From Patescibacteria group bacterium (GTDB lineage Bacteria; Patescibacteriota; Minisyncoccia; Phycocordibacterales; JAKAEA01): a DNA stretch of 64,000 nucleotides. Positions 1-64,000 of the stretch are shown here, one piece after another (position 1 is the stretch's first letter; each line of letters starts with the position of its first letter). The translations under genes and the position numbers were made by a program. The DNA is taken from contig JAZKCY010000001.1 of NCBI GenBank assembly GCA_040387855.1, positions 253,857 through 317,856 of the forward strand, given 5' to 3'. The notes under the pieces were generated by a model. That model had not been told where the DNA came from and ran no database searches. It was given only the letters and a program-made list of their open reading frames with translations.

Positions 1-1
1 C

Positions 2-499
2 ATGTCGAGCTACAACAAATTGGTAACACTTAATACTCAAGTAGATACGCAGTGGTCACAAGTGGAAACTCAATATCAACGAAGATTTGATTTGATTCCA
101 AATCTTGTTGAATCAGCAAAAGCTGTGATGACTCAAGAACAAGAAGTGTTTACTGCAATTGCAGAGGCTCGCACACGATATGCAGGTGCGACAACACCAG
201 ATGCTAAAGCTGCTGCAGCAGGAGAGCTTGAACAAGGACTTGGACGATTGCTCGCTATTGTAGAGAATTATCCTCAGCTTCGATCATCAGAAACAGTACA
301 AACATTGATGGCCCAGCTTGAAGGTACAGAAAATAGAATTAGTGTTGAGCGAGGACGATACAATACATCTGTTCAAGATTACAATTTAGCGGTACGAAGA
401 TTCCCAGGATCACTTATGGCAGGATTATTTGGATTTGATGCACGAACTCCCTTTGCTGCAGATCAAGGTGCAGAATCAGCTCCAAAAGTTCAGTTTTAA
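2..499 (+). CDS. lemA: LemA family protein (5'-partial at window edge)
   Basis: Translation resembles LemA family; followed by TPM-domain gene, the classic LemA/TPM pair. Confidence 0.65.
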   Translation: MSSYNKLVTLNTQVDTQWSQVETQYQRRFDLIPNLVESAKAVMTQEQEVFTAIAEARTRYAGATTPDAKAAAAGELEQGLGRLLAIVENYPQLRSSETVQTLMAQLEGTENRISVERGRYNTSVQDYNLAVRRFPGSLMAGLFGFDARTPFAADQGAESAPKVQF

Positions 500-526
500 T
501 TTCGCAAGTTCTACGTCTCTATTAGT

Positions 527-1435
527 ATGAATATAAAAAAATGCATGGTACAGATTGCTCGAAGTTTGTGTCTTATTACTTTGATTCTGTGCATGCCTTT
601 TTTTGCACATGCGTATGTTAGTCCTGGAGCTCCTACTGGACATGTAAATGATTTTGCTCAGATTCTCACAGTAGAACAACGACAAGAACTTGAAGCGCGC
701 TTAACTACCTATACGCAGCAGACTACTCATGAGATTGCTGTAGTTACAATTCCTGCTCTTACTGACGAAACAATAGAGACATATGCAGAAAAACTGTTTC
801 AAGAATGGGGAATTGGAAAAACAAAGCAAGATAATGGAGTGCTATTACTTATTTCTCGAGATGATAGAAAATTACGAATAGAAGTAGGTTATGGCTTGGA
901 ACCAGAACTAACTGATGCTGAATCAAGTAGCATCATAAGAAATATTATTACTCCAGAATTCCAAAAAGGGAATTACTATAGTGGGATTTCAAATGGAGTT
1001 ACCAAAATGACAGAAGCGATTAATGCAGATCTTTCTGCATTGCCGGAAGCAGGAGGTAATAGAAACTTTGGTTCGTTCTCATCATTTATTCCGTTTCTGT
1101 TTATTCCAATTTCTATTTTTATGTGGCTCATGAGTGTCATGGCTCGTTCACGGTCATGGTGGGCTGGGGGTATATTTGGAGGAATTGTTGGTGCAATTTT
1201 ATTAGCAATAGGATTTGCTGTCGCTGTAATACCGGTACTTGTAATACTAGGACTTTTGCTTGATTTCATAGTGTCACGTGGGTATCAAAAGAGTAGAAAC
1301 TACGATACACGGCCGCCATGGTGGACAGGAGGTGGTTGGGGCGGAGGATTTGGTGGTGGAAGTAGCGGAGGGGGCGGCTTCGGAGGATTTGGCGGTGGTC
1401 GTTCTGGAGGAGGAGGCTCTAGTGGTAGCTGGTAA
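527..1435 (+). CDS. TPM-domain (YgcG-like) membrane protein with Gly-rich C-terminal tail
   Basis: N-terminal signal/TM, TPM domain region, TM segments, then GGGWGGGFGGG low-complexity tail. Confidence 0.6.
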   Translation: MNIKKCMVQIARSLCLITLILCMPFFAHAYVSPGAPTGHVNDFAQILTVEQRQELEARLTTYTQQTTHEIAVVTIPALTDETIETYAEKLFQEWGIGKTKQDNGVLLLISRDDRKLRIEVGYGLEPELTDAESSSIIRNIITPEFQKGNYYSGISNGVTKMTEAINADLSALPEAGGNRNFGSFSSFIPFLFIPISIFMWLMSVMARSRSWWAGGIFGGIVGAILLAIGFAVAVIPVLVILGLLLDFIVSRGYQKSRNYDTRPPWWTGGGWGGGFGGGSSGGGGFGGFGGGRSGGGGSSGSW

Positions 1436-1476
1436 TTTTATTTATTCTTGAGGTTTGCTATAACTAAAGGACCTCA

Positions 1477-1564
1477 GGAGACGTCGCATAGTGGTCTAGT
1501 GCGCTCGCTTGGAAAGCGAGTAAGGGTAAAACCTTCGAGAGTTCGAATCTCTCCGTCTCCGCCA
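1477..1564 (+). tRNA. tRNA-Ser (anticodon GGA), CCA encoded
   Basis: Acceptor stem GGAGACG/CGTCTCC, anticodon stem CTCGC/GCGAG with loop TTGGAAA, long variable arm, T-arm GAGAGTTCGAATCTCTC, 3' GCCA. Confidence 0.75.
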
Positions 1565-1598
1565 AATAAAAAATTCCTCCAAGCGGTAGCAAGGGGAA

Positions 1599-1943
1599 TT
1601 ACTTCTTCTTGAGGAATTGATCCTTTAGCCGCCGAGAGAACCTTTTCTCTACGGCAAGGAGCTCATATTCCACAGTGTCGTTTGCTTCTGGGGTTTCTGA
1701 CCCGGGCTGAAGCAAGATTTGGACCTTGACCGGTCCAGACTGGGTGTGCGTGACTGTACTGCTTTTGACCTTTGCCACTCGTCCCCAGCTCAGAGTGGAC
1801 TCCAGATCTTCTTCGATCACACTGTCGAAGACCTGGGCTGAGCCGGGCGCTCCGACCTGTGCACTTCGAGGTGATGAGCTTGACGCTCCACACCCGACTG
1901 CGCTGATCATGAACACGATGGCCACGAGCATAGAACGTAGCAT
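1599..1943 (-). CDS. small lipoprotein, GC-rich gene of probable foreign origin
   Basis: Signal peptide with lipobox AVGC; GGAGG SD 6 nt upstream of ATG; GC content clearly above flanks; sits directly 3' of tRNA-Ser. Confidence 0.45.
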   Translation of the reverse strand: MLRSMLVAIVFMISAVGCGASSSSPRSAQVGAPGSAQVFDSVIEEDLESTLSWGRVAKVKSSTVTHTQSGPVKVQILLQPGSETPEANDTVEYELLAVEKRFSRRLKDQFLKKK

Positions 1944-2051
1944 CGGAGACCTCCGAGGTATATGTGAGCGCTGCTTTTATAATAAAAGCATAACTGGCAA
2001 AACTCTGCAATGAAATTTTGTGTTCTAGTATTCGTCGTATAAACTATAGAT

Positions 2052-2690
2052 ATGAAAATAACCAAATATGGCCACTGCTGTTTATTACTTGAAATAGAAG
2101 GAACACGAATACTTACTGATCCAGGCATATTTTCAACAACACAAAATGAAATTAAAGATATAGATGTGGTTGTTATTACTCATGATCATCAAGATCACTA
2201 CCATGTGGATTCTGTAAAAAAGATCATTGCCAATAATCCGGAAGTAAAAATTATTACAACAAGTTTTATGGCAGGGCTACTTGATAAAGAAAATATCAAG
2301 AATTATGAAATAGTAGATGAAGGGCAGAGCACAATCCAAAAAAATATTAAAATAGAAGCATATGGAACAAAGCATGCACAAATGCATTCTTCAATTCCTC
2401 AAACTTCAAATACAGGCTACTTTTTTGCAGATACGTTGTTTTATCCAGGAGATGCGTTTACAGATCCGAAGCGGCATATAGATATACTTGCACTTCCAGT
2501 AGCGGGACCATGGATGAAAATATCTGAAGCTATTGATTATGCTTTAGCACTTAAGCCTACAAAAGCTTTTGCTGTACATGATGCCGTAATGACTCGACCA
2601 GAACTAGCATCAAATTGGCCCAACAGAGTATTACCTCCAAATGGAATTGAATTCTTGGTACTTGAAATTGGCAAAGAATATGATTTCTAA
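2052..2690 (+). CDS. MBL-fold metallo-hydrolase
   Basis: HxHxDH motif (ITHDHQDH) and metallo-beta-lactamase-like layout. Confidence 0.7.
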   Translation: MKITKYGHCCLLLEIEGTRILTDPGIFSTTQNEIKDIDVVVITHDHQDHYHVDSVKKIIANNPEVKIITTSFMAGLLDKENIKNYEIVDEGQSTIQKNIKIEAYGTKHAQMHSSIPQTSNTGYFFADTLFYPGDAFTDPKRHIDILALPVAGPWMKISEAIDYALALKPTKAFAVHDAVMTRPELASNWPNRVLPPNGIEFLVLEIGKEYDF

Positions 2691-2958
2691 CAAAAAAGAA
2701 ATTCTCAAAGAACTCAAGACTATCCCTGGAGTTGGAAAAAGTATTGCTGAAGATTTATATGATCTTGGATATGTTTCTGTTGCTGATCTTAAAGATAGAG
2801 AGCCCATCATTATGTATGAACGGCTTTGTATAAAAGCAGGGAAGCATTTGGATAGATGTCTTTTGTATACATTTAAATGCGCTGTATATTATGCCTCTCA
2901 CAAAAAACATGATCCTGAAAAATTGAAGTGGTGGTATTGGAAAGATAAAGTGAAATAA
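2680..2958 (+). CDS. Cdd1-like helix-hairpin-helix protein
   Basis: IPGVGKSIAEDLYDLGY HhH motif and CAVYYASHKK block resemble Cdd1/pathogenicity-locus family; overlaps stop of upstream gene by 11 nt. Confidence 0.4.
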   Translation: MISNKKEILKELKTIPGVGKSIAEDLYDLGYVSVADLKDREPIIMYERLCIKAGKHLDRCLLYTFKCAVYYASHKKHDPEKLKWWYWKDKVK

Positions 2959-2981
2959 AAAACACCATTTGCGCAATGGTG
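2954..2981 (-). terminator. rho-independent terminator for small GC-rich ORF
   Basis: Hairpin CACCATTGCGCAAATGGTG followed by T-run on minus strand. Confidence 0.45.
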
Positions 2982-3021
2982 TGTGCAGTGTTCCTGCTCT
3001 AGAGAATCGCAGAGCCAAGCG

Positions 3022-3153
3022 TTAGGGCAGCTGGCATGCCCCGTGGAACTTGAGATATTCCTCTCGCTCAGCGGGGCTCATGTCTTCTGCTTTTCCTGGC
3101 TTGGGCTCGTCGTCTTCCTTCGGGAGTTTGACTTGGTCATCGCTCTTCGCCAT
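3022..3153 (-). CDS. 43-aa highly charged small protein (GC-rich micro-island)
   Basis: ATG preceded by GGAGGA SD at -5; hairpin terminator downstream; not in ORF track (<60 aa); translation MAKSDDQVKLPKEDDEPKPGKAEDMSPAEREEYLKFHGACQLP. Confidence 0.3.
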   Translation of the reverse strand: MAKSDDQVKLPKEDDEPKPGKAEDMSPAEREEYLKFHGACQLP

Positions 3154-3281
3154 GAAATCCTCCGTGCGCTAGAACTTTGAGACATGCCCATGTTTTCGAA
3201 CTGGGCTATTAATAACTCTACAACTATAAAATATCATGTCAAGTGGTATGAAATTTCTTACTTCATCGTCTTTTAATAGTA

Positions 3282-3944
3282 ATGACACCACAAGAAGCAA
3301 TTAAAATTCAACAAGAGTTGCGACACAAAGTTGTGATTCAAAAATTTGATAGAGAAGTTACCTATATTGGTGGAGCAGATGTATCCCTCAATATGTTTTC
3401 AAAAACTATATATGCTGGAATAATTGTTTTAAAATTTCCTGAGCTCACACCGGTTACTCATGCAGTAGTACAAAGCGAAACAACATTTCCGTATATTCCT
3501 GGCTTGCTTTCATTTAGAGAAGCACCGGCACTTATTGAATGCTGGAATAAACTCACTATAAAACCAGATGTACTTATGGTGGATGGGCAAGGTATCGCTC
3601 ATCCGCGAAGAATTGGGATTGCATCTCATATTGGAGTGCTCTTAGATATTCCAACAATCGGTTGTGCTAAGTCGCCGTTGTATGGAGATTTTGAAGAAGT
3701 CAGTAAAGTAGTAGGAAGTATGTCATATATACATGACAGATACAGTAAACATGAGATACTAGGTGTAGCTTATAGAAGTAAAGAACGATCAAAACCGCTC
3801 ATTATTTCTCCGGGGCATAGAATGGATGTTGAAAATGTATTTAGTATTACAAAAGAATGTGTGAAGAAATACCGATTGCCAGAACCCACACGTTTAGCTC
3901 ATGATCTTGTAAACAAATTTAGAACGGGAGAAATAACAGAATAA
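3282..3944 (+). CDS. nfi: endonuclease V (deoxyinosine 3' endonuclease)
   Basis: IGGADVS motif and overall EndoV-like sequence (PGLLSFREAP, VDGQGIAHPRR). Confidence 0.7.
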   Translation: MTPQEAIKIQQELRHKVVIQKFDREVTYIGGADVSLNMFSKTIYAGIIVLKFPELTPVTHAVVQSETTFPYIPGLLSFREAPALIECWNKLTIKPDVLMVDGQGIAHPRRIGIASHIGVLLDIPTIGCAKSPLYGDFEEVSKVVGSMSYIHDRYSKHEILGVAYRSKERSKPLIISPGHRMDVENVFSITKECVKKYRLPEPTRLAHDLVNKFRTGEITE

Positions 3945-3948
3945 TTAT

Positions 3949-4461
3949 ATGAGTAAAAAAAGAACTATTATTTTCATAACTATAATGGCGGTGGGAATTG
4001 CGCTCTGTGCAGGTTTATTCTTTTTGACTTCATACAATAATAGTAAAAAACTACAACTTGAAACTTTGACTGCAAATATAAATTTGCCGGACGCCTCATT
4101 TGTAGGTACAGCTCTTCAAGTAAATGATATTAGAATTCCTATTGAAATTGCTGATTCAGATCCTGAGCGAATAAAAGGATTGTCTGGACGTGAATCTTTG
4201 CCTGAAGATACTGGATTATTATTTGTTTTTGAACATCCTGAAAGACACGGATTTTGGATGAAAGACATGAAGTTTTCTATTGATATGTTGTGGCTTGATG
4301 AAAATCTTCAAGTTATAACAATTGCTGATTCTGTAAGTCCAGAAACATTTCCTCAGTCATTTAGTCCATCTGCTCCTGCAAAATATGTGCTTGAGCTTAA
4401 CGCCGGTTTTTCTAAAGAGCACAATATAATTGTAGGTAGTCAATTTAGTGTTATCAAATAG
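3949..4461 (+). CDS. DUF192-family secreted/membrane-anchored protein
   Basis: N-terminal TM; GLLFVFEHPERHGFWMKDMKFSIDMLWLD matches DUF192 signature pattern. Confidence 0.45.
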   Translation: MSKKRTIIFITIMAVGIALCAGLFFLTSYNNSKKLQLETLTANINLPDASFVGTALQVNDIRIPIEIADSDPERIKGLSGRESLPEDTGLLFVFEHPERHGFWMKDMKFSIDMLWLDENLQVITIADSVSPETFPQSFSPSAPAKYVLELNAGFSKEHNIIVGSQFSVIK

Positions 4462-4520
4462 ACGTGTATAATAGAGAGATCTAAGTGAGGTAATTACAAA
4501 TTTTTATAGTAAATTTAGGT

Positions 4521-5552
4521 ATGAATAAAATCAGAGTTGCAATCAATGGCGCCGGACGAATTGGCCGAGCATTTTACAAAGTAGCCTCAAAGCGAGAGGA
4601 GATGGAAATCGTAGCTCTCAACGATTTGGCTGATATCAATAATATTGCCTATCTTCTTAAATATGACTCAGCATACGGTATTAGTGATTTTGAAGTTTCA
4701 GTAAAAGATCCAAACACTCTTGTGATTAACGGAAAGGAAGTGAAGTACTTAAATGTGAAGGATCCTGCTACAGCTCCATGGAAAGATTTAAATATAGATG
4801 TTGTGGTGGAATCAACAGGACTTTTCACAAGTTATGAAAAAGCTCAGGGACATATTACTGCAGGTGCAAAGAAAGTTGTTATCTCAGCACCAGTAAAAGA
4901 TGCGCCAACAGGGGATATCAAGGGAGGAACACACTTGATGGGTATCAATGCAGATAGTATTTCTTCAGTTGATATTTCATCAAATGCATCATGTACAACA
5001 AATGCAGGATCACCACTTATTGCTATTCTTCACGAATCAATTGGTATAGAGAAAGCAATGCTAAATACCATCCACGCTTACACAGCATCTCAGGCAATCG
5101 TGGACGGAATTAGTAAAAAAGATTACCGAGAAGGCCGAGCAGCAGCACAAAACATTGTGCCATCTTCAACAGGAGCCGCAGTTGCCGTAACTCAAGTTAT
5201 TCCAGATCTTAAAGGAAAGTTTGATGGTATCTCAGTACGAGTACCTGTAGTTGTAGGATCTATTGTAGACATTACATTTATTGCAAAGAAAAATACAACT
5301 GCAGAAGAAGTAAATAAGATTCTTGAAGATGCTTCAAAGACCGACCGATGGAAGCGAACTTTTTCAGTTACAAAAGAACAGCTTGTGTCATCTGATATTG
5401 TAGGAAGTCACTATGCATCTATTGCAGATCTTGCGTTCACACGAGTTGTTGATGGAAACCTTGTGAAAGTAATGGCATGGTACGACAACGAAATGGGATA
5501 CACATATACCCTTGTAGACCACGTAGCAATGATTGGTGGAGCAATGAAATAA
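4521..5552 (+). CDS. gap: glyceraldehyde-3-phosphate dehydrogenase
   Basis: N-terminal NGAGRIGR Rossmann motif, catalytic SNASCTTN, full-length GAPDH. Confidence 0.85.
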   Translation: MNKIRVAINGAGRIGRAFYKVASKREEMEIVALNDLADINNIAYLLKYDSAYGISDFEVSVKDPNTLVINGKEVKYLNVKDPATAPWKDLNIDVVVESTGLFTSYEKAQGHITAGAKKVVISAPVKDAPTGDIKGGTHLMGINADSISSVDISSNASCTTNAGSPLIAILHESIGIEKAMLNTIHAYTASQAIVDGISKKDYREGRAAAQNIVPSSTGAAVAVTQVIPDLKGKFDGISVRVPVVVGSIVDITFIAKKNTTAEEVNKILEDASKTDRWKRTFSVTKEQLVSSDIVGSHYASIADLAFTRVVDGNLVKVMAWYDNEMGYTYTLVDHVAMIGGAMK

Positions 5553-5576
5553 TCCTGCTAAACTAGTAAATTCAAA

Positions 5577-5600
5577 GAGCACCCGAAAGGGTGTTTTTTG
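5577..5600 (+). terminator. rho-independent terminator after gap
   Basis: CACCCGAAAGGGTG hairpin followed by TTTTTTG. Confidence 0.55.
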
Positions 5601-5648
5601 TTGAGGGTTTTTTAGTAAGCTCGAGCCTGCATGCGCGTCATAGGATAT

Positions 5649-6002
5649 ATGACACTCCACTACAACAAGCTCGTCCGCGATAATGTTCCAAATCTTGCTC
5701 GACAGCAAGGTGAGAAAGTATCTGTGCACTATGCCTCAGATGAAGAATTTTGGCTTAAACTAAAGCAAAAGCTTCAAGAAGAAATCAATGAGTTTGCAAA
5801 GCTTGAGACCATGGATTCTCTTGCAGATGTGCTTGAAGTAATTGATGCTATTTGTGAGTTTAAGAAATTTGATGTAAGAGAGCTCAATGCAGTTCGCGAA
5901 AATAAAGCTATAGAACATGGAACATTTACAAAACGGGTAATCCTTGATGAAACTGAACCGGATCCAACAATACCCTTACCAGATCCACATGATGATATAT
6001 AA
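5649..6002 (+). CDS. MazG-like nucleoside triphosphate pyrophosphohydrolase (small form)
   Basis: About 115 aa with EEINEF and ExxD pattern typical of MazG/HisE-like all-alpha NTP-PPases. Confidence 0.45.
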   Translation: MTLHYNKLVRDNVPNLARQQGEKVSVHYASDEEFWLKLKQKLQEEINEFAKLETMDSLADVLEVIDAICEFKKFDVRELNAVRENKAIEHGTFTKRVILDETEPDPTIPLPDPHDDI

Positions 6003-6016
6003 TAGAGGGTACTACC

Positions 6017-6475
6017 ATGAAAATATATATTGCATCAGATCACGCTGGTTTCGAACTTAAAACTCATATTGTTCAGTATTTAGAAGAAAACGGTATTGAA
6101 GTTGTTGATAAAGGACCATACTCGTTTAACCCTGATGACGATTACCCAGATTGGATTTCACTTGCTGCAGAAGCTGTTTCAAAAGACTCTCAACATGCAA
6201 AAGCTATTGTTATTGGTCTCTCAGGACAGGGTGAAGCTCTAGTCGCAAATAAATTTAAAGGAGTACGATCTGGTGTCTACTACGGTGGTCATGAAGAAAT
6301 AGTAAAACTATTGCGTGAGCATAATAATGCTAATGTCCTTTCATTAGGAGCTAAATTCATTAGTAAGCATGAAGCAGAACGAGCAGTTGATATCTTTATT
6401 GAAAATCAGTTTACTGGTGAAGAACGACATGTGCGGCGATTACAAAAACTAGAAGTTATAGATTCTAAAAGATAG
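6017..6475 (+). CDS. rpiB: ribose-5-phosphate isomerase B
   Basis: MKIYIASDHAGFELK N-terminus and 152-aa RpiB/LacAB family layout. Confidence 0.8.
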   Translation: MKIYIASDHAGFELKTHIVQYLEENGIEVVDKGPYSFNPDDDYPDWISLAAEAVSKDSQHAKAIVIGLSGQGEALVANKFKGVRSGVYYGGHEEIVKLLREHNNANVLSLGAKFISKHEAERAVDIFIENQFTGEERHVRRLQKLEVIDSKR

Positions 6476-6485
6476 ATAAAAAATT

Positions 6486-7190
6486 ATGATAGACGTCATT
6501 CCGGCAATAATGCCACATCATGTACGAGATATGTTTGAACGACTTGGTTTTGTTGTGCAACACGTTGATATGATTCAGCTTGATATTATGGATGGCAAAT
6601 TCGTTAAGTCTCGAAGCTGGCCATATTACGCAAGTGATCGTGGATCATTTGAAAAACTCCTCACTGAATCTGATGGATTGCCTTATTGGGAAAAAGTTAA
6701 TTATGAAATCGATTTGATGGTGAAAGATCCAGAAACAGTTATCGATGATTGGATTGTTGCTGGAGCTTCACGAATCATTGTTCATATAGAGAGCACAGAA
6801 AAACTTGATGACATTATAAATCTTTTTCGAGAACGATTTGCCTATGCTCCTGATTCACGAGAGAGAGATGTTGAATTAGTTCTTTCATTGGGTCTTGATA
6901 CTCCTATTGATACTATCTTGCCGTATCTTGAAGATATTGATGGTATACAATTTATGGGTATCGCAACTATTGGTTTACAAGGTGAACCACTTGATGAACG
7001 AGTGATAGATAGGATAAGAGATTTCCATAATGCTCATCCAGAAGTTATAATATCTATTGATGGTGGAGTAACAGAAGAAAATGCGCACCAACTTGCTAGT
7101 GCAGGTGCACATCGACTTGTTTCAGGATCAAAAATTTTTGAAAGTAGTAATCCTGCTGGAGTCATTCACACGTTGCGACACTCTCTCTAA
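6486..7190 (+). CDS. rpe: ribulose-phosphate 3-epimerase (divergent)
   Basis: DIMDGKFV, HIE and ISIDGGV motifs in the spacing expected for a TIM-barrel Rpe; sits among pentose-phosphate genes. Confidence 0.6.
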   Translation: MIDVIPAIMPHHVRDMFERLGFVVQHVDMIQLDIMDGKFVKSRSWPYYASDRGSFEKLLTESDGLPYWEKVNYEIDLMVKDPETVIDDWIVAGASRIIVHIESTEKLDDIINLFRERFAYAPDSRERDVELVLSLGLDTPIDTILPYLEDIDGIQFMGIATIGLQGEPLDERVIDRIRDFHNAHPEVIISIDGGVTEENAHQLASAGAHRLVSGSKIFESSNPAGVIHTLRHSL

Positions 7191-7196
7191 AGATTC

Positions 7197-8063
7197 ATGG
7201 ATACAAAACAATTCACTACAAGCGACCTTGAGGCAATTGCAAATGAAATTCGTCAGTCAATTATAGAAATGCTCCTTGCGGCTGGATCAGGACATACTGC
7301 AGGACCTCTTGGAATGGCAGATATTTTCACTGCACTTTATTTTAAAGTACTAAATCACAAGCCGTTAGTTCCTACATGGCCAGAACGAGATCGTTTGATT
7401 CTTTCAAATGGTCATATTTGTCCTGTATTGTATGCCACAATGGCACATGCTGGATATTTCCCAAAGTCTGAATTAAATACTCTCAGAAAATTTGGCTCAC
7501 GATTGCAAGGTCATCCTCATCGAGAATGGCTTGCTGCGCTTGAAACAAGTTCTGGTCCATTGGGAGCAGGCCTTTCTCAAGCTGTGGGTATGGCAATTGC
7601 CGATCGAATTGATTTTGGCCGTTCTGCTCGAAAATTCTTCTATTGTTTATTAGGAGATGGGGAATTAAACGAAGGACAAAACTGGGAGGCTATTATGCTT
7701 GCTGGAAAAGAAAAACTTCATAATCTCATTGCTATTGTAGATCGAAATAATATCCAAATAGATGGTTACACTGAAGATATTATGCCCCTTGATTCACTTC
7801 GTAAAAAGTGGGAAGCGTTTAACTGGCATGTGTTGGAAATAGATGGGCATAATTTTGATGAAATTATTGGCGCGCTCAATCAGGCTCAGGCTATTTTTGA
7901 AAAGCCTTCAGTTATTATCGCGCACACAATTCCAGGAAAGGGTGTCAAAGAATTTGAACGTGATTACCATTGGCATGGTACACCTCCAAATAAGGAACAG
8001 GCAGATATGGCGTTGAAAGAATTGCGAACATTAGGAGGGCAAATTAAGAGTGAACATGAGTAA
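7197..8063 (+). CDS. tkt: transketolase, N-terminal (TPP-binding) subunit
   Basis: GHTAGPLGMADIF and GDGELNEGQNWEA thiamine-diphosphate motifs; split-gene arrangement. Confidence 0.8.
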   Translation: MDTKQFTTSDLEAIANEIRQSIIEMLLAAGSGHTAGPLGMADIFTALYFKVLNHKPLVPTWPERDRLILSNGHICPVLYATMAHAGYFPKSELNTLRKFGSRLQGHPHREWLAALETSSGPLGAGLSQAVGMAIADRIDFGRSARKFFYCLLGDGELNEGQNWEAIMLAGKEKLHNLIAIVDRNNIQIDGYTEDIMPLDSLRKKWEAFNWHVLEIDGHNFDEIIGALNQAQAIFEKPSVIIAHTIPGKGVKEFERDYHWHGTPPNKEQADMALKELRTLGGQIKSEHE

Positions 8064-8189
8064 AAAATATTTAATTATTGGAGTATTAATCATAATTAGT
8101 CTTATTTGGTTCTGGTCTGATTGGATTGGATTAATTATAATAGTTTTGATCTCTTCTCTTACTGGAAATCCTATAAAATTTTAAGTGTT

Positions 8190-9185
8190 ATGCTCAATCC
8201 TCAAGCAAAATTAAATCCAAAAGTATTTGATGGTGATGTAGAACAAGTTCCAATCCGAAAAGGATTTGGTGAAGGGTTATTGAAAGCGGGGGAATTGGAT
8301 CCTCAGGTAGTGGGATTGTGTGCGGATCTTACTGAATCGACTCAGATGCATCTCTTTAAAGAAAAGTTTCCTGCACGATTTGTAGAAATTGGAGTAGCAG
8401 AACAAAACCTAGCCTCTGTGGCCTCAGGAATGGCTGCAATGGGCAAGATTCCTTTTATCACCTCATATGCCATGTTTTCTCCAGGACGTAACTGGGAGCA
8501 AATTAGAACGACTATTGCTTACAATAATGTGCCCGTAAAAATTGCTGGATCACATGCTGGGATTTCTGTGGGACCTGATGGAGGAACACATCAAGCAGTT
8601 GAAGACTTGGCATTAATGCGAGTGATTCCAAGAATGATTGTTCTTTCTCCCTGTGATTTTATTGAAGCTCGAAAGGCAACACTTGCAGCTGCAAAAATTA
8701 AAGATCCTGTATATATTCGATTGGCTCGAGATAAGACTCCGGTTATCACTACTGAAGAAACAGTTTTTGAAATAGGTAAAGCACAAACCGTGTGGCAGCC
8801 AGCTGCAGGAAAAGCTGATGTGGGAATTATTGCTACAGGTGCCTTGGTACATAAAGCATTACTTGCAGCAAAGGAATTGGAGAAAGAAAAAATTGGTGTC
8901 ACCGTAATTAATCTTGCAACTATCAAGCCTCTTGATGAGAAAGCTATAATAAAATTAGCGCAAGACACATGTGCAATTGTAACTGTTGAAGAACATCAAA
9001 TTGCTGGAGGAATGGGATCAGCAGTATCAGAATGTTTAGCAAAAAATAAACCGGTACCACAAGAATTTGTTGGTGTGAAAGATGAATTTGGTCAGTCAGG
9101 AACTCCCGCAGAACTTATCGAACATTATGGAATGGGGCAAAAAGATATTATTGCTGCTGTTAAAAAAGTAATGAAGCGTAAATAA
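8190..9185 (+). CDS. tkt: transketolase, C-terminal (pyrimidine-binding) subunit
   Basis: FVEIGVAEQN motif and C-terminal domain; start reset to ATG 8190 after an N-terminal extension of the ORF. Confidence 0.75.
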   Translation: MLNPQAKLNPKVFDGDVEQVPIRKGFGEGLLKAGELDPQVVGLCADLTESTQMHLFKEKFPARFVEIGVAEQNLASVASGMAAMGKIPFITSYAMFSPGRNWEQIRTTIAYNNVPVKIAGSHAGISVGPDGGTHQAVEDLALMRVIPRMIVLSPCDFIEARKATLAAAKIKDPVYIRLARDKTPVITTEETVFEIGKAQTVWQPAAGKADVGIIATGALVHKALLAAKELEKEKIGVTVINLATIKPLDEKAIIKLAQDTCAIVTVEEHQIAGGMGSAVSECLAKNKPVPQEFVGVKDEFGQSGTPAELIEHYGMGQKDIIAAVKKVMKRK

Positions 9186-9188
9186 TTC

Positions 9189-10064
9189 ATGCAATTCAGT
9201 AACTTTTTTTCAAATACAGTACATGATTCTGAAATAGGTGATGTCTTGAAATATGCTTTTAATGAGCGTCTTGCAGAGGTGCTCATTTTTATTGGAGGGA
9301 CAATGGTGTGGTGGGTATTTGTTGTTACGTTCTTTGGTACGTCAATGATGTTTCTCTACCTTGTCCCATTAGCATTGGCTATCGCTGGCTATTATCTATT
9401 TTATTTGGATAGTAAAGAAGTATTTATTGAGCACTATGCTGCGTCAGAAAATTATACCTATTCAGAATATGGTGAACCGTCACTACTTGAAGGATCTGCA
9501 TTTAAACAAGGTCATAGTCATACTATGAAAAATGTTATTCGAGGACATTTTGAAAATCATGAATTTCAGGTATTCACTTTTACGTATGCTCTAGGAGAGG
9601 GAAAAGAAACATGTTATTACACATCTACAGTTTTTGAACTCGATTTTGAGCATCCTATGCCGCATATGGTGCTTGTATCTCGGTATTTAGAAAATGCCGT
9701 AAATGTGATGGTAGATGGACTGCTGTCGCTTGCATATGTGAGTAAGAGTTTTCCAATGGTAAAATCAGGAAAGTCATATCTTGCATTAGAGGGGGATTTT
9801 CAAAAGTATTTTAATCTTTATATAGATAAAGAACACAGCCAGGAAGTTCTGGAAATATTTTCACCTGATGTTATGGCAGACTTCATTGATTATGGAAAGC
9901 ATTACAGTGTTGAGTTTGTCGACGATAAAATTTATATTTTCTATGGAAGTGAAGTGAATCGACGAAAAGAACTTGATGCATTTTATGCACTTGCGCGGTT
10001 GCTCACATCAAAAATGGCATTTATGTTTTTGAAGAAAAAACCTGATTGGTTGTATGTAAAATAA
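9189..10064 (+). CDS. hypothetical membrane protein (two N-terminal TM helices)
   Basis: ORF with hydrophobic N-terminus; no confident family assignment. Confidence 0.4.
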   Translation: MQFSNFFSNTVHDSEIGDVLKYAFNERLAEVLIFIGGTMVWWVFVVTFFGTSMMFLYLVPLALAIAGYYLFYLDSKEVFIEHYAASENYTYSEYGEPSLLEGSAFKQGHSHTMKNVIRGHFENHEFQVFTFTYALGEGKETCYYTSTVFELDFEHPMPHMVLVSRYLENAVNVMVDGLLSLAYVSKSFPMVKSGKSYLALEGDFQKYFNLYIDKEHSQEVLEIFSPDVMADFIDYGKHYSVEFVDDKIYIFYGSEVNRRKELDAFYALARLLTSKMAFMFLKKKPDWLYVK

Positions 10065-10065
10065 A

Positions 10066-10092
10066 AAATCCTGAGATATCTCAGGGTTTTTT
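10066..10092. terminator. bidirectional rho-independent terminator
   Basis: AAAAAATCCTGAGATATCTCAGGGTTTTTT between convergent genes. Confidence 0.6.
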
Positions 10093-10096
10093 ATTT

Positions 10097-11092
10097 TTAG
10101 ATTTTTGAAACTTTGTATTCTGCCGGAGCTTTTGATAAAAAGTCTTCGAGCTGAGCTTTTGTAAGTAATCCTTCTTGAGCACCAACTTTTTGTACTACTG
10201 ACATAGAATTGATTGGTCCCCATACAAGGGCTTCTTCCAATGTCTTTCCAAGGGCAAGAGCTGATGTGACTGTTGAAGAGAATGCATCACCTGCACCTGT
10301 TCGTTCATATGGCTCATGAGGATACACAGGCATAAACCAGGCATCAGTTCCATCATAGGCATATGCTCCTTCGATTCCATCAGTAACTACAACTATCTTT
10401 GGACCAAGAGCCATCAAGCCTTTCATGAGATTCTTTACATCTCGGTCTGTGACCTTAAGAATTCTTTGTGCTTCTTCTACGTTGCAAAAGAATACATCAG
10501 ATCGTGCATAGATATCTTTGAGTGCTTCAACTCCCATTTTCATTTGGAATGTTCCTGGCTGGAATGCAAGCTTTGTTTCTGGATGTGCTGCGAGATATGC
10601 TGAGATCTGTTTGTGATAATCTGCAGAGTTTTCACCAAGTGAGCTGAGATAAATCCATCGAGGAGCATCTTTAATATTTGGGAACTTGTATGGATATAAT
10701 TCGTGCTTCACGAGAATCGTACGTTCTACACCGTACCAAAGTACATAGTGATAATTGGTAGTAAGATCACCGTGAATACTCATGTAATCTGTTGAAACCC
10801 CGTTTTTATCGAGCTCACCAATACATTCCTTTCCTTGAATATCGCCTCCAACATCAGCCATAAGCACAGAGCGTAATCCAAGTCGGGCCGCAGACACTGC
10901 AGCATTGGCGCTATTTCCCACACCTTTTAAAATAGTTACTGATTCATAAGGAACCTTATCACCAAACGTAATACACAATTCTTTACGTGTGTGATCTATA
11001 CTGTCTTGAATTTCTGCCTGCGTAATTCTAATAAAAGCGTCGGTAACGATATCGCCGATAGCGAGGAAATCGAATGTGTTGTCCATATTCAT
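10097..11092 (-). CDS. PfkB-family carbohydrate kinase (ribokinase-like)
   Basis: N-terminal GDIVTD, C-terminal TGAGDAF anion-hole motif. Confidence 0.7.
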   Translation of the reverse strand: MNMDNTFDFLAIGDIVTDAFIRITQAEIQDSIDHTRKELCITFGDKVPYESVTILKGVGNSANAAVSAARLGLRSVLMADVGGDIQGKECIGELDKNGVSTDYMSIHGDLTTNYHYVLWYGVERTILVKHELYPYKFPNIKDAPRWIYLSSLGENSADYHKQISAYLAAHPETKLAFQPGTFQMKMGVEALKDIYARSDVFFCNVEEAQRILKVTDRDVKNLMKGLMALGPKIVVVTDGIEGAYAYDGTDAWFMPVYPHEPYERTGAGDAFSSTVTSALALGKTLEEALVWGPINSMSVVQKVGAQEGLLTKAQLEDFLSKAPAEYKVSKI

Positions 11093-11161
11093 GAGAAAAG
11101 TATATCACGCTTATGATGGTGTGGTACAATATATCTCCAGATAGACTATACACATATATAT

Positions 11162-12031
11162 ATGAAAACATTACGCGAATATATTCAAGATGCTGAAGAT
11201 AAGAAGATTGCTATTGGTCATTTTAATATTTCAAACTTAGAAGGAGTCTGGGCAGTATTTAATGCCGCAAAGAAACTTAATGTCCCTGTAATTATTGGAG
11301 TGTCAGAAGGCGAGCGAGATTTCGTTGGAGTGAAGCAAATTGCTGCTGTCATTAAGACAATTAGAGATGAGCATCAGTACCCAATTTTCTTAAACGCAGA
11401 TCATACCTATTCATTTGAGCGAGTAAAAGAAGTAGTTGATGCGGGATTTGATGCTGTAATTATTGATAACGCTAAAGCAACAAAAGAAGAAAATATCAGA
11501 ATTACAAAGCAATGCGTTGAATATGCAAAGAGTGTAAATCCAAATATTTTAGTTGAAGCAGAGCTTGGATACATTGGGCAGTCATCAAAAATGCTTGATG
11601 CAATTCCAGAAGGAGCAGCAACAGATAGAAGTGGATTTACTACACCAGAAGATGCTACGGAATTTGTAAAAGCAACGGGTGTTGATCTATTGGCTCCAGC
11701 TGTTGGGAATATTCACGGAATGCTTAAAAATGTACCAAACCCACATTTAGATATTGAATTAATTAAAGAAATTAGAACTATGGCGGGAGTGCCTTTAGTG
11801 CTTCATGGGGGATCAGGAACATCAGATGCTGATTTTACGGCTGCAATTCAAGCTGGTATTTCTACTGTTCACATAAATACAGAACTACGAGTGGCATACA
11901 GAAAGGGTATGGAACAGAGTCTTAAAGATAATGCTGATGAAATTGCTCCCTATAAATATATGAAAGGCCCACTTGAAGCAATGTCGAAAGTAGCAGAGGA
12001 TAGATTGAAACTTTTTAACAACATAGCATAA
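11162..12031 (+). CDS. fba: class II fructose-bisphosphate aldolase
   Basis: NADHTYS, LHGGSGTSD, VHINTEL motifs of class II ketose-bisphosphate aldolases. Confidence 0.75.
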   Translation: MKTLREYIQDAEDKKIAIGHFNISNLEGVWAVFNAAKKLNVPVIIGVSEGERDFVGVKQIAAVIKTIRDEHQYPIFLNADHTYSFERVKEVVDAGFDAVIIDNAKATKEENIRITKQCVEYAKSVNPNILVEAELGYIGQSSKMLDAIPEGAATDRSGFTTPEDATEFVKATGVDLLAPAVGNIHGMLKNVPNPHLDIELIKEIRTMAGVPLVLHGGSGTSDADFTAAIQAGISTVHINTELRVAYRKGMEQSLKDNADEIAPYKYMKGPLEAMSKVAEDRLKLFNNIA

Positions 12032-12035
12032 GACA

Positions 12036-12293
12036 ATGGAAGAAATCGAGTTTATCTCATCGCCAGAAAATGATAATACTTCGACAAAGCATCTTAATGT
12101 TGTAAAACCAAATTATTCTCCTGTAGTAAATTGGTTGGTTCGCAAAGGAATATTTTCTTCACTAAAGAATGCAAATAGAGCAATGATTGTAATAATCATT
12201 GCTCTATTTGTGATTTCAGTTGGGGTATTTATAGTGGGAAGTTATTATATTGAAAATAGGGCACCTCTTGAAGTGCGTTCAAAGTATAGATAG
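12036..12293 (+). CDS. small single-pass membrane protein
   Basis: ORF with one TM helix; unknown function. Confidence 0.3.
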   Translation: MEEIEFISSPENDNTSTKHLNVVKPNYSPVVNWLVRKGIFSSLKNANRAMIVIIIALFVISVGVFIVGSYYIENRAPLEVRSKYR

Positions 12294-12321
12294 TTAGATT
12301 GTTGTGTGGTAAAATATTTGG

Positions 12322-12597
12322 ATGAGTTCGGTTGAATTTGATGAGGAGGTATCTCAAGCCGCTTCCCGCCAAGCACTACCTCTTCAATCAGCACAAAATC
12401 CACATCCCGTTTTGGGTGCAGTAGGTTTAAGTACTCCACGTAGGTTACATATCTTTTCACTTGTTTTTGTAATATTCAGTTTTGTGGTATCTGCTTATTT
12501 ATTTTTTATGTTTAATAATCAAGGCAGCTCAGATGATTTTCTAGAAAGATACGGGACATCAGATCAAAGTGGCTTTTCTTCACAACAAAAGCAGTGA
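12322..12597 (+). CDS. small single-pass membrane protein, paralog 1 (C-terminal DFLERYGTSDQSGFSS)
   Basis: TM helix plus conserved C-terminal motif shared with next ORF. Confidence 0.4.
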   Translation: MSSVEFDEEVSQAASRQALPLQSAQNPHPVLGAVGLSTPRRLHIFSLVFVIFSFVVSAYLFFMFNNQGSSDDFLERYGTSDQSGFSSQQKQ

Positions 12598-12617
12598 GAG
12601 TAATAGTATAAAAATTT

Positions 12618-12824
12618 ATGCACACTAAAAAGAATCATTCATCTAAGAATTCTGTTAGTACATCTAGGAAAAAAGATATTATTTCGTTAGTGTGTGTGGT
12701 GGTATGTTTTTGTATATCTGCATTTCTGCTTCTCAACATTAATACACATTCAGAATATGAAGAATTCGTAGAAAAGTATGGGGCAATAGATCAATCAGCT
12801 TTTTCATCATATGTACAAAGATAA
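12618..12824 (+). CDS. small single-pass membrane protein, paralog 2 (C-terminal EFVEKYGAIDQSAFSS)
   Basis: Tandem paralog of the previous ORF. Confidence 0.4.
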   Translation: MHTKKNHSSKNSVSTSRKKDIISLVCVVVCFCISAFLLLNINTHSEYEEFVEKYGAIDQSAFSSYVQR

Positions 12825-13593
12825 AAAAGGTTTTACTCTAATAGAGCTTCTTGTCGTAATTGCAATAATTTCTTTGCTTTCGAGTGTTGTATTTACTGCA
12901 ACTAATGTTGCTCGTGCAAAGGCTCGTGATACACGCAAGCTTGCAGATGCTAATCAGGTGAAAACTGCGCTCAATTCTTTTAATCTTGAAGAAGAAGGAA
13001 TGCCGGGAAATTACAATTGTGATGGGAGCTATTGTTCTGGAGGAGGGGGGACATTTCTTGCTATTGAAGATATCAATAATCCTACAGACCCTCAGACTGC
13101 AAGTGGACAGGCTTACAACAGAAGCATGCAGGATTTAGTAGATGCTGGTGTGCTGGGTGCAATTCCGCATAGTCCTGGGGGAAGTCCGTATGCTTATTAT
13201 AACTATGGAATAACATCACTTGGTGCCGTTTTTGGAACTGAGCTAGAAACAGACACTCGTAGGATACATACTAGAATTGCTGTAGCAACGTTATACAGCA
13301 CAGATATGGAAAGTGGGAGGGAGGTATGTGAGACATACAGTAATAGTGAAGATGCAGGACGAGTGTACTATCTTTATTGTGATGATATTCCAAATAATGA
13401 ATGGTGTAGCCACATCGCAAGTGATCCCGGAAATTATCCTTCTCCTGGCTCGGTAACAAACAATCTTGCATATGTGGGAGAGGGTTGGCCTCAGAGTGAG
13501 TATTGTGTGCCTTTAGCGTACTCATCTGTATCGCCTGCACCCACACTTCTTTGTCAGAATAATGTATTTGAATATTGCATCATAGCCCCGTAG
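12811..13593 (+). CDS. type IV pilin-like protein (prepilin-type N-terminus)
   Basis: KGFTLIELLVVIAIISLL class III signal / N-methylation motif; Cys-rich C-terminal domain. Confidence 0.6.
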   Translation: MYKDKKGFTLIELLVVIAIISLLSSVVFTATNVARAKARDTRKLADANQVKTALNSFNLEEEGMPGNYNCDGSYCSGGGGTFLAIEDINNPTDPQTASGQAYNRSMQDLVDAGVLGAIPHSPGGSPYAYYNYGITSLGAVFGTELETDTRRIHTRIAVATLYSTDMESGREVCETYSNSEDAGRVYYLYCDDIPNNEWCSHIASDPGNYPSPGSVTNNLAYVGEGWPQSEYCVPLAYSSVSPAPTLLCQNNVFEYCIIAP

Positions 13594-13650
13594 GCTATAA
13601 AAGTATTGCAGACTATTGATTTATTTTGAATAGTATGTAGAATAACGCCT

Positions 13651-14301
13651 ATGCTTACCTTAGAATTTCAAAAGCGAGAACCCGCTGATACGCTTCATAA
13701 AGTACGGTCTGAAAACAACGTGCCTGCTGTTTTCTACGGCCCTAAGGAAGATTCAACCCCTATTTCTATTAAACAAGCTGACTTCAAGAAAGTTTGGAAA
13801 GAAGCAGGAGAATCTTCAATTATTATCCTTAAGAATGGCACAGAAGAACACGAAGCTCTTATCAAAGAGATCGATCTTCACCCTGTAAGTGGAGTAGTGC
13901 GACATGCAGATTTTTATGTAATTGAAAAAGGTAAAAAGCTCCAAGTTACCGTTCAGCTCGAATTTATCGGTATTTCAGAAATGGTTAAGAGTGGTGCAGG
14001 AAGTCTAACAAAGGTACTTCACGAAGTTGAAGTTGAGGCTATGCCTAAGGATCTCCCTCATGATCTTGAAGTAGATATCTCATCACTTACAACTTTGGAT
14101 AGTCAGATCCTCGCTAGTGACATCAAGCTTCCAGCAGGAGTAGAACTTATTACAAACCCTGAAGAAGTAGTAGCCGCTATCTCAGCAGCTCGAGATGAAA
14201 CAGAAGAAGAAGTTGTCGTAGCCCTTGATCCTTCAAAGATTGAACTCTCAGTAGAGAAAGGTAAGGCAGACGAAGAAGAAGGCGCTGGTGACAAAGAATA
14301 A
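13651..14301 (+). CDS. rplY: 50S ribosomal protein L25/general stress protein Ctc
   Basis: L25/Ctc family N-domain plus acidic C-terminal extension. Confidence 0.65.
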   Translation: MLTLEFQKREPADTLHKVRSENNVPAVFYGPKEDSTPISIKQADFKKVWKEAGESSIIILKNGTEEHEALIKEIDLHPVSGVVRHADFYVIEKGKKLQVTVQLEFIGISEMVKSGAGSLTKVLHEVEVEAMPKDLPHDLEVDISSLTTLDSQILASDIKLPAGVELITNPEEVVAAISAARDETEEEVVVALDPSKIELSVEKGKADEEEGAGDKE

Positions 14302-14395
14302 GAATGATATAATAAAACACGTGGTCCAATTAAACTTTGGCCACGTGTTTTGTTTTTGTTACTGAAACCTTTCTAGCCCGTATATTTTATATAGT

Positions 14396-15784
14396 ATGTT
14401 TACAATTCAACGTCTTAAAAAAGTTAGTATTATTATTACCTTGTGTGCCGTTATCGTGGCTTCAGGAGCAGGGATTGCCTACAATACCAATACATTACAT
14501 GCTCAAACAGCTGATGCCGTAGCAGCTCGAGAAGCACAGCTTAGAGCAGAGCTCGATCAAGTCCTTAAAGAAATCAACGAACAGCAGGCTATTCTTGCTG
14601 AAGAAAACAAAAAGGGAACTTCTATTGCACGAGATCTTGCTATTCTTACGGCTAAGATTAATGAAGCAAAGCTCAACATTCGAGCACGAAATCTTGCAAT
14701 TGAAGGTCTTGGAAAAGATATTAATCAAAAGACTACAACTATCAATACACTGACAGGGAAGATAGATGATACACGATCTTCTTTGGCTCAACTTGTGCGT
14801 AAAACTAATCAGATGGACTCTTATACTATTGCTGACGTTGTGCTTAGTAATCAGGATATTTCAGAATTTTTCTCAGATGTAGATGCCATTGATACTATTA
14901 AAGTTTCTATTCAAACAGCTTTAGGCCATATTAAAGAATCAAAGAATCAAACTGAAGAAGCAAAGAAAACATTGGATCAAAAGCGGCTTCAAGAAATAGA
15001 TGCAAAAATTTCTATTGAAGCAGAAAAAGCAAAAATTGAGAAAAACGAAAAAGAAAAGGCACGACTTTTGAGTTTGAGTAAAGAACAGCAGAAGAATTAT
15101 CAAACAACTATTAAGAGCAAAGAGTCAAAGGCTGCTTCTATTAGAGCTGCATTGTTCTCATTGCGAGATACATCAGCAATTCCATTCGGACAAGCTTTGG
15201 AATACGCCACAGCAGCTTCAAAAGCAACAGGAGTGCGTCCTGCATTTTTGCTCGCTATATTGACTCAGGAAAGTAACCTTGGAAAAAACGTAGGATCTTG
15301 CTACATGAATGATCCTGCTACTGGAAACGGGGTGCGAATTTCATCAGGAGCATTTGAAGACGGGGTTATGAAGCCATCTCGTGATGTGCAGCCATTCCTA
15401 GCTATTACAGCTTCATTAGGCCGTGATCCATTTACTACACGAGTATCATGTCCTTTTAGTACAGGATACGGAGGAGCCATGGGACCATCGCAATTTATTC
15501 CATCTACATGGATGATGTTTAAGGCTCGAATTGGTCAGGCTGTAGGTGTGCCAAATCCTGATCCTTGGGAACCTAAGCATGCATTTATGGCTTCAGCTAT
15601 CTATCTTGCAGATCTTGGTGCAGATACCGGGGTTGCTTCATCAGAACGAAATGCTGCATGTAGATACTACTCAGGACGGGCATGTGATAGTAAGGCTCCA
15701 GCAAACGCTTTCTACGGAAATCAGGTAATGTCTAAAGCTACTGACATTCAGGTAAACATGATTGATGCATTGAATGGTAATTAA
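14396..15784 (+). CDS. secreted coiled-coil protein with C-terminal lytic transglycosylase (SLT-like) domain
   Basis: Signal peptide, long coiled-coil, then ILTQESNLG and GYGGAMGPSQFIPSTW resembling SLT catalytic Glu and GLMQ-like motif. Confidence 0.45.
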   Translation: MFTIQRLKKVSIIITLCAVIVASGAGIAYNTNTLHAQTADAVAAREAQLRAELDQVLKEINEQQAILAEENKKGTSIARDLAILTAKINEAKLNIRARNLAIEGLGKDINQKTTTINTLTGKIDDTRSSLAQLVRKTNQMDSYTIADVVLSNQDISEFFSDVDAIDTIKVSIQTALGHIKESKNQTEEAKKTLDQKRLQEIDAKISIEAEKAKIEKNEKEKARLLSLSKEQQKNYQTTIKSKESKAASIRAALFSLRDTSAIPFGQALEYATAASKATGVRPAFLLAILTQESNLGKNVGSCYMNDPATGNGVRISSGAFEDGVMKPSRDVQPFLAITASLGRDPFTTRVSCPFSTGYGGAMGPSQFIPSTWMMFKARIGQAVGVPNPDPWEPKHAFMASAIYLADLGADTGVASSERNAACRYYSGRACDSKAPANAFYGNQVMSKATDIQVNMIDALNGN

Positions 15785-15825
15785 TCTTGCGCGTTTTTAG
15801 ATACTCTGATATAGTACTAGCCACT

Positions 15826-16056
15826 ATGAAGACGGAAATCCACCCAAAATACAATATAAAAGCAGACATTAGTTGTGCCTCATGTGGTAATGTTTTTACT
15901 ATGGGTTCAACAAAAGATAAGATTATTGTTGAAATCTGCAGTAATTGCCATCCTTTCTATACTGGAACTGAAAAGACCTTGGATGCAGCTGGAATGGTTG
16001 ATAAATTCCGAACACGAATGGCCAAGAAGAATCCTGCAAAGAAGAAAGCAGAATAA
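15826..16056 (+). CDS. rpmE: 50S ribosomal protein L31
   Basis: MKTEIHPKY N-terminus, CxxC...CxxCHPFYTG zinc ribbon. Confidence 0.8.
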   Translation: MKTEIHPKYNIKADISCASCGNVFTMGSTKDKIIVEICSNCHPFYTGTEKTLDAAGMVDKFRTRMAKKNPAKKKAE

Positions 16057-16131
16057 CTATAGAAACCCAACAAAATCTGCATTACCCGAATTATTCAAAT
16101 GGGTGATGCAGATTTTGTGTATAATAATCAT

Positions 16132-17121
16132 ATGAGTCTTACACCTGAAGAATTAGAGGCATTTAAGCAAAGCCATAAAACAAGCTATTTAGCTGATATG
16201 TATACAAAGCTTGTACGTGACGAAGCTGATGTTTTGGCTATGGCTGGGACTGATCCTGCAATGGCAGAATTGGCTCAGGGTGAGCTTGAAGATCTTAAGA
16301 CACAGAAAGATGGGGTGATTGCTCAACTTAGAGCTATAGAAGAGTCTGAGAAGGAAGAAGAGGAATTCCCAAATGAACTTATTCTTGAAGTTCGTGCCGG
16401 AGCAGGAGGAGATGAAGCCGCACTCTTTGCTGCAGAATTGGCAGCTATGTATGAGCGATATGCTGAGAATAAAGGATGGACATGGAAGAAAGTAGACGAA
16501 TCCCAGAGTGATTTGGGAGGGTACAAAGAAGCATCTTTTGAAATACACGGTAAAGATGTGTATCGAAAACTGAGATATGAAACAGGAGTACATAGAGTTC
16601 AAAGAATTCCTCATACTGAAAAATCAGGACGAGTTCATACTTCTACAGCATCGGTTGCTATTATGCCACTTCGAAAGAAATCAAAGTTTGTTATTAATCC
16701 CACTGATATTGAAATTGAAACTTCACGAGCCGGAGGTAAAGGAGGACAAAACGTGAACAAAGTGGAAACAGCTGTACGATTGATTCACAAGCCAACAGGT
16801 GAATGGGTTCGATCAACGGCAGAACGAAGTCAGAGTGCAAACAAAGAAAAAGCTATGGCAATCTTGAGTGCAAAACTTGAAGCACTTCAGGATGCGGCAG
16901 AAGCAAAGAAGTTTTCAAAAGAACGAAAGGATCAAATTGGAACTGCTGATCGATCTGAAAAGATTCGAACATACAATGTGTTGCAGGATCGTTTGACTGA
17001 TCATCGACTTAAAAAATCATGGCACAATTTGGAGAAGGTAATGCTTGGGGAAATCGATGATGTCATCGATGCAATGAGTAATCCTATCGATCCAAATGCG
17101 ACAGACGAGGATGAAGATTAA
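16132..17121 (+). CDS. prfA: peptide chain release factor 1
   Basis: GGQ motif region ([13 protein letters not shown]), RF-1 domain order; followed by rpsB-tsf. Confidence 0.75.
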
Positions 17122-17174
17122 TAAATTATGGCTTGTTCTTAGGGCCCTTGCCTAAGGCTACAGGCTGTGCTAAT

Positions 17175-17891
17175 ATGGCTATCACTATGGCAGAAGAGAA
17201 AAATATGGTTATGAACGAAGTAATTGAGCGAATGTTTAAGGCAGGCGCGCATTTTGGTCTTACAAAATCACGCCGACACCCATCAACAAAGCCCCTTATT
17301 TTCGGTGCAAAGAATAAGGTTGAAATTTTCGACCTTGAAAAGACAAAGGATTACCTTGCGAAAGCACAGGAGTTTGTTCGATCAATTTCTAAGAACAACG
17401 GAATGATTCTTTTCGTTGGAGGAAAGAAAGAAGCGCAGACAGCAGTAGAAAAGGCTGCAAATGACATTTCTATGCCATTTGTTGCTGGACGATGGATTGG
17501 AGGAACATTTACAAACTTTCCACAGATTCGAAAGCGAGTAGAGCGACTTGAAATGCTTACTATGCAGCGAGAGAAAGGAGAACTTTCAAAGTATACAAAG
17601 AAAGAACGTCTTTTGATCGATCGTGAAATTGATAATCTAAACCGATTTTTCTCAGGCATTATTCCTATGAAGGAAATGCCAAAAGCACTCTTCATTATTG
17701 ATTCAAAGCGAGAACACATTGCTGTTACTGAAGCACAGAAAGCAGGAATCCCAGTAATCGCACTTTGCGGTACTGATTGCAACATTAAGGATGTAGAATA
17801 TCCAGTACCAGGAAATGACTCTTCAATCTCAAGTATTACTTTCTTCTTGAGTGAAATCACAAAAGCATATAAAGAAGGCCGAAAGGCATAA
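17175..17891 (+). CDS. rpsB: 30S ribosomal protein S2
   Basis: AGAHFGLTKSRRHP N-terminal S2 signature; upstream of tsf. Confidence 0.8.
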   Translation: MAITMAEEKNMVMNEVIERMFKAGAHFGLTKSRRHPSTKPLIFGAKNKVEIFDLEKTKDYLAKAQEFVRSISKNNGMILFVGGKKEAQTAVEKAANDISMPFVAGRWIGGTFTNFPQIRKRVERLEMLTMQREKGELSKYTKKERLLIDREIDNLNRFFSGIIPMKEMPKALFIIDSKREHIAVTEAQKAGIPVIALCGTDCNIKDVEYPVPGNDSSISSITFFLSEITKAYKEGRKA

Positions 17892-17903
17892 TTATCTAGA
17901 GTA

Positions 17904-18413
17904 ATGGTAACAGCTGCACAAATTAAAGAGCTTCGAGACAAAACAGGTGTATCGATGATGCAATGTAAAAAGGCACTTGAAGAAGCAGAAGGTGATATGG
18001 ATAAAGCTCTTGCTGTATTGCAAGAGAAGAGTAAGGGAATGGCAGCAAAGCGTGCTGACCGAGAATTTGGTTCAGGAGTCATTCAGTCATATGTGCACTC
18101 ATCTGGTGCTATTGGTGCACTTGTAGAACTTGTTTGCGAAACAGATTTTGTTTCTAAGAATGAGGAATTCAAGACAGCAGCTCGAGATATTGCAATGCAT
18201 GTGACTGCTTCAAACGCAGTATATTTAAAAGCTTCTGACATTCCGGAAGAACTTAAAGATTCTGCTGAAGCAAAAGAACAAGTTCTTCTTGATCAGCCAT
18301 TTATCAAGAACCCAGAGATTACTGTTAATGGATTGATTGATTCAGCAATGCAGAAGTTTGGTGAGAAGATTGAAGTAGCACGTTTCGTACGTTTCTCTGT
18401 CCTTGAAAAATAG
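17904..18413 (+). CDS. tsf: elongation factor Ts (short form)
   Basis: ITAAQIKELRDKTGVSMMQCKKALEEAEGDMDKA UBA-like N-terminus. Confidence 0.75.
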   Translation: MVTAAQIKELRDKTGVSMMQCKKALEEAEGDMDKALAVLQEKSKGMAAKRADREFGSGVIQSYVHSSGAIGALVELVCETDFVSKNEEFKTAARDIAMHVTASNAVYLKASDIPEELKDSAEAKEQVLLDQPFIKNPEITVNGLIDSAMQKFGEKIEVARFVRFSVLEK

Positions 18414-18432
18414 GAACGAGAAATAGCACATT

Positions 18433-18813
18433 ATGTCATTTTGGTTAATTCTTTTTATAACTTCTGGTAGCGCAATTGTACTGTTCATAGCGCTCAAATT
18501 AGTTCAGCTACAATTTGGCTTGTTGTTTTTCTGGCCAGGCATTCGGCAAGAACTTGAAGTAATATTAAATCAACGCAAGGTGAAAGCTGCACGATGGTTG
18601 GATATCTTCAGTGCACAGCAGATGTACATTATTTTGCACAGTATCGTAGTAGGATTGAAGGGAATTGTAGTGGCAGTACATGTATGGCTTGATCGCAAGT
18701 CGCATCGCCTTACAAGCCTCATACGAGGCCGTCATAAGGTAGAAACTAATACAAAAGCTTCACATTTCCTTCATGACATCAAATCGTTTCGAGACCGATT
18801 TCGCAAGCAATAA
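18433..18813 (+). CDS. hypothetical membrane protein
   Basis: ORF with N-terminal TM helices; no family recognised. Confidence 0.3.
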   Translation: MSFWLILFITSGSAIVLFIALKLVQLQFGLLFFWPGIRQELEVILNQRKVKAARWLDIFSAQQMYIILHSIVVGLKGIVVAVHVWLDRKSHRLTSLIRGRHKVETNTKASHFLHDIKSFRDRFRKQ

Positions 18814-18836
18814 AAGTATGATAGTATAGTCGTTAA

Positions 18837-18912
18837 GCCGACTTAGCTCAGTTGGTAGAGCAACTGTTTTGTAAACAGTAGGTCCCCAGTTCGATCCTGG
18901 GAGTCGGCTCCA
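18837..18912 (+). tRNA. tRNA-Thr (anticodon TGT), CCA encoded
   Basis: GCCGACT acceptor, D-arm GCTCAGTTGGTAGAGC, anticodon loop TTTGTAA, T-arm CCCAGTTCGATCCTGGG. Confidence 0.8.
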
Positions 18913-18925
18913 ACAAATTCGAATC

Positions 18926-19654
18926 ATGATATTTTCGCACTATAAGCGATTTCTTAGATTCAAACCTTTAGTAGGTATAGCTCTTTTTATTGTTCTAATT
19001 ATTGGAGTGTCATTTTTGATTTCCAATCCTTTTTCTGATGAAGATAAAACAGTAGCAATTATTCTCTCTCCTCACGCTGGTGATGCATATGTGGGCCTTG
19101 GAGGATTGATTGATCAGAAGGGTAGTAATGTAATAGTCGTAGATGTTTTTAACGGTACTGATACCGGGACTACAACTCCAGTAATAGATAGTACCAACAC
19201 TTCAGTACAGCTAGTAAAGCTGCAATACTCAGAACGAGATGGAACTCCTGAAGAAATAAGTATAAGTCTATCTCAAGATATTCAAGCTTTGATTAGTGGT
19301 AATAAAGATAAAATAGTATCTGTGTATGCGCCGTCATATTTTACTGATGACATTACGCCTAAAGAGCATGCAATTGTATCAGAAGCTTTCAGAAATGTTG
19401 CAAGTAATTATCCAGATATGAATGTACAGTTTTATGTATATGAAGATTTTCCTTATATAAATCAGTTTAATTTATCTTCAGTAGTATCAGTCCAGCGACA
19501 TATTGAAAACACATTCGATATTAGATTTACTAAAGTTGAAATCCCACTTACGAAAGTACCTGAGGGATCAGAATCTATTCGAGCATACAAACAAACTCGA
19601 TGCGGAGAAAATCCGAATCGAGCGTGTGAAATAGTGTATAAGTTAGAACGCTAA
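18926..19654 (+). CDS. hypothetical protein (N-terminal TM; possible LmbE-like fold)
   Basis: ORF only; weak SPHAGDAY resemblance to PIG-L/LmbE motif. Confidence 0.3.
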   Translation: MIFSHYKRFLRFKPLVGIALFIVLIIGVSFLISNPFSDEDKTVAIILSPHAGDAYVGLGGLIDQKGSNVIVVDVFNGTDTGTTTPVIDSTNTSVQLVKLQYSERDGTPEEISISLSQDIQALISGNKDKIVSVYAPSYFTDDITPKEHAIVSEAFRNVASNYPDMNVQFYVYEDFPYINQFNLSSVVSVQRHIENTFDIRFTKVEIPLTKVPEGSESIRAYKQTRCGENPNRACEIVYKLER

Positions 19655-19667
19655 ATCTAAACAAGTA

Positions 19668-21059
19668 TTACTTTCGAACTTTATAGATTCGGAGCTTGCA
19701 GTATGGAGAATCTCCGTTAAATACATTTTCTTCTTGCTTGTCGATCAGTTCAAGTACTGCTTGTTTCGTAACTTGGCATTCTTCACCCTCGTTTTTACAA
19801 ATAGTCTCACACTCATTAAAGGCAATATAGTCGTATCCTCCACGTCTCAGCATATAGGTCTGAATAGCATGTTCCCAGGTATCCATTACTTCGGGCACAA
19901 TAGCATCACTTAATGCAACAAACTGAGGTGAAGATGTAAGAAGGGTAAGACGTCCTTTATCTTTAAAATATGAGAAATACGTAACTTGAGCAGGAGTTAA
20001 TACATACTTTTGTGCAAGATTGGTATATGCATAGTATGAAATGCTGCTAAGCCCAATCATAAGAATGAAAGCAATAGCAATATATGCTTTTTTATAGTTT
20101 ATACGAGCTGTGAGCAAGGCAATGCCGTATCCTGCAAGAATAGTGATGTACGGGAGAAATGAAATACCATAGCGAAGTTCTTGATGAATTGCATGGCTAA
20201 AATATCCTCCAAGAACTGCTACTGCAAGAAGTGAAACAATTACGAGATCTCGAGCTTTCTCTTGTTCGTGTTTAAATTTCTTAAAGAAAATAAGAAGGGC
20301 TGCAAATCCAAAAATAATAAATGGATTTTGCATAAATAAACCTTTAGCATAATACAGATAATGCTGGGTAGTATAATGCATTGAGTTTGCTACTACTGTA
20401 TTTGCTGTAATTATTGGATGTAAGGCATTGCCATAGAGATGAATGTTTGCAATAAAATATGGAATTGTAAGCACTAAAAATCCAACACCTAATCGCATGC
20501 ACGCAACAGTGAAATCTCGAAAACTCATGCGCTTTGAAACAAGCTGGATGAGAAGTGCAAGACCGAATACTACGCCGATAAGTACTTGCGGGAACCTCAT
20601 AAGGAACGCGAGTGCAACAACAAGCCCCGCACTAAAATCTTTTCCCTTGAGAAATAGGTAGGCTGCTAGTACGGTGAGACATGCTGAAGGAATATCAGTG
20701 AGCGGTGCATTGCTAAAGGCAAGAATAACAGGAGAAAATCCAATAAGAATAGCTGCATAAAGTCCGGCATTTTTTCGTGCACGTTCTCCTATTAAGTAAC
20801 AAAGATAGATAAGTCCAAGGCTTGCAACAATAGCAATAATTTTTCCTACAACCACAGGATCTAATCCTATTTTCCATGCACCTCCTAAGATTATAGGGAA
20901 TAGTACAGGTCTAAATGACTCGAAAATTCCAATAGCACCTTTGGTATACATAAACTTTCCGATACCGATGTACATGGCTGTATCCCAAAACAGAATAGTA
21001 TTTTGAAGGGTATACCATACACGAGCAATGAGAGAAACAAAAAGAACGAATATAATCAT
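19668..21059 (-). CDS. GT39/ArnT-like multi-pass membrane glycosyltransferase (protein O-mannosyltransferase-like)
   Basis: 463 aa, about 11 predicted TM helices, N-terminal loop typical of PMT_2/GT-C enzymes. Confidence 0.5.
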   Translation of the reverse strand: MIIFVLFVSLIARVWYTLQNTILFWDTAMYIGIGKFMYTKGAIGIFESFRPVLFPIILGGAWKIGLDPVVVGKIIAIVASLGLIYLCYLIGERARKNAGLYAAILIGFSPVILAFSNAPLTDIPSACLTVLAAYLFLKGKDFSAGLVVALAFLMRFPQVLIGVVFGLALLIQLVSKRMSFRDFTVACMRLGVGFLVLTIPYFIANIHLYGNALHPIITANTVVANSMHYTTQHYLYYAKGLFMQNPFIIFGFAALLIFFKKFKHEQEKARDLVIVSLLAVAVLGGYFSHAIHQELRYGISFLPYITILAGYGIALLTARINYKKAYIAIAFILMIGLSSISYYAYTNLAQKYVLTPAQVTYFSYFKDKGRLTLLTSSPQFVALSDAIVPEVMDTWEHAIQTYMLRRGGYDYIAFNECETICKNEGEECQVTKQAVLELIDKQEENVFNGDSPYCKLRIYKVRK

Positions 21060-21080
21060 AGATATATCAAAAGCTGTTAA

Positions 21081-21797
21081 TTACTGATTTTTCTTACTAG
21101 TCGATGTAGCCGTGCTTGATGTTGCTGTCATTGTTGTAGATGTAGCTTGCTCTAGAAAAGGCTGAATAACACTTTCCATACTTGCAAGACTATCAAAGGC
21201 TGCATAGTTTTTACCATTGATATCTATTATGGGTAATGCATTTGGAACATTGTGTTGAGAAATAAGTGTCTTTACCGCAGGAAGATCAATATCATAATCA
21301 AATGTATAAATTTCTATCTGAGGATATTCATTTTGAATTGCACGCAAGATATATTCTTGAGTTTGGCATGTAGCACAGTTCTTATTTGAGTAGAAATACA
21401 AAATAAATACTTTGCCATAATCGCACTCATCATTCATTCTTTTTGTGAGAAGGTAATCTCTAATCTGAAGAAGTGAATAATATCTCTTTAATCGGAATAC
21501 TTCCGGATCATTTTCACCAAGCTGACCTTCGAGAAAATCTAGCTTTGATGAAAGACTACTAAGCTCGGTACGAAGTGTTGAACGGTCAAATTCTTTGCAT
21601 GATGATTCTTCTATAATATCGAACTGTGTCTCAAACGAGAGAATATCAATAGAAATTTTGTCTTCAATAGCTTTAAGCTCATTAGTTTTGCGCTTGTTGA
21701 TATACTCTGAAATAACGAAAGCAACTCCAAAAACAGTTATGGTCAGAAAAAGTGCAATAATATAAATCTTGAAATTTATTTTTTTCATTATCTCCAA
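21081..21797 (-). CDS. membrane-anchored thioredoxin-like protein
   Basis: N-terminal TM, coiled region, NCATCQ CxxC motif. Confidence 0.4.
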   Translation of the reverse strand: MEIMKKINFKIYIIALFLTITVFGVAFVISEYINKRKTNELKAIEDKISIDILSFETQFDIIEESSCKEFDRSTLRTELSSLSSKLDFLEGQLGENDPEVFRLKRYYSLLQIRDYLLTKRMNDECDYGKVFILYFYSNKNCATCQTQEYILRAIQNEYPQIEIYTFDYDIDLPAVKTLISQHNVPNALPIIDINGKNYAAFDSLASMESVIQPFLEQATSTTMTATSSTATSTSKKNQ

Positions 21798-23023
21798 TGA
21801 GTTTTACGGCCAAAGACTGCGTTGAATACTGAACGGATAACCCAGAAAGGTGAGATGAGTGGGAATACTACGAAGTAGAGTGCTACACGGCCTGGACGTA
21901 GGGGCTCGCTTGTAAGCTTTTGGGCATTGTAGACCAACGTAAACATAAGCATAAATACAAAAAGTGTAAGAAATATATTTAATTTTGCACTTACATAAAA
22001 GAGACTAAATTCAAATTGGGGCATTAAGAATCCAACAGCCTTCCAAAGTAGGAACTTTTGTACCAAGAAATTGACAATTCTGTACATTAATAGAAACACG
22101 GTAAAGATAACCCCTCCAATAAGTACAACTGCAGTAGGAATAGTAAGTAATCCAACATTACCGTATTCTTTATTTAAGAATAGGAACTTGTAGTCCCAGG
22201 CATTCTTTAAGAAGCCGTAGGTCCATCGTAGACGCTGTTTGTAGAGCTTATAGACCGTTGTAGGACCTGTAGTATAGACCCATGCTGTATGCATGTTATC
22301 AATCTTCATATGATTCGCCTGTAATCGAAAGGCGATTTCCATATCTTCAGTATTGTGAGCTTTCTTAAACTTTCCAATTTTATCAAATGCAGCTTTTCTA
22401 AATATAGTAAACGGGCCGGGTGTTACGTGAATACCACCGAGAATACCCATAACTTTCTTTACAAGAATACCGAAGACATATTCAACACTCTGCACACTTT
22501 GAATAAGTGTCTTTGGATTGTAAATCTTCATAGCTGGAGTAACCGCCATTGTTTCAGGATCATCAAATTTACAGATCATTTTCTTTAAGGTGTCTGCATC
22601 AACTTCTGAGTCTGCATCAAGACAGCCAAAAAATTCACTTGTACTTCGATCAATAGCATAGTTTACGGCAGTATGCTTTCCTCCGTTTTCTTTGTGATAA
22701 AGCTCTATCTGAGGATGACCTGCATATTGCTGCACAATTTCCCAACTACTATCTGTACTTCCATCATCAACTACAAAAATCTTGAGTTTATCTTGAGGAT
22801 AATTCATTGCAAGGAGAGACTGCACTGTTTTTGAGACTGTCTTTTCTTCGTTCCAAATAGGTACGACAATAGTTACGGAAGGGTATACTTCTCGTTCATA
22901 TGATGCTTTTTCGTCGGCTTTAATTTCCTTTCGGTGAGTGAGGTAGGTAAAAAGAATGAATACCTCAAAATAGATACCGACAAAGAGAAAAAAGTAGATG
23001 ATAACTGTCTGAAAAATGCCCAT
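21788..23023 (-). CDS. processive family-2 glycosyltransferase (NodC/HAS/PgaC-like synthase)
   Basis: VDDGSTDSS, DADS and QRLRWTYG (QxxRW) motifs with N- and C-terminal TM segments. Confidence 0.65.
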   Translation of the reverse strand: MGIFQTVIIYFFLFVGIYFEVFILFTYLTHRKEIKADEKASYEREVYPSVTIVVPIWNEEKTVSKTVQSLLAMNYPQDKLKIFVVDDGSTDSSWEIVQQYAGHPQIELYHKENGGKHTAVNYAIDRSTSEFFGCLDADSEVDADTLKKMICKFDDPETMAVTPAMKIYNPKTLIQSVQSVEYVFGILVKKVMGILGGIHVTPGPFTIFRKAAFDKIGKFKKAHNTEDMEIAFRLQANHMKIDNMHTAWVYTTGPTTVYKLYKQRLRWTYGFLKNAWDYKFLFLNKEYGNVGLLTIPTAVVLIGGVIFTVFLLMYRIVNFLVQKFLLWKAVGFLMPQFEFSLFYVSAKLNIFLTLFVFMLMFTLVYNAQKLTSEPLRPGRVALYFVVFPLISPFWVIRSVFNAVFGRKTHWR

Positions 23024-23094
23024 ATAAGTAAGTATGTATTATATCATACACATGACCTTTTTACAAGTGGAAAGCTTTCGTATATAATGGCTTT

Positions 23095-23790
23095 ATGAAA
23101 GGACATATTCATCCATTAACCATTGCAATGCAAGAGATTCAGACCATATTTGCCGATATGGGATTTGAAGTTGCCCTTGGTCCTGAACGAGAAACAGATT
23201 TTTACAACTTTGAAGCACTCAATTTCCCTCCAGATCATCCGGCTCGAGATATGCAGGATACCTTTTGGCTTAAAGATCCAAACGAAAAGGGTGAAAAAAT
23301 GCTGTTGCGAACACATACATCTCCAGTACAGATTCGCTATATGGAATCAAACAAGCCTCCATTTCGAATTATAGTTCCGGGTAAGGTATATCGAAACGAA
23401 GCGACTGATGCAACGCACGAAGCGCAGTTTTTCCAAGTAGAAGGATTAGCAATTGATAAGAATATTTCTCTTGCAGAACTAAAAGGAACTCTTGAAACAT
23501 TTTATAAAAGATATTTTGGTAATGATGTAGAACTTCGATTTCGACCAAGCTTTTTTCCATTTACTGAACCTTCAGTAGAAGTGGATATTCGCTATAAAGA
23601 TAAGTGGCTTGAAGTAATGGGAGGAGGACTTGTGCATCCCAATGTTGTGAAAGCCGCAGGATTAAATCCAGAAGAATGGCAAGGCTTTGCATTCGGAGGT
23701 GGAATCGATCGACTTATCATTCTTAAGTATGGAGTAAATGATATTCGAGATTTTTATTCTGGTGATCTCAGATTCGTAAATCAGTTTTAA
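23095..23790 (+). CDS. pheS: phenylalanine--tRNA ligase alpha subunit, N-terminally truncated form (231 aa)
   Basis: Class II aaRS core motifs ([19 protein letters not shown]); no N-terminal coiled-coil arm. Confidence 0.8.
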
Positions 23791-23793
23791 TAT

Positions 23794-25740
23794 ATGAAAA
23801 TTTCTTATAATTGGCTTCAAACATATTTCAAAGATCCGCTACCTAGCCCAACAGAATTGGGTGATCTTCTCACATTCCATGTGTTTGAAATAGAAAGTAT
23901 CGATGAAGTAGGGAATGACACTATACTTGATGTGAAAGTACTTCCAGACCGAGCTCACTATGCGCTTTCACACAAAGGTGTAGCATATGAAATTGCTGCT
24001 ATTACAAACACTCCTGTCCATGAAAAGCCACTCGCTATAAAAAGAGAAAGTATAAAAGACTCACAAGAACTTATTGTAAATATTTATGATGAGCGATGTA
24101 TTCGAGATTCAAAAGTAGTACTTAAAAATATTACCGTAGAAACTTCACCTGAGTGGCTCAAAGAACGGCTCACAGCTATTGGCCAGCGATCTATTAGCAA
24201 TATTGTTGATGCAACAAACTATGTAATGTTTGATCGAGGTCAGCCACTGCATGCATTTGATTTTGATAAGCTTACAAAGAAAGATGGGAAAGCAGCGATT
24301 GGACTTAAGAAGGCAAACGCAGGTGACAAAATAACCACATTAGGTGGCAAAGAATATACGCTTGATGCAGATACTCTTGTATTTACTGATGAATATAATA
24401 ACGATGCACTTTTAGATATCGCTGGTATTAAAGGAGGAACATTGGCTGAAGTAGATGCGAATACAAAAAATATTGTAGTGCTGTCTGCAAATTTTGATGC
24501 ATCATATATACGCAAAACTTCTACAAAATATGGTATTAGAACTGATGCTTCAAAGCGATCAGAAAATAATATTTCTCCAGAATTAACTATGGATGGGTTG
24601 CTTCAGGTCGTTCAGCTTATTACGGATATTTCAAAAACAGCGCCAACAATAGAGGGGATTGTGGATTATTATCCTAAAGTTATTACTCAGCCTAAAGTAG
24701 TGATTTCTACTGACTATATTGTGAAGATGCTGGGAGTTAATATCTCTGAACCAGAAATTACAACTATCTTGCAGAGATTGCAGATTTCTTATCTTCACAA
24801 AGAAGGTGTGTTTGAAATTATGCCGCCACTGTGGCGACGAGATCTTGTAATTGCACAAGATGTTGTGGAAGAAGTTGGACGAATTTACGGATATAAAAAG
24901 CTGCCATCAACCCAGCTTCCTGAAACTAGTTTTAAGCCAGCGGTAAATAAACTCTTTTATTACTCAAATAAGATTAGAACTATATTAACTGAAGCAGGAT
25001 TCTCTGAAGTTTATACCTATGCATTGCAAAATAAAGGGGAAGTGGAGATTCTTAATCCATTAGCATCAGATAAAAATTACTTAAGAAAAGATTTAGTGAC
25101 TGGTATTTCTCAGTCACTAGAATTAAACGTGAGAAACGCAGATCTTCTTGGGCTTGATCAAATTAAGATATTTGAAATTGGTAAGGCATTTGCTAAAGAT
25201 GCTGAATCTACCAAGTTTGCATTGGGAGTAAAAAATGCAAAGAAGATGAAAGTAAAAGAAGGACAGGCTATTAAAGATATTCTTCAGAAAATCGGAGAGG
25301 CATTAGGCACTACACTTGATCTAAAGATTGCAGATACTGATACAGTATTTGAGCTCGATTTCGATGCTCTTATAGAACAACTTCCGCAACCTACTGCATA
25401 CGAACCATATATTCGAAGTGAAGAAGTAACTACTTATAAGAAATTCTCAGCATATCCATTTGCAGTGCGAGATATTGCGGTATTTACTCCAGAGGGAACA
25501 TCTAAAGAAACAGTGCGATCTGTTATTGAAAAATATGCAGGGGATATAGTACTTACAGAAAAAATAAGACTCTTTGATGAATTTACAAAAACATTAGAAG
25601 ATGGTTCTAAGAAAATTTCATTTGGATTTCGAATGGTGTTTCAATCATATGAGCGAACACTTACTGAAGAAGAAATAAATGCGGTTATGAAATCTATAAC
25701 TGATGATATGAATATGCGGGAAGGTTGGCAGGTGAGATAA
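23794..25740 (+). CDS. pheT: phenylalanine--tRNA ligase beta subunit (short, 648 aa)
   Basis: Immediately downstream of pheS; B3/B4 and C-terminal anticodon-binding-like layout. Confidence 0.75.
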   Translation: MKISYNWLQTYFKDPLPSPTELGDLLTFHVFEIESIDEVGNDTILDVKVLPDRAHYALSHKGVAYEIAAITNTPVHEKPLAIKRESIKDSQELIVNIYDERCIRDSKVVLKNITVETSPEWLKERLTAIGQRSISNIVDATNYVMFDRGQPLHAFDFDKLTKKDGKAAIGLKKANAGDKITTLGGKEYTLDADTLVFTDEYNNDALLDIAGIKGGTLAEVDANTKNIVVLSANFDASYIRKTSTKYGIRTDASKRSENNISPELTMDGLLQVVQLITDISKTAPTIEGIVDYYPKVITQPKVVISTDYIVKMLGVNISEPEITTILQRLQISYLHKEGVFEIMPPLWRRDLVIAQDVVEEVGRIYGYKKLPSTQLPETSFKPAVNKLFYYSNKIRTILTEAGFSEVYTYALQNKGEVEILNPLASDKNYLRKDLVTGISQSLELNVRNADLLGLDQIKIFEIGKAFAKDAESTKFALGVKNAKKMKVKEGQAIKDILQKIGEALGTTLDLKIADTDTVFELDFDALIEQLPQPTAYEPYIRSEEVTTYKKFSAYPFAVRDIAVFTPEGTSKETVRSVIEKYAGDIVLTEKIRLFDEFTKTLEDGSKKISFGFRMVFQSYERTLTEEEINAVMKSITDDMNMREGWQVR

Positions 25741-25766
25741 AAATCTAAAAATAAAATAAACGTTTA

Positions 25767-25795
25767 GCCCGGCTGCGTGTGGTACGCAGCCGGGC
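25767..25795 (+). terminator. GC-rich palindrome H1 (putative pheT terminator / REP-like element)
   Basis: GCCCGGCTGCGT-GTGGT-ACGCAGCCGGGC perfect 12-bp stem, weak T-run. Confidence 0.45.
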
Positions 25796-26150
25796 TTTCG
25801 ATTGGCGTCAGTGATGTCGACGCCGATGTTTCTTCTTGGGCCTGATCTTCCCCCTGTTTTTCCAGTGCTTGTTGCACAGGATGTTTGTGGTGCACGTGCA
25901 ACGTTTACTTCGCGTGATACGCTCGAACGGTTGGTACAAAGGGAGAGCAGCGTGCTCCCACCTCATCGGGGAAAGGTTTCGGCATGCGAAGACCTTTTTG
26001 ACCCGATTGGACCTACCGACCGGTAAGAAATTCTGTGCCAATCATTGTCTCCGAGAGAAGTCCTGGCTATTCCAATAGCCGTTCCTTCTGCATTCTTCCA
26101 TACTATAAAAAAATAATCAACAAAATATGTAAATGAAATCCAGAGGTGAG

Positions 26151-26182
26151 GAAGCCCGACTCGCGTGGTGCGGTCGGGCTTC
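26151..26182. repeat. GC-rich palindrome H2, related to H1
   Basis: GAAGCCCGAC-TCGCGTGGTGCG-GTCGGGCTTC; shares GCCCG..GCGTGGT.CGC..CGGGC core with H1. Confidence 0.4.
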
Positions 26183-26215
26183 TGGGAAACGAAGAACGTG
26201 AACGGTCGCGTAAGT

Positions 26216-26491
26216 CTACGCGAGCGTGAGCATGCCGATCTTCGGCACTCGAATGCGCGGCCGCATCTCGTTGTTCGCGTGGTGCGTTGGCGAGTAGTAG
26301 GCGCAGACGGGCGTCGGGACCGTGGGGCAGATCTCACTGTCGACGATCCGGCGGTCGATCTCGTCGATTGGGATGTCGACCGTCAGGCGGTGGTCGGCGA
26401 TCGCCCGGTCGAGCCGCTTTTGCTCGTCGGGGTAACCGAACTGGGACATTGCCGTCGGGATCTTCGGGTGACGGGGAGCGTGACGAATCAT
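26216..26491 (-). CDS. 91-aa acidic hypothetical protein with very high GC3 (foreign-derived)
   Basis: ATG with GAGG SD; third-codon positions almost all G/C, unlike any native gene in the window. Confidence 0.4.
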   Translation of the reverse strand: MIRHAPRHPKIPTAMSQFGYPDEQKRLDRAIADHRLTVDIPIDEIDRRIVDSEICPTVPTPVCAYYSPTHHANNEMRPRIRVPKIGMLTLA

Positions 26492-26649
26492 GAGAACCTC
26501 GAGATGAAACAGAAACCGTTCCTGGATACCAATCCATTGGCACCAGCTTCATGTATTATAGCATTTTGAGCATAAAAGTCAAGTTGGAAAAGGTGGATAT
26601 GGCGGCCCAGGCTAGCCGTATAAAATAGGTATGCTATGATGTACCCCGT

Positions 26650-27210
26650 ATGATTACTATTGGTCTTACGGGCACTATTGGCGCAGGCAAGGGAACGATT
26701 GTCGAGTATTTAAAGACCCAAGGTTTTACACACTATCCCGCTCGGGATTTTTTAATAAGAGAAGTTGTAAAAAGAGGACTCGAACCTATTCGAGAAAATA
26801 TTACTGTAGTGGCAAATGATCTCCGAAAGATCCATTCTCCTGATTATATAATCTCTGAACTTTCAAAAGAGCGAGCAACAAATCCTGGTAATGCAATTAT
26901 TGAATCTATTAGAAATTTAGGGGAGATAGATTATCTTAGAAAGACTATTCCCAATTTTTATTTGTTTGCTGTTGATGCAGATTTGAAACTTCGGTATGAA
27001 CGAATCCTAGAACGGGGATTGAGTACTGATCACATTTCATTTGAGCAGTTTGTGATAGACGAAAATAAAGAGATGGATTCTAAGGAACTCTGGAAACAAA
27101 ATATTCGAGCTTGTATTTCACAGGCAGATTTTGTATTCGAAAATAATGGGACTATTGAAGAACTCTCAGTGAAAGTGGAGGAAGTGCTTAAAAATTTGAC
27201 TAATAAGTAA
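26650..27210 (+). CDS. coaE: P-loop nucleotide kinase, dephospho-CoA kinase-like
   Basis: IGLTGTIGAGKGT Walker A at N-terminus and VDADLKLRYERILERGLS pattern like CoaE; low-GC native composition. Confidence 0.45.
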   Translation: MITIGLTGTIGAGKGTIVEYLKTQGFTHYPARDFLIREVVKRGLEPIRENITVVANDLRKIHSPDYIISELSKERATNPGNAIIESIRNLGEIDYLRKTIPNFYLFAVDADLKLRYERILERGLSTDHISFEQFVIDENKEMDSKELWKQNIRACISQADFVFENNGTIEELSVKVEEVLKNLTNK

Positions 27211-27553
27211 ATCCTCTTAAACTAACCTGAGAACTGGGGGCAGTCCTAACCCGAGGTCCACATGGCAGAATTTGGAGATGAATGGTCTGTGTGCTCGTGT
27301 TCGTGTCACGACCCAAATGGCGGGCCGCCGCGCGCTGACCACTGCATTCCGTGTTGTACTCATTGCCCGTGGTGTGCTCAGAACATCACGGGCAACCTCG
27401 ATGCACACATTGCTGGTGTTCATCCCACACACGTGGGGCAACCCTTTCCTTTCGTCAGTCCCTTAGCGGGGCTTTCCGACCAACCACTGGTCGGGTAGTC
27501 AGCAGGGGATTTTTTTATTACAAAATTTATATAAAAAAAGCCGTTCGCGGGTG

Positions 27554-27967
27554 CTACTTGGCTGGTGTTTTTTCGAAACTTTTTGCAAGGTAAAGTGTGG
27601 TATTGTAGGCAACTTTGAATTGAACATACCACACTTGTCCTACACTCCCGGTGCTATCATCCCGACCTCTCGGATTGAACCACACCTGCCGCACAACATA
27701 TGTGGCATGCTCTTCAGTGAGAGTGATATCGCCGATCTCGGGGGGAATGGGTGTTACAACCGGGCGGACTACATCATCCACCTTGAATGGCGGTTGCAAC
27801 CCAAGGAGCCGAGCGTGTAAGGCTCCGCTTAGCCAGTTCACCATCTTGCGAGTTGCGCGTAACCCGGGCTCTTCACCAAAGGAAGTGGCTCCGGTTCGCT
27901 CTGCAGCACGTACAAGCTCCTGCACAAGCTCGACGTTATCCATCGTGTACGGATCTCTTTTTGACAT
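27554..27967 (-). CDS. 137-aa hypothetical protein in GC-rich micro-island
   Basis: ATG preceded by AAGGAG SD at -7; no family recognised. Confidence 0.4.
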   Translation of the reverse strand: MSKRDPYTMDNVELVQELVRAAERTGATSFGEEPGLRATRKMVNWLSGALHARLLGLQPPFKVDDVVRPVVTPIPPEIGDITLTEEHATYVVRQVWFNPRGRDDSTGSVGQVWYVQFKVAYNTTLYLAKSFEKTPAK

Positions 27968-28062
27968 GCGGTTACTCCTTTTCCATACATTATAGTAGTC
28001 AAAATTGGGTTTGTTGCAAGCTCTAAAATTTGCTATAATAGAGTATCTAAAAATTTACAAAA

Positions 28063-30162
28063 ATGGCTAAATCAGACGAGAAGAAAAAGAAAGAAGGGAG
28101 TTACGGCGCGGAAGATATTCAAGTCCTCGAGGGTCTGGAACCGGTGCGAAAGCGACCGGGTATGTACATTGGTACAACTGGACCCGATGGTCTTCACCAT
28201 CTTATTTGGGAAATCTTCGATAACTCTCGTGACGAAGCCATGGGCGGTCATTGTAATGATATTGAAGTAGCCATTTTGCCTGGTGAGTTTATTCGTGTTG
28301 TCGACAACGGCCGAGGTATTCCCGTAGACAAACATTCAAAAACAAAAGTATCTGCTCTTGAAACTATTATGACCGTGCTTCATGCCGGAGGTAAATTCGG
28401 AGGTGAAGGATACAAAGTATCTGGAGGTCTTCACGGAGTGGGAGCATCGGTAGTAAACGCGCTTTCAAATCACACTCAAGTACGAGTACATCGCGATGGT
28501 GGAGAGCATGTTCAAGAATATGCTAAAGGGAAAATTCTCGCTCCAGTAAAAAAGGTTGGAGCTTCAAAGCTCAACGGAACTATCGTAAAATTTCAACCTG
28601 ACGAAACTATTTTTCAAGAAGTAAAATTTGATTTTCAGCGAGTTGTAAATCATCTTCGACAACAGGCTTACTTGGTTAAGGGCCTAAGAATTACTGTTAT
28701 TGATGCACGAGGTTATGAAGGTAAGATACGTGATGAGGAAGTAGCATATCTCCGTGAATTGGCTCTTGAAGTGCCATCACAGTCGTTCTACTTTGAAGGA
28801 GGACTTATGTCATTGGTGAAGTTCCAAAACACACTCTTCAAACCAGTACATAAAAATATTTTCTACATTGAAAAAAACACAACTGAATATGAAACAGTAG
28901 AAGTATCTCTCCAGTATGTTGACGATATGAGTTCACGTATCCTTCCTTTTGCAAACAATATTTACAACTCAGAAGGAGGAACTCATGTTACAGGATTTAA
29001 GACTGCGCTTACACGTATGCTTAATACCTATGGCCGAAAGAATAATCTCATTAAAGAATCAGAAGAAAACTTTACAGGTGAAGACGTACTTGAAGGTCTC
29101 ACTGCCGTTGTGTCTGTAAAGATTCGAGAAATTCAATTCGAAGGACAAACAAAAGCAAAGCTTGGAACTGTGGAAGCTCGAGGAATGGTTGAATCTGTGT
29201 TTAGTGAGGCATTTGAATTCTTCCTTGAAGAAAATCCAGACGATGCACGAGCTATCATTCAGAAAGTTATTCTTGCTCTTCGAGCACGAAAAGCTGCGAA
29301 GGCTGCAAAGGATTCTATTTTGCGAAAGGGAGCTCTTGAAGGATTTGGTCTTCCAGGAAAACTTAAGGATTGCCAAAGCAAAGATGCTACAGAATCAGAA
29401 CTCTTCATTGTGGAGGGAGACTCAGCGGGTGGTACAGCTACACAAGGACGAGATCGAAAGACTCAGGCTATCTTGCCGTTGAAAGGAAAAGTGCTCAACG
29501 TGGAACGAGCTCGCCTCGATAAGATTTTGGCATTTGCCGAAATCAAATACTTGGTTATTGCGCTGGGAACTGCGATTGGTGATACTTTCGATATTTCACG
29601 ACTACGTTATCACAAGATTATTATTGCAACGGATGCGGACGTCGACGGTGCTCACATTCGAACATTGTTGCTAACCCTTTTCTTCCGATACTTCCGACCA
29701 CTTATTGATGCGGGCAATATCTACATCGCACAACCACCACTCTTTAAGATTAAACGAGGAAAGCAGATTGAGTATGCATACTCACTCGAAGAACGAGATC
29801 ATATTATTAAAAATGTGTTTGGATACAAGGGAGAAGTAGAAGAAATTATCCAGACAGAACACAACACTCCATCAGAAGAAGTTTTTGTTACCGAAGCCGT
29901 ATCTGATGAACAGCTCGATGAAGAACGAGAAGTGAAAAAGAAAGGAAAGCCTGATGTACAACGATACAAGGGTCTTGGAGAAATGAACGCCGAAGAGTTG
30001 TGGGAAACAACAATGGATCCAACTCGACGAGTGCTTAAGCGAGTAGAAGTGGGAGATGCTACTGAAGCTGATAAAGTCTTCGATATCTTGATGGGTACAG
30101 ATGTGCCATCACGAAAGAGTTTCATCCAGTCGAATGCGCAGAAAGCGAATATCGATATTTAA
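28063..30162 (+). CDS. gyrB: DNA gyrase subunit B
   Basis: GHKL ATPase N-domain, TOPRIM (EGDSAGG) and C-terminal tail; 699 aa. Confidence 0.9.
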   Translation: MAKSDEKKKKEGSYGAEDIQVLEGLEPVRKRPGMYIGTTGPDGLHHLIWEIFDNSRDEAMGGHCNDIEVAILPGEFIRVVDNGRGIPVDKHSKTKVSALETIMTVLHAGGKFGGEGYKVSGGLHGVGASVVNALSNHTQVRVHRDGGEHVQEYAKGKILAPVKKVGASKLNGTIVKFQPDETIFQEVKFDFQRVVNHLRQQAYLVKGLRITVIDARGYEGKIRDEEVAYLRELALEVPSQSFYFEGGLMSLVKFQNTLFKPVHKNIFYIEKNTTEYETVEVSLQYVDDMSSRILPFANNIYNSEGGTHVTGFKTALTRMLNTYGRKNNLIKESEENFTGEDVLEGLTAVVSVKIREIQFEGQTKAKLGTVEARGMVESVFSEAFEFFLEENPDDARAIIQKVILALRARKAAKAAKDSILRKGALEGFGLPGKLKDCQSKDATESELFIVEGDSAGGTATQGRDRKTQAILPLKGKVLNVERARLDKILAFAEIKYLVIALGTAIGDTFDISRLRYHKIIIATDADVDGAHIRTLLLTLFFRYFRPLIDAGNIYIAQPPLFKIKRGKQIEYAYSLEERDHIIKNVFGYKGEVEEIIQTEHNTPSEEVFVTEAVSDEQLDEEREVKKKGKPDVQRYKGLGEMNAEELWETTMDPTRRVLKRVEVGDATEADKVFDILMGTDVPSRKSFIQSNAQKANIDI

Positions 30163-30185
30163 TAAGTCTAAATATCAAGCAAAAC

Positions 30186-30215
30186 AAAACCCCGCAGAGA
30201 TGCGGGGTTTTGTTT
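30186..30215. terminator. bidirectional rho-independent terminator
   Basis: AAAACCCCGCAGAGATGCGGGGTTTTGTTTT between gyrB and convergent gene. Confidence 0.6.
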
Positions 30216-30228
30216 TAGTTTAATTCAA

Positions 30229-31767
30229 TTAGTATCGGTAGATAGTAGTTGACGTTGTATTGTTGTTGTTATTTGTCTCAGCAACTTCGTTGTTGTAATC
30301 AACAGTCACACTTACTGGGTTATTACCCTGTGAGCGAATATTGTCGAAACCAACAGTGAAGATTGTCTTCTGACCAGGATTAAGTGATGGCTGGTATCCA
30401 GAAGTATAGAGTGAGTTTGAATCGTTTGTTGGTAGGTATGCTTGGAATCGGTATTGTCCACTAGCAGTTCCACCTACGTTTTCAATTTCAAACTTGATAG
30501 CTGCTCGATCGTTGTATCCAACATTGTTTGTTGCATAGAACTGATTTGTATTTTTATCTACAATTCCAGTACTAACGATTCGAACAATTAGATCTGCCTG
30601 AGTTCCATAATTGCCCCCTACAGTTCCACCGTTGTTTACGATGTTTGTAGTTGCAACGTTATTGTTGTTATTTGTTTCAGCAATAAGGTTCTGAGGGTCT
30701 ACTGTAATAGTTACAGTATTGTTTTGAGCATTGTTGATTGGTTCAAAACCAAGAACATATTCAATTCGATCCTGTGGTCCAAGATTCTGTTGACCGTATG
30801 CATTGTATACAGAGTTCTTTGGAGTTGGAAGATTTGCTGTGAATGCCCATGTTCCAGAATTCTTATCACCATTGTTCTTAACAGTAAACTTTACTGCAGG
30901 TCGCATACCAGCACTTACAGAATATGATGGAACGAATGCTGAAGTTGTTGGATGGAGGTATCCTACTGCATTGATAGTAATTGCTAAGTCTGCAGTTCCA
31001 TTTGGATTTGATTGGATATATGCAGGAGTAACTGCTGGTTTAGTTGGAGTAGGCTTAGGTGTTGGAGTAGGTGTTGGCTTTGGAGTTACTGGAGCAGGGG
31101 TTGGTTCTGGTGTAGATGCTGGAGGTGTAACTGGTTGTTCACCTGAAGGCATATCAATAGGTGTTCCACCTGTTCGACTGTCTGCAATGTTTGGATTTGT
31201 AACTGTTACTAGGACACTATCAAGATCAATTACATCTGAAGTGTTGTTTTCAAGAAATGCGAGTGTGAAAGATATGTCAGTATATCGCTGAACCTCAGAA
31301 AATGCAGTGAGATCAATTCGATTATCGTTTACTGAGAAATAGTAGAGACTATTACATGTAATAGTTTCATTTGGAATACTAATTGATGTTTCAATTCGTA
31401 CACCATCTTTACACTGGTAGCTTAATACATATGAACCATTATCTCGATGTTTTCCAGTCCATGAAAGAGTGAAAGGTTCACCTGAGTTGATTGTAGTTCG
31501 ATCGGCAGTTAAGTCTACAGTCTGGTTCGTTCCAAAGAGGGAAGAAAGAGTATTCTTAAATGATGATACCGCGTTTGGTACCAATTTGATTGGTAATAAA
31601 ATACCAATAATGAGAAGGACGATAAGTCCAATTAGCACGACTATTTTTAGTACGGTGCTTGGTTCTCGCTTTTGTTCCGGGGTTTTGTTATTTTGGGTTT
31701 GCATTTCCATAAGCCTTTTATTAATGAATGGTGTTGGTATATTATCATATATATAGTCATTTGTCAA
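30229..31767 (-). CDS. N-terminally membrane-anchored surface protein with PT-rich linker and two CARDB-like domains
   Basis: Signal-anchor TM, TPEPTPAPVTPKPTPTPTPKPT linker, two ~110-aa repeats each ending DxxNxIAETNNNNN (CARDB-like). Confidence 0.55.
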   Translation of the reverse strand: MTNDYIYDNIPTPFINKRLMEMQTQNNKTPEQKREPSTVLKIVVLIGLIVLLIIGILLPIKLVPNAVSSFKNTLSSLFGTNQTVDLTADRTTINSGEPFTLSWTGKHRDNGSYVLSYQCKDGVRIETSISIPNETITCNSLYYFSVNDNRIDLTAFSEVQRYTDISFTLAFLENNTSDVIDLDSVLVTVTNPNIADSRTGGTPIDMPSGEQPVTPPASTPEPTPAPVTPKPTPTPTPKPTPTKPAVTPAYIQSNPNGTADLAITINAVGYLHPTTSAFVPSYSVSAGMRPAVKFTVKNNGDKNSGTWAFTANLPTPKNSVYNAYGQQNLGPQDRIEYVLGFEPINNAQNNTVTITVDPQNLIAETNNNNNVATTNIVNNGGTVGGNYGTQADLIVRIVSTGIVDKNTNQFYATNNVGYNDRAAIKFEIENVGGTASGQYRFQAYLPTNDSNSLYTSGYQPSLNPGQKTIFTVGFDNIRSQGNNPVSVTVDYNNEVAETNNNNNTTSTTIYRY

Positions 31768-31857
31768 ATACTAGTGTGTAATTAAAACTAGGGTTGCTAT
31801 TGACTTTTGATCAAATATGTGATAATCTTGTGGTATCTATAGTATATAAATTTCTCT

Positions 31858-32637
31858 ATGAGTCAAGTATTACCACCACAAAAAAATATTGGATTCCTCG
31901 ACATAATTTGGCATTTTAAGCTGCGTCTAGCAGCCTACATTTTGGTTATCTCTTTTTTAACATTCATTGGACTCTATCTCTTTGGTGGTGTTCCTGAGGA
32001 ATTGCGAGTACTTACTACTACAGAAGAATCCCCAATTGAAGCCGTAGAAGAGGCACCACGACAATATGTACAACTCCGAAACCGTCCTCAATTTGATGAT
32101 TCTGTACCTCTACCTAAGCCTACTCCAGTAACTCCTGCAAAGACTACAACGACAAAGCCAACAGCTGCTAAACCTGTTGCAAATACTACCGTGGCTACAC
32201 CAAAGGGTGCTTTACCGACTTATATTTCTATTAGTAAAATTGGTGTAAGCACTGCAGTAGTGAATCCAACTTCAACTAACAACGATGTATTAAACCAAAA
32301 CCTTCTAAAAGGTGCTGTTCGATACCCAGGATCTGGAACACTAGAGCAGGGGAATATGTTTATTATGGGCCATAGTTCTGGTCTTAAAGTTGTGAATAAT
32401 AAGGCATATAAAGCATTTAACGGCTTAAAAAACCTTTCTTTTGGTGACTCTATTGTAGTAACTTCAGGCGGTAAAACAGCGGTATATGCTGTTAGTTCAG
32501 TATCTCTTGTTGATAGTGATGAAGGCTTTGTTAATTTAAAGACTAATACTCACATGCTTACCCTCGTAACATGTAATGTTTTTGGAGAAAAAGAAGAGCG
32601 ATTTCTCGTTGAGGCGACCTTCGTGAAATTCCAGTAA
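31858..32637 (+). CDS. sortase-family transpeptidase (membrane-anchored)
   Basis: N-terminal TM, PT-rich linker, catalytic His (FIMGHSSG), Cys (TLVTCNVFG) and Arg (EERFLVEA) in sortase order. Confidence 0.65.
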   Translation: MSQVLPPQKNIGFLDIIWHFKLRLAAYILVISFLTFIGLYLFGGVPEELRVLTTTEESPIEAVEEAPRQYVQLRNRPQFDDSVPLPKPTPVTPAKTTTTKPTAAKPVANTTVATPKGALPTYISISKIGVSTAVVNPTSTNNDVLNQNLLKGAVRYPGSGTLEQGNMFIMGHSSGLKVVNNKAYKAFNGLKNLSFGDSIVVTSGGKTAVYAVSSVSLVDSDEGFVNLKTNTHMLTLVTCNVFGEKEERFLVEATFVKFQ

Positions 32638-32798
32638 TTACCCGTTTCGTAAATACTATGTAATACCTATTGACTTTTGTAAAGTTAGGTGATATAATAC
32701 AACACAGTAGATTGACATTAGGCCATATTTGTTTAATTTTACAAATATGGCAGAGTTATCTGCTTTTTTGTTTGAATTTATAAATAGTATTAAATCGT

Positions 32799-35795
32799 AT
32801 GATGAAAAAAATATCCCTCATACTTGGAGCTATCGTTATCCTCTCAGGCCTCGCCTTTGTTGGGTATTCAGTCGTTTCAGGAAACAATCTAATGATTGCT
32901 GATGCTACAGGTTGTACATCAAATCCTGAAGCCGACCTAACCGGTACTATTCAAGGAAATAAAGTAACAATTACCAACAAATCAGCTACATGTAGCTATA
33001 AGGTTGGTCTTGCTTCATATAAAGTATTCTCAAGTACTTTTAGTGATCAAAAATTATTTGATTCAGCAAGTGCAACAATCGCACCAAAGGCAACTATTAC
33101 ATTAACAGTTGACCTTCCTTCATGTGCATATCAATTAGATGCATTTTATGGAGATGTGATCACTAACTTATCAAATGAAAACATGTATCGAACTCGATTG
33201 CTCGATTATGTTGATCATTTCGTAAACTATTGTACTAATGTTCCACCAAAGGGATGTATTACAATTTCAAAGGAAGTCTATGAATCAAATGGAACTACAC
33301 GAGTTTTAGATGAATCAGGATTTACTTTCAAGCTCGTACAGACTGGTGCACAGATGACAACTGGTACTGATGGAACTGTTACATTTAGTAACGTTGCACA
33401 AGGAAACTATGTTGTAGAAGAACTTGCACGAAATGGATATACCGTAATGTTCCCAACAGATGGAACAGCAGATATCACAGTTAACAAGCCAACAAGTGAA
33501 GGCTGTGCACAGTTCAAATTCAAAAACAAAAAAGTAGTAACTCAAACTCCTAAAGGATGTATCGTAATTAAAAAAGAAACTTACAACACTGTAGGAAATA
33601 TCCTTACACCTGTTGCACAGTTCACATTCAAACTCGACAATAGTCAGACCGTACAAAACGATGCAAATGGTAATGCACGATTTGATAATGTGTCAGTTGG
33701 ATCTCACACTGTTTCTGAAATCGTACCTACTGGATGGACAAACATTCTCGTAACTCCTGCAAACGGAGTAGTAAATGTAGAAGCTGGTTCAGACTGTGTT
33801 GGTGTTGTATTCAAAAACAAGCAGAACCCAGTAGTTGCTCAGAAAGGATGTATCGTAGTAAACAAAGAAGTCTATGAATCAAATGGAACTACACGAGTTT
33901 CAGATGAATCAGGATTTACTTTCAAGCTCGTACAGACTGGAGCTCAGCTCACAACAAACTCAAATGGATCAGTTACCTTTAGTAACATTGCATTTGGAAA
34001 CTATGTTGTAGAAGAACTTGCACGAAATGGATACACCGTAATGTTCCCAACTGATGGAACATATGATGTAACCGTTAATAAAGCTACATCAGAAGGCTGT
34101 GCAAACATTACCTTCAAGAATAAGAAGAATGAAGTTGTAACTCCAAAGGGATGTATCGTAGTTACAAAAGAATTGTACCAGTCAAATGGTTCAACTCGAA
34201 TCAACGATGCTTCTGGTTTTACCTTCAAGCTTGTTCAGACAGGTGCACAGATGACAACAAACTCAAACGGAACAGTTACATTTAGTAACCTTAACTACGG
34301 CAACTATGTTGTAGAAGAGCTATCACGAAGTGGATACGTTGTGATGTCACCTTCAGATCGGACTCACGATGTAAATGTAAACAGTCAAAACTGTGAACAG
34401 ATTACCTTCAAGAACAAACTCGTTGAAGTGCCTCCACAGAAAGGATGTATCGTAATTAAGAAAGAAGCATTCGATACGAATGGTAATCTTATGAACACCG
34501 TTGCTCAGTTTACCTTCCGATTGGATGGTGGACGAACAACAGTAAACGATGCTCAGGGTAATGCGTACTTCTATGATGTTTCAGTTGGATCACACACAGT
34601 GACTGAAGAAGGTATCAACGGATGGACCAACTTCCTCGTAACTCCAGCTAATGGAAACGTACAAGTATCACATGGTACAAATTGTGCTGGTGTTGTATTC
34701 AAGAATAAACAGAATCCACCAGTTCAAACACCAAATCTTTCAGGAGTATGTTGGGTAAATCCTTCAACTGCTCAGATCAACCAGACAGTTACATGGTCAG
34801 CATCAGCATCTGGAGGAAACGGATCATACACCTACTCATGGAGTGGATGGGATGGTCTCTCAGGATACGGAAGTTCAGTACAGAAACAATACTCATATGC
34901 AGGACAGAAATCTGGAACAGTAGTTATTACTTCAGGTAACGATTCAATTACAAAGACATGTTACATGGAAGTAATTCAGCCACAGGTTCAGAATTTCTAT
35001 GGGTACTGTACTGCAAACCCAACTTCAGCATATGTTAATGAGACTATTAATTGGTCATCATCAGCAACTGGAGGAAACGGAAACTACTCATACTCATGGA
35101 CTGGAACTGATGGACTCTCATCAAACAACCAGAACGTATCACGATCATACGGAACTCCTGGACAGAAAACCGCTACAGTAACTATTTACTCAAACGGTCA
35201 GCAGGTAAGTCAGACATGTACTATCTACATCAATGAACGACCTGGAACTGTTGTAGTTTCAACAGAAACTCCAAATCAGGGAAGTGGTGTGTATCTAAGT
35301 CAGATTCCTTACACAGGAACTGGAGACAACTTCAAGTTGGGACTCTTCGTATTCGGACTTATCGCATGGAGTGGAGCAGTATCATACTTCCTCATTGCAC
35401 GAAAAGCACGAAAGCAAGGTCTAACAGTTGCTGAACTTATCAACGGATCACGATCTACCTATGCGTTTGCTTCTGGAGTATCTGCACCTATTGCAGCTAC
35501 CTACGTAGCAGAACCAGTAGTTGCTGAACCAGTTGCAATCCCTTCACCAACTCAGACACTTGTATCAGATGAATTCCTCTTTGATCTTGAACAAAAAGCT
35601 CGATCAATGAATATGATCATCTCAGCAGATGCCTTCCGAGTACTTGCAGTGTATACAGGACGAAATACAGAACACGCACATGCATTAATTGAAGAACTAG
35701 CAGTTATGTATCGAACAGATCTTGCTGATAGTAGTGATTGGATAACTCTTGGTATGGATAAAGTAACAAAAGTTATTTCACACGTTCAGGCATAA
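32799..35795 (+). CDS. large cell-surface adhesin: signal peptide, five Cna-B-like repeats, two PKD-like repeats, TM anchor and ~150-aa cytoplasmic tail
   Basis: Repeats of ~100 aa starting KGCIV and containing GNYVVEE/ GSHTV motifs; YSWSGWDGLSG PKD-like motif x2; IPYTGTG followed by TM and ARKARK. Confidence 0.6.
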   Translation: MMKKISLILGAIVILSGLAFVGYSVVSGNNLMIADATGCTSNPEADLTGTIQGNKVTITNKSATCSYKVGLASYKVFSSTFSDQKLFDSASATIAPKATITLTVDLPSCAYQLDAFYGDVITNLSNENMYRTRLLDYVDHFVNYCTNVPPKGCITISKEVYESNGTTRVLDESGFTFKLVQTGAQMTTGTDGTVTFSNVAQGNYVVEELARNGYTVMFPTDGTADITVNKPTSEGCAQFKFKNKKVVTQTPKGCIVIKKETYNTVGNILTPVAQFTFKLDNSQTVQNDANGNARFDNVSVGSHTVSEIVPTGWTNILVTPANGVVNVEAGSDCVGVVFKNKQNPVVAQKGCIVVNKEVYESNGTTRVSDESGFTFKLVQTGAQLTTNSNGSVTFSNIAFGNYVVEELARNGYTVMFPTDGTYDVTVNKATSEGCANITFKNKKNEVVTPKGCIVVTKELYQSNGSTRINDASGFTFKLVQTGAQMTTNSNGTVTFSNLNYGNYVVEELSRSGYVVMSPSDRTHDVNVNSQNCEQITFKNKLVEVPPQKGCIVIKKEAFDTNGNLMNTVAQFTFRLDGGRTTVNDAQGNAYFYDVSVGSHTVTEEGINGWTNFLVTPANGNVQVSHGTNCAGVVFKNKQNPPVQTPNLSGVCWVNPSTAQINQTVTWSASASGGNGSYTYSWSGWDGLSGYGSSVQKQYSYAGQKSGTVVITSGNDSITKTCYMEVIQPQVQNFYGYCTANPTSAYVNETINWSSSATGGNGNYSYSWTGTDGLSSNNQNVSRSYGTPGQKTATVTIYSNGQQVSQTCTIYINERPGTVVVSTETPNQGSGVYLSQIPYTGTGDNFKLGLFVFGLIAWSGAVSYFLIARKARKQGLTVAELINGSRSTYAFASGVSAPIAATYVAEPVVAEPVAIPSPTQTLVSDEFLFDLEQKARSMNMIISADAFRVLAVYTGRNTEHAHALIEELAVMYRTDLADSSDWITLGMDKVTKVISHVQA

Positions 35796-35834
35796 ACAAT
35801 AAACAAATGTATTGTGAGTCGGCCACGACTAAAC

Positions 35835-35862
35835 AAAACCCGCTGTAATGGCGGGTTTTGTG
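35835..35862. terminator. bidirectional rho-independent terminator
   Basis: AAAACCCGCTGTAATGGCGGGTTTTGTG between convergent genes. Confidence 0.55.
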
Positions 35863-35866
35863 TTGC

Positions 35867-36178
35867 TTATTGTAAATTGCTGTTTATAAGATTCTCAATA
35901 ATTCTTCTAAAAAATCCTTTTGGCTTTTGTTTTCTTGTAGTCTTAGAAATCTCTGCAACAAACTCAACTTTTACTTCGGCTGCTACTGATACGATTTGTT
36001 CTTGTTTTGTTTTTACCTCAGGAAGAGATTCTAGAACTGGTTCATGAATCTGCCTCTTTGGAACAGGAGCTACTCGACGTATTGTTTTTTTAGTCACCAC
36101 TCCGCCCATAGTAGCTTTTGGCGATCTACTGCGTGGCTTTTTTGCAATTATGTCTACTGAGTTTGGCATAGTGTACAC
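35867..36178 (-). CDS. hypothetical basic protein (103 aa)
   Basis: ORF only. Confidence 0.3.
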   Translation of the reverse strand: MYTMPNSVDIIAKKPRSRSPKATMGGVVTKKTIRRVAPVPKRQIHEPVLESLPEVKTKQEQIVSVAAEVKVEFVAEISKTTRKQKPKGFFRRIIENLINSNLQ

Positions 36179-36251
36179 CCATTATACGATTAAAAAGAGC
36201 ATTAACTATTAATTAATGCTCTTTTTATGTGGATAACGCTGTGTCCGCTTA

Positions 36252-38000
36252 TTATTTCTTTTCCTGAATTTCTTGTGTGAGTTTTGCTACAAGATCTTCA
36301 ACACTCATTTGTCCCAACTGACCTTGCTCTCGATGTTCAAGAGTTACCACTTTAGCTTCTATTTCGTTATCACCAATAACAACCCAATATGGGATCTTAT
36401 CTACCTTCGCACCTCGCACTTTCTTTCCCATGCCGTCTTTGCTGTCATCAAATTCTACACGTACACCTGCTTTTTTTAGAGCTGCTGATACAGTTGCTGC
36501 ATAGTCATTGTGTTCTTCTCGTACAGGAATAACTTTAACTTGAGTAGGTGAAAGCCATGTTGGAAAGTTACCCGCAGTGTGTTCGATAAGTGTCGCCATG
36601 AATCGTTCGATAGAACCCATGATAGCTGCATGAATCATAACCACATCTTCTTTCAGCCCTTCTTCATTTGTAAATGTAAGTCCAAAGTTTTTTGGCTGAA
36701 GGAAATCGAGCTGAATTGTAGCAACTTGGAGTACTCGTCCGATAGCATCTTTAGCAATGAAGTCGAGCTTTGGTCCGTAGAAAGCAGCTTCACCAACTCC
36801 ATCTATCCATTCAATACCTCGAGCTTTCATAAGGTTTACCATGGCACTTTCAGATTTTTCCCATGTTTCTTTTGTACCCATATACTTCTCAAACTTTTCT
36901 GGGTCATGCCGAGAGAATCGTACTTTAATATCTGAGAATCCAAATGTTCCGTAAAATTTATCTACAATATCCCAGATGGAAAATACTTCTTGTTCAATTT
37001 GGTTTTCTCTACAGAATACATGGGCGTCATCTTGAGTAATTGAAAGCACTCGTGAAAGTCCTGAAAGTTCTCCAGATTGCTCGTCTCGATACACCATTGT
37101 TGTTTCTGCGTATCGCTGCGGCATTTCTCGATAACTTCGTGGAGCAGAATCAAAGATCTGAGTATGATGAGGACAGTTCATAGGTTTAACAACATATGTT
37201 TTTCCTTCACGAGTTTGAATCTTGAAGAGGTCTTCAGAATACTTTTGCCAGTGTCCAGATGTTTCGTATAAATCCTTCTTTGTAATATGAGGAATAGTTA
37301 CTTTTTCATATCCTTTAGCAACTCGAAGTTCCCAAATGTATTTATCCAATAAATCTCTAACCATACTTCCTTTAGGCGTCCAAAGAGGAAGTCCTGGTCC
37401 AACCAGTGGGGAAAATACAAAGAGCCCCATTTCTTTACCAAGCTTTTTGTGATCTCGCTTTAATGCTTCTTCCCGCTGTGCAATGTAGGCTGCAAGTTCT
37501 TCTTTTGTATCAAATGCTAATCCGTATACACGTGTAAGCATCTTATTCTTTTCATCTCCGCGCCAGTAGGCACCTGCAACTCGTTCCAATTTATATGATC
37601 CTGAAGCTATATCTTCTTTAGGATTAGCAACATGGCCTCCTCGGCAAAGATCTGTGAAATTTCCAGAAGTGTACAGAGTAATCTTTTCTCCTTTAGCTAT
37701 GATTTCATCTATGAGTTCTAGTTTATAAGGATTACCTTTGAAATGCTCACGAGCTTCTTCAGGAGATACCTCTTTGTGAGTAAATTCTTTCCATCCCTTA
37801 ACAAGCTCTTTCATTTTCTGTTCAACTTTGCCTAAATCTTTTTCAGTTATAGGTTCGGCAAATTCAAAGTCGTAATAGAAACCATTGTCCACCGCAGGAC
37901 CAATAGTGTTTTTAGCATCTGGCCAAAATTCTAATACCGCTGCTGCCATGAGGTGGGCGAGAGTATGTCGTTTGTATTCTAGATTCTTTTCAGGATTCAT
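36252..38000 (-). CDS. thrS: threonine--tRNA ligase
   Basis: Class II aaRS with HxxxH zinc motif region and C-terminal anticodon-binding domain; start set at MNPEKNLEY because the hairpin and T-run lie within the longer ORF. Confidence 0.85.
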   Translation of the reverse strand: MNPEKNLEYKRHTLAHLMAAAVLEFWPDAKNTIGPAVDNGFYYDFEFAEPITEKDLGKVEQKMKELVKGWKEFTHKEVSPEEAREHFKGNPYKLELIDEIIAKGEKITLYTSGNFTDLCRGGHVANPKEDIASGSYKLERVAGAYWRGDEKNKMLTRVYGLAFDTKEELAAYIAQREEALKRDHKKLGKEMGLFVFSPLVGPGLPLWTPKGSMVRDLLDKYIWELRVAKGYEKVTIPHITKKDLYETSGHWQKYSEDLFKIQTREGKTYVVKPMNCPHHTQIFDSAPRSYREMPQRYAETTMVYRDEQSGELSGLSRVLSITQDDAHVFCRENQIEQEVFSIWDIVDKFYGTFGFSDIKVRFSRHDPEKFEKYMGTKETWEKSESAMVNLMKARGIEWIDGVGEAAFYGPKLDFIAKDAIGRVLQVATIQLDFLQPKNFGLTFTNEEGLKEDVVMIHAAIMGSIERFMATLIEHTAGNFPTWLSPTQVKVIPVREEHNDYAATVSAALKKAGVRVEFDDSKDGMGKKVRGAKVDKIPYWVVIGDNEIEAKVVTLEHREQGQLGQMSVEDLVAKLTQEIQEKK

Positions 38001-38003
38001 ATG

Positions 38004-38215
38004 ATAATAATTAGTAAATAAAAACGCCCTAGTAAATATACAAACAAAAGTTTGCGTATTTACTAGGGCGGGGAATTCAAATGTAATTTGATTGCCTCGT
38101 GGTTCCACCTAGTTTCCCAGAATAATCCAGGCACTCAAGGTTGTTTACAGATTAGGATTAACTCTGATTGCTCAGACTGGAGTTGGTAGCTCCAGCAATC
38201 TCTATAAAGCTTCTC
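38004..38215 (-). promoter_or_regulatory. T-box riboswitch leader (Thr specifier ACC) with intrinsic terminator upstream of thrS
   Basis: On sense strand: hairpin GGAG-CUACCAA-CUCC with ACC+A, T-box-like AACUAGGUGGAACCACGAGG, then 14-bp terminator stem CGCCCUAGUAAAUA.../...UAUUUACUAGGGCG plus UUUUUAUUU about 20 nt before ATG. Confidence 0.5.
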
Positions 38216-38295
38216 TATAGTATGGAGTTTCCCTGTGGATGTCAATATAAGCGAGCTTTGCTATACTATCTCTATAATCATGTAACTAAATATTT

Positions 38296-39852
38296 ATGAG
38301 CAAAGGTATTGAACAATCTGGAATAAAACAAGTTGAATCCTCTGAACAACAAGCTCTGCGAGCATTAGCTGCTAAATTAAAAATGGACGTTGCGAGATAT
38401 TTTGACGAAGCTGGTATTAAAGATCGAGACGAAGGAAAAATTATTGATGCCGAGGCGTGTGAAAGATTAGCTGCTCAGTCGAGAGAAGAAGCTGAAGCTA
38501 TATTAGCTGGAGGACCATTTGATGAGGACCTTGTACGTCCTTTGGCAGAACGATCTGATCTGGATGATGGATTACCGCTGCCTCCTGCACCTACAGGTAG
38601 TCTTCTCATGGATCATTCTCAGGAGCCTTTACCAAGAGGTGACCAAGCTAAAGATCAATTACGTACACCAACGCTTGATACTACTTTGAATAATGATCCT
38701 GCTTTTGCTGTTGGTGGGGTAAATAGTGATTCTAAGTTTCCTGGATTAGATGCTGAAACAATTTACAATCCTGATGGATCAGTTACTTTTGTTGTAGAAA
38801 ATAAATCATTAAAACCAGGAGATGAACCTCGTTCTGCAGGTCCAATGATAGTTACCAGAAAACCTGATGGGTCTACTTCTAGTACAATGAAAGATACTAC
38901 TCCTGTGCCAGAAGCCTTAGGAAAAAACATTCCTCAGTTCACTTCTAAAGGAGAACCCAATCTAGCTTACGATGACAAAGATTTCGATGAAAACGGCCGT
39001 ATACGTTCAAGTAAAGTGAATAAGCCAGGTGTCGCAGAAAGTCGTAAGGCTAATCCAAATGACACAACATATGCGCCGAATAAAAAAGGGAAGTTGGCAT
39101 TTGAAGGAGATGCAAATCCTATGGAGGCGACATGGGTTGATGGAAAGCCTGTAAACAAAGGTGAGCTGGCTTTTGAGGGGGATCCAAGTGTAGATCCAAT
39201 AGCTCAGACTGTTGCTGGAGCATATATCAATGTTGAGGAATCAAGACGACAAGCTCACATTGAAAAAGTTCGAAGTAGTTTAAAGCAAAAGCCAAAGAAT
39301 GAGGAGCTTGGAAAAGTATTAGATAGAGTTGTACCAGAGCAACGACCACAACTTACGAAAGCAGAACAAGCCGCAATCCTCGCAAAGAATCGAGAGAAAA
39401 TGATTAAAGAGGTTCCACAAAGAATTAGCGTAATGAATAAACGTGCTGATTATATTCTTCATTTTAGAGATATAGTTCTAAACGCTGATCCAGAACTTAC
39501 TTATGGAAGACGAAAGATTTTGTATAATGTCATTATTGATTTAGCAAAATCTCAAAAAAATGGTTTGTCTGAAAAAGAAAAAGACACACTTCATGAACAA
39601 GCAAGCAGAATATCGCTATTTGATCCAAACGAAAATCCAAAAGCGATTCCTCAGTTCAGAGCTGATTGTGAAAAATTTGCGATGTACTACAAACATTTAG
39701 TAGAGAAACAAGCACAAAAGGTTTTTCCAGCTAGTACTCCAATCCAACCTTTCAAACAAAAAATTGTGGAAAAGTTTGGACCTCAACCAAAGCTTGGATG
39801 GTCTAATATCAAGAATAAAGTAAGGTCTTTCTTTGGGTTTAAGAGATACTAA
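38296..39852 (+). CDS. 518-aa hydrophilic orphan protein (no signal peptide, no recognisable domain)
   Basis: Long ORF, acidic N-terminal region, KG-rich middle, alpha-helical C-terminal part. Confidence 0.4.
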   Translation: MSKGIEQSGIKQVESSEQQALRALAAKLKMDVARYFDEAGIKDRDEGKIIDAEACERLAAQSREEAEAILAGGPFDEDLVRPLAERSDLDDGLPLPPAPTGSLLMDHSQEPLPRGDQAKDQLRTPTLDTTLNNDPAFAVGGVNSDSKFPGLDAETIYNPDGSVTFVVENKSLKPGDEPRSAGPMIVTRKPDGSTSSTMKDTTPVPEALGKNIPQFTSKGEPNLAYDDKDFDENGRIRSSKVNKPGVAESRKANPNDTTYAPNKKGKLAFEGDANPMEATWVDGKPVNKGELAFEGDPSVDPIAQTVAGAYINVEESRRQAHIEKVRSSLKQKPKNEELGKVLDRVVPEQRPQLTKAEQAAILAKNREKMIKEVPQRISVMNKRADYILHFRDIVLNADPELTYGRRKILYNVIIDLAKSQKNGLSEKEKDTLHEQASRISLFDPNENPKAIPQFRADCEKFAMYYKHLVEKQAQKVFPASTPIQPFKQKIVEKFGPQPKLGWSNIKNKVRSFFGFKRY

Positions 39853-39908
39853 ACAAGTGATACAAAAATAAGAAAACAAAAGAGCGCTTCATATGAAGCG
39901 CTCTTTTA

Positions 39909-42900
39909 TTACAAAACTTTTACTTTTTCTACAAGAATACTAGGTGTCCCATTTCGTAATGAGAATTTACCTTTGATAGCAATACAGTTGTCTTGTTGCA
40001 ACATTGATTCAAATTCTTTTAGTGTTCGAGGGAAGGCAACAGCTTCAATCGAGCTTGAATAATCAGAGAGCTTTAAGAATGCCATTTTATCACCCTTCTT
40101 AGTGTTGATTGGTTTTACTTCTTCAAGTAATCCATAGACCACAGCCATCATACCGTCTTTCAATACTTCTTTTGTTTTCTTAATATTCATTTCAACTCGA
40201 GTCATCTTTGCCTGATGCTGATCGAGTGGGTGGCCAGAAATATACAATCCTAGCAATTCTTTTTCCCAGACAAGCATTTCAGGTCCTGTAGCTGCTGGAG
40301 CATCTTTCATGCGGAGTGATGGAACAGTTGTCGTATCTGCCATAAGTCCAAAGAGTGAATCTTGATCGTGAGTAGCAGTTGATTCTTTATTGTATTTCAA
40401 AAGATCATCAATATTTGCAAGCATATGACCTCGTTCTCCAAGTTTATCCATAGCTCCACACTTAATGAGTGCTTCAAGCGACTTTCTGTTTAGAGCTCGG
40501 TCTTTAATTCTGTTTAAAAAATCTACAAGAGTAGGAAAAGGACCTCCACGTTTTCGTTCTGCAATAATTATGTCACCAATACCTTCACCGAAGTTTTTGA
40601 TAGTAGTAAGTCCAAATCGTATAGCATCGATCATCTTCTTATTACCAGTTTTTGCACTGGTAATTTCAGAGTGGTTTTTTATTACAGTAAAATGCGTATC
40701 ACTTTCATTGATATCAGGGGGAAGTACGGCAATACGCATTCGTTTACATTCTGTAATGATTTCGGCAACTTTTTCGGTGTCTCCTGATTCGGCAGTGAGT
40801 ACGGCACTCATATAAATAGCAGGGAAGTTGGCCTTCATGTATGAGGTTTGATAGGCCACTCGTCCGTATGACGCTGCGTGAGCTTTATTGAATCCGTAGG
40901 CAGCAAATGGTTCGATAAGTTTCCAAAGTTCTTCTGCTTTTGCTTCAGGAAGTCCATTTTTAATAAGACCATCCATGAGCTTTCCTTTTTCAGCTTGCAT
41001 AACTTCAGGAATTTTCTTACCCATAGCTTTTCGGAGTTTATCCGCTTCAAGCCATGAATAGCCGGCAAGGTGAATAGCGGTAAGCATCACGTCGTCTTGG
41101 TACACAAGCAGTCCGAATGACATATCCAAATACTCTTTCATTCGTTTATCCAAAAATTCTATTTTTTGAGGATTGTGTTTTCGTTCAATGTAGGTTGGGA
41201 TCATTTCCATAGGACCTGGTCGGTAGAGTGCCACCATCGCATTGATGTCGTGAATTGTTGAAGGCTTAAGTTCTTTTAGGAACTTCGTCATACCTGTTCC
41301 GTTTAATTGGAAAAGCCCCACTGTTTCTCCACGAGCAAGCATTTGGAATGTCTTCTCATCAGCAATAGGGACATTTTCGATATCTACATCTATATTTTCA
41401 ATTTCTTTTACTTTTATCACAGCATCGGCAAGAATAGAAAGGTTTCGAATTCCAAGAAAGTCGAATTTCAAAAGTCCCACGCCGTCTTCTCCCACGCCGT
41501 GCATGTCGTACTGGGTAATGAGTTTTCCTTCTCCTTTAGGATCAAACTGAATAGGTACATGATTTGTAAGTGCATCTGGAGCAATCACCACACCGGCCGC
41601 GTGAACTGAAATGTGACGTGCACATCCTTCAATCTTTTTGGCCATTTCAATGATGTCACGTACTTCGGGCTCTGCATCATAAATCTTTTTAAGTTCAGGT
41701 TCTTCTTCAAGTGCTCGATCAATAGTCATAGCAAAACCTTGAGAACCCATTGGAATGAGTTTTGAAATTCGATCTCCTGTGGCCACAGGATAGCCCATCG
41801 CTCGAGCAACGTCGCGCACAGCACCTTTGGCTGCCATCGTTCCAAACGTTCCAATCTGAGCTACTTTTTCAGCCCCATACTTTCTACGTGCATAGGCAAT
41901 AACTTCGTCACGACGGTTATCGGCATAGTCCATATCGATATCGGGAGCAGATGGTCGTTCGGGGTTTAAGAATCGTTCGAACGGAAGTTTGTAGCTAAGA
42001 GGATCTACGTTTGTAATCTTTGTAAGATAGGTTACAAGAGATCCCGCAACAGATCCTCGAATGGTTGTGAGAATTTTATTATCATGAGCAAAATGCAGTA
42101 GGTCAGATACTACTCGGAAATATTTTGCATATCCTTTGTTTTTGATAACTTCTAATTCGTAGTCCAATCTTTTAATAAGTTCTGGAGATCGTTCCATGCC
42201 TCGTTTTTCAATTCCTTCATAGGCAAGATCTCGAAGTACGTCATCATGAGTTTTACCAGGAACTTCTTCAATATCAGGGAAGTACCATGTGCTCATGTGA
42301 ATATCCACATTACACATTTCAGTAATTTTTTTTGTATTTTCGAGAGCCTCAGGCATATTAGCAAAATACTCGTCTGCTTGGTCAGGTGAAATAAATGAAA
42401 AATCTTCTTCTGAATCGTCAAAACTTCGTTCACTCATGTCTCCACCAGATTGAATAGACATGAGGGTATTACGTGCTGCCCGATCTTCAGGATCAAGATA
42501 ATACACATCATGTGCTGCCATGATCTGAGTGTTTGTTTCTTTTGCCAAATCTCGCAACTCTTTCATAAGTTCCTGATGATTTGAAATTTCAGGATGATGT
42601 GTGATTTCTAAGAAGAAGTTTTCTTGTCCATAGACAGATTTGTAAAACTCAAGCCATTCTAATGCTTTTTCTTTATCATGTTGCTTCAATGCCAAACTAA
42701 TAGCACTAGAGAATGATGGAGCGATACATACTACATCATCTTTATACTGAGAAATTAATTCTTTATCTAATCGTGGTTTGTAATAAAATCCCGATAAATG
42801 TGATTCGGTCACCAATGCAATTAATTGCTTATAGCCATTTTGATTTTTGGCTAAAAGCACCAATCGTGATCGCTTGTTATCGATACCGGATGTTTTGTCA

Positions 42901-43163
42901 TGTCGAGTTCGAAGGGCAACATAAAAATCAACACCAATAATTGGTTTGATTTCATTTTTTTTGCAAGCTTTGTAGAACTCAATGGTGCCGTACATATTAC
43001 CGTTGTCGGTAATTGCAAGTGCAGGCATTCCCAGTTTCTTTGCTTTTTTAACGAGGTCAGGAATTTGAGGGAGAGCATTCAATAAACTGTAGTGAGTATG
43101 AACGTGAAGATGCGTGAACTTGTAAGGTACAGGTTCCTTTGGGGTAGGTGTTGGATCTGCCAT
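39909..43163 (-). CDS. dnaE: DNA polymerase III alpha subunit
   Basis: N-terminal PHP domain (HLHVHTHYSLL), polymerase core, OB-fold C-terminus; 1084 aa. Confidence 0.9.
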   Translation of the reverse strand: MADPTPTPKEPVPYKFTHLHVHTHYSLLNALPQIPDLVKKAKKLGMPALAITDNGNMYGTIEFYKACKKNEIKPIIGVDFYVALRTRHDKTSGIDNKRSRLVLLAKNQNGYKQLIALVTESHLSGFYYKPRLDKELISQYKDDVVCIAPSFSSAISLALKQHDKEKALEWLEFYKSVYGQENFFLEITHHPEISNHQELMKELRDLAKETNTQIMAAHDVYYLDPEDRAARNTLMSIQSGGDMSERSFDDSEEDFSFISPDQADEYFANMPEALENTKKITEMCNVDIHMSTWYFPDIEEVPGKTHDDVLRDLAYEGIEKRGMERSPELIKRLDYELEVIKNKGYAKYFRVVSDLLHFAHDNKILTTIRGSVAGSLVTYLTKITNVDPLSYKLPFERFLNPERPSAPDIDMDYADNRRDEVIAYARRKYGAEKVAQIGTFGTMAAKGAVRDVARAMGYPVATGDRISKLIPMGSQGFAMTIDRALEEEPELKKIYDAEPEVRDIIEMAKKIEGCARHISVHAAGVVIAPDALTNHVPIQFDPKGEGKLITQYDMHGVGEDGVGLLKFDFLGIRNLSILADAVIKVKEIENIDVDIENVPIADEKTFQMLARGETVGLFQLNGTGMTKFLKELKPSTIHDINAMVALYRPGPMEMIPTYIERKHNPQKIEFLDKRMKEYLDMSFGLLVYQDDVMLTAIHLAGYSWLEADKLRKAMGKKIPEVMQAEKGKLMDGLIKNGLPEAKAEELWKLIEPFAAYGFNKAHAASYGRVAYQTSYMKANFPAIYMSAVLTAESGDTEKVAEIITECKRMRIAVLPPDINESDTHFTVIKNHSEITSAKTGNKKMIDAIRFGLTTIKNFGEGIGDIIIAERKRGGPFPTLVDFLNRIKDRALNRKSLEALIKCGAMDKLGERGHMLANIDDLLKYNKESTATHDQDSLFGLMADTTTVPSLRMKDAPAATGPEMLVWEKELLGLYISGHPLDQHQAKMTRVEMNIKKTKEVLKDGMMAVVYGLLEEVKPINTKKGDKMAFLKLSDYSSSIEAVAFPRTLKEFESMLQQDNCIAIKGKFSLRNGTPSILVEKVKVL

Positions 43164-43238
43164 TGCTACATGATTATAACGTGTATGTGGATAGCAATAA
43201 AGAAGACGCTCAGTTTATCGCGTGGTAGAATAATATAT

Positions 43239-43556
43239 ATGCTCGCTATTGATGATGATATCGAATTTATTGATGAGGCAAAATCTATTGATATAGATCC
43301 TTATGGATCTCGAAATATTTTTGCACGATATCAAATTCAAACTCCTTATATGACTCGTCTGCTAATGAAGTCTCGGTTTGTAAAAACTACTAAGGCTGCA
43401 CATTATATTCTTATTGGTATCGTTATTGCATGTATGCTTTTTTCATTAATTACACTGATTATTCCTCTTATTCCAAAAAAAACAGTTTCAAGTGATGTGA
43501 AAAATAAAATCATGGAAGAATCACTTCGAAAAATAAATCAACCCTTACCAAGATAA
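43239..43556 (+). CDS. small membrane protein upstream of pilin gene
   Basis: ORF with one TM helix; start moved to ATG not overlapping dnaE. Confidence 0.3.
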   Translation: MLAIDDDIEFIDEAKSIDIDPYGSRNIFARYQIQTPYMTRLLMKSRFVKTTKAAHYILIGIVIACMLFSLITLIIPLIPKKTVSSDVKNKIMEESLRKINQPLPR

Positions 43557-44075
43557 ATGAAAAGAATTAATCTACGTTCAGAAAAAGGTTTTACTGTAAT
43601 AGAGCTCATCGTTGTTTTTGCTATTATCGGATTATTAAGTTCATTTGTTCTAACGACTACTTCAACAGCACGTTTTAATGCTCGATCAGCACAGCGATTA
43701 GCAGATCTGGGTCAAATTCATGTTGCACTAGAACTCTATTATGATGAACATCAATCATATCCACCCTCAAGCGGTTGGAATGGTATTTATTCTTGTTGGG
43801 GATACGCATCAACAGATAGTAATGCTAATGGGTGGATTTCTCAGTTAGTCCCAAGGTATATCTACAAGTTACCTCGTGATCCACGCAATCATATTAACTG
43901 TGACGCTCAGTATATCTATAGTTCTAATACTGTTGATTACAAATTGATAGCTCACAATCCAGAAAATTGTATGGGTGAAACAAGACGCAATCTTCCACTA
44001 CGAGATCCAACCCGAGGAGGGAACAATGGCTGTTGGGCATTTGGGTATTGGACTCCTGGTGCTGTAAGTTGGTAG
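43557..44075 (+). CDS. type IV pilin-like protein
   Basis: KGFTVIELIVVFAIIGLL prepilin N-terminus. Confidence 0.6.
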   Translation: MKRINLRSEKGFTVIELIVVFAIIGLLSSFVLTTTSTARFNARSAQRLADLGQIHVALELYYDEHQSYPPSSGWNGIYSCWGYASTDSNANGWISQLVPRYIYKLPRDPRNHINCDAQYIYSSNTVDYKLIAHNPENCMGETRRNLPLRDPTRGGNNGCWAFGYWTPGAVSW

Positions 44076-44079
44076 GGTC

Positions 44080-44697
44080 ATGAAAAATATACTGTTTACA
44101 CTAGGTATAGATGAAGCAGGACGGGGACCACTTGCTGGTCCTGTTGCTATTGGTGTTGTGAAAGTACATAAAGGTCATGAAGCTACTCTTAAGAAATTAG
44201 TAAAAGATATTAAAGGAAGAGATTCAAAAAAGCTTTCTCCGGCAAAAAGAGAAGAATGGTTTGAAAAAATAAAAGCTTTTAAGAAACAGGGAATTTTGGA
44301 TTTTCATGTTGCATTAGTTCCTGTTCAGCATATAGATGAGAAGGGAATTGCTCATGCTATACGTTTTGGAATGAAAATGTGCTTAAGAAAAGTTAAAGCT
44401 GATCATACTCGAAGTTTTGTAAAATTAGATGGATCATTAAAAGCACCTCAGGAATTTATTTCTCAAAAAACTATTATTAAAGGGGATGAAAAAGAGTGGA
44501 TTATTGGGTTGGCTTCAATTGCAGCAAAAGTTAGTCGTGATACGTATATGATTCGACAAGGTAAAAATGCACTTTATAAGCCCTACAAGCTCGAAATTCA
44601 CAAGGGATATGGTACAAAGGTACATAGAGAGCTTATTGTGAAATATGGCCCTAGTTCGCTGCATAGGCTGAGCTTTCTAAAAAATATTGTGAAATAG
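44080..44697 (+). CDS. rnhB: ribonuclease HII
   Basis: LGIDEAGRGPLAGPV active-site motif. Confidence 0.8.
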   Translation: MKNILFTLGIDEAGRGPLAGPVAIGVVKVHKGHEATLKKLVKDIKGRDSKKLSPAKREEWFEKIKAFKKQGILDFHVALVPVQHIDEKGIAHAIRFGMKMCLRKVKADHTRSFVKLDGSLKAPQEFISQKTIIKGDEKEWIIGLASIAAKVSRDTYMIRQGKNALYKPYKLEIHKGYGTKVHRELIVKYGPSSLHRLSFLKNIVK

Positions 44698-44744
44698 AGA
44701 GCTATATTGCACTTTTTTTGATTATACGGTATAGTATCGGAGTT

Positions 44745-45002
44745 ATGGTAAATCACATGCGACATACGCGGGCTCATACCGCTAACAGACGATCTCACCA
44801 CGCTTTAAAGGCCCGACAGTTTTCACAGTGTGAAAGTTGTGGAGCTCCAAAGATGAATCACCGAATGTGCCTTAATTGTGGAAAATATAAGGGCAGTGTG
44901 ATAGTTGATGTTGAAAAAGCACTCGTTAAGAAACAGGCTAAACTAAAGCAACGAAATAGTGAGGCTGGTGGTACGTCTGAGAAGTCAGAGGAAAAGAAAT
45001 AA
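44745..45002 (+). CDS. rpmF: 50S ribosomal protein L32
   Basis: RHTRAHTANRRSHHAL and CxxC...CxxC zinc ribbon. Confidence 0.7.
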   Translation: MVNHMRHTRAHTANRRSHHALKARQFSQCESCGAPKMNHRMCLNCGKYKGSVIVDVEKALVKKQAKLKQRNSEAGGTSEKSEEKK

Positions 45003-45016
45003 TCCTCGTTTAAAAT

Positions 45017-45913
45017 ATGGCAAATAGGCATCTTTCAAGATCGATCGTTCTCCAGTCCTTATATGAATGGGACTTCGGTCACAAGAGCCAAGACGAGGCG
45101 CTTGATGTTTTCAAGCGCAACGCAGAAGAATTCGCTCCTGGAATGAGCGATTTTGCCTTTATGGATAAATTGCTACGAGGAGTGCTCGGTAAACAACCGG
45201 AACTCGATCAGATTATTGAAAAAGCAGCTCCAGACTGGCCAATTGATAAGATTTCAGCTATCGATCGAAATATTCTTCGAGTTGGTTTATATGAACTGTT
45301 GTTTTCAGATCGAAAAGAAGTTCCTGCCAAAGTAGCTATCAACGAGGCTATTGAACTCGCAAAAAATTATGGAAGTGATACATCAAGTAGATTCGTAAAC
45401 GGAGTGCTTGGTGCGGTGTACAAAGAAATTGGAGAACCTGGCAAAAATGAAACCTCAAAGCGAAAGACTAAGGATATTCCTGATAAGGATTTACCTATAG
45501 AAGAGCTTTCTGGTGCAGTTGTATTTGCTCGTGATGGTGAAGATGTGTATCTTGCCCTCATTCACGATATTTTTGGTCACTGGACACTTACAAAAGGAAA
45601 ACTTCAGCCTGGAGAAGATCTAGAACAAGGAACTATCCGAAATGTGAAGGATGAATTGGGACTTGATATTAAAATCGTAGAAAAACTTGATGAAAATACC
45701 TATGTGGCTTTCAATCCAGAAACTGGAAAGAAGAAAAAGCATGTAACGTACTATCTCACTGAATCTGGATTTACCGATATTAAACTAGAACAAAAAGGAG
45801 GTCTTGATGATGGAAAATGGTTTAAGCTTAAAGATATTCTTGAACTCAACTTCTACAACGATATTCTCCCAATAGTTACAAAAGCAATTAATAGCATTCT
45901 ATCTCAGAAATAA
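45017..45913 (+). CDS. nusB: transcription antitermination factor NusB fused to a C-terminal NUDIX hydrolase domain
   Basis: NusB-like residues 1-140 (DRNILRVGLYELLF, FVNGVLGAV) then Nudix box GKLQPGEDLEQGTIRNVKDELGL. Confidence 0.6.
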   Translation: MANRHLSRSIVLQSLYEWDFGHKSQDEALDVFKRNAEEFAPGMSDFAFMDKLLRGVLGKQPELDQIIEKAAPDWPIDKISAIDRNILRVGLYELLFSDRKEVPAKVAINEAIELAKNYGSDTSSRFVNGVLGAVYKEIGEPGKNETSKRKTKDIPDKDLPIEELSGAVVFARDGEDVYLALIHDIFGHWTLTKGKLQPGEDLEQGTIRNVKDELGLDIKIVEKLDENTYVAFNPETGKKKKHVTYYLTESGFTDIKLEQKGGLDDGKWFKLKDILELNFYNDILPIVTKAINSILSQK

Positions 45914-46605
45914 TGGTTGATTTTTCAAAGTTTGAACAACAAGCCGGTATTACGTTCAAAGACAAAAATTTATTACGACAGGCGTTTACTCATCGATCGT
46001 ATTTAAACGAAAATAGAAATCTTAAAATCGAGCACAATGAGCGCTTGGAATTTTTAGGTGATGCTGTATTAGAATTGGTAATTACAGATCAGTTGTATCA
46101 TAAATATCCAGGAAGACCTGAAGGAGAATTAACATCATTTCGATCTGCTTTGGTAAACTCAACAACACTTGCAAACGCAGCTGGAAAGCTTGGAGTGAAT
46201 GAGTATTTATTACTTTCACATGGCGAAGCAAAAGATACTGGCCGTGCTCGAACCTACATTTTGGCAAATACGTACGAGGCACTTTTAGGTGCTATATATT
46301 TAGATCAAGGATATGAAAATACTCGTGATTTTATAGCTAAAACTATTTTCCCACTTATTGATGACATAGTAGATAATGGCTTATGGATGGATGCAAAGTC
46401 AAAATTTCAAGAGATGGCACAAGAAAAGCTTGGTGTTACTCCTTCATATCGTACAGTAAAAGAAGCAGGACCTGATCATGATAAGAATTTTACTGTTGGC
46501 GTATATCTCAACAATGAATTAGCTGCAACGGGGGAAGGAGCATCAAAACAAGAAGCTGAACAAAGCGCTGCTCGAAAAGGACTTCTCGAAAAAAAGTGGA
46601 TATAA
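45913..46605 (+). CDS. rnc: ribonuclease III
   Basis: ERLEFLGDAVL catalytic signature plus C-terminal dsRBD. Confidence 0.8.
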   Translation: MVDFSKFEQQAGITFKDKNLLRQAFTHRSYLNENRNLKIEHNERLEFLGDAVLELVITDQLYHKYPGRPEGELTSFRSALVNSTTLANAAGKLGVNEYLLLSHGEAKDTGRARTYILANTYEALLGAIYLDQGYENTRDFIAKTIFPLIDDIVDNGLWMDAKSKFQEMAQEKLGVTPSYRTVKEAGPDHDKNFTVGVYLNNELAATGEGASKQEAEQSAARKGLLEKKWI

Positions 46606-46618
46606 GTGAGCAGTAGTT

Positions 46619-48889
46619 GTGGTATATTTATACTACATGAATCTCAAATCTCTTGAAATTGCAGGATTTAAATCTTTTGCTAAAAAGGTAACGCTTGAAT
46701 TTAATTGTCCGATTACGGCAATTGTCGGTCCCAATGGATCTGGAAAATCAAATGTTGCTGAAGCATTCAGATTTGTTTTGGGAGAACAATCTATTAAGTC
46801 ACTTCGAGGAAAACGAGGTGAAGATCTTATTTATAATGGTGGCAAGTCTGCGACTCGACAAAACCGAGCATCAGTAAAAGTCACTTTTGATAACAAAGAT
46901 AGAGTTTTAAATATTGATTTTGATGAAGTAACACTTGAACGTGTTGTTCATCGTGATTCTGCAAACGAATATTTTATAAATGGTAGTGGAGTGCGTCTTA
47001 AAGATATTCACGAGCTTTTAGCTGGTGCTCATATTGGAGCATCAGGACACCATATTATTTCTCAAGGAGAAGCTGATAGAATTCTGAATGCTAATTTGAA
47101 AGAACGTCGTGAAATGATCGAAGAAGCGCTCGGTCTCAAGGTGTATCACTTCAAGCGCGAGGAAAGTGAACGAAAGCTGGATAAAACTGTTGAAAACTTA
47201 AAGCAGGTCTATTCATTACGCAAAGAAATTGCACCTCATTTGAGGTTCTTGGAAAAGCAGGTTGAGAAGGTTGAGAAAGCTAGGGAAATGCGAGTACAGC
47301 TAGAAGGAATGTACAAAGACTATTTTAAGCGTGAAAGTTTGTATATTAGAAATGAAACTGCCCGTTTGAGTACCGAAAAACAGGGACCTGAAGCACGAAA
47401 AAAGCAGCTTGAAGAAGAGCTTGCCCGAGCACGTCAGATTCTTTCAGAAGCAGACAATAAAGATATTAAAAGTGATGAATTACTTTCACTTGAATCAAAG
47501 CTCCAGGAGACTCGTAGTGAGCGAGATACGCTTACACGAGAGATTGGTCGAGTTGAAGGTCAGATAGCTTCTGAGGAGCGAATTTTGCGCAAACAGCAGG
47601 AGCTCGCAAGCTCTAATGATACAAAGACTGTTCTCTTGAAAGATGTTGAGTCTGTAGCTCAAACTGCGTACCAACAAATTCAAGATGCTGAAGCCAAAGA
47701 AGATGTAGGAGCACTTAAAGAAATTTTGCGGGGTATTAAATCACTTCTTTCAGAATTTATTTCAAAGAATAGAACTCATACAGATACAAGTGCAATTCAA
47801 GAATCTGAACAAGAAATTAGTAAACTCAAAGAAGAACGAGAAACGTATTCAGGACGACTTTCTGGAATCCGAGATGCTGAAACACAACTAAATACTCAGT
47901 ATGCTGCGCTTCAATTAGAAATAGAGCGGGAGAAAGATACCAACAGAGAGGCTGAAAAAATGGTCTTTAAGATCATGGCTGAACAGAATGAAGTGCATTC
48001 GCATTTACGAAGTATCCAAGCAGAAGAAGATCGAATACAAACTATTGATGCTGATTTTCAACGAGAATTACAGGAAGCAGCTGTGCTTGTGGGACGTGTG
48101 GTATTAGATTTTGAACAACATGAATTGGAAGAATTAGTTCAAAACTATCATGAAGTACGTGATGAGAAGCGAAAAAATATAGAACGAATTAAAATTCGAC
48201 TTGAAGACTCGGGAGCTGCAGGAGGAGAAGATGTTCTCCGAGAATTTCAGGAGACACAGGATCGTGATGCGTTTCTTGCAAAAGAGATAGAAGATCTAGA
48301 GAAATCAGCAGAAACTTTGAGAGTGTTAATTAAAGATCTCGAAGAAAAATTAACTTTAGAGTTTAAGGCAGGAGTAGAAAAAATTAATAAACAGTTTCAA
48401 GAGTTTTTTGCTCTTATGTTTGGTGGCGGAACTGCAAGTCTTCAAGTTATTCGAGAACAAAAGCGTCGTCGGAAATCAGAAACCGAACTCATGTCTGATG
48501 AAAGTGATGAAGAGTTTGTTGAAGAAGAAGGTGAAGAGGGAATTGAGATTAGTGTTAATCTACCGCAGAAACGAGTTAAAGCCCTTATGATGCTTTCAGG
48601 AGGAGAACGAGCGCTTACATCTATTGCGCTTTTGTTTGCAATTTCACAAGTGAATCCACCACCATTTATTATTCTTGATGAAACGGATGCTGCACTTGAT
48701 GAAGCAAACTCACGTAAATATGGAGAAATGATTAGTAATCTTGCCCAGTATTCTCAGCTAATCTTGATTACTCACAATCGAGAAACAATGTCTCGAGCAG
48801 GGATTTTGTATGGAGTAACAATGAGCAGTGAAGGTTCTTCAAAACTTTTATCTATTCAGTTTGATGAAGCAGTCGCAGTAGCAAAGTAA
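46619..48889 (+). CDS. smc: SMC-family chromosome segregation ATPase, shortened (756 aa)
   Basis: Walker A GPNGSGKSN, long coiled-coil, C-terminal LSGGERALTS signature and Walker B ILDETDAALD. Confidence 0.6.
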   Translation: MVYLYYMNLKSLEIAGFKSFAKKVTLEFNCPITAIVGPNGSGKSNVAEAFRFVLGEQSIKSLRGKRGEDLIYNGGKSATRQNRASVKVTFDNKDRVLNIDFDEVTLERVVHRDSANEYFINGSGVRLKDIHELLAGAHIGASGHHIISQGEADRILNANLKERREMIEEALGLKVYHFKREESERKLDKTVENLKQVYSLRKEIAPHLRFLEKQVEKVEKAREMRVQLEGMYKDYFKRESLYIRNETARLSTEKQGPEARKKQLEEELARARQILSEADNKDIKSDELLSLESKLQETRSERDTLTREIGRVEGQIASEERILRKQQELASSNDTKTVLLKDVESVAQTAYQQIQDAEAKEDVGALKEILRGIKSLLSEFISKNRTHTDTSAIQESEQEISKLKEERETYSGRLSGIRDAETQLNTQYAALQLEIEREKDTNREAEKMVFKIMAEQNEVHSHLRSIQAEEDRIQTIDADFQRELQEAAVLVGRVVLDFEQHELEELVQNYHEVRDEKRKNIERIKIRLEDSGAAGGEDVLREFQETQDRDAFLAKEIEDLEKSAETLRVLIKDLEEKLTLEFKAGVEKINKQFQEFFALMFGGGTASLQVIREQKRRRKSETELMSDESDEEFVEEEGEEGIEISVNLPQKRVKALMMLSGGERALTSIALLFAISQVNPPPFIILDETDAALDEANSRKYGEMISNLAQYSQLILITHNRETMSRAGILYGVTMSSEGSSKLLSIQFDEAVAVAK

Positions 48890-48892
48890 TAA

Positions 48893-48915
48893 AAACCCCC
48901 GAATGGGGGTTTTTA
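48893..48915. terminator. bidirectional rho-independent terminator
   Basis: AAAAACCCCCGAATGGGGGTTTTTATTT. Confidence 0.6.
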
Positions 48916-48916
48916 T

Positions 48917-49306
48917 TTAGAGATCAATTTTTCTGTGTTCAATTCGCTTCATATACTTTTCGCGAATTTGCTGGAATTCAACTTCAAGGGCTCGCAATTC
49001 CTCATCATTTAATTCCTCAATATCTAAGAAACTATTTCGAGAACCTTTTGATCCGCGAAGGAGTTCATCAAGCTTGAGCTGAAGGGCTTTTGCATCTCGG
49101 TTCTGAGTGTTTTGCACAAGAAAGAGCATCAAGAATGTGAGTACGGTAGTTCCTGTATTAATTACTAATTGCCATGTATCTGAATAATTATAGTAGGGAC
49201 CTGCAATTGCCCATACAATACATGCAAATACTGAAAGCATAAATGCCCAGGGTGTTCCAATAATATATGCAGTTTTGTGAGCGATTTTTCTGAAAATATT
49301 ATTCAT
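48917..49306 (-). CDS. low-affinity iron permease family small membrane protein
   Basis: SDTWQLVINTGTTVLTFLMLFLVQNTQNRDAKALQLKLDELL closely resembles the Fet4-like bacterial family signature. Confidence 0.45.
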   Translation of the reverse strand: MNNIFRKIAHKTAYIIGTPWAFMLSVFACIVWAIAGPYYNYSDTWQLVINTGTTVLTFLMLFLVQNTQNRDAKALQLKLDELLRGSKGSRNSFLDIEELNDEELRALEVEFQQIREKYMKRIEHRKIDL

Positions 49307-49324
49307 GATGAGCTAAGTATAGCA

Positions 49325-51286
49325 TTAGGCTACAAGTTTGTAATCAAGAGTTTTAGCATCAAGATCAGCATTTACCACGCGGAAGCGTACAGCATCTCCG
49401 AGTCTGAATTTTTTCTTAGTTTTTTCACCAATAACCGTATAGGTCTTTCTATTTAAAGTGAAAAAATCGTTTCCTAACTCTCGAAGTGGAATCATACCTT
49501 CACACTTTGTATTTTCTTCTTCTACATAAAGCCCCCATTCTGTAACGCCAGAAATTTTGCCATTAAATTCTTCACCAATATGAGCACTCATGTATTCTAC
49601 TTGCTTGTATTTAATAGATGCACGTTCAGCTTCTGCTGCTGCAATTTCTTTTTCTGTAGAATGATTAGCAATCTTTTCATATGACTTCCATTCATCCTTA
49701 AGATGCTTTTTATCTTGATTGAGAATGTAGTACAGAATTCGCTGCACTATAAGATCAGGATAACGACGGATAGGGGATGTAAAGTGAGTATAGTAGGTAA
49801 ATGCAAGACCGAAGTGTCCAATATTTTTGGTTGAATAAATAGCTTTTGCCATTGAACGAATAGTAGCAGTCTTTATGAGAGATTCTTCTGGAGTACCTAC
49901 AATAGACTTTAAAAGTTTATTTATATCTTGAGAGTTTACCTTACCTTGCTTTAGTGGAAGTGAATGTCCCATTGCTTGTAAGAATAATGAGAGATCTGCC
50001 ATTCGATCTGGATCGGGAAGATCGTGGATTCGATAAATAGATGCCGTATCTAAATTGCCTTTTTGTTTGTCATAGATAAATTTAGCTACTTCTCGGTTTG
50101 CTAAAAGCATGTATTCTTCTACGAGCTTGTGGGTATCGAGTCTTTGTTTCTTTACTACTTCAATAGGCTTGCCATCTTTATCAAGCTTAAATTTTACTTC
50201 TTCTGTTTCAAAATCAATTGCTCCAGCTTTATATTTTTCAGCTCTAAGCTTATACGCAATTTGATTTAAAGTATTTAATTCTTTGAAATGTAATCCCTGA
50301 GTGTTAAGAGATTCTTGTGCCTCTTCATAACTAAATCGTTTGTCGGAGTTGATAACTGTCTTTCCAAACCATCGCTCATGCACTTTTCCTTCCATGTCCA
50401 TCACAAATACAGCTGAGAATGCACATTTATCTTCATGAGGATTCAAACTACAAAGGTCGTTTGAAAGTACTTCTGGAAGCATAGGAATAGTTCGATCTAC
50501 TAGATAGACAGATGTACCTCGGTTTTTTGCTTCACGATCAAGAGCTGTACCTGGGCGAACATAATGAGATACATCGGCAATGTGTACGCCAATCTCAAAT
50601 TTTCCATCACCTAGATCTTTAATAGAAAGGGCATCATCAAAATCTTTTGCGTCAAATGGATCGATTGTTGTAGTAAATGTCCCTCTGAAATCTTTACGGC
50701 GTGCAATTTCTTCTGGTTTTATAGGCTTTTCTGATTTTTCTAAAGCATGAGCTTCGGCATCAACATCATCTGGAAAGTTGGTATCAATACCTCGATCAAG
50801 AATAATAGATTGCATTTCAGTCTCGTGAGTACCTTTATCTCCAATAACCTGCACAATTTCACCTTGAGGGTTTGTTTGTCCATTTTCCCAACCTGTGATT
50901 TGCGCTAAAACCTTTTGATTTGGTGTAGCACCATTAATTTTATCTGCAGGAATAGCAATATTTACATACATTCGTCGATCATCGGGCACAACCTGATATT
51001 TACCTTCTTGGGTGAGGAGAGTACCCACATATTCATCTTTGTGTCGTTCGATAATTTTTACAACCTGACCTGCTTGTTGAGGAGCTTTGAATTCAGAGTC
51101 AGTGCCTGTGCGGAGCTTTGCACGTTTGGTATCTACATAGGTACCGGTGAGAATGATTTCAACAGTATCACCATTGAGAGCGTGATTGAGAAATTCAGGA
51201 GTAATAACTACTTCTTGTTCCATACCGTCTACTGTCACAAAACCCATACCTTTTCCCGTTGTTTTTATTAGTCCGTGGTGTTTCAT
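49325..51286 (-). CDS. rnr: ribonuclease R (RNB-family 3'-5' exoribonuclease with C-terminal S1 domain)
   Basis: RNB catalytic region (DFDDALS..., HFGLAFTYYTHFTSPIRRYPD) and S1 domain; short N-terminus. Confidence 0.75.
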   Translation of the reverse strand: MKHHGLIKTTGKGMGFVTVDGMEQEVVITPEFLNHALNGDTVEIILTGTYVDTKRAKLRTGTDSEFKAPQQAGQVVKIIERHKDEYVGTLLTQEGKYQVVPDDRRMYVNIAIPADKINGATPNQKVLAQITGWENGQTNPQGEIVQVIGDKGTHETEMQSIILDRGIDTNFPDDVDAEAHALEKSEKPIKPEEIARRKDFRGTFTTTIDPFDAKDFDDALSIKDLGDGKFEIGVHIADVSHYVRPGTALDREAKNRGTSVYLVDRTIPMLPEVLSNDLCSLNPHEDKCAFSAVFVMDMEGKVHERWFGKTVINSDKRFSYEEAQESLNTQGLHFKELNTLNQIAYKLRAEKYKAGAIDFETEEVKFKLDKDGKPIEVVKKQRLDTHKLVEEYMLLANREVAKFIYDKQKGNLDTASIYRIHDLPDPDRMADLSLFLQAMGHSLPLKQGKVNSQDINKLLKSIVGTPEESLIKTATIRSMAKAIYSTKNIGHFGLAFTYYTHFTSPIRRYPDLIVQRILYYILNQDKKHLKDEWKSYEKIANHSTEKEIAAAEAERASIKYKQVEYMSAHIGEEFNGKISGVTEWGLYVEEENTKCEGMIPLRELGNDFFTLNRKTYTVIGEKTKKKFRLGDAVRFRVVNADLDAKTLDYKLVA

Positions 51287-51370
51287 ATATGTATATAGAC
51301 GAACTATACCAATAATTATCAACATTGCAAAATTAAGCAATCTGTGCTGTAATGTGGACTGGAGGTGCTT

Positions 51371-51607
51371 ATGCGATCACGTATCAATAGGATTCTCCAG
51401 AGGTCGCGCGACCCACAGTCGTACCTCTGGCAGATCCGAGATTCCTGGCCGGTTCCAGCTCTACTTAATACGGCCTTGGTGGCACTTGCCTGTGTTGTGC
51501 CAGCAGCTGGGTTCCTCATTCTTGCAGGTCTGGGCGTTGCTGCCAACCTGCTGTACCTATTCTGCCTCTACATGGGGCCGACACAGCCTCCCCTCAAATC
51601 TGAGTAG
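51371..51607 (+). CDS. small two-TM membrane protein in GC-rich micro-island
   Basis: GGAGG SD 5 nt before ATG, hydrophobic core, strong terminator directly after stop. Confidence 0.35.
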   Translation: MRSRINRILQRSRDPQSYLWQIRDSWPVPALLNTALVALACVVPAAGFLILAGLGVAANLLYLFCLYMGPTQPPLKSE

Positions 51608-51621
51608 GGGAAGGCTTTTTT
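51585..51621 (+). terminator. rho-independent terminator
   Basis: GCCTCCCCTCAAATCTGAGTAGGGGAAGGC hairpin plus TTTTTTATTT. Confidence 0.6.
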
Positions 51622-51659
51622 ATTTGACCAATTTATCTAGATCTGCTACTATAGCGCTC

Positions 51660-51989
51660 ATGTTAATGATTCGACTACAACGAGTAGGACGCAAGCACGA
51701 ACCGACATTCCGTGTCGTTTTGACCGACTCTCGAAATAGCACAAAGAGCGGCCGAATGCTTGAGATCCTTGGCTCACATGACCCACGTCATAAAGAGAAG
51801 ACCCAGCTTGATGCTGACCGCATTAAGCACCACCTTTCAAAGGGTGCCCAGCTTTCAGACACGATGCATAATATGCTCGTTTCAAAGAAGATTATCGAAG
51901 GAAAGAAAATCAACGTACTTCCAAAGAAAACAGTAGAAAAGAAAGAAGAACCTGCAGCAGAAGCGCCAGCCGCAACTCCAGCAGCATAA
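51660..51989 (+). CDS. rpsP: 30S ribosomal protein S16
   Basis: MIRLQRVGRKHEPTFRVVLTDSR N-terminus; Lys/Ala/Pro-rich C-terminal tail. Confidence 0.8.
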   Translation: MLMIRLQRVGRKHEPTFRVVLTDSRNSTKSGRMLEILGSHDPRHKEKTQLDADRIKHHLSKGAQLSDTMHNMLVSKKIIEGKKINVLPKKTVEKKEEPAAEAPAATPAA

Positions 51990-52138
51990 ACAAAATCGCC
52001 CTTCGAGAATACTCAGGGCGGTTTTTGTTTGTCCCCATGTTTAGTATTTTATTGATTGACTCTAGATCTACCCCTGCTAAAATTAAATAAAGCAGTAATA
52101 TAACGTCGACCTACTGCAAGAAACGAACAGAATTATTT

Positions 52139-52450
52139 ATGACAGAAAGCGATACACAATTTCTTGAGTACGTAGTAAAAGCTCTTGTTGAGAATCCAAA
52201 TGACGTGAAAATTTCACGAACAGTGGATGAAATGGGAGTACTTATGACCTTGAGTGTAAATCCTCAGGACATGGGTAAGATTATTGGCCGACAGGGTAAC
52301 ACCGCAAAGGCTATCCGAACCCTCCTTCGAGTGGTAGGGATGAAGAACAATGCACGCGTCAACCTTAAGATCAACGAACCAGAGGGTGGGATCAAGAAGG
52401 ATTCAGTAATGAAAACGGTTGATGAAGCAATGGAAGACTTAAAGCTCTAA
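52139..52450 (+). CDS. KH-domain RNA-binding protein (YlqC/UPF0109-like)
   Basis: IIGRQGNTAKAIRTLL KH GxxG core; canonical position after rpsP. Confidence 0.6.
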   Translation: MTESDTQFLEYVVKALVENPNDVKISRTVDEMGVLMTLSVNPQDMGKIIGRQGNTAKAIRTLLRVVGMKNNARVNLKINEPEGGIKKDSVMKTVDEAMEDLKL

Positions 52451-52475
52451 TAACTCATCTATACGATAAAGGGAA

Positions 52476-52510
52476 CCTGTTGTACTATATGTACAACAGG
52501 TTTTCTTTTT
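52476..52510 (+). terminator. rho-independent terminator
   Basis: ACCTGTTGTACTATATGTACAACAGGT hairpin plus T-run. Confidence 0.5.
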
Positions 52511-52525
52511 ATATTCTTATATTCC

Positions 52526-53743
52526 ATGAAATTTTTTATTGATCATAATCCCAATCATCGAAGTAACGTAAGTGTTGGTTTAATCATCGGTTTTATATGC
52601 ATCATTACAATTGCTGTTGTAGCACTTTTATTTGGATTCAATCAGTATGTACAATCGCTTGTTGATAAAGAGATCCCAGCTGCACAACCTCTGGGATCAA
52701 CAAATGTTGCATCATCATCTATTGAAATAAAAAACTTAGGGCAAGTACAAGAACAACTTGCTCTCGTTCAAAATAGCCCATTTCATAAAGTTGAACTCAA
52801 TAATCTATATCAAACTACTTATAATGGCCACACACTTATTGTTGGCGAACAAATCAATTACTATGGAAATGGGGTGGGAGAAACCTATAAACCACCAGTA
52901 ATAATTGCTGATGGTATTTTATATCATGCAAATGATATTGAATCTCAGTTTTATCCTCTCGAAGAAGTAAATTGGAAAACACTACATAAATCAAGAAGTA
53001 TTTCTGGATTTGTACCTTTTGAGAAAGATCTTTCTTTTATAGTAGCAATGCAAAAATCAGATGAAAGTAAATATTCACCAACTGAGGCAGAATATCTACA
53101 AACTCAAAATAATGAAGAGGCAATTTTCTCAAAGAAGTTTTTGAATATCGGTTCAATGACATTAGAATATACAAAGTCCGGAGGATTAACTGCTATGAAT
53201 CTATCTGAAGCAAGTGGGAAGGATGTAAATGCTATAACTACATTTAAGAAAATTCCTAATATGACTATTTATGTAAATCAATCAAATAAAGATACGATTG
53301 ATTATGATACTCAGGCCCGACAGAGTCGTCCAAAACCCGGGTTCGCTTCAGGACAAAATATCTTCTATTCTGAGTATGGATTTAAAGTGAACTACCCAAA
53401 ATTCATTAATGGTACTTCTGTAAAAATGTATTCTGATTCTGACCCAAACACACGAGTTGCTGTTACTAGTACCTTTTTTATTGATGGAGAAAATAAAGGA
53501 TATGGGGTTGAGACAGAAAATTATATGAGAATCTATTGTTCAGATTTTCAGGAAACTCAAATAGGTCCCAAAATAGGTGAACCGTATTTTATTGCAACTT
53601 CAACTCGCAGCAACCTAAAAAACTGGGGTATTTCAAATGACCCATATGCAGATATTGCCTCATTTACCTCAGAGTATGCTCATTGTTCAGTTAGTGCATC
53701 TGGGAAATTTAGGTTGAATATGCTTCTAATAGAGCTAGAATAA
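52526..53743 (+). CDS. 405-aa membrane-anchored hypothetical protein occupying the usual rimM slot
   Basis: N-terminal TM then large hydrophilic domain; no family recognised. Confidence 0.4.
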   Translation: MKFFIDHNPNHRSNVSVGLIIGFICIITIAVVALLFGFNQYVQSLVDKEIPAAQPLGSTNVASSSIEIKNLGQVQEQLALVQNSPFHKVELNNLYQTTYNGHTLIVGEQINYYGNGVGETYKPPVIIADGILYHANDIESQFYPLEEVNWKTLHKSRSISGFVPFEKDLSFIVAMQKSDESKYSPTEAEYLQTQNNEEAIFSKKFLNIGSMTLEYTKSGGLTAMNLSEASGKDVNAITTFKKIPNMTIYVNQSNKDTIDYDTQARQSRPKPGFASGQNIFYSEYGFKVNYPKFINGTSVKMYSDSDPNTRVAVTSTFFIDGENKGYGVETENYMRIYCSDFQETQIGPKIGEPYFIATSTRSNLKNWGISNDPYADIASFTSEYAHCSVSASGKFRLNMLLIELE

Positions 53744-53787
53744 GAGCTTGATTTAAAACAACACTTAATGCATACTATGTCAATAAT

Positions 53788-54471
53788 ATGCATTTTCACG
53801 TTATTACATTATTTCCCAACTCTTTTGACTCATACCTCGGTGAGTCTATTTTAAAGCGGGCAATTGAAGATAAAAAGATTCAAGTTCATCTTTATAATCC
53901 TCGAGATTATGGCGAAAAGAAGAATGGCCTTGAAGCACGCATTGATAGAAAGCCCTATGGCGGAGGGCCTGGTATGGTTATTCAAGCTTTACCTGTTGTA
54001 CTTGCTCTTGAAGATGCTCATAAAAAAATAGAGAAGAGATTTAAAACTAAAAAACTACTGGGTAAAAAGCCAAAAATTAAGATTCTTTTCTTCAGTCCAT
54101 CTGGTACTCAATTTACTACTGAATATGCAAAAGTAGCTGCAAAGAAATATACAGATATAGTTATGATTTCAGGTAGATATGAGGGTATAGATGCGCGGGT
54201 TAAGAAAATTTTTAAATGTGAAGATATTTCTGTAGGACCATTTGTGCTTACAGGAGGGGAACTACCTGCAATGATTATTATGGATTGTGTCGCACGGCAA
54301 ATAGAAGGAGTATTGGGAGATATAAATTCTCTTGAGGAATCACGTGCTGCTTCAGCAGATGTATACACACGTCCTGAGGTCTTTGAATATAAAAAGAAGA
54401 AATATAGTGTGCCAAAGGTTCTCCTTTCGGGTAATCATGGGGAGGTAGAGAAATGGCGAGCACAGCAATAG
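53788..54471 (+). CDS. trmD: tRNA (guanine37-N1)-methyltransferase
   Basis: SPOUT fold motifs incl. RKPYGGGPGMV and SGRYEGIDARV. Confidence 0.8.
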   Translation: MHFHVITLFPNSFDSYLGESILKRAIEDKKIQVHLYNPRDYGEKKNGLEARIDRKPYGGGPGMVIQALPVVLALEDAHKKIEKRFKTKKLLGKKPKIKILFFSPSGTQFTTEYAKVAAKKYTDIVMISGRYEGIDARVKKIFKCEDISVGPFVLTGGELPAMIIMDCVARQIEGVLGDINSLEESRAASADVYTRPEVFEYKKKKYSVPKVLLSGNHGEVEKWRAQQ

Positions 54472-54524
54472 TTGACAGATCCTGCTTTGAGGTGTATAAA
54501 AAAAGAAGGAACCCTGGAGGTAAT

Positions 54525-54674
54525 ATGTCCCAACCCCAATCCAGCGGGATAGACCACAGCGATTATCACAATAAGCCCCTGCGACGCTTCGTCGCATGGA
54601 TCATGCTTAGCCTGATGTTGCTAGGGGCTGTCAGCATGGTCTTCTCACTAGGCCGTGCATACGTTAACCCTTAA
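54525..54674 (+). CDS. 49-aa single-TM small protein in GC-richer patch
   Basis: GGAGG SD 5 nt upstream; hairpin CCCTTAAGC..GCTTAGGGG after stop. Confidence 0.3.
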   Translation: MSQPQSSGIDHSDYHNKPLRRFVAWIMLSLMLLGAVSMVFSLGRAYVNP

Positions 54675-54936
54675 GCTTGCTTAGGGGAATTTTTATACTA
54701 AATATAGTCGTATTTGACAAATCATTAGAATTTGATACAGTATCGATCTACCATTGCAAGATTGTGTTACGGCTGAATGATGGGAAATTATAAGGGAAGT
54801 TTGCCCAGTATCTTGCTACTCAACCTATAAACAAATTCAAAGCGCATAAAACGCCTCACCAGGGCCGTTTTTTGCGTTTATGGGTGTGTGAAAAGGTTAC
54901 TAGTAATAAAGAGGGAATTTATTAATTAGTATATTT

Positions 54937-57900
54937 TTGTATATGTCGACAAAAAATACCCCAGCAAAGAGAGAACAAAAGATCTTCGGTAAGTTCAAAG
55001 CACCCCTTACCGAGATGCCAAACCTCGTAGAAGCGCAGCTTAATTCATACAAGCTCCTTCTCGAATCGGGCCTTGAAGAAGTATTTCGTGAGTTTTCATC
55101 AATTAAGGATTATTCAGGTAAGAAGTTTGAGCTTGATTTCGCAGGCTTTAAGCTTGGAGCTCCTCAGTACGATGAGTTTTATGCTAAAGACAATAAGCTT
55201 TCATATGAAGCGCCTCTTAAAGTAATCGTACGTCTTAAGAATAAGACTATCGGTGGTACTAAAGAACAAGAAATTTTCATGGCGGACTTTCCGCTCATGA
55301 CTCCTCACGGTACGTTTATCATCGCTGGTATTGAACGAGTAATTGTCCCTCAATTGGCTCGATCATTCGGCGTGTTTTTCACATCTGGTGAAATCAAAGG
55401 AAAAACATACTTCGGAGCAAAAATCATTCCATCACGAGGTGCATGGATTGAAATCGAATCAGAATCGGACGGATCCCTCTACGTTCGAATTGATCGAAAG
55501 CGAAAGTTTCCAGTAACATCACTCCTCCGAATTCTTGGAGCTACAACTGATGCAGATATTCATGCTCTTTTTGCAGGAAATCCAGAAGCAAAGGCTTCAA
55601 TTGAAAATTCTCTTGCAAAGGATCATGCAAAGACAGTTGAAGAATCATATATTGAAATCCACAAGCGACTACGAGACGGAGATCTAGCTACTGCAGATAA
55701 CGCACGAGAATTTATCAAGACTATTTTTGATAAAGAGCGATATGATATCTCACGAGTAGGACGATTCCGATTCAATAAGCGATTCGAAAAGAGCATGCAA
55801 GAAGAATCTCTTGAACGACGAACTATTGATCTTGATGACGTTGCAACTATTGTGAAGCATGTTATTTCCCTTAATAACACACCTGATTCACGAGAAGATG
55901 ATATCGATCACCTTGGATCTCGAAGAGTTCGTTATGTTGGGGAATTATTGCAGCAGAAAATTCGAGTTGGTCTTTCACAGATGAAGCGAAATATTCAGGA
56001 TCGAATGTCTACTATTGAGTCAGACGTTACTATGCCTGTGCAGTTCATCTCACCAAAGCCACTACAGGCTCGAATTAAAGAATTTTTTACAACAAACCAG
56101 TTGTCTCAGTTCATGCAGCAAGAAAACATCTTGTCTGAATTGGAACATCTTCGAACCCTCTCAGCTCTCGGACCTGGAGGTCTCGATCGACTACGAGCGG
56201 GCTTTGAAGTGCGAGACGTGCACCCATCTCACTACGGACGATTGTGTCCAATCCACACACCTGAAGGACCAAACATCGGTCTTATTCTTCGACTCTGCAC
56301 CTATGCACGTTTGAATGAATTCGGCATGATTGAAACTCCGTATGCAAAGGTAAAGAATGGAAAGATCACTGGTGAAATTCAGTACTTGAATGCTCTTGAA
56401 GAAGAATCATTCAATATTGCTCATGCTGCAACTCAGTATGATAAAGATGGAAATCTAACTGAAGAAGAAACAGAAGTGCGATCAAATGGAAATCCTATTG
56501 TAGTTGCTCGAAACGATGTGCACTACATCGACGTAGCAACAAACCAGGCATTCTCTATTGCAACTTCTATGATTCCGTTTCTAAACCACGACGACGCATC
56601 ACGAGCGCTCATGGGTTCAAACATGCAGAAGCAAGCTACTCCATGTATTATTCCTGAAGCACCATTGGTTGCTACTGGAATTGAAGAGAAAGCAGCTCGA
56701 GACACAGGACGACTTATTCTTGCAGATGAAGATGGAGTTATTTCAGCTGTAGATGCACGACAGATCACTCTCAAAACAAATAAAGGTAAAGAAATTACTC
56801 ACAAGTTGGTGAACTACTCACGAACAAACGGATTTACTGCATTCCACCAGCGACCAGTTGTAAACCTAAATCAGAAAGTTGAGAAGGGAGAATTGCTCGC
56901 TGATACTTCATCATCTGATGGAGGACAAATGGCCCTCGGACAAAACATGCTTATTGCATTTATGTCATGGTCTGGAAACAACTACGAAGACGCTATTATT
57001 CTTTCAGAAAAACTTGTTAAAGAAAGTAAGTTTACTTCAATCCACTTAGAAGAATTTGTGGTGAACGTACGAGACACAAAGCTCGGACCTGAAGTTACAA
57101 CTCACGACATTCCAAACGTTGGAGAAGGAAAACTTAAGAACCTCGACGAAGAAGGTATCATTCGAATAGGAGCAGAAGTACGGCCAGGAGATATCCTTGT
57201 TGGAAAAATTACTCCAAAGGGAGAAACTCAGCTTACTCCAGAAGAACGACTTCTACGATCACTCTTCGGTGAAAAATCACGAGATGTAAAAGATACATCA
57301 AAGCGATTGGAGAACGGAAAGCGAGGACGAGTTATCTCAGTAAAAGTATTCGGACGAGAAAAGGGAGACAAACTTGAATCTGGAATCATCAAGCGAATTC
57401 ACATTGAAATTGCGCAGCTTCGAAATGTATCTGTAGGAGACAAGCTTGCGGGACGACACGGAAACAAGGGAGTTATCTCAAAGATTCTTCCTATTGAAGA
57501 TATGCCATACATGACAGACGGAACTCCTGTAGATATGATTTTGACACCGCTTGGAGTGCCATCACGTATGAACCTCGGACAGATTCTTGAACTTCACTTA
57601 GGTTTAGCTGCAAAAACTCTTAATTATCAAGCTATCGTCCCTCCATTTACGGGAGCTACCGATGTTGAAATTAAGCAAGAATTGGTAAAGGCTGGTTACA
57701 AAGAAAACGGAAAAATGAAACTCTTTGATGGACGAACAGGAGAAGCATTCCAGCAAGAAATTGCAGTAGGTTACATGTATATCTTGAAACTTCACCACAT
57801 GGTGGAAGATAAGATCCACATGCGATCAATTGGACCTTACTCTCTCATTACTCAGCAGCCACTTGGAGGAAAGGCTCAGCAAGGAGGTCAACGATTTGGA

Positions 57901-58152
57901 GAAATGGAAGTGTGGGCTCTTCTCGGACACGGCGCAGCATACAACTTGCGAGAAGTTCTCACTATTAAGTCTGACGATATCCAGGGACGATCAGCAGCAT
58001 TCGATGCAATCGTTAAGGGTAACGACATTCAGGCACCAAATATTCCAGCATCATTCAATGTGCTCATGGCAAACCTAAAGGGACTTGCACTTGATGTTGA
58101 TTTGAAAAAGAAAAAGGTCGAGTACGAAGATGTAACTAATGACGAAAAATAA
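54937..58152 (+). CDS. rpoB: DNA-directed RNA polymerase subunit beta
   Basis: Conserved rpoB blocks (e.g. GRHGNKGVISKILP, NMQKQA); 1071 aa. Confidence 0.9.
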   Translation: MYMSTKNTPAKREQKIFGKFKAPLTEMPNLVEAQLNSYKLLLESGLEEVFREFSSIKDYSGKKFELDFAGFKLGAPQYDEFYAKDNKLSYEAPLKVIVRLKNKTIGGTKEQEIFMADFPLMTPHGTFIIAGIERVIVPQLARSFGVFFTSGEIKGKTYFGAKIIPSRGAWIEIESESDGSLYVRIDRKRKFPVTSLLRILGATTDADIHALFAGNPEAKASIENSLAKDHAKTVEESYIEIHKRLRDGDLATADNAREFIKTIFDKERYDISRVGRFRFNKRFEKSMQEESLERRTIDLDDVATIVKHVISLNNTPDSREDDIDHLGSRRVRYVGELLQQKIRVGLSQMKRNIQDRMSTIESDVTMPVQFISPKPLQARIKEFFTTNQLSQFMQQENILSELEHLRTLSALGPGGLDRLRAGFEVRDVHPSHYGRLCPIHTPEGPNIGLILRLCTYARLNEFGMIETPYAKVKNGKITGEIQYLNALEEESFNIAHAATQYDKDGNLTEEETEVRSNGNPIVVARNDVHYIDVATNQAFSIATSMIPFLNHDDASRALMGSNMQKQATPCIIPEAPLVATGIEEKAARDTGRLILADEDGVISAVDARQITLKTNKGKEITHKLVNYSRTNGFTAFHQRPVVNLNQKVEKGELLADTSSSDGGQMALGQNMLIAFMSWSGNNYEDAIILSEKLVKESKFTSIHLEEFVVNVRDTKLGPEVTTHDIPNVGEGKLKNLDEEGIIRIGAEVRPGDILVGKITPKGETQLTPEERLLRSLFGEKSRDVKDTSKRLENGKRGRVISVKVFGREKGDKLESGIIKRIHIEIAQLRNVSVGDKLAGRHGNKGVISKILPIEDMPYMTDGTPVDMILTPLGVPSRMNLGQILELHLGLAAKTLNYQAIVPPFTGATDVEIKQELVKAGYKENGKMKLFDGRTGEAFQQEIAVGYMYILKLHHMVEDKIHMRSIGPYSLITQQPLGGKAQQGGQRFGEMEVWALLGHGAAYNLREVLTIKSDDIQGRSAAFDAIVKGNDIQAPNIPASFNVLMANLKGLALDVDLKKKKVEYEDVTNDEK

Positions 58153-58175
58153 TTCATCATTAATTATCTAAACTT

Positions 58176-61100
58176 ATGAAAACCCCCAACAACAAAATTA
58201 AAGGAGCTGAAAATCTCGATTTCGACGCAATCGTTTTACGAGTGGCTTCTCCTGAAAAAATTAAGGAATGGTCATATGGCGAAGTAACAAAGCCAGAAAC
58301 TATTAACTATCGTACTCAGCGATCTGAAAAGAGTGGTCTCTTCGATGAAAAAATATTCGGTCCAGATAAGGATTATGAATGTTACTGTGGAAAGTATCGT
58401 GGAATTCGATACAAGGGAATTGTCTGTGAAAAGTGTGGAGTTGAAATCACTCGATCAATTGTTCGACGAGAGCGAATGGGCCACATTGATTTAGCTACAC
58501 CCGTATCTCACATTTGGTTCTTGCGATCAATGCCATCACGAATTGGTATGATCCTCGGATTGAATACTCCTGATCTTGAGAAAGTTATCTACTTCGCAGG
58601 ATACATTGTAAACAGTGTAAACGAAGAAGAACGACAGCAGATCTTGAAAGACTTGGATTCAGAATTTAAGTCAAAGATGAAGAATCTCCAAGACGAAAAG
58701 TCAAAGGAGGCTATGAAAGAGATGATGACAACTGCTAAGAAGGATATTGAAAATATTCAGGCAGGTCAGGTTCTTGATGAAGTGCAGTACCACAACTACT
58801 CAATGAAGTACGGTACACTCTTTGAAGCAGGAATTGGAGCAGAAGCTATCTACAATATTTTCAAAAATCTTGATCTTAAGAAATTGGCAGGGAAGCTTGA
58901 AGTAGATCTTGAAAAAGCGGGATCAGCAGAAGTTGATAAAATCAACAAGCGATTGTCACTTCTCCGAGCGATGATTAGCTCAGGAATCCGACCTGAATGG
59001 ATGTTCCTTTCACGAATTCCAGTTATTCCACCAGGTATTCGACCAATGGTTCCTCTAGACGGAGGACGATATGCAACATCAGACGTAAACGATCTTTACC
59101 GACGAGTTATCAATCGAAACAACCGACTCAAGAAGCTTAAGGAAATCATGGCTCCTGATGTTATTCTCCGAAACGAAAAGCGAATCTTGCAAGAAGCAGT
59201 TGATTCACTTATCGACAACTCTATCCGACACGGAAATGCGTCACAGTCTGCGGTAAATCAGTCACAGCGACGAGCACTTAAGTCACTCTCAGACAATCTT
59301 AAGGGTAAGCGAGGTCTCTTCCGAGCAAACCTTCTTGGAAAGCGAGTAGACTACTCAGGACGATCAGTTATCGTGGTGGGTCCACACCTTGGATTGCACC
59401 AGTGTGGTCTTCCAAAGTTTATGGCACTCGAACTCTTCCGACCATTTGTTATTTCAGAACTTCTTAAGAAAGAACACGCATTCAACATTCGAGGTGCAGG
59501 ACGACTTATCGATGAAGGTCTACCAGAAGTATGGGCAATTCTCGAAGATGTAATCAAAGACAAGTATGTGCTTTTGAACCGAGCTCCTACTCTTCACCGA
59601 TTAGGTATGCAGGCGTTCAAGCCTATCCTTATTGAAGGATCTGCTATCCAAGTTCACCCTCTCGTATGTACAGCGTTCAACGCCGACTTCGACGGAGACC
59701 AAATGGCCGTTCACGTTCCGCTTTCAAAAGAAGCGCAGCTTGAAGCAAAGGAAATTATGGCATCTGTGAAGAACATCTTGAAGCCTGGATCTGGAGAACC
59801 AACAGTATCAGCAAAAATGCTTGATATCGTTCTTGGATGTTACTGGATGACAAAGATTGTTGCTGGTGAAAAGGGAGAAGATAAAATTTTCCCTGGAGCA
59901 AACAGTGCAATTACTGCTCACGACTTCGGTGAACTTTCACTCCGAGCAAAAATCAAAGTACTTCCAAAGAATACTCAGAAGTATGCAGGATTTGATGGTA
60001 AGCCATTTGAAACTTCTGTAGGAAGACTTTTGTTCAATGCTGTTCTTCCAAAAGACTATCCATTCATCAATCAAGAAATCAACCGAAAGAAGATGCAGGC
60101 AATCGTAACTGATCTTATTGATATTTACGGTATCGAAAATGTTCCTGCAATCCTCGACCGAGTTAAGGAATTCGGATTCAAGTATGCAACACACTCTGGT
60201 ACAACATGGGGAATTGATGACGTTGTGATTCCAAAGGGTAAGCCAAAGGTTATCGAAGCTGCACGTGCTCGAGCAGATGTTGTGTTGTCACAATACAATG
60301 ACGGTCTTCTTTCACAGGAAGAACGAGCTCGAATGATGATTGAAATTTGGCAAGATGCTAAGGGTCAAATCGAAAAGCTTATTCCTGAAAGTTTGGATCC
60401 AAATGGTTCTGTTTCAGACATGGTTATGTCAGGAGCCCGAGGTTCTCTTGCTCAGATTGTGCAGATGGCCGGAATGAAAGGATTGATTACAAATACTGCT
60501 GGAGAAACAATCGAATTCCCAATTATCTCAAACTCAAAGGAAGGTCTAACACCTATTGAATACTTCATTACTACTCACGGATCACGAAAGGGTCTTACCG
60601 ACACCGCGCTTAACACTGCAAAGGCAGGTTACCTTACTCGTAAGCTCTTCGTTGTAGCCCAGGACACAATGATCTCAGAAGAGGATTGTGGAACTAAGAA
60701 AGGAATCAATGTTCGAAAGGATAGTGGAAGTGGACTTGAAGTTCCTGTATCAAAGATCATCCGAGGACGAACACTTGCACTTGATGCTGTTACTGCATCT
60801 GGCGAAGTACTCTTCAAGCGAGGACATCTACTCACAAAAGATGAGTCAATGAAAATAGAAGAAGCTGGTATTCAAGAAGTATGCGTACGATCACCAATGA
60901 CCTGTGAAAGTGCATCAGGAATTTGTGCTCATTGTTACGGAAACGATCTTGGAAAGAACAAGCTTATCGAAATTGGAGAAGCTGTAGGAACTGTTGCTGG
61001 TCAGGCTATCGGAGAACCAGGTACACAGCTTACTATGCGAACCTTCCACTCTGGAGGTACTGCACAGATTGGAGGAGACATTACACAAGGTCTTCCTCGA

Positions 61101-61880
61101 GTTGAAGAAGTCTTTGAAAAACGATCTCCAAAGAATCCTGCTGTAGTTATTCATGCAGATGGACTTGTTGCAGAAATTAAAGATACTGGAAAAGAAAAAA
61201 TCATTACTATTCTTCCTGATGAAGGAGAGAAGCCAAAGGCAAAAACTACAAAGACAAAGAAGAAGAATGATAATGAATACAGTGTGAGTTATAACCGAGT
61301 TATTCTTGTAAAAGCAGGAGATAAGGTAAAGAAGGGTCAAATTGTTACCGACGGTTCTGCAGATATCGACGAACTCTTCAAATATGGAGGCCGAGAAGTT
61401 ACTCAGGATTACATCATTTCTGAAGTATCAAAGCTCTACGAACTTCAAGGAGAATCTGTTTCTCGAAAGCACATTGAAGTTATTGTACGACAAATGTTCT
61501 CACGACGAATCATCAAAACTCCAGGTGACGCTGCATTCTCAGTTGGCGATCTCGTAGAAAACCATCTCTTTGTTCATGAAAATGCACGAGTACGAGAGAA
61601 GGGAGGAGAAGAGGCTAAGGGTGAATATGTAGTTATGGGTATTACTGAAGTTTCTCTTTCACGAAAGAGTTTCCTTTCAGCAGCTTCATTCCAACATACA
61701 ACTCGAGTTCTTATCAATGCCGCTATCCGAGGTACTGAAGACAACCTAAGTGGTCTTATGGAAAACGTTATCTTAGGACGATTGATTCCAGCAGGTACAG
61801 GATTTAAGGGAAGTCCAAAGGCAAAGATGATTGAAGCAATGCAAAAAGCTTCAGCTCCAGCACCACGATTTGAGGAGTAG
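58176..61880 (+). CDS. rpoC: DNA-directed RNA polymerase subunit beta'
   Basis: Zinc-binding CxxC..CxxC N-terminus, [14 protein letters not shown] catalytic motif. Confidence 0.9.
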
Positions 61881-61907
61881 AGTCGGTTAGTACGTGAAGT
61901 TTTATAC

Positions 61908-63629
61908 ATGTCCTCTCACGTAGAAAAAATAAAAGAAAAATTGAGCATTGTTGATGTTGTTGGATCGTATATTCAGCTTGAAAAAGCTGGTACCAACTAC
62001 AAAGCAAAATGTCCATTCCACAACGAAAAGTCGCCATCATTCTTTATCTCTCCAGATAGGAATACGTACTATTGTTTTGGATGTGGTCATAAGGGTGACA
62101 TTCTGTCGTTTGTTCAAGAATTCGAGGGGCTCGATTTTATGGGAGCCCTTCGGGTGCTTGCGCAGCGTGCAGGTGTCACACTTGAAAAAGAAAATCCAAC
62201 GATACGTACAGAACGAGAAAAACTGTACTTAGCAATGGAGCATGCTACACTTTTCTTTCAACGTGAACTCATGCATAAAACAGATGCTAAAGAGTATCTG
62301 AAGAAACGAGGTCTTGTAGAAAAAACGGTGCGTGAATGGCGTGTTGGATATGCGCCCCTTGATTGGAAAGCAGTATCTACCTACTTGTTAACAAAAGGTT
62401 TCAAGATAGAAGAAATAGAAAAAGTAGGCTTGGCAAAAAAGTCTGACAAACGAGAAGGAGACCACTATGATCGATTTCGCGGACGTATCATGTTCCCATT
62501 ATTTGATTCTTCAGGAAGAGTAATCGCTTTTTCTGGTAGACAATTTGAACACGATGGTACTGAAGCAAAATATATCAATAGTCCTGAAACAGTTTTGTTT
62601 GAAAAATCTCGAGTATTGTATGGTTTTGATAAAGCAAAACTAGAAATACGAAAACGAGACTATTCACTACTTGTAGAAGGACAGATGGATTTGCTCATGA
62701 GTCATCAAGCCGGAGTTTCTAATGCTATAGCATCTTCAGGTACAGCGCTTACTCAGGATCAGCTTGAAATCGTACGTCGACTATCAAATAAAGTAGTTAT
62801 TGCGTATGACGGTGATAGTGCAGGACTCGCAGCTGCAGCTCGCGGATGGCAGATTGCTCTAAAGCTTGGAATGGATGTAAAGATTGCTGTAATGCCCAAA
62901 GGTAAAGATCCAGCAGATCTTATTTTGGAAGATCCACAGGCATTTGAAACTATTGTAAAAAATGCCCGTCATATTATCGATGTTGAATTGGATAGAATCC
63001 TTCAGACTTTTTCTGATAGTCGCGAGCGAGCTCTAGAGGTTGAAAAAAATGTTTTACCCTATGTTGCAGAACTGAAGAGCGAAATAGAAAAGGGGCACTT
63101 TATCAGTAAGATTGCACATGAAGCTAAGATTAAGGAAGATGTAATCTGGCAAGAAATACGAAAAAGAGAGAAGAATCTTTATACAGCTGCTGTGCCTGAT
63201 GTAAATAAGCCTCAGAATAAGGCTATGCCCGCTCGAAAGGGTTCAATAGAACGAACTTTGTTTGGAATTCTATTCTGGCAAGAAAAACAGAGTTCATCCG
63301 TCTTAGATAGTCTAGACATTAAGACAAAATTAAGTAATATTATTGGTAAGGAACAGATGAGCGACATTGAGACAGAAATGCGCAAACATCAAGACGAGCT
63401 CATATTTGAAGCTGAAGTCTCCTATCAAGACAGCAAAAATTTAAATACATATACAGACGAGTTGGTAAAAAGTCTCCATGAAGAATACCTTCGAGAACTT
63501 TTTGGGAAAACCGTCAAAGAATTGGAAGAAGCAGAAAGAGAAAGGAATGCAGATAAAGCAGTCGAACTCTTACAAAAGTGTCAGGAAATATCGAGTCAGT
63601 TAAGCAAGCTCTTACGAGAACGAGCATAA
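61908..63629 (+). CDS. dnaG: DNA primase
   Basis: CPFHNEKSPSF zinc ribbon, TOPRIM (EGQMDLL ... DGDSAG). Confidence 0.8.
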   Translation: MSSHVEKIKEKLSIVDVVGSYIQLEKAGTNYKAKCPFHNEKSPSFFISPDRNTYYCFGCGHKGDILSFVQEFEGLDFMGALRVLAQRAGVTLEKENPTIRTEREKLYLAMEHATLFFQRELMHKTDAKEYLKKRGLVEKTVREWRVGYAPLDWKAVSTYLLTKGFKIEEIEKVGLAKKSDKREGDHYDRFRGRIMFPLFDSSGRVIAFSGRQFEHDGTEAKYINSPETVLFEKSRVLYGFDKAKLEIRKRDYSLLVEGQMDLLMSHQAGVSNAIASSGTALTQDQLEIVRRLSNKVVIAYDGDSAGLAAAARGWQIALKLGMDVKIAVMPKGKDPADLILEDPQAFETIVKNARHIIDVELDRILQTFSDSRERALEVEKNVLPYVAELKSEIEKGHFISKIAHEAKIKEDVIWQEIRKREKNLYTAAVPDVNKPQNKAMPARKGSIERTLFGILFWQEKQSSSVLDSLDIKTKLSNIIGKEQMSDIETEMRKHQDELIFEAEVSYQDSKNLNTYTDELVKSLHEEYLRELFGKTVKELEEAERERNADKAVELLQKCQEISSQLSKLLRERA

Positions 63630-63639
63630 CACCACTCTA

Positions 63640-64000
63640 ATGAAAAAAAATAACAAAGAAAAAAAGAATACGACTGTAAAAAAAGGTGCTAAGCCAAAGG
63701 CAGCACCTGTGAAGAAATCTGCACCAAAAGCTTCAAAGCCAGTTGCACATACTAAGTCTGAAAAAAACAGTAAGTCTAAAGATACAAAAGAGAAAGTAAA
63801 AGTAGCTTCTAAACCTGGATCAAAGAAAGAAGATAACGAAAAAAAGTCAGATAAGCTTGTTGCAAAAGGAAAAGAACGAGGCTTCGTTACCTATGATGAA
63901 ATTCTGAAAGAATTTCCAACAATTGAAGATGATATTATCTTCCTAGAAGAATTGTATGAAAAGTTTTCTTCATCAGGAATTGATGTTCTTGAAGGAGGAG
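63640..64000 (+). CDS. rpoD: RNA polymerase sigma-70 factor, N-terminal part (3'-truncated by window end)
   Basis: Lys-rich N-terminal tail then ERGFVTYDEILKEFP region 1.1/1.2-like; dnaG-rpoD synteny. Confidence 0.6.
   Translation, partial: MKKNNKEKKNTTVKKGAKPKAAPVKKSAPKASKPVAHTKSEKNSKSKDTKEKVKVASKPGSKKEDNEKKSDKLVAKGKERGFVTYDEILKEFPTIEDDIIFLEELYEKFSSSGIDVLEGG

Follow-up and report, generated by a model that had tools for sequence, protein, structure and literature searches.

A putative sortase-substrate cassette with a conserved cytoplasmic tail domain in Parcubacteria-type Patescibacteria

A three-gene locus among core housekeeping genes

We analysed a 64,000-nt stretch (the window) of contig JAZKCY010000001.1 from a Patescibacteria group bacterium. 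Three open reading frames, here called genes A, B and C, were found together with signal-like elements around them (all coordinates are those of the window).

30181..30216, either strand: terminator-like hairpin, bidirectional, between gyrB and gene A (16-17 bp stem, T run on both strands)
30229..31767, minus strand: gene A, N-terminally anchored CARDB-family partner protein (ORF, 512 aa)
31858..32637, plus strand: gene B, membrane-anchored sortase (259 aa; Pfam Sortase 71.8 bits, cut-off 26.6)
32670..32698, plus strand: promoter-like site in the spacer between sortase and presumed substrate, TTGACT-17-TATAAT with TG (consensus scan, 11/12 matches; consensus match only)
32799..35795, plus strand: gene C, presumed sortase substrate, surface protein (ORF, 998 aa; Pfam SpaA, SdrD_B and PKD_4)
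35833..35861, plus strand: terminator-like hairpin after gene C (13-bp stem, 6 GC pairs, T-rich tail)

A first-pass annotation had described the sortase as divergently flanked by two surface proteins. This was correct for gene A only, as gene C lies downstream of the sortase in the same direction. Both neighbours are, as proposed, exported or membrane-anchored multidomain Ig-like proteins (CARDB in one, SpaA/CnaB plus PKD in the other), and the suggested reduced-genome lineage agrees with Patescibacteria. The locus is surrounded by core housekeeping genes (pheST, gyrB, thrS, dnaE and rpoBC). The order gyrB / CARDB(-) / sortase(+) / large surface protein(+) / thrS / dnaE is also present in relatives whose sortases are 47-52% identical, which argues that the arrangement is not due to chance. 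Cassettes of the relatives, like that of the window, each hold one sortase and one signal-bearing protein. The three-gene unit is best read as a sortase-substrate cassette that is conserved and fixed in the chromosome of Parcubacteria-type Patescibacteria. The window also encodes a lytic transglycosylase, which points to a wall made of peptidoglycan.

The sortase has a full catalytic triad

Gene B comprises an N-terminal transmembrane (TM) helix (aa 19-47), a low-complexity linker and a catalytic domain (aa 123-254), and the identical protein at NCBI is named 'sortase'.

32371..32601, plus strand: sortase catalytic residues His172 (32371-32373), Cys239 (32572-32574) and Arg248 (32599-32601), from alignment

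His172 (GHS), Cys239 (TLVTC) and Arg248 line up with the active-site residues of class A and class C sortases of solved structure, and each is at least 90% conserved among 111 sortase relatives. These alignments indicate that gene B is a genuine sortase with the full triad, bearing out the first-pass description of a membrane-anchored enzyme with His, Cys and Arg. When compared with the NCBIfam models for sortase classes A-F, gene B scored under every class cut-off; class C was the best-scoring class (41 bits, cut-off 160) and was also the class of the top PDB match.

Gene C encodes a head domain on an Ig-like stalk

The extracellular part of gene C was divided into four regions.

32799..32885, plus strand: signal peptide / N-terminal hydrophobic segment, aa 1-29 (hydropathy)
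32886..33242, plus strand: lineage-specific head domain with four Cys, aa 30-148 (conserved across many PYTG proteins, which carry the signal described below)
33243..34727, plus strand: five SpaA/CnaB-type repeats, aa 149-643, order a-b-a-a-b (Pfam SpaA PF17802, 1.4e-27; repeat alignment; DNA repeats)
34728..35243, plus strand: two PKD domains, aa 644-815, one Cys pair each (Pfam PKD_4, two stretches; alignment; 258-nt DNA spacing)

The head domain gave no matches in Pfam or NCBIfam and is sometimes duplicated among PYTG proteins. All five repeats open with KGCI (aa 151, 252, 349, 450 and 548) and contain two Cys apiece; they are visible as DNA repeats at 291-303 nt spacing, and the two PKD copies at 258 nt. 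The first-pass annotation had staked its reading on the repeats being Ig-like, and their SpaA/CnaB type supports this, as do the PDB entries closest to them in sequence, which are pilins and adhesins of Gram-positive bacteria (3phs, 3kpt and 4oq1). The E-box and terminal N-K-K align with pilin 3phs. Every repeat combines a Lys/Glu/Asn isopeptide-type triad with a Cys pair, from which we infer that isopeptide and disulfide bonds form within the repeats. Stalk domains vary strongly among relatives (SpaA, SpaA_2, PKD and FN3-like; 605-1090 aa overall).

An extended PYTG signal is linked to the sortase

The stalk of gene C is followed by a sorting motif and a TM helix that starts 7 residues past the pentapeptide.

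35289..35318, plus strand: sorting motif VYLSQ-IPYTG, aa 831-840, IPYTG from aa 836 (motif position; predicted cut Thr839/Gly840)
35337..35414, plus strand: TM helix aa 847-867 (F...L..WS....Y pattern) and basic stop-transfer ARKARK aa 867-872 (hydropathy)

The last 184 aa of gene C served as query in an exhaustive search, which returned 163 cluster representatives; among the best 150 of these, 149 have [VILMT]P.TG ahead of a hydrophobic helix. In the PYTG relatives, V, L, P, T, G, K, F, W, S and Y occupy fixed, conserved positions, giving the consensus (V)(Y/F)LSQ[VIL]PYTG..N.K..F...L..WS....Y...[KR][KR]. Conservation was 100% for L(-3), P, T and G, 93% for V(-5) and 88% each for Y and for the helix W and S, values that are partly circular as the sequences were gathered by similarity to the signal. 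The extended signal matched no model in Pfam or NCBIfam, and with the threshold relaxed to E<=10 the curated LPXTG-anchor models still missed this C-terminal module.

Scanning 185,579 species genomes with the motif alone yielded 159 relatives. The locus was found to recur, and an IPYTG-like signal was found on other proteins, as the first-pass annotation had thought worth searching for. All title-named lineages among the 80 loci kept were Patescibacteria, bar one 2-kb contig binned as Bacteroidia, many of the record titles saying only 'bacterium'. Linkage to a sortase was counted in the 58 motif-picked loci whose upstream sequence reached 1.5 kb or more. In 30/58 a sortase was encoded on the same strand no more than 300 bp upstream, and in 10 more one lay within 2.5 kb (40/58), compared to the ~0.5% roughly expected of a gene taken at random from a 1-Mb genome that has a single sortase; in 17/58 a sortase was not found within the fetched flanks. 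The same extended signal also occurs on proteins with ordinary short tails (32-40 residues past TG), which speaks for a genuine sorting signal. From these comparisons, IPYTG appears to be an LPXTG-like pentapeptide within a highly conserved, lineage-specific signal tightly linked to this sortase family. The earlier statement that neither surface protein has a canonical LPXTG undersells this signal. In the S. agalactiae beta antigen, the annotated motif is LPYTG (PMC4457541).

If the locus encoded a sortase-assembled pilus on the model of SpaA/RrgB pili, which are lysine-joined head-to-tail polymers, a class C-like polymerase would join gene C copies head-to-tail via lysine, with gene A as base or accessory. 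The NCBI name of gene C ('SpaA isopeptide-forming pilin-related protein'), its matches to Pfam SpaA and to the NCBIfam SpaH/EbpB major pilin (33 bits, far under the cut-off of 95) and the class C affinity of the sortase all point in this direction. The pentapeptide also resembles IPxTG and VPxTG, the typical pilin motifs (RrgB IPQTG, RrgC VPDTG). However, a YPK-type pilin motif was not found in genes A or C, the DP[WFY] lid motif was not found in the sortase, and the class C score falls far short of its cut-off. In addition, the cassettes of the window and relatives have a single sortase and a single signal-bearing protein, gene A has no sorting signal, and gene C, with seven tandem Ig-like domains in 998 aa, resembles a stalk of the MSCRAMM type more than a pilin of 2-4 domains. 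We therefore consider a pilus very unlikely.

Gene C continues into a conserved cytoplasmic domain

The first-pass annotation correctly listed the signal peptide, five repeats, two PKD domains, IPYTG, TM helix and ARKARK of gene C. The protein does not end there, but extends for another 126 residues (873-998).

35415..35552, plus strand: cytoplasmic linker aa 873-918 with QGLTVAEL juxtamembrane motif and ..FAS/G.. (comparison of tails)
35553..35792, plus strand: tail domain D1, aa 919-998, ~80 aa, alpha-beta-alpha-alpha-beta-alpha (AF2 mean pLDDT 77)

More than 100 PYTG proteins carry D1. In the loci it was not found without a PYTG motif, and a sortase adjoins 12/13 D1-bearing proteins there. 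The best PDB folds for the window D1 model were RuvBL1/2, a weak match (E 0.02-0.3, TMq ~0.6). In the tails of relatives a second domain, D2, lies beside D1, and the window D1 is homologous to the D1 of these D1+D2 tails. A D1+D2 model (pLDDT 85), which is that of a homologue and not of the window's own protein, gave top 50 PDB matches that were all clamp-loader subunits, with E down to 1.8e-5. The match spans a length fitting the lid and collar domains, and the tail is without the ATPase domain. Weak Pfam matches were to DNA_pol3_gamma3 in 4/12 tails and to holA on the window D1. Collectively, the models suggest that the window D1 resembles an AAA+/clamp-loader lid and that D2 of the relatives is collar-like.

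The conserved cytoplasmic tail domain is the most unusual feature of the locus. Sortase substrates usually have ~30-40 residues past TG, whereas gene C has 158 and so breaks one defining rule. Normal substrates also have no conserved domain inside the cell, in contrast to gene C with its D1. Full-length gene C could thus be the functional form, an uncleaved type I membrane protein in which PYTG is a juxtamembrane element and the ectodomain is coupled via the TM helix to cytoplasmic D1 (and D2). Such a protein might be a receptor, an envelope-to-cytoplasm tether or a clustering device, with the sortase acting on other proteins or only regulating gene C. The tail, far longer than that of any classical substrate, would fit this, as would the conservation of cytoplasmic domains that are confined to PYTG proteins within the loci. 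The W, S, F and Y of the helix and the cytoplasmic juxtamembrane motif are conserved as well, and a disposable sorting signal needs neither. On the other hand, proteins with short canonical tails carry the identical extended signal, D1-bearing proteins are the most tightly sortase-linked, and the pentapeptide never varies in P, T and G, as a scissile site would be expected not to. We regard an uncleaved gene C as unlikely.

Gene A, a probable co-inherited envelope partner

Gene A was resolved into four regions.

31582..31653, minus strand: TM anchor with juxtamembrane motif LLPIKLVPNA (hydropathy; nearly invariant among close relatives)
31156..31557, minus strand: Cys-containing ectodomain, aa ~71-204, ~130 aa before the PT stalk (conserved in 32 loci)
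31018..31155, minus strand: Pro/Thr-rich stalk (sequence; 52% P+T over aa 201-260)
30238..30999, minus strand: two CARDB domains, aa ~257-377 and ~388-510 (Pfam; internal alignment)

The likelier start of gene A is the ATG at 31710, because the TTG start falls on the -35 hexamer of a site that resembles a promoter. Hydropathy gave a single hydrophobic segment (~aa 34-70), two stretches matched Pfam CARDB PF07705 (E 4.5e-17), and AETNNNNN closes both CARDB copies (aa 363 and 496). The N-terminal anchor, PT-rich stalk, two CARDB domains and AETNNNNN ends thus agree with the first-pass description. Residues 1-146 had no Pfam matches at E<=10. The ~130-aa ectodomain was new relative to that description, as were the 120-aa head domain of gene C, the extended signal and D1. 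A gene A homologue lies divergently upstream of the sortase in 27/40 motif-selected loci with a nearby sortase. A C-terminal sorting signal was not found in gene A, which is therefore not a sortase substrate in the usual sense; it may instead be a co-inherited, divergently transcribed, N-anchored envelope partner.

A proposed route to a wall-anchored fibril

Taken as a whole, the probable mechanism is that of a dedicated sortase-substrate cassette, by which a fibrillar surface protein is anchored. Gene C would be exported by Sec and kept in the membrane by its C-terminal helix. The adjacent membrane-anchored sortase would then recognise VYLSQ-IPYTG, cut between Thr839 and Gly840 and pass the ~810-aa ectodomain to an amine acceptor, most likely a peptidoglycan precursor. 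The product would be a rod-like, covalently anchored fibril with, from the wall outward, two PKD domains, five SpaA/CnaB domains apparently stapled by the isopeptide-type triad and a disulfide, and the lineage-specific head at the tip as a candidate binding module. Beyond the textbook scheme, the cut would leave a membrane-tethered remnant of Gly840, the TM helix and the 126-aa cytoplasmic tail with D1. The tail may act before cleavage, by positioning or clustering the precursor for the sortase, or after it, by providing a cytoplasmic record of surface display.

The fibril might instead belong to a general envelope layer, a constitutive wall-anchored gene C coat over a membrane-anchored CARDB layer of gene A, serving integrity, spacing or protection rather than specific host binding. 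Such a layer agrees with the sorting mechanism proposed here, the assigned purpose being the only difference. The cassette lies among core housekeeping genes with conserved synteny rather than in a variable island, and the head domain and gene A ectodomain are conserved rather than hypervariable. Type IV pilin-like proteins are encoded elsewhere in the window as alternative attachment devices; type IV pili are the device usually invoked for Patescibacteria. However, the number and type of stalk domains differ strongly among relatives, as is typical of adhesins, and it is in adhesins that SpaA/CnaB, PKD and CARDB domains most often occur. We hold a purely structural layer to be possible, if somewhat unlikely. 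Judging by its domain types, the anchored fibril may be adhesive and may bind a host.

If the proposed mechanism is true, the sortase domain (aa ~110-259) would cleave the VYLSQIPYTGTGD peptide. On the sequence evidence, a role of the cassette in host attachment is plausible.

A sortase and two surface proteins form a compact cassette

Three open reading frames fill the interval that the first-pass annotation had reported as a sortase-centred adhesin locus:

30229-31767, minus strand: gene A, a 512-aa N-terminally anchored CARDB protein
31858-32637, plus strand: gene B, the sortase
32799-35795, plus strand: gene C, a 998-aa presumed sortase substrate

These three genes are referred to here as the cassette. 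The open reading frames and their domains were as that annotation had stated, and its description needed three amendments. Only gene A is divergent from the sortase, where both surface proteins had been given as divergent. Gene C has a 120-aa head domain that had been left out. The largest omission was at the other end of gene C, which had been described as ending at ARKARK and continues for 126 more residues.

Gene B encodes a membrane-anchored protein of 259 aa that matches the Pfam Sortase model (PF04203) at 71.8 bits against a cut-off of 26.6 and is 100% identical to an NCBI entry annotated 'sortase' (Patescibacteria group bacterium). His172, Cys239 (in TLVTC) and Arg248 occur in this order, align with the corresponding residues of solved class A and class C sortases, and are each at least 90% conserved among 111 relatives. 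Every score against the NCBIfam sortase class models A-F and GN was far below its cut-off. Class C was the best of these (41 bits against 160), classes D, E, F and GN gave 23-35 bits against cut-offs of 140-166, and the generic sortase model TIGR01076 gave 38.2 against 39.35. On its sequence, gene B is treated here as an unclassified, lineage-specific sortase. A class C enzyme that builds a pilus was also considered and was rejected on two pattern tests: the class C lid motif DP[WFY] was not found in gene B, and a simple pattern for the YPK-like pilin motif, [YFV][PA]K, was not found in genes A or C. Together, the class scores below cut-off and the lack of both motifs suggest that the likeliest job of gene B is anchoring rather than polymerisation.

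Gene A has a single N-terminal hydrophobic anchor, followed by a conserved Cys-containing ectodomain with no Pfam match, a Pro/Thr-rich stalk and two CARDB domains (PF07705, two copies, 62.6 bits against a cut-off of 22.7), both of which terminate in AETNNNNN. Within 31710-31767, the TTG start of the called open reading frame overlaps a promoter-like site on the minus strand (TTGACA-17-TAATAT) at its -35 hexamer. Since the TTG coincides with this hexamer, the ATG at 31710 (Met20) would be the likelier start.

The cassette is a stable feature of the core genome

A consensus scan placed promoter-like sites in the divergent spacer between genes A and B and in the spacer between genes B and C, the latter being strong (11/12 matches, extended -10). 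Terminator-like hairpins flank the cassette on both sides. On long contigs of relatives with sortases 47-52% identical, the gene order is kept: pheT, a small kinase, gyrB, the CARDB protein (-), the sortase (+), a large surface protein (+), thrS (-) and dnaE (-). The downstream surface proteins of relatives are 605-1090 aa long and their stalk domains vary (SpaA, SpaA_2, PKD or FN3-like), while the head domain and the C-terminal module are retained in the syntenic relatives. The rest of the window is housekeeping, with rpoB, rpoC, dnaG, SMC, RNase R, enzymes of glycolysis and the pentose-phosphate pathway, and ribosomal proteins; a lytic transglycosylase is also encoded. The kept synteny and the housekeeping surroundings lead us to conclude that the cassette is a stable core-genome feature, not an island. 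Two type IV pilin-like proteins with the prokaryotic N-terminal methylation motif are encoded at 12811-13593 and 43557-44075, giving the organism a second, independent candidate attachment device.

Several features of the surroundings were noted in passing. The segment 27217-28026, between the small kinase and gyrB, has 48% GC against ~38% in the rest of the window and contains overlapping short open reading frames only, the longest at 27554-27967 (-, 137 aa). An Rfam search of 27150-28080 at permissive thresholds returned nothing credible. Either a small gene, of foreign origin or evolving fast, or an RNA not yet described could account for the segment. Between thrS and dnaE, 38296-39852 encodes an acidic, low-complexity protein of 518 aa with no Pfam match; this position is occupied by other small genes in three syntenic relatives (L001, L003 and L004). 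In L001 (2478-5412) and L002 (2328-5065), two JGI contigs of one relative, gyrB was called as four or five fragments (HATPase_c, DNA_gyraseB, Toprim, GyraseB_C), which probably reflects assembly or frameshift errors, not biology.

Gene C carries a head domain on a stalk of Ig-like repeats

From its N-terminus, gene C is composed of a signal peptide (a hydrophobic segment by hydropathy, aa 1-29, after MMKK), the head domain (120 aa, four Cys), five SpaA/CnaB-type repeats, two PKD domains, IPYTG, a transmembrane helix and ARKARK. The repeats match SpaA (PF17802) in four stretches at 96.1 bits against a cut-off of 23.1 and are of two subtypes arranged a-b-a-a-b. All five keep KGCIxxxKE with the first-strand Lys, the E-box-like VxE..GY, and FKNK with the last-strand Asn, and each has two Cys, one beside the Lys strand and one beside the Asn strand. 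Repeat 3 aligns with the pilin 3phs with the E-box and the terminal N-K-K in register; further PDB sequence matches to the repeats were BcpA (3kpt), 4oq1 and a SpaA-like protein. These alignments point to a Lys/Glu/Asn isopeptide triad in the repeats, and we infer that both isopeptide and disulfide bonds would form in them. CPR genomes are reportedly enriched in VKOR and in MdbA-like oxidoreductases, which in Actinobacteria take part in forming the disulfides of pilins, and a link between disulfide-containing pilin domains and MdbA/VKOR oxidative folding has been noted for these genomes (PMC6744442). The enrichment is consistent with disulfide-stapled surface domains. Tandem Repeats Finder gave no DNA tandem array in gene C because the repeats are too diverged; another repeat search recovered them at the DNA level.

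Pfam and NCBIfam scans of the head domain returned nothing at E<=10. This domain (32886-33242), for which there is no Pfam model, is widespread in Patescibacteria, with the pattern ..TN.S..CSYKVGLASYK...Q.LFDS....P..T..L.V..P.C..Q.D.FYG, and at times occurs twice in one protein or with PKD or FN3 domains ahead of it.

Gene C and its relatives share an extended sorting signal

In gene C, IPYTG occupies aa 836-840, the transmembrane helix aa 847-867 and ARKARK aa 867-872. With the last 184 residues of gene C as query, an exhaustive HMMER search gave 163 cluster representatives with this C-terminal module and a family consensus of [VIL]PYTG. Among the best 150 of the 163, [VILMT]P.TG followed by a hydrophobic helix was found in 149; the pentapeptide was VPYTG in 85, IPYTG in 34, LPYTG in 10 and [VIL]PATG in 14. 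Conservation extends well beyond the pentapeptide, and we refer to the whole as the PYTG signal and to its bearers as PYTG proteins.

Conservation of the PYTG signal in 147 aligned signals. Positions are counted from the first pentapeptide residue. The figures are partly circular, as the sequences were gathered because they resembled the signal.
Position: residue, conservation
-5: V, 93%
-4: Y/F, 82%
-3: L, 100%
-2: S, 79%
-1: Q, 69%
+1, +3, +4: P, T, G, each 100%
+2: Y, 88%
+10: K, 72%
+14: F, 87%
+21 / +22 (within the helix): W / S, each 88%
+27: Y, 74%
+31 / +32: K or R, 64% / 89%

The apparent invariance of the signal across clusters sharing less than 50% identity is striking. The pentapeptide itself lies within the known LPXTG range, LPYTG being the motif annotated in the S. 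agalactiae beta antigen (PMC4457541). Scans of the last 184 aa of gene C against Pfam and NCBIfam, including Gram_pos_anchor and the LPXTG anchor, gave no anchor match even at E<=10; the sole weak match in the scans of the C-terminal module and the head was to holA. The C-terminal 182 aa retrieved nothing at E<=1e-3 in a word-indexed protein search, and literature searches that paired sortase with PYTG, VPYTG or IPYTG, or Parcubacteria with LPXTG, turned up no account of the PYTG signal.

The 64-kb window has just one PYTG-type signal, and it is not the C-terminal end of its protein: 158 residues follow the TG in gene C and 32-393 in relatives, where a canonical signal has ~30-40 residues after the motif. 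The relatives fall into three tail-length classes, of 32-40 residues (a canonical signal), ~50-72 residues (the signal plus a conserved cytoplasmic motif, G[LMI][TS]V.[EQ][LFM]) and 105-393 residues. The strongest case for a genuine sortase signal comes from the short-tailed proteins, which bear the same signal.

The sorting signal is linked to the sortase

Back-translated [YF]L[SN]Q[VI]PYTG was used to scan one genome per species across 185,579 species. This yielded 159 confirmed relatives, and 80 loci were kept. By their record titles, they came from Parcubacteria-group lineages (Taylorbacteria, Giovannonibacteria, Campbellbacteria and Paceibacterota), from entries with the generic labels 'Saccharibacteria' or 'bacterium', and from one 2-kb contig binned as Bacteroidia. 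At least 1.5 kb lay upstream of the signal-bearing gene in 58 loci. A sortase was encoded on the same strand within 300 bp upstream in 30 of these, 301-2500 bp away in 10 and more than 2.5 kb away in one; none was seen within the fetched flanks of the remaining 17. Thus, a sortase lay within 2.5 kb in 40/58 loci chosen by motif alone, compared with a chance expectation that we estimate at ~0.5% for a single-copy gene in a 1-Mb genome. A homologue of the N-terminal part of gene A was present in 27 of the 40 sortase-linked loci. Two motif loci each were obtained from at least nine assemblies, suggesting several substrates per genome, typically with one beside the sortase.

One sortase-linked substrate (L005, 8100-10975) is divided between two overlapping open reading frames, with the head domain in 8100-9932 and the signal and tail in 9779-10975. 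This split is a frameshift or sequencing error.

Domains resembling clamp-loader modules lie behind the signal

Past ARKARK, gene C continues through a low-complexity linker into a cytoplasmic domain of ~80 aa (D1, aa 919-998). When the collected sequences were searched iteratively, more than 100 PYTG proteins proved to carry D1. Single-pass phmmer linked the window D1 directly to tails with ~117 further residues, which form a second domain (D2). The window gene C has D1 alone, as have its closest relatives, and D1 and D2 both follow the signal in the split substrate of L005. A sortase was adjacent to 12 of 13 D1-bearing proteins, and no open reading frame in the fetched loci carried D1 or D2 without the motif. 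A gene-fusion or frameshift artefact as the source of the tail was rejected on the same in-frame architecture recurring, with variable linkers, in more than 100 proteins.

An AlphaFold2 model of the window D1, from 19 sequences, had a mean pLDDT of 77 and an alpha-beta-alpha-alpha-beta-alpha fold. Its best PDB fold matches were weak and were to the AAA+ proteins RuvBL1/2 (E 0.02-0.3, TMq ~0.6). The D1+D2 tail of a homologue, P0271, was modelled with a pLDDT of 85, and its top 50 PDB matches were all clamp-loader subunits (E. coli gamma/tau, delta and delta', B. subtilis delta, and RFC; E 1.8e-5 to 8e-3, 190-212 aligned columns), with a TMq of 0.58 and an rmsd of 4.7 A against 1jqj_C (delta). 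The aligned length presumably corresponds to clamp-loader domains II (lid) and III (collar), going by the domain boundaries that we assume. At the sequence level, weak matches to Pfam DNA_pol3_gamma3 (domain III) were obtained for 4/12 tails (best E 0.0033) and to DNA_pol3_delta_C for 1/12, and the weak match of the window D1 to holA covered profile positions 135-176 at E 0.14. Profile searches with D1 and D1+D2 against PDB sequences returned designed repeat proteins only, with non-significant E-values.

These models suggest that D1 resembles the AAA+/clamp-loader lid and D2 the collar, which in clamp loaders is the oligomerisation domain. The P0271 D1+D2 model would thus correspond in fold to the lid and collar of DnaX gamma/tau, HolA delta, HolB delta' and RFC. 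The tails have no significant sequence similarity to these subunits and lack ATPase domain I: in gene C, a transmembrane helix and the linker precede D1, with no P-loop domain. The module is, moreover, fused to a transmembrane surface protein, and the window gene C has D1 alone. The likeness is one of fold, not of family membership.

Some PYTG proteins (in L072 and L074) bear D2 directly past the transmembrane helix, without D1, indicating that the two cytoplasmic domains are separable modules. Just after the basic cluster (window 35415-35470), gene C has the cytoplasmic motif G[LMI][TS]V.[EQ][LFM] followed by ..FAG.., and this juxtamembrane motif is kept even in D1-less proteins with tails of ~50-62 residues. 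It could be a linear docking motif.

Discussion

Taken together, the genes are probably a dedicated sortase-substrate anchoring cassette, most economically explained by classical sortase sorting through a signal specific to the lineage. Gene C would be exported by Sec and held in the membrane by its C-terminal helix. Gene B would be expected to cleave the signal-segment peptide GVYLSQIPYTGTGDN after the Thr, with a thioester forming at Thr839, and the ectodomain would be transferred to a wall amine, where a rod of seven Ig-like domains would present the head domain. Cleavage would leave a Gly840-initiated membrane protein with a cytoplasmic domain. The tail could instead work before cleavage, in positioning or clustering. 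A host-attachment role would be reasonable for this lineage and these domain types, and a general structural coat in place of a host-attachment device is a live alternative.

LPXTG-anchored MSCRAMM systems of Gram-positive bacteria, served by a housekeeping sortase (SdrD/Cna, the S. agalactiae beta antigen), likewise have a membrane-anchored Cys transpeptidase with a His-Cys-Arg triad, and gene C is built like their substrates, with a signal peptide, tandem CnaB/SdrD-B-like Ig domains, [L/I/V]PxTG, a hydrophobic helix and a basic cluster. In contrast to these systems, gene B falls below every sortase class cut-off, and the enzyme and substrate lie side by side with a conserved third gene. The PYTG signal is extended, far more conserved than LPXTG signals and missed by curated anchor models, and it is followed in gene C by a 126-aa cytoplasmic tail with a predicted folded domain past the basic cluster. 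Sortase-assembled pili (SpaA, RrgB, BcpA, GBS pilins), built by class C sortases, share with gene C the SpaA-type domains, the E-box, the Lys/Asn isopeptide signature and an IPxTG-type motif, and pilins (3phs, 3kpt, 4oq1) are its best PDB sequence matches. Unlike pilus loci, the cassette has no pilin motif, sortase lid, second pilin or second sortase, and gene C is ~3 times longer than typical pilins. The Pam pilus of a CPR preprint was rejected as the same system, as it is assembled by donor-strand exchange.

Dedicated sorting systems that use lineage-specific C-terminal signals, as reported in the work of D. Haft, include exosortase/PEP-CTERM, archaeosortase/PGF-CTERM, rhombosortase/GlyGly-CTERM and the sortases of classes B, D, E and GN, which have their own motifs. 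The cassette resembles such systems in its lineage-restricted tripartite signal (short motif, transmembrane helix, basic cluster), in the co-occurrence and co-location of signal and enzyme, and in having several substrates per genome with one next to the enzyme. It differs from them in that gene B is a true sortase and the PYTG signal has no matching NCBIfam or Pfam model. We know of none among them whose substrates extend past the signal into conserved cytoplasmic domains. A remnant that is functional after cleavage has a precedent in S. gordonii, where, as summarised in PMC11326707, the membrane-embedded remnant of sortase cleavage (C-pep) is sensed by the SGO_1180 two-component kinase. That remnant is the ~30-aa signal alone, whereas the gene C remnant would carry a folded domain of ~80 aa, or ~190 aa in relatives.

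We consider it unlikely, at present, that the PYTG signal with D1 (and D2) marks an undescribed 'two-sided' class of sortase substrates that couples the surface to the cytoplasm. Were this so, one cleavage would both fix a fibrillar adhesin to the wall and free or rearrange a cytoplasmic module that is tethered to the membrane and derives from the lid and collar domains of clamp loaders. The module may oligomerise like the clamp-loader collar, clustering precursors at a defined site, or may instead inform the cytoplasm of surface display or of contact with a host. The N-anchored CARDB partner, and not peptidoglycan, might further be the amine acceptor.

Sortases in CPR bacteria and SpaA-like proteins are already known, and NCBI annotates genes B and C as such. 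The extended PYTG signal, the three-gene cassette with its CARDB partner and the cytoplasmic D1/D2 domains behind the signal appear to be undescribed. Patescibacteria may account for a large part of bacterial diversity, and the members in culture live attached to other microbes. To our knowledge, almost all that is known of their surface biology concerns type IV pili and one donor-strand pilus that was described recently. Patescibacteria commonly have sortases (PMC6744442), and we found no description of their sortase substrates or signal in the literature. Should the gene C tail serve anchoring alone, the locus would still be useful, as an ordinary variant of LPXTG sorting specific to this lineage. 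Clamp-loader-like cytoplasmic domains behind a sorting signal are an unexpected architecture and prompt the question whether intracellular events are coupled to sortase processing. The head of gene C is a candidate tip domain for binding, and the PYTG signal and three-gene cassette provide a signature with which the sortase-dependent surface proteome of Parcubacteria-type lineages can be searched for.
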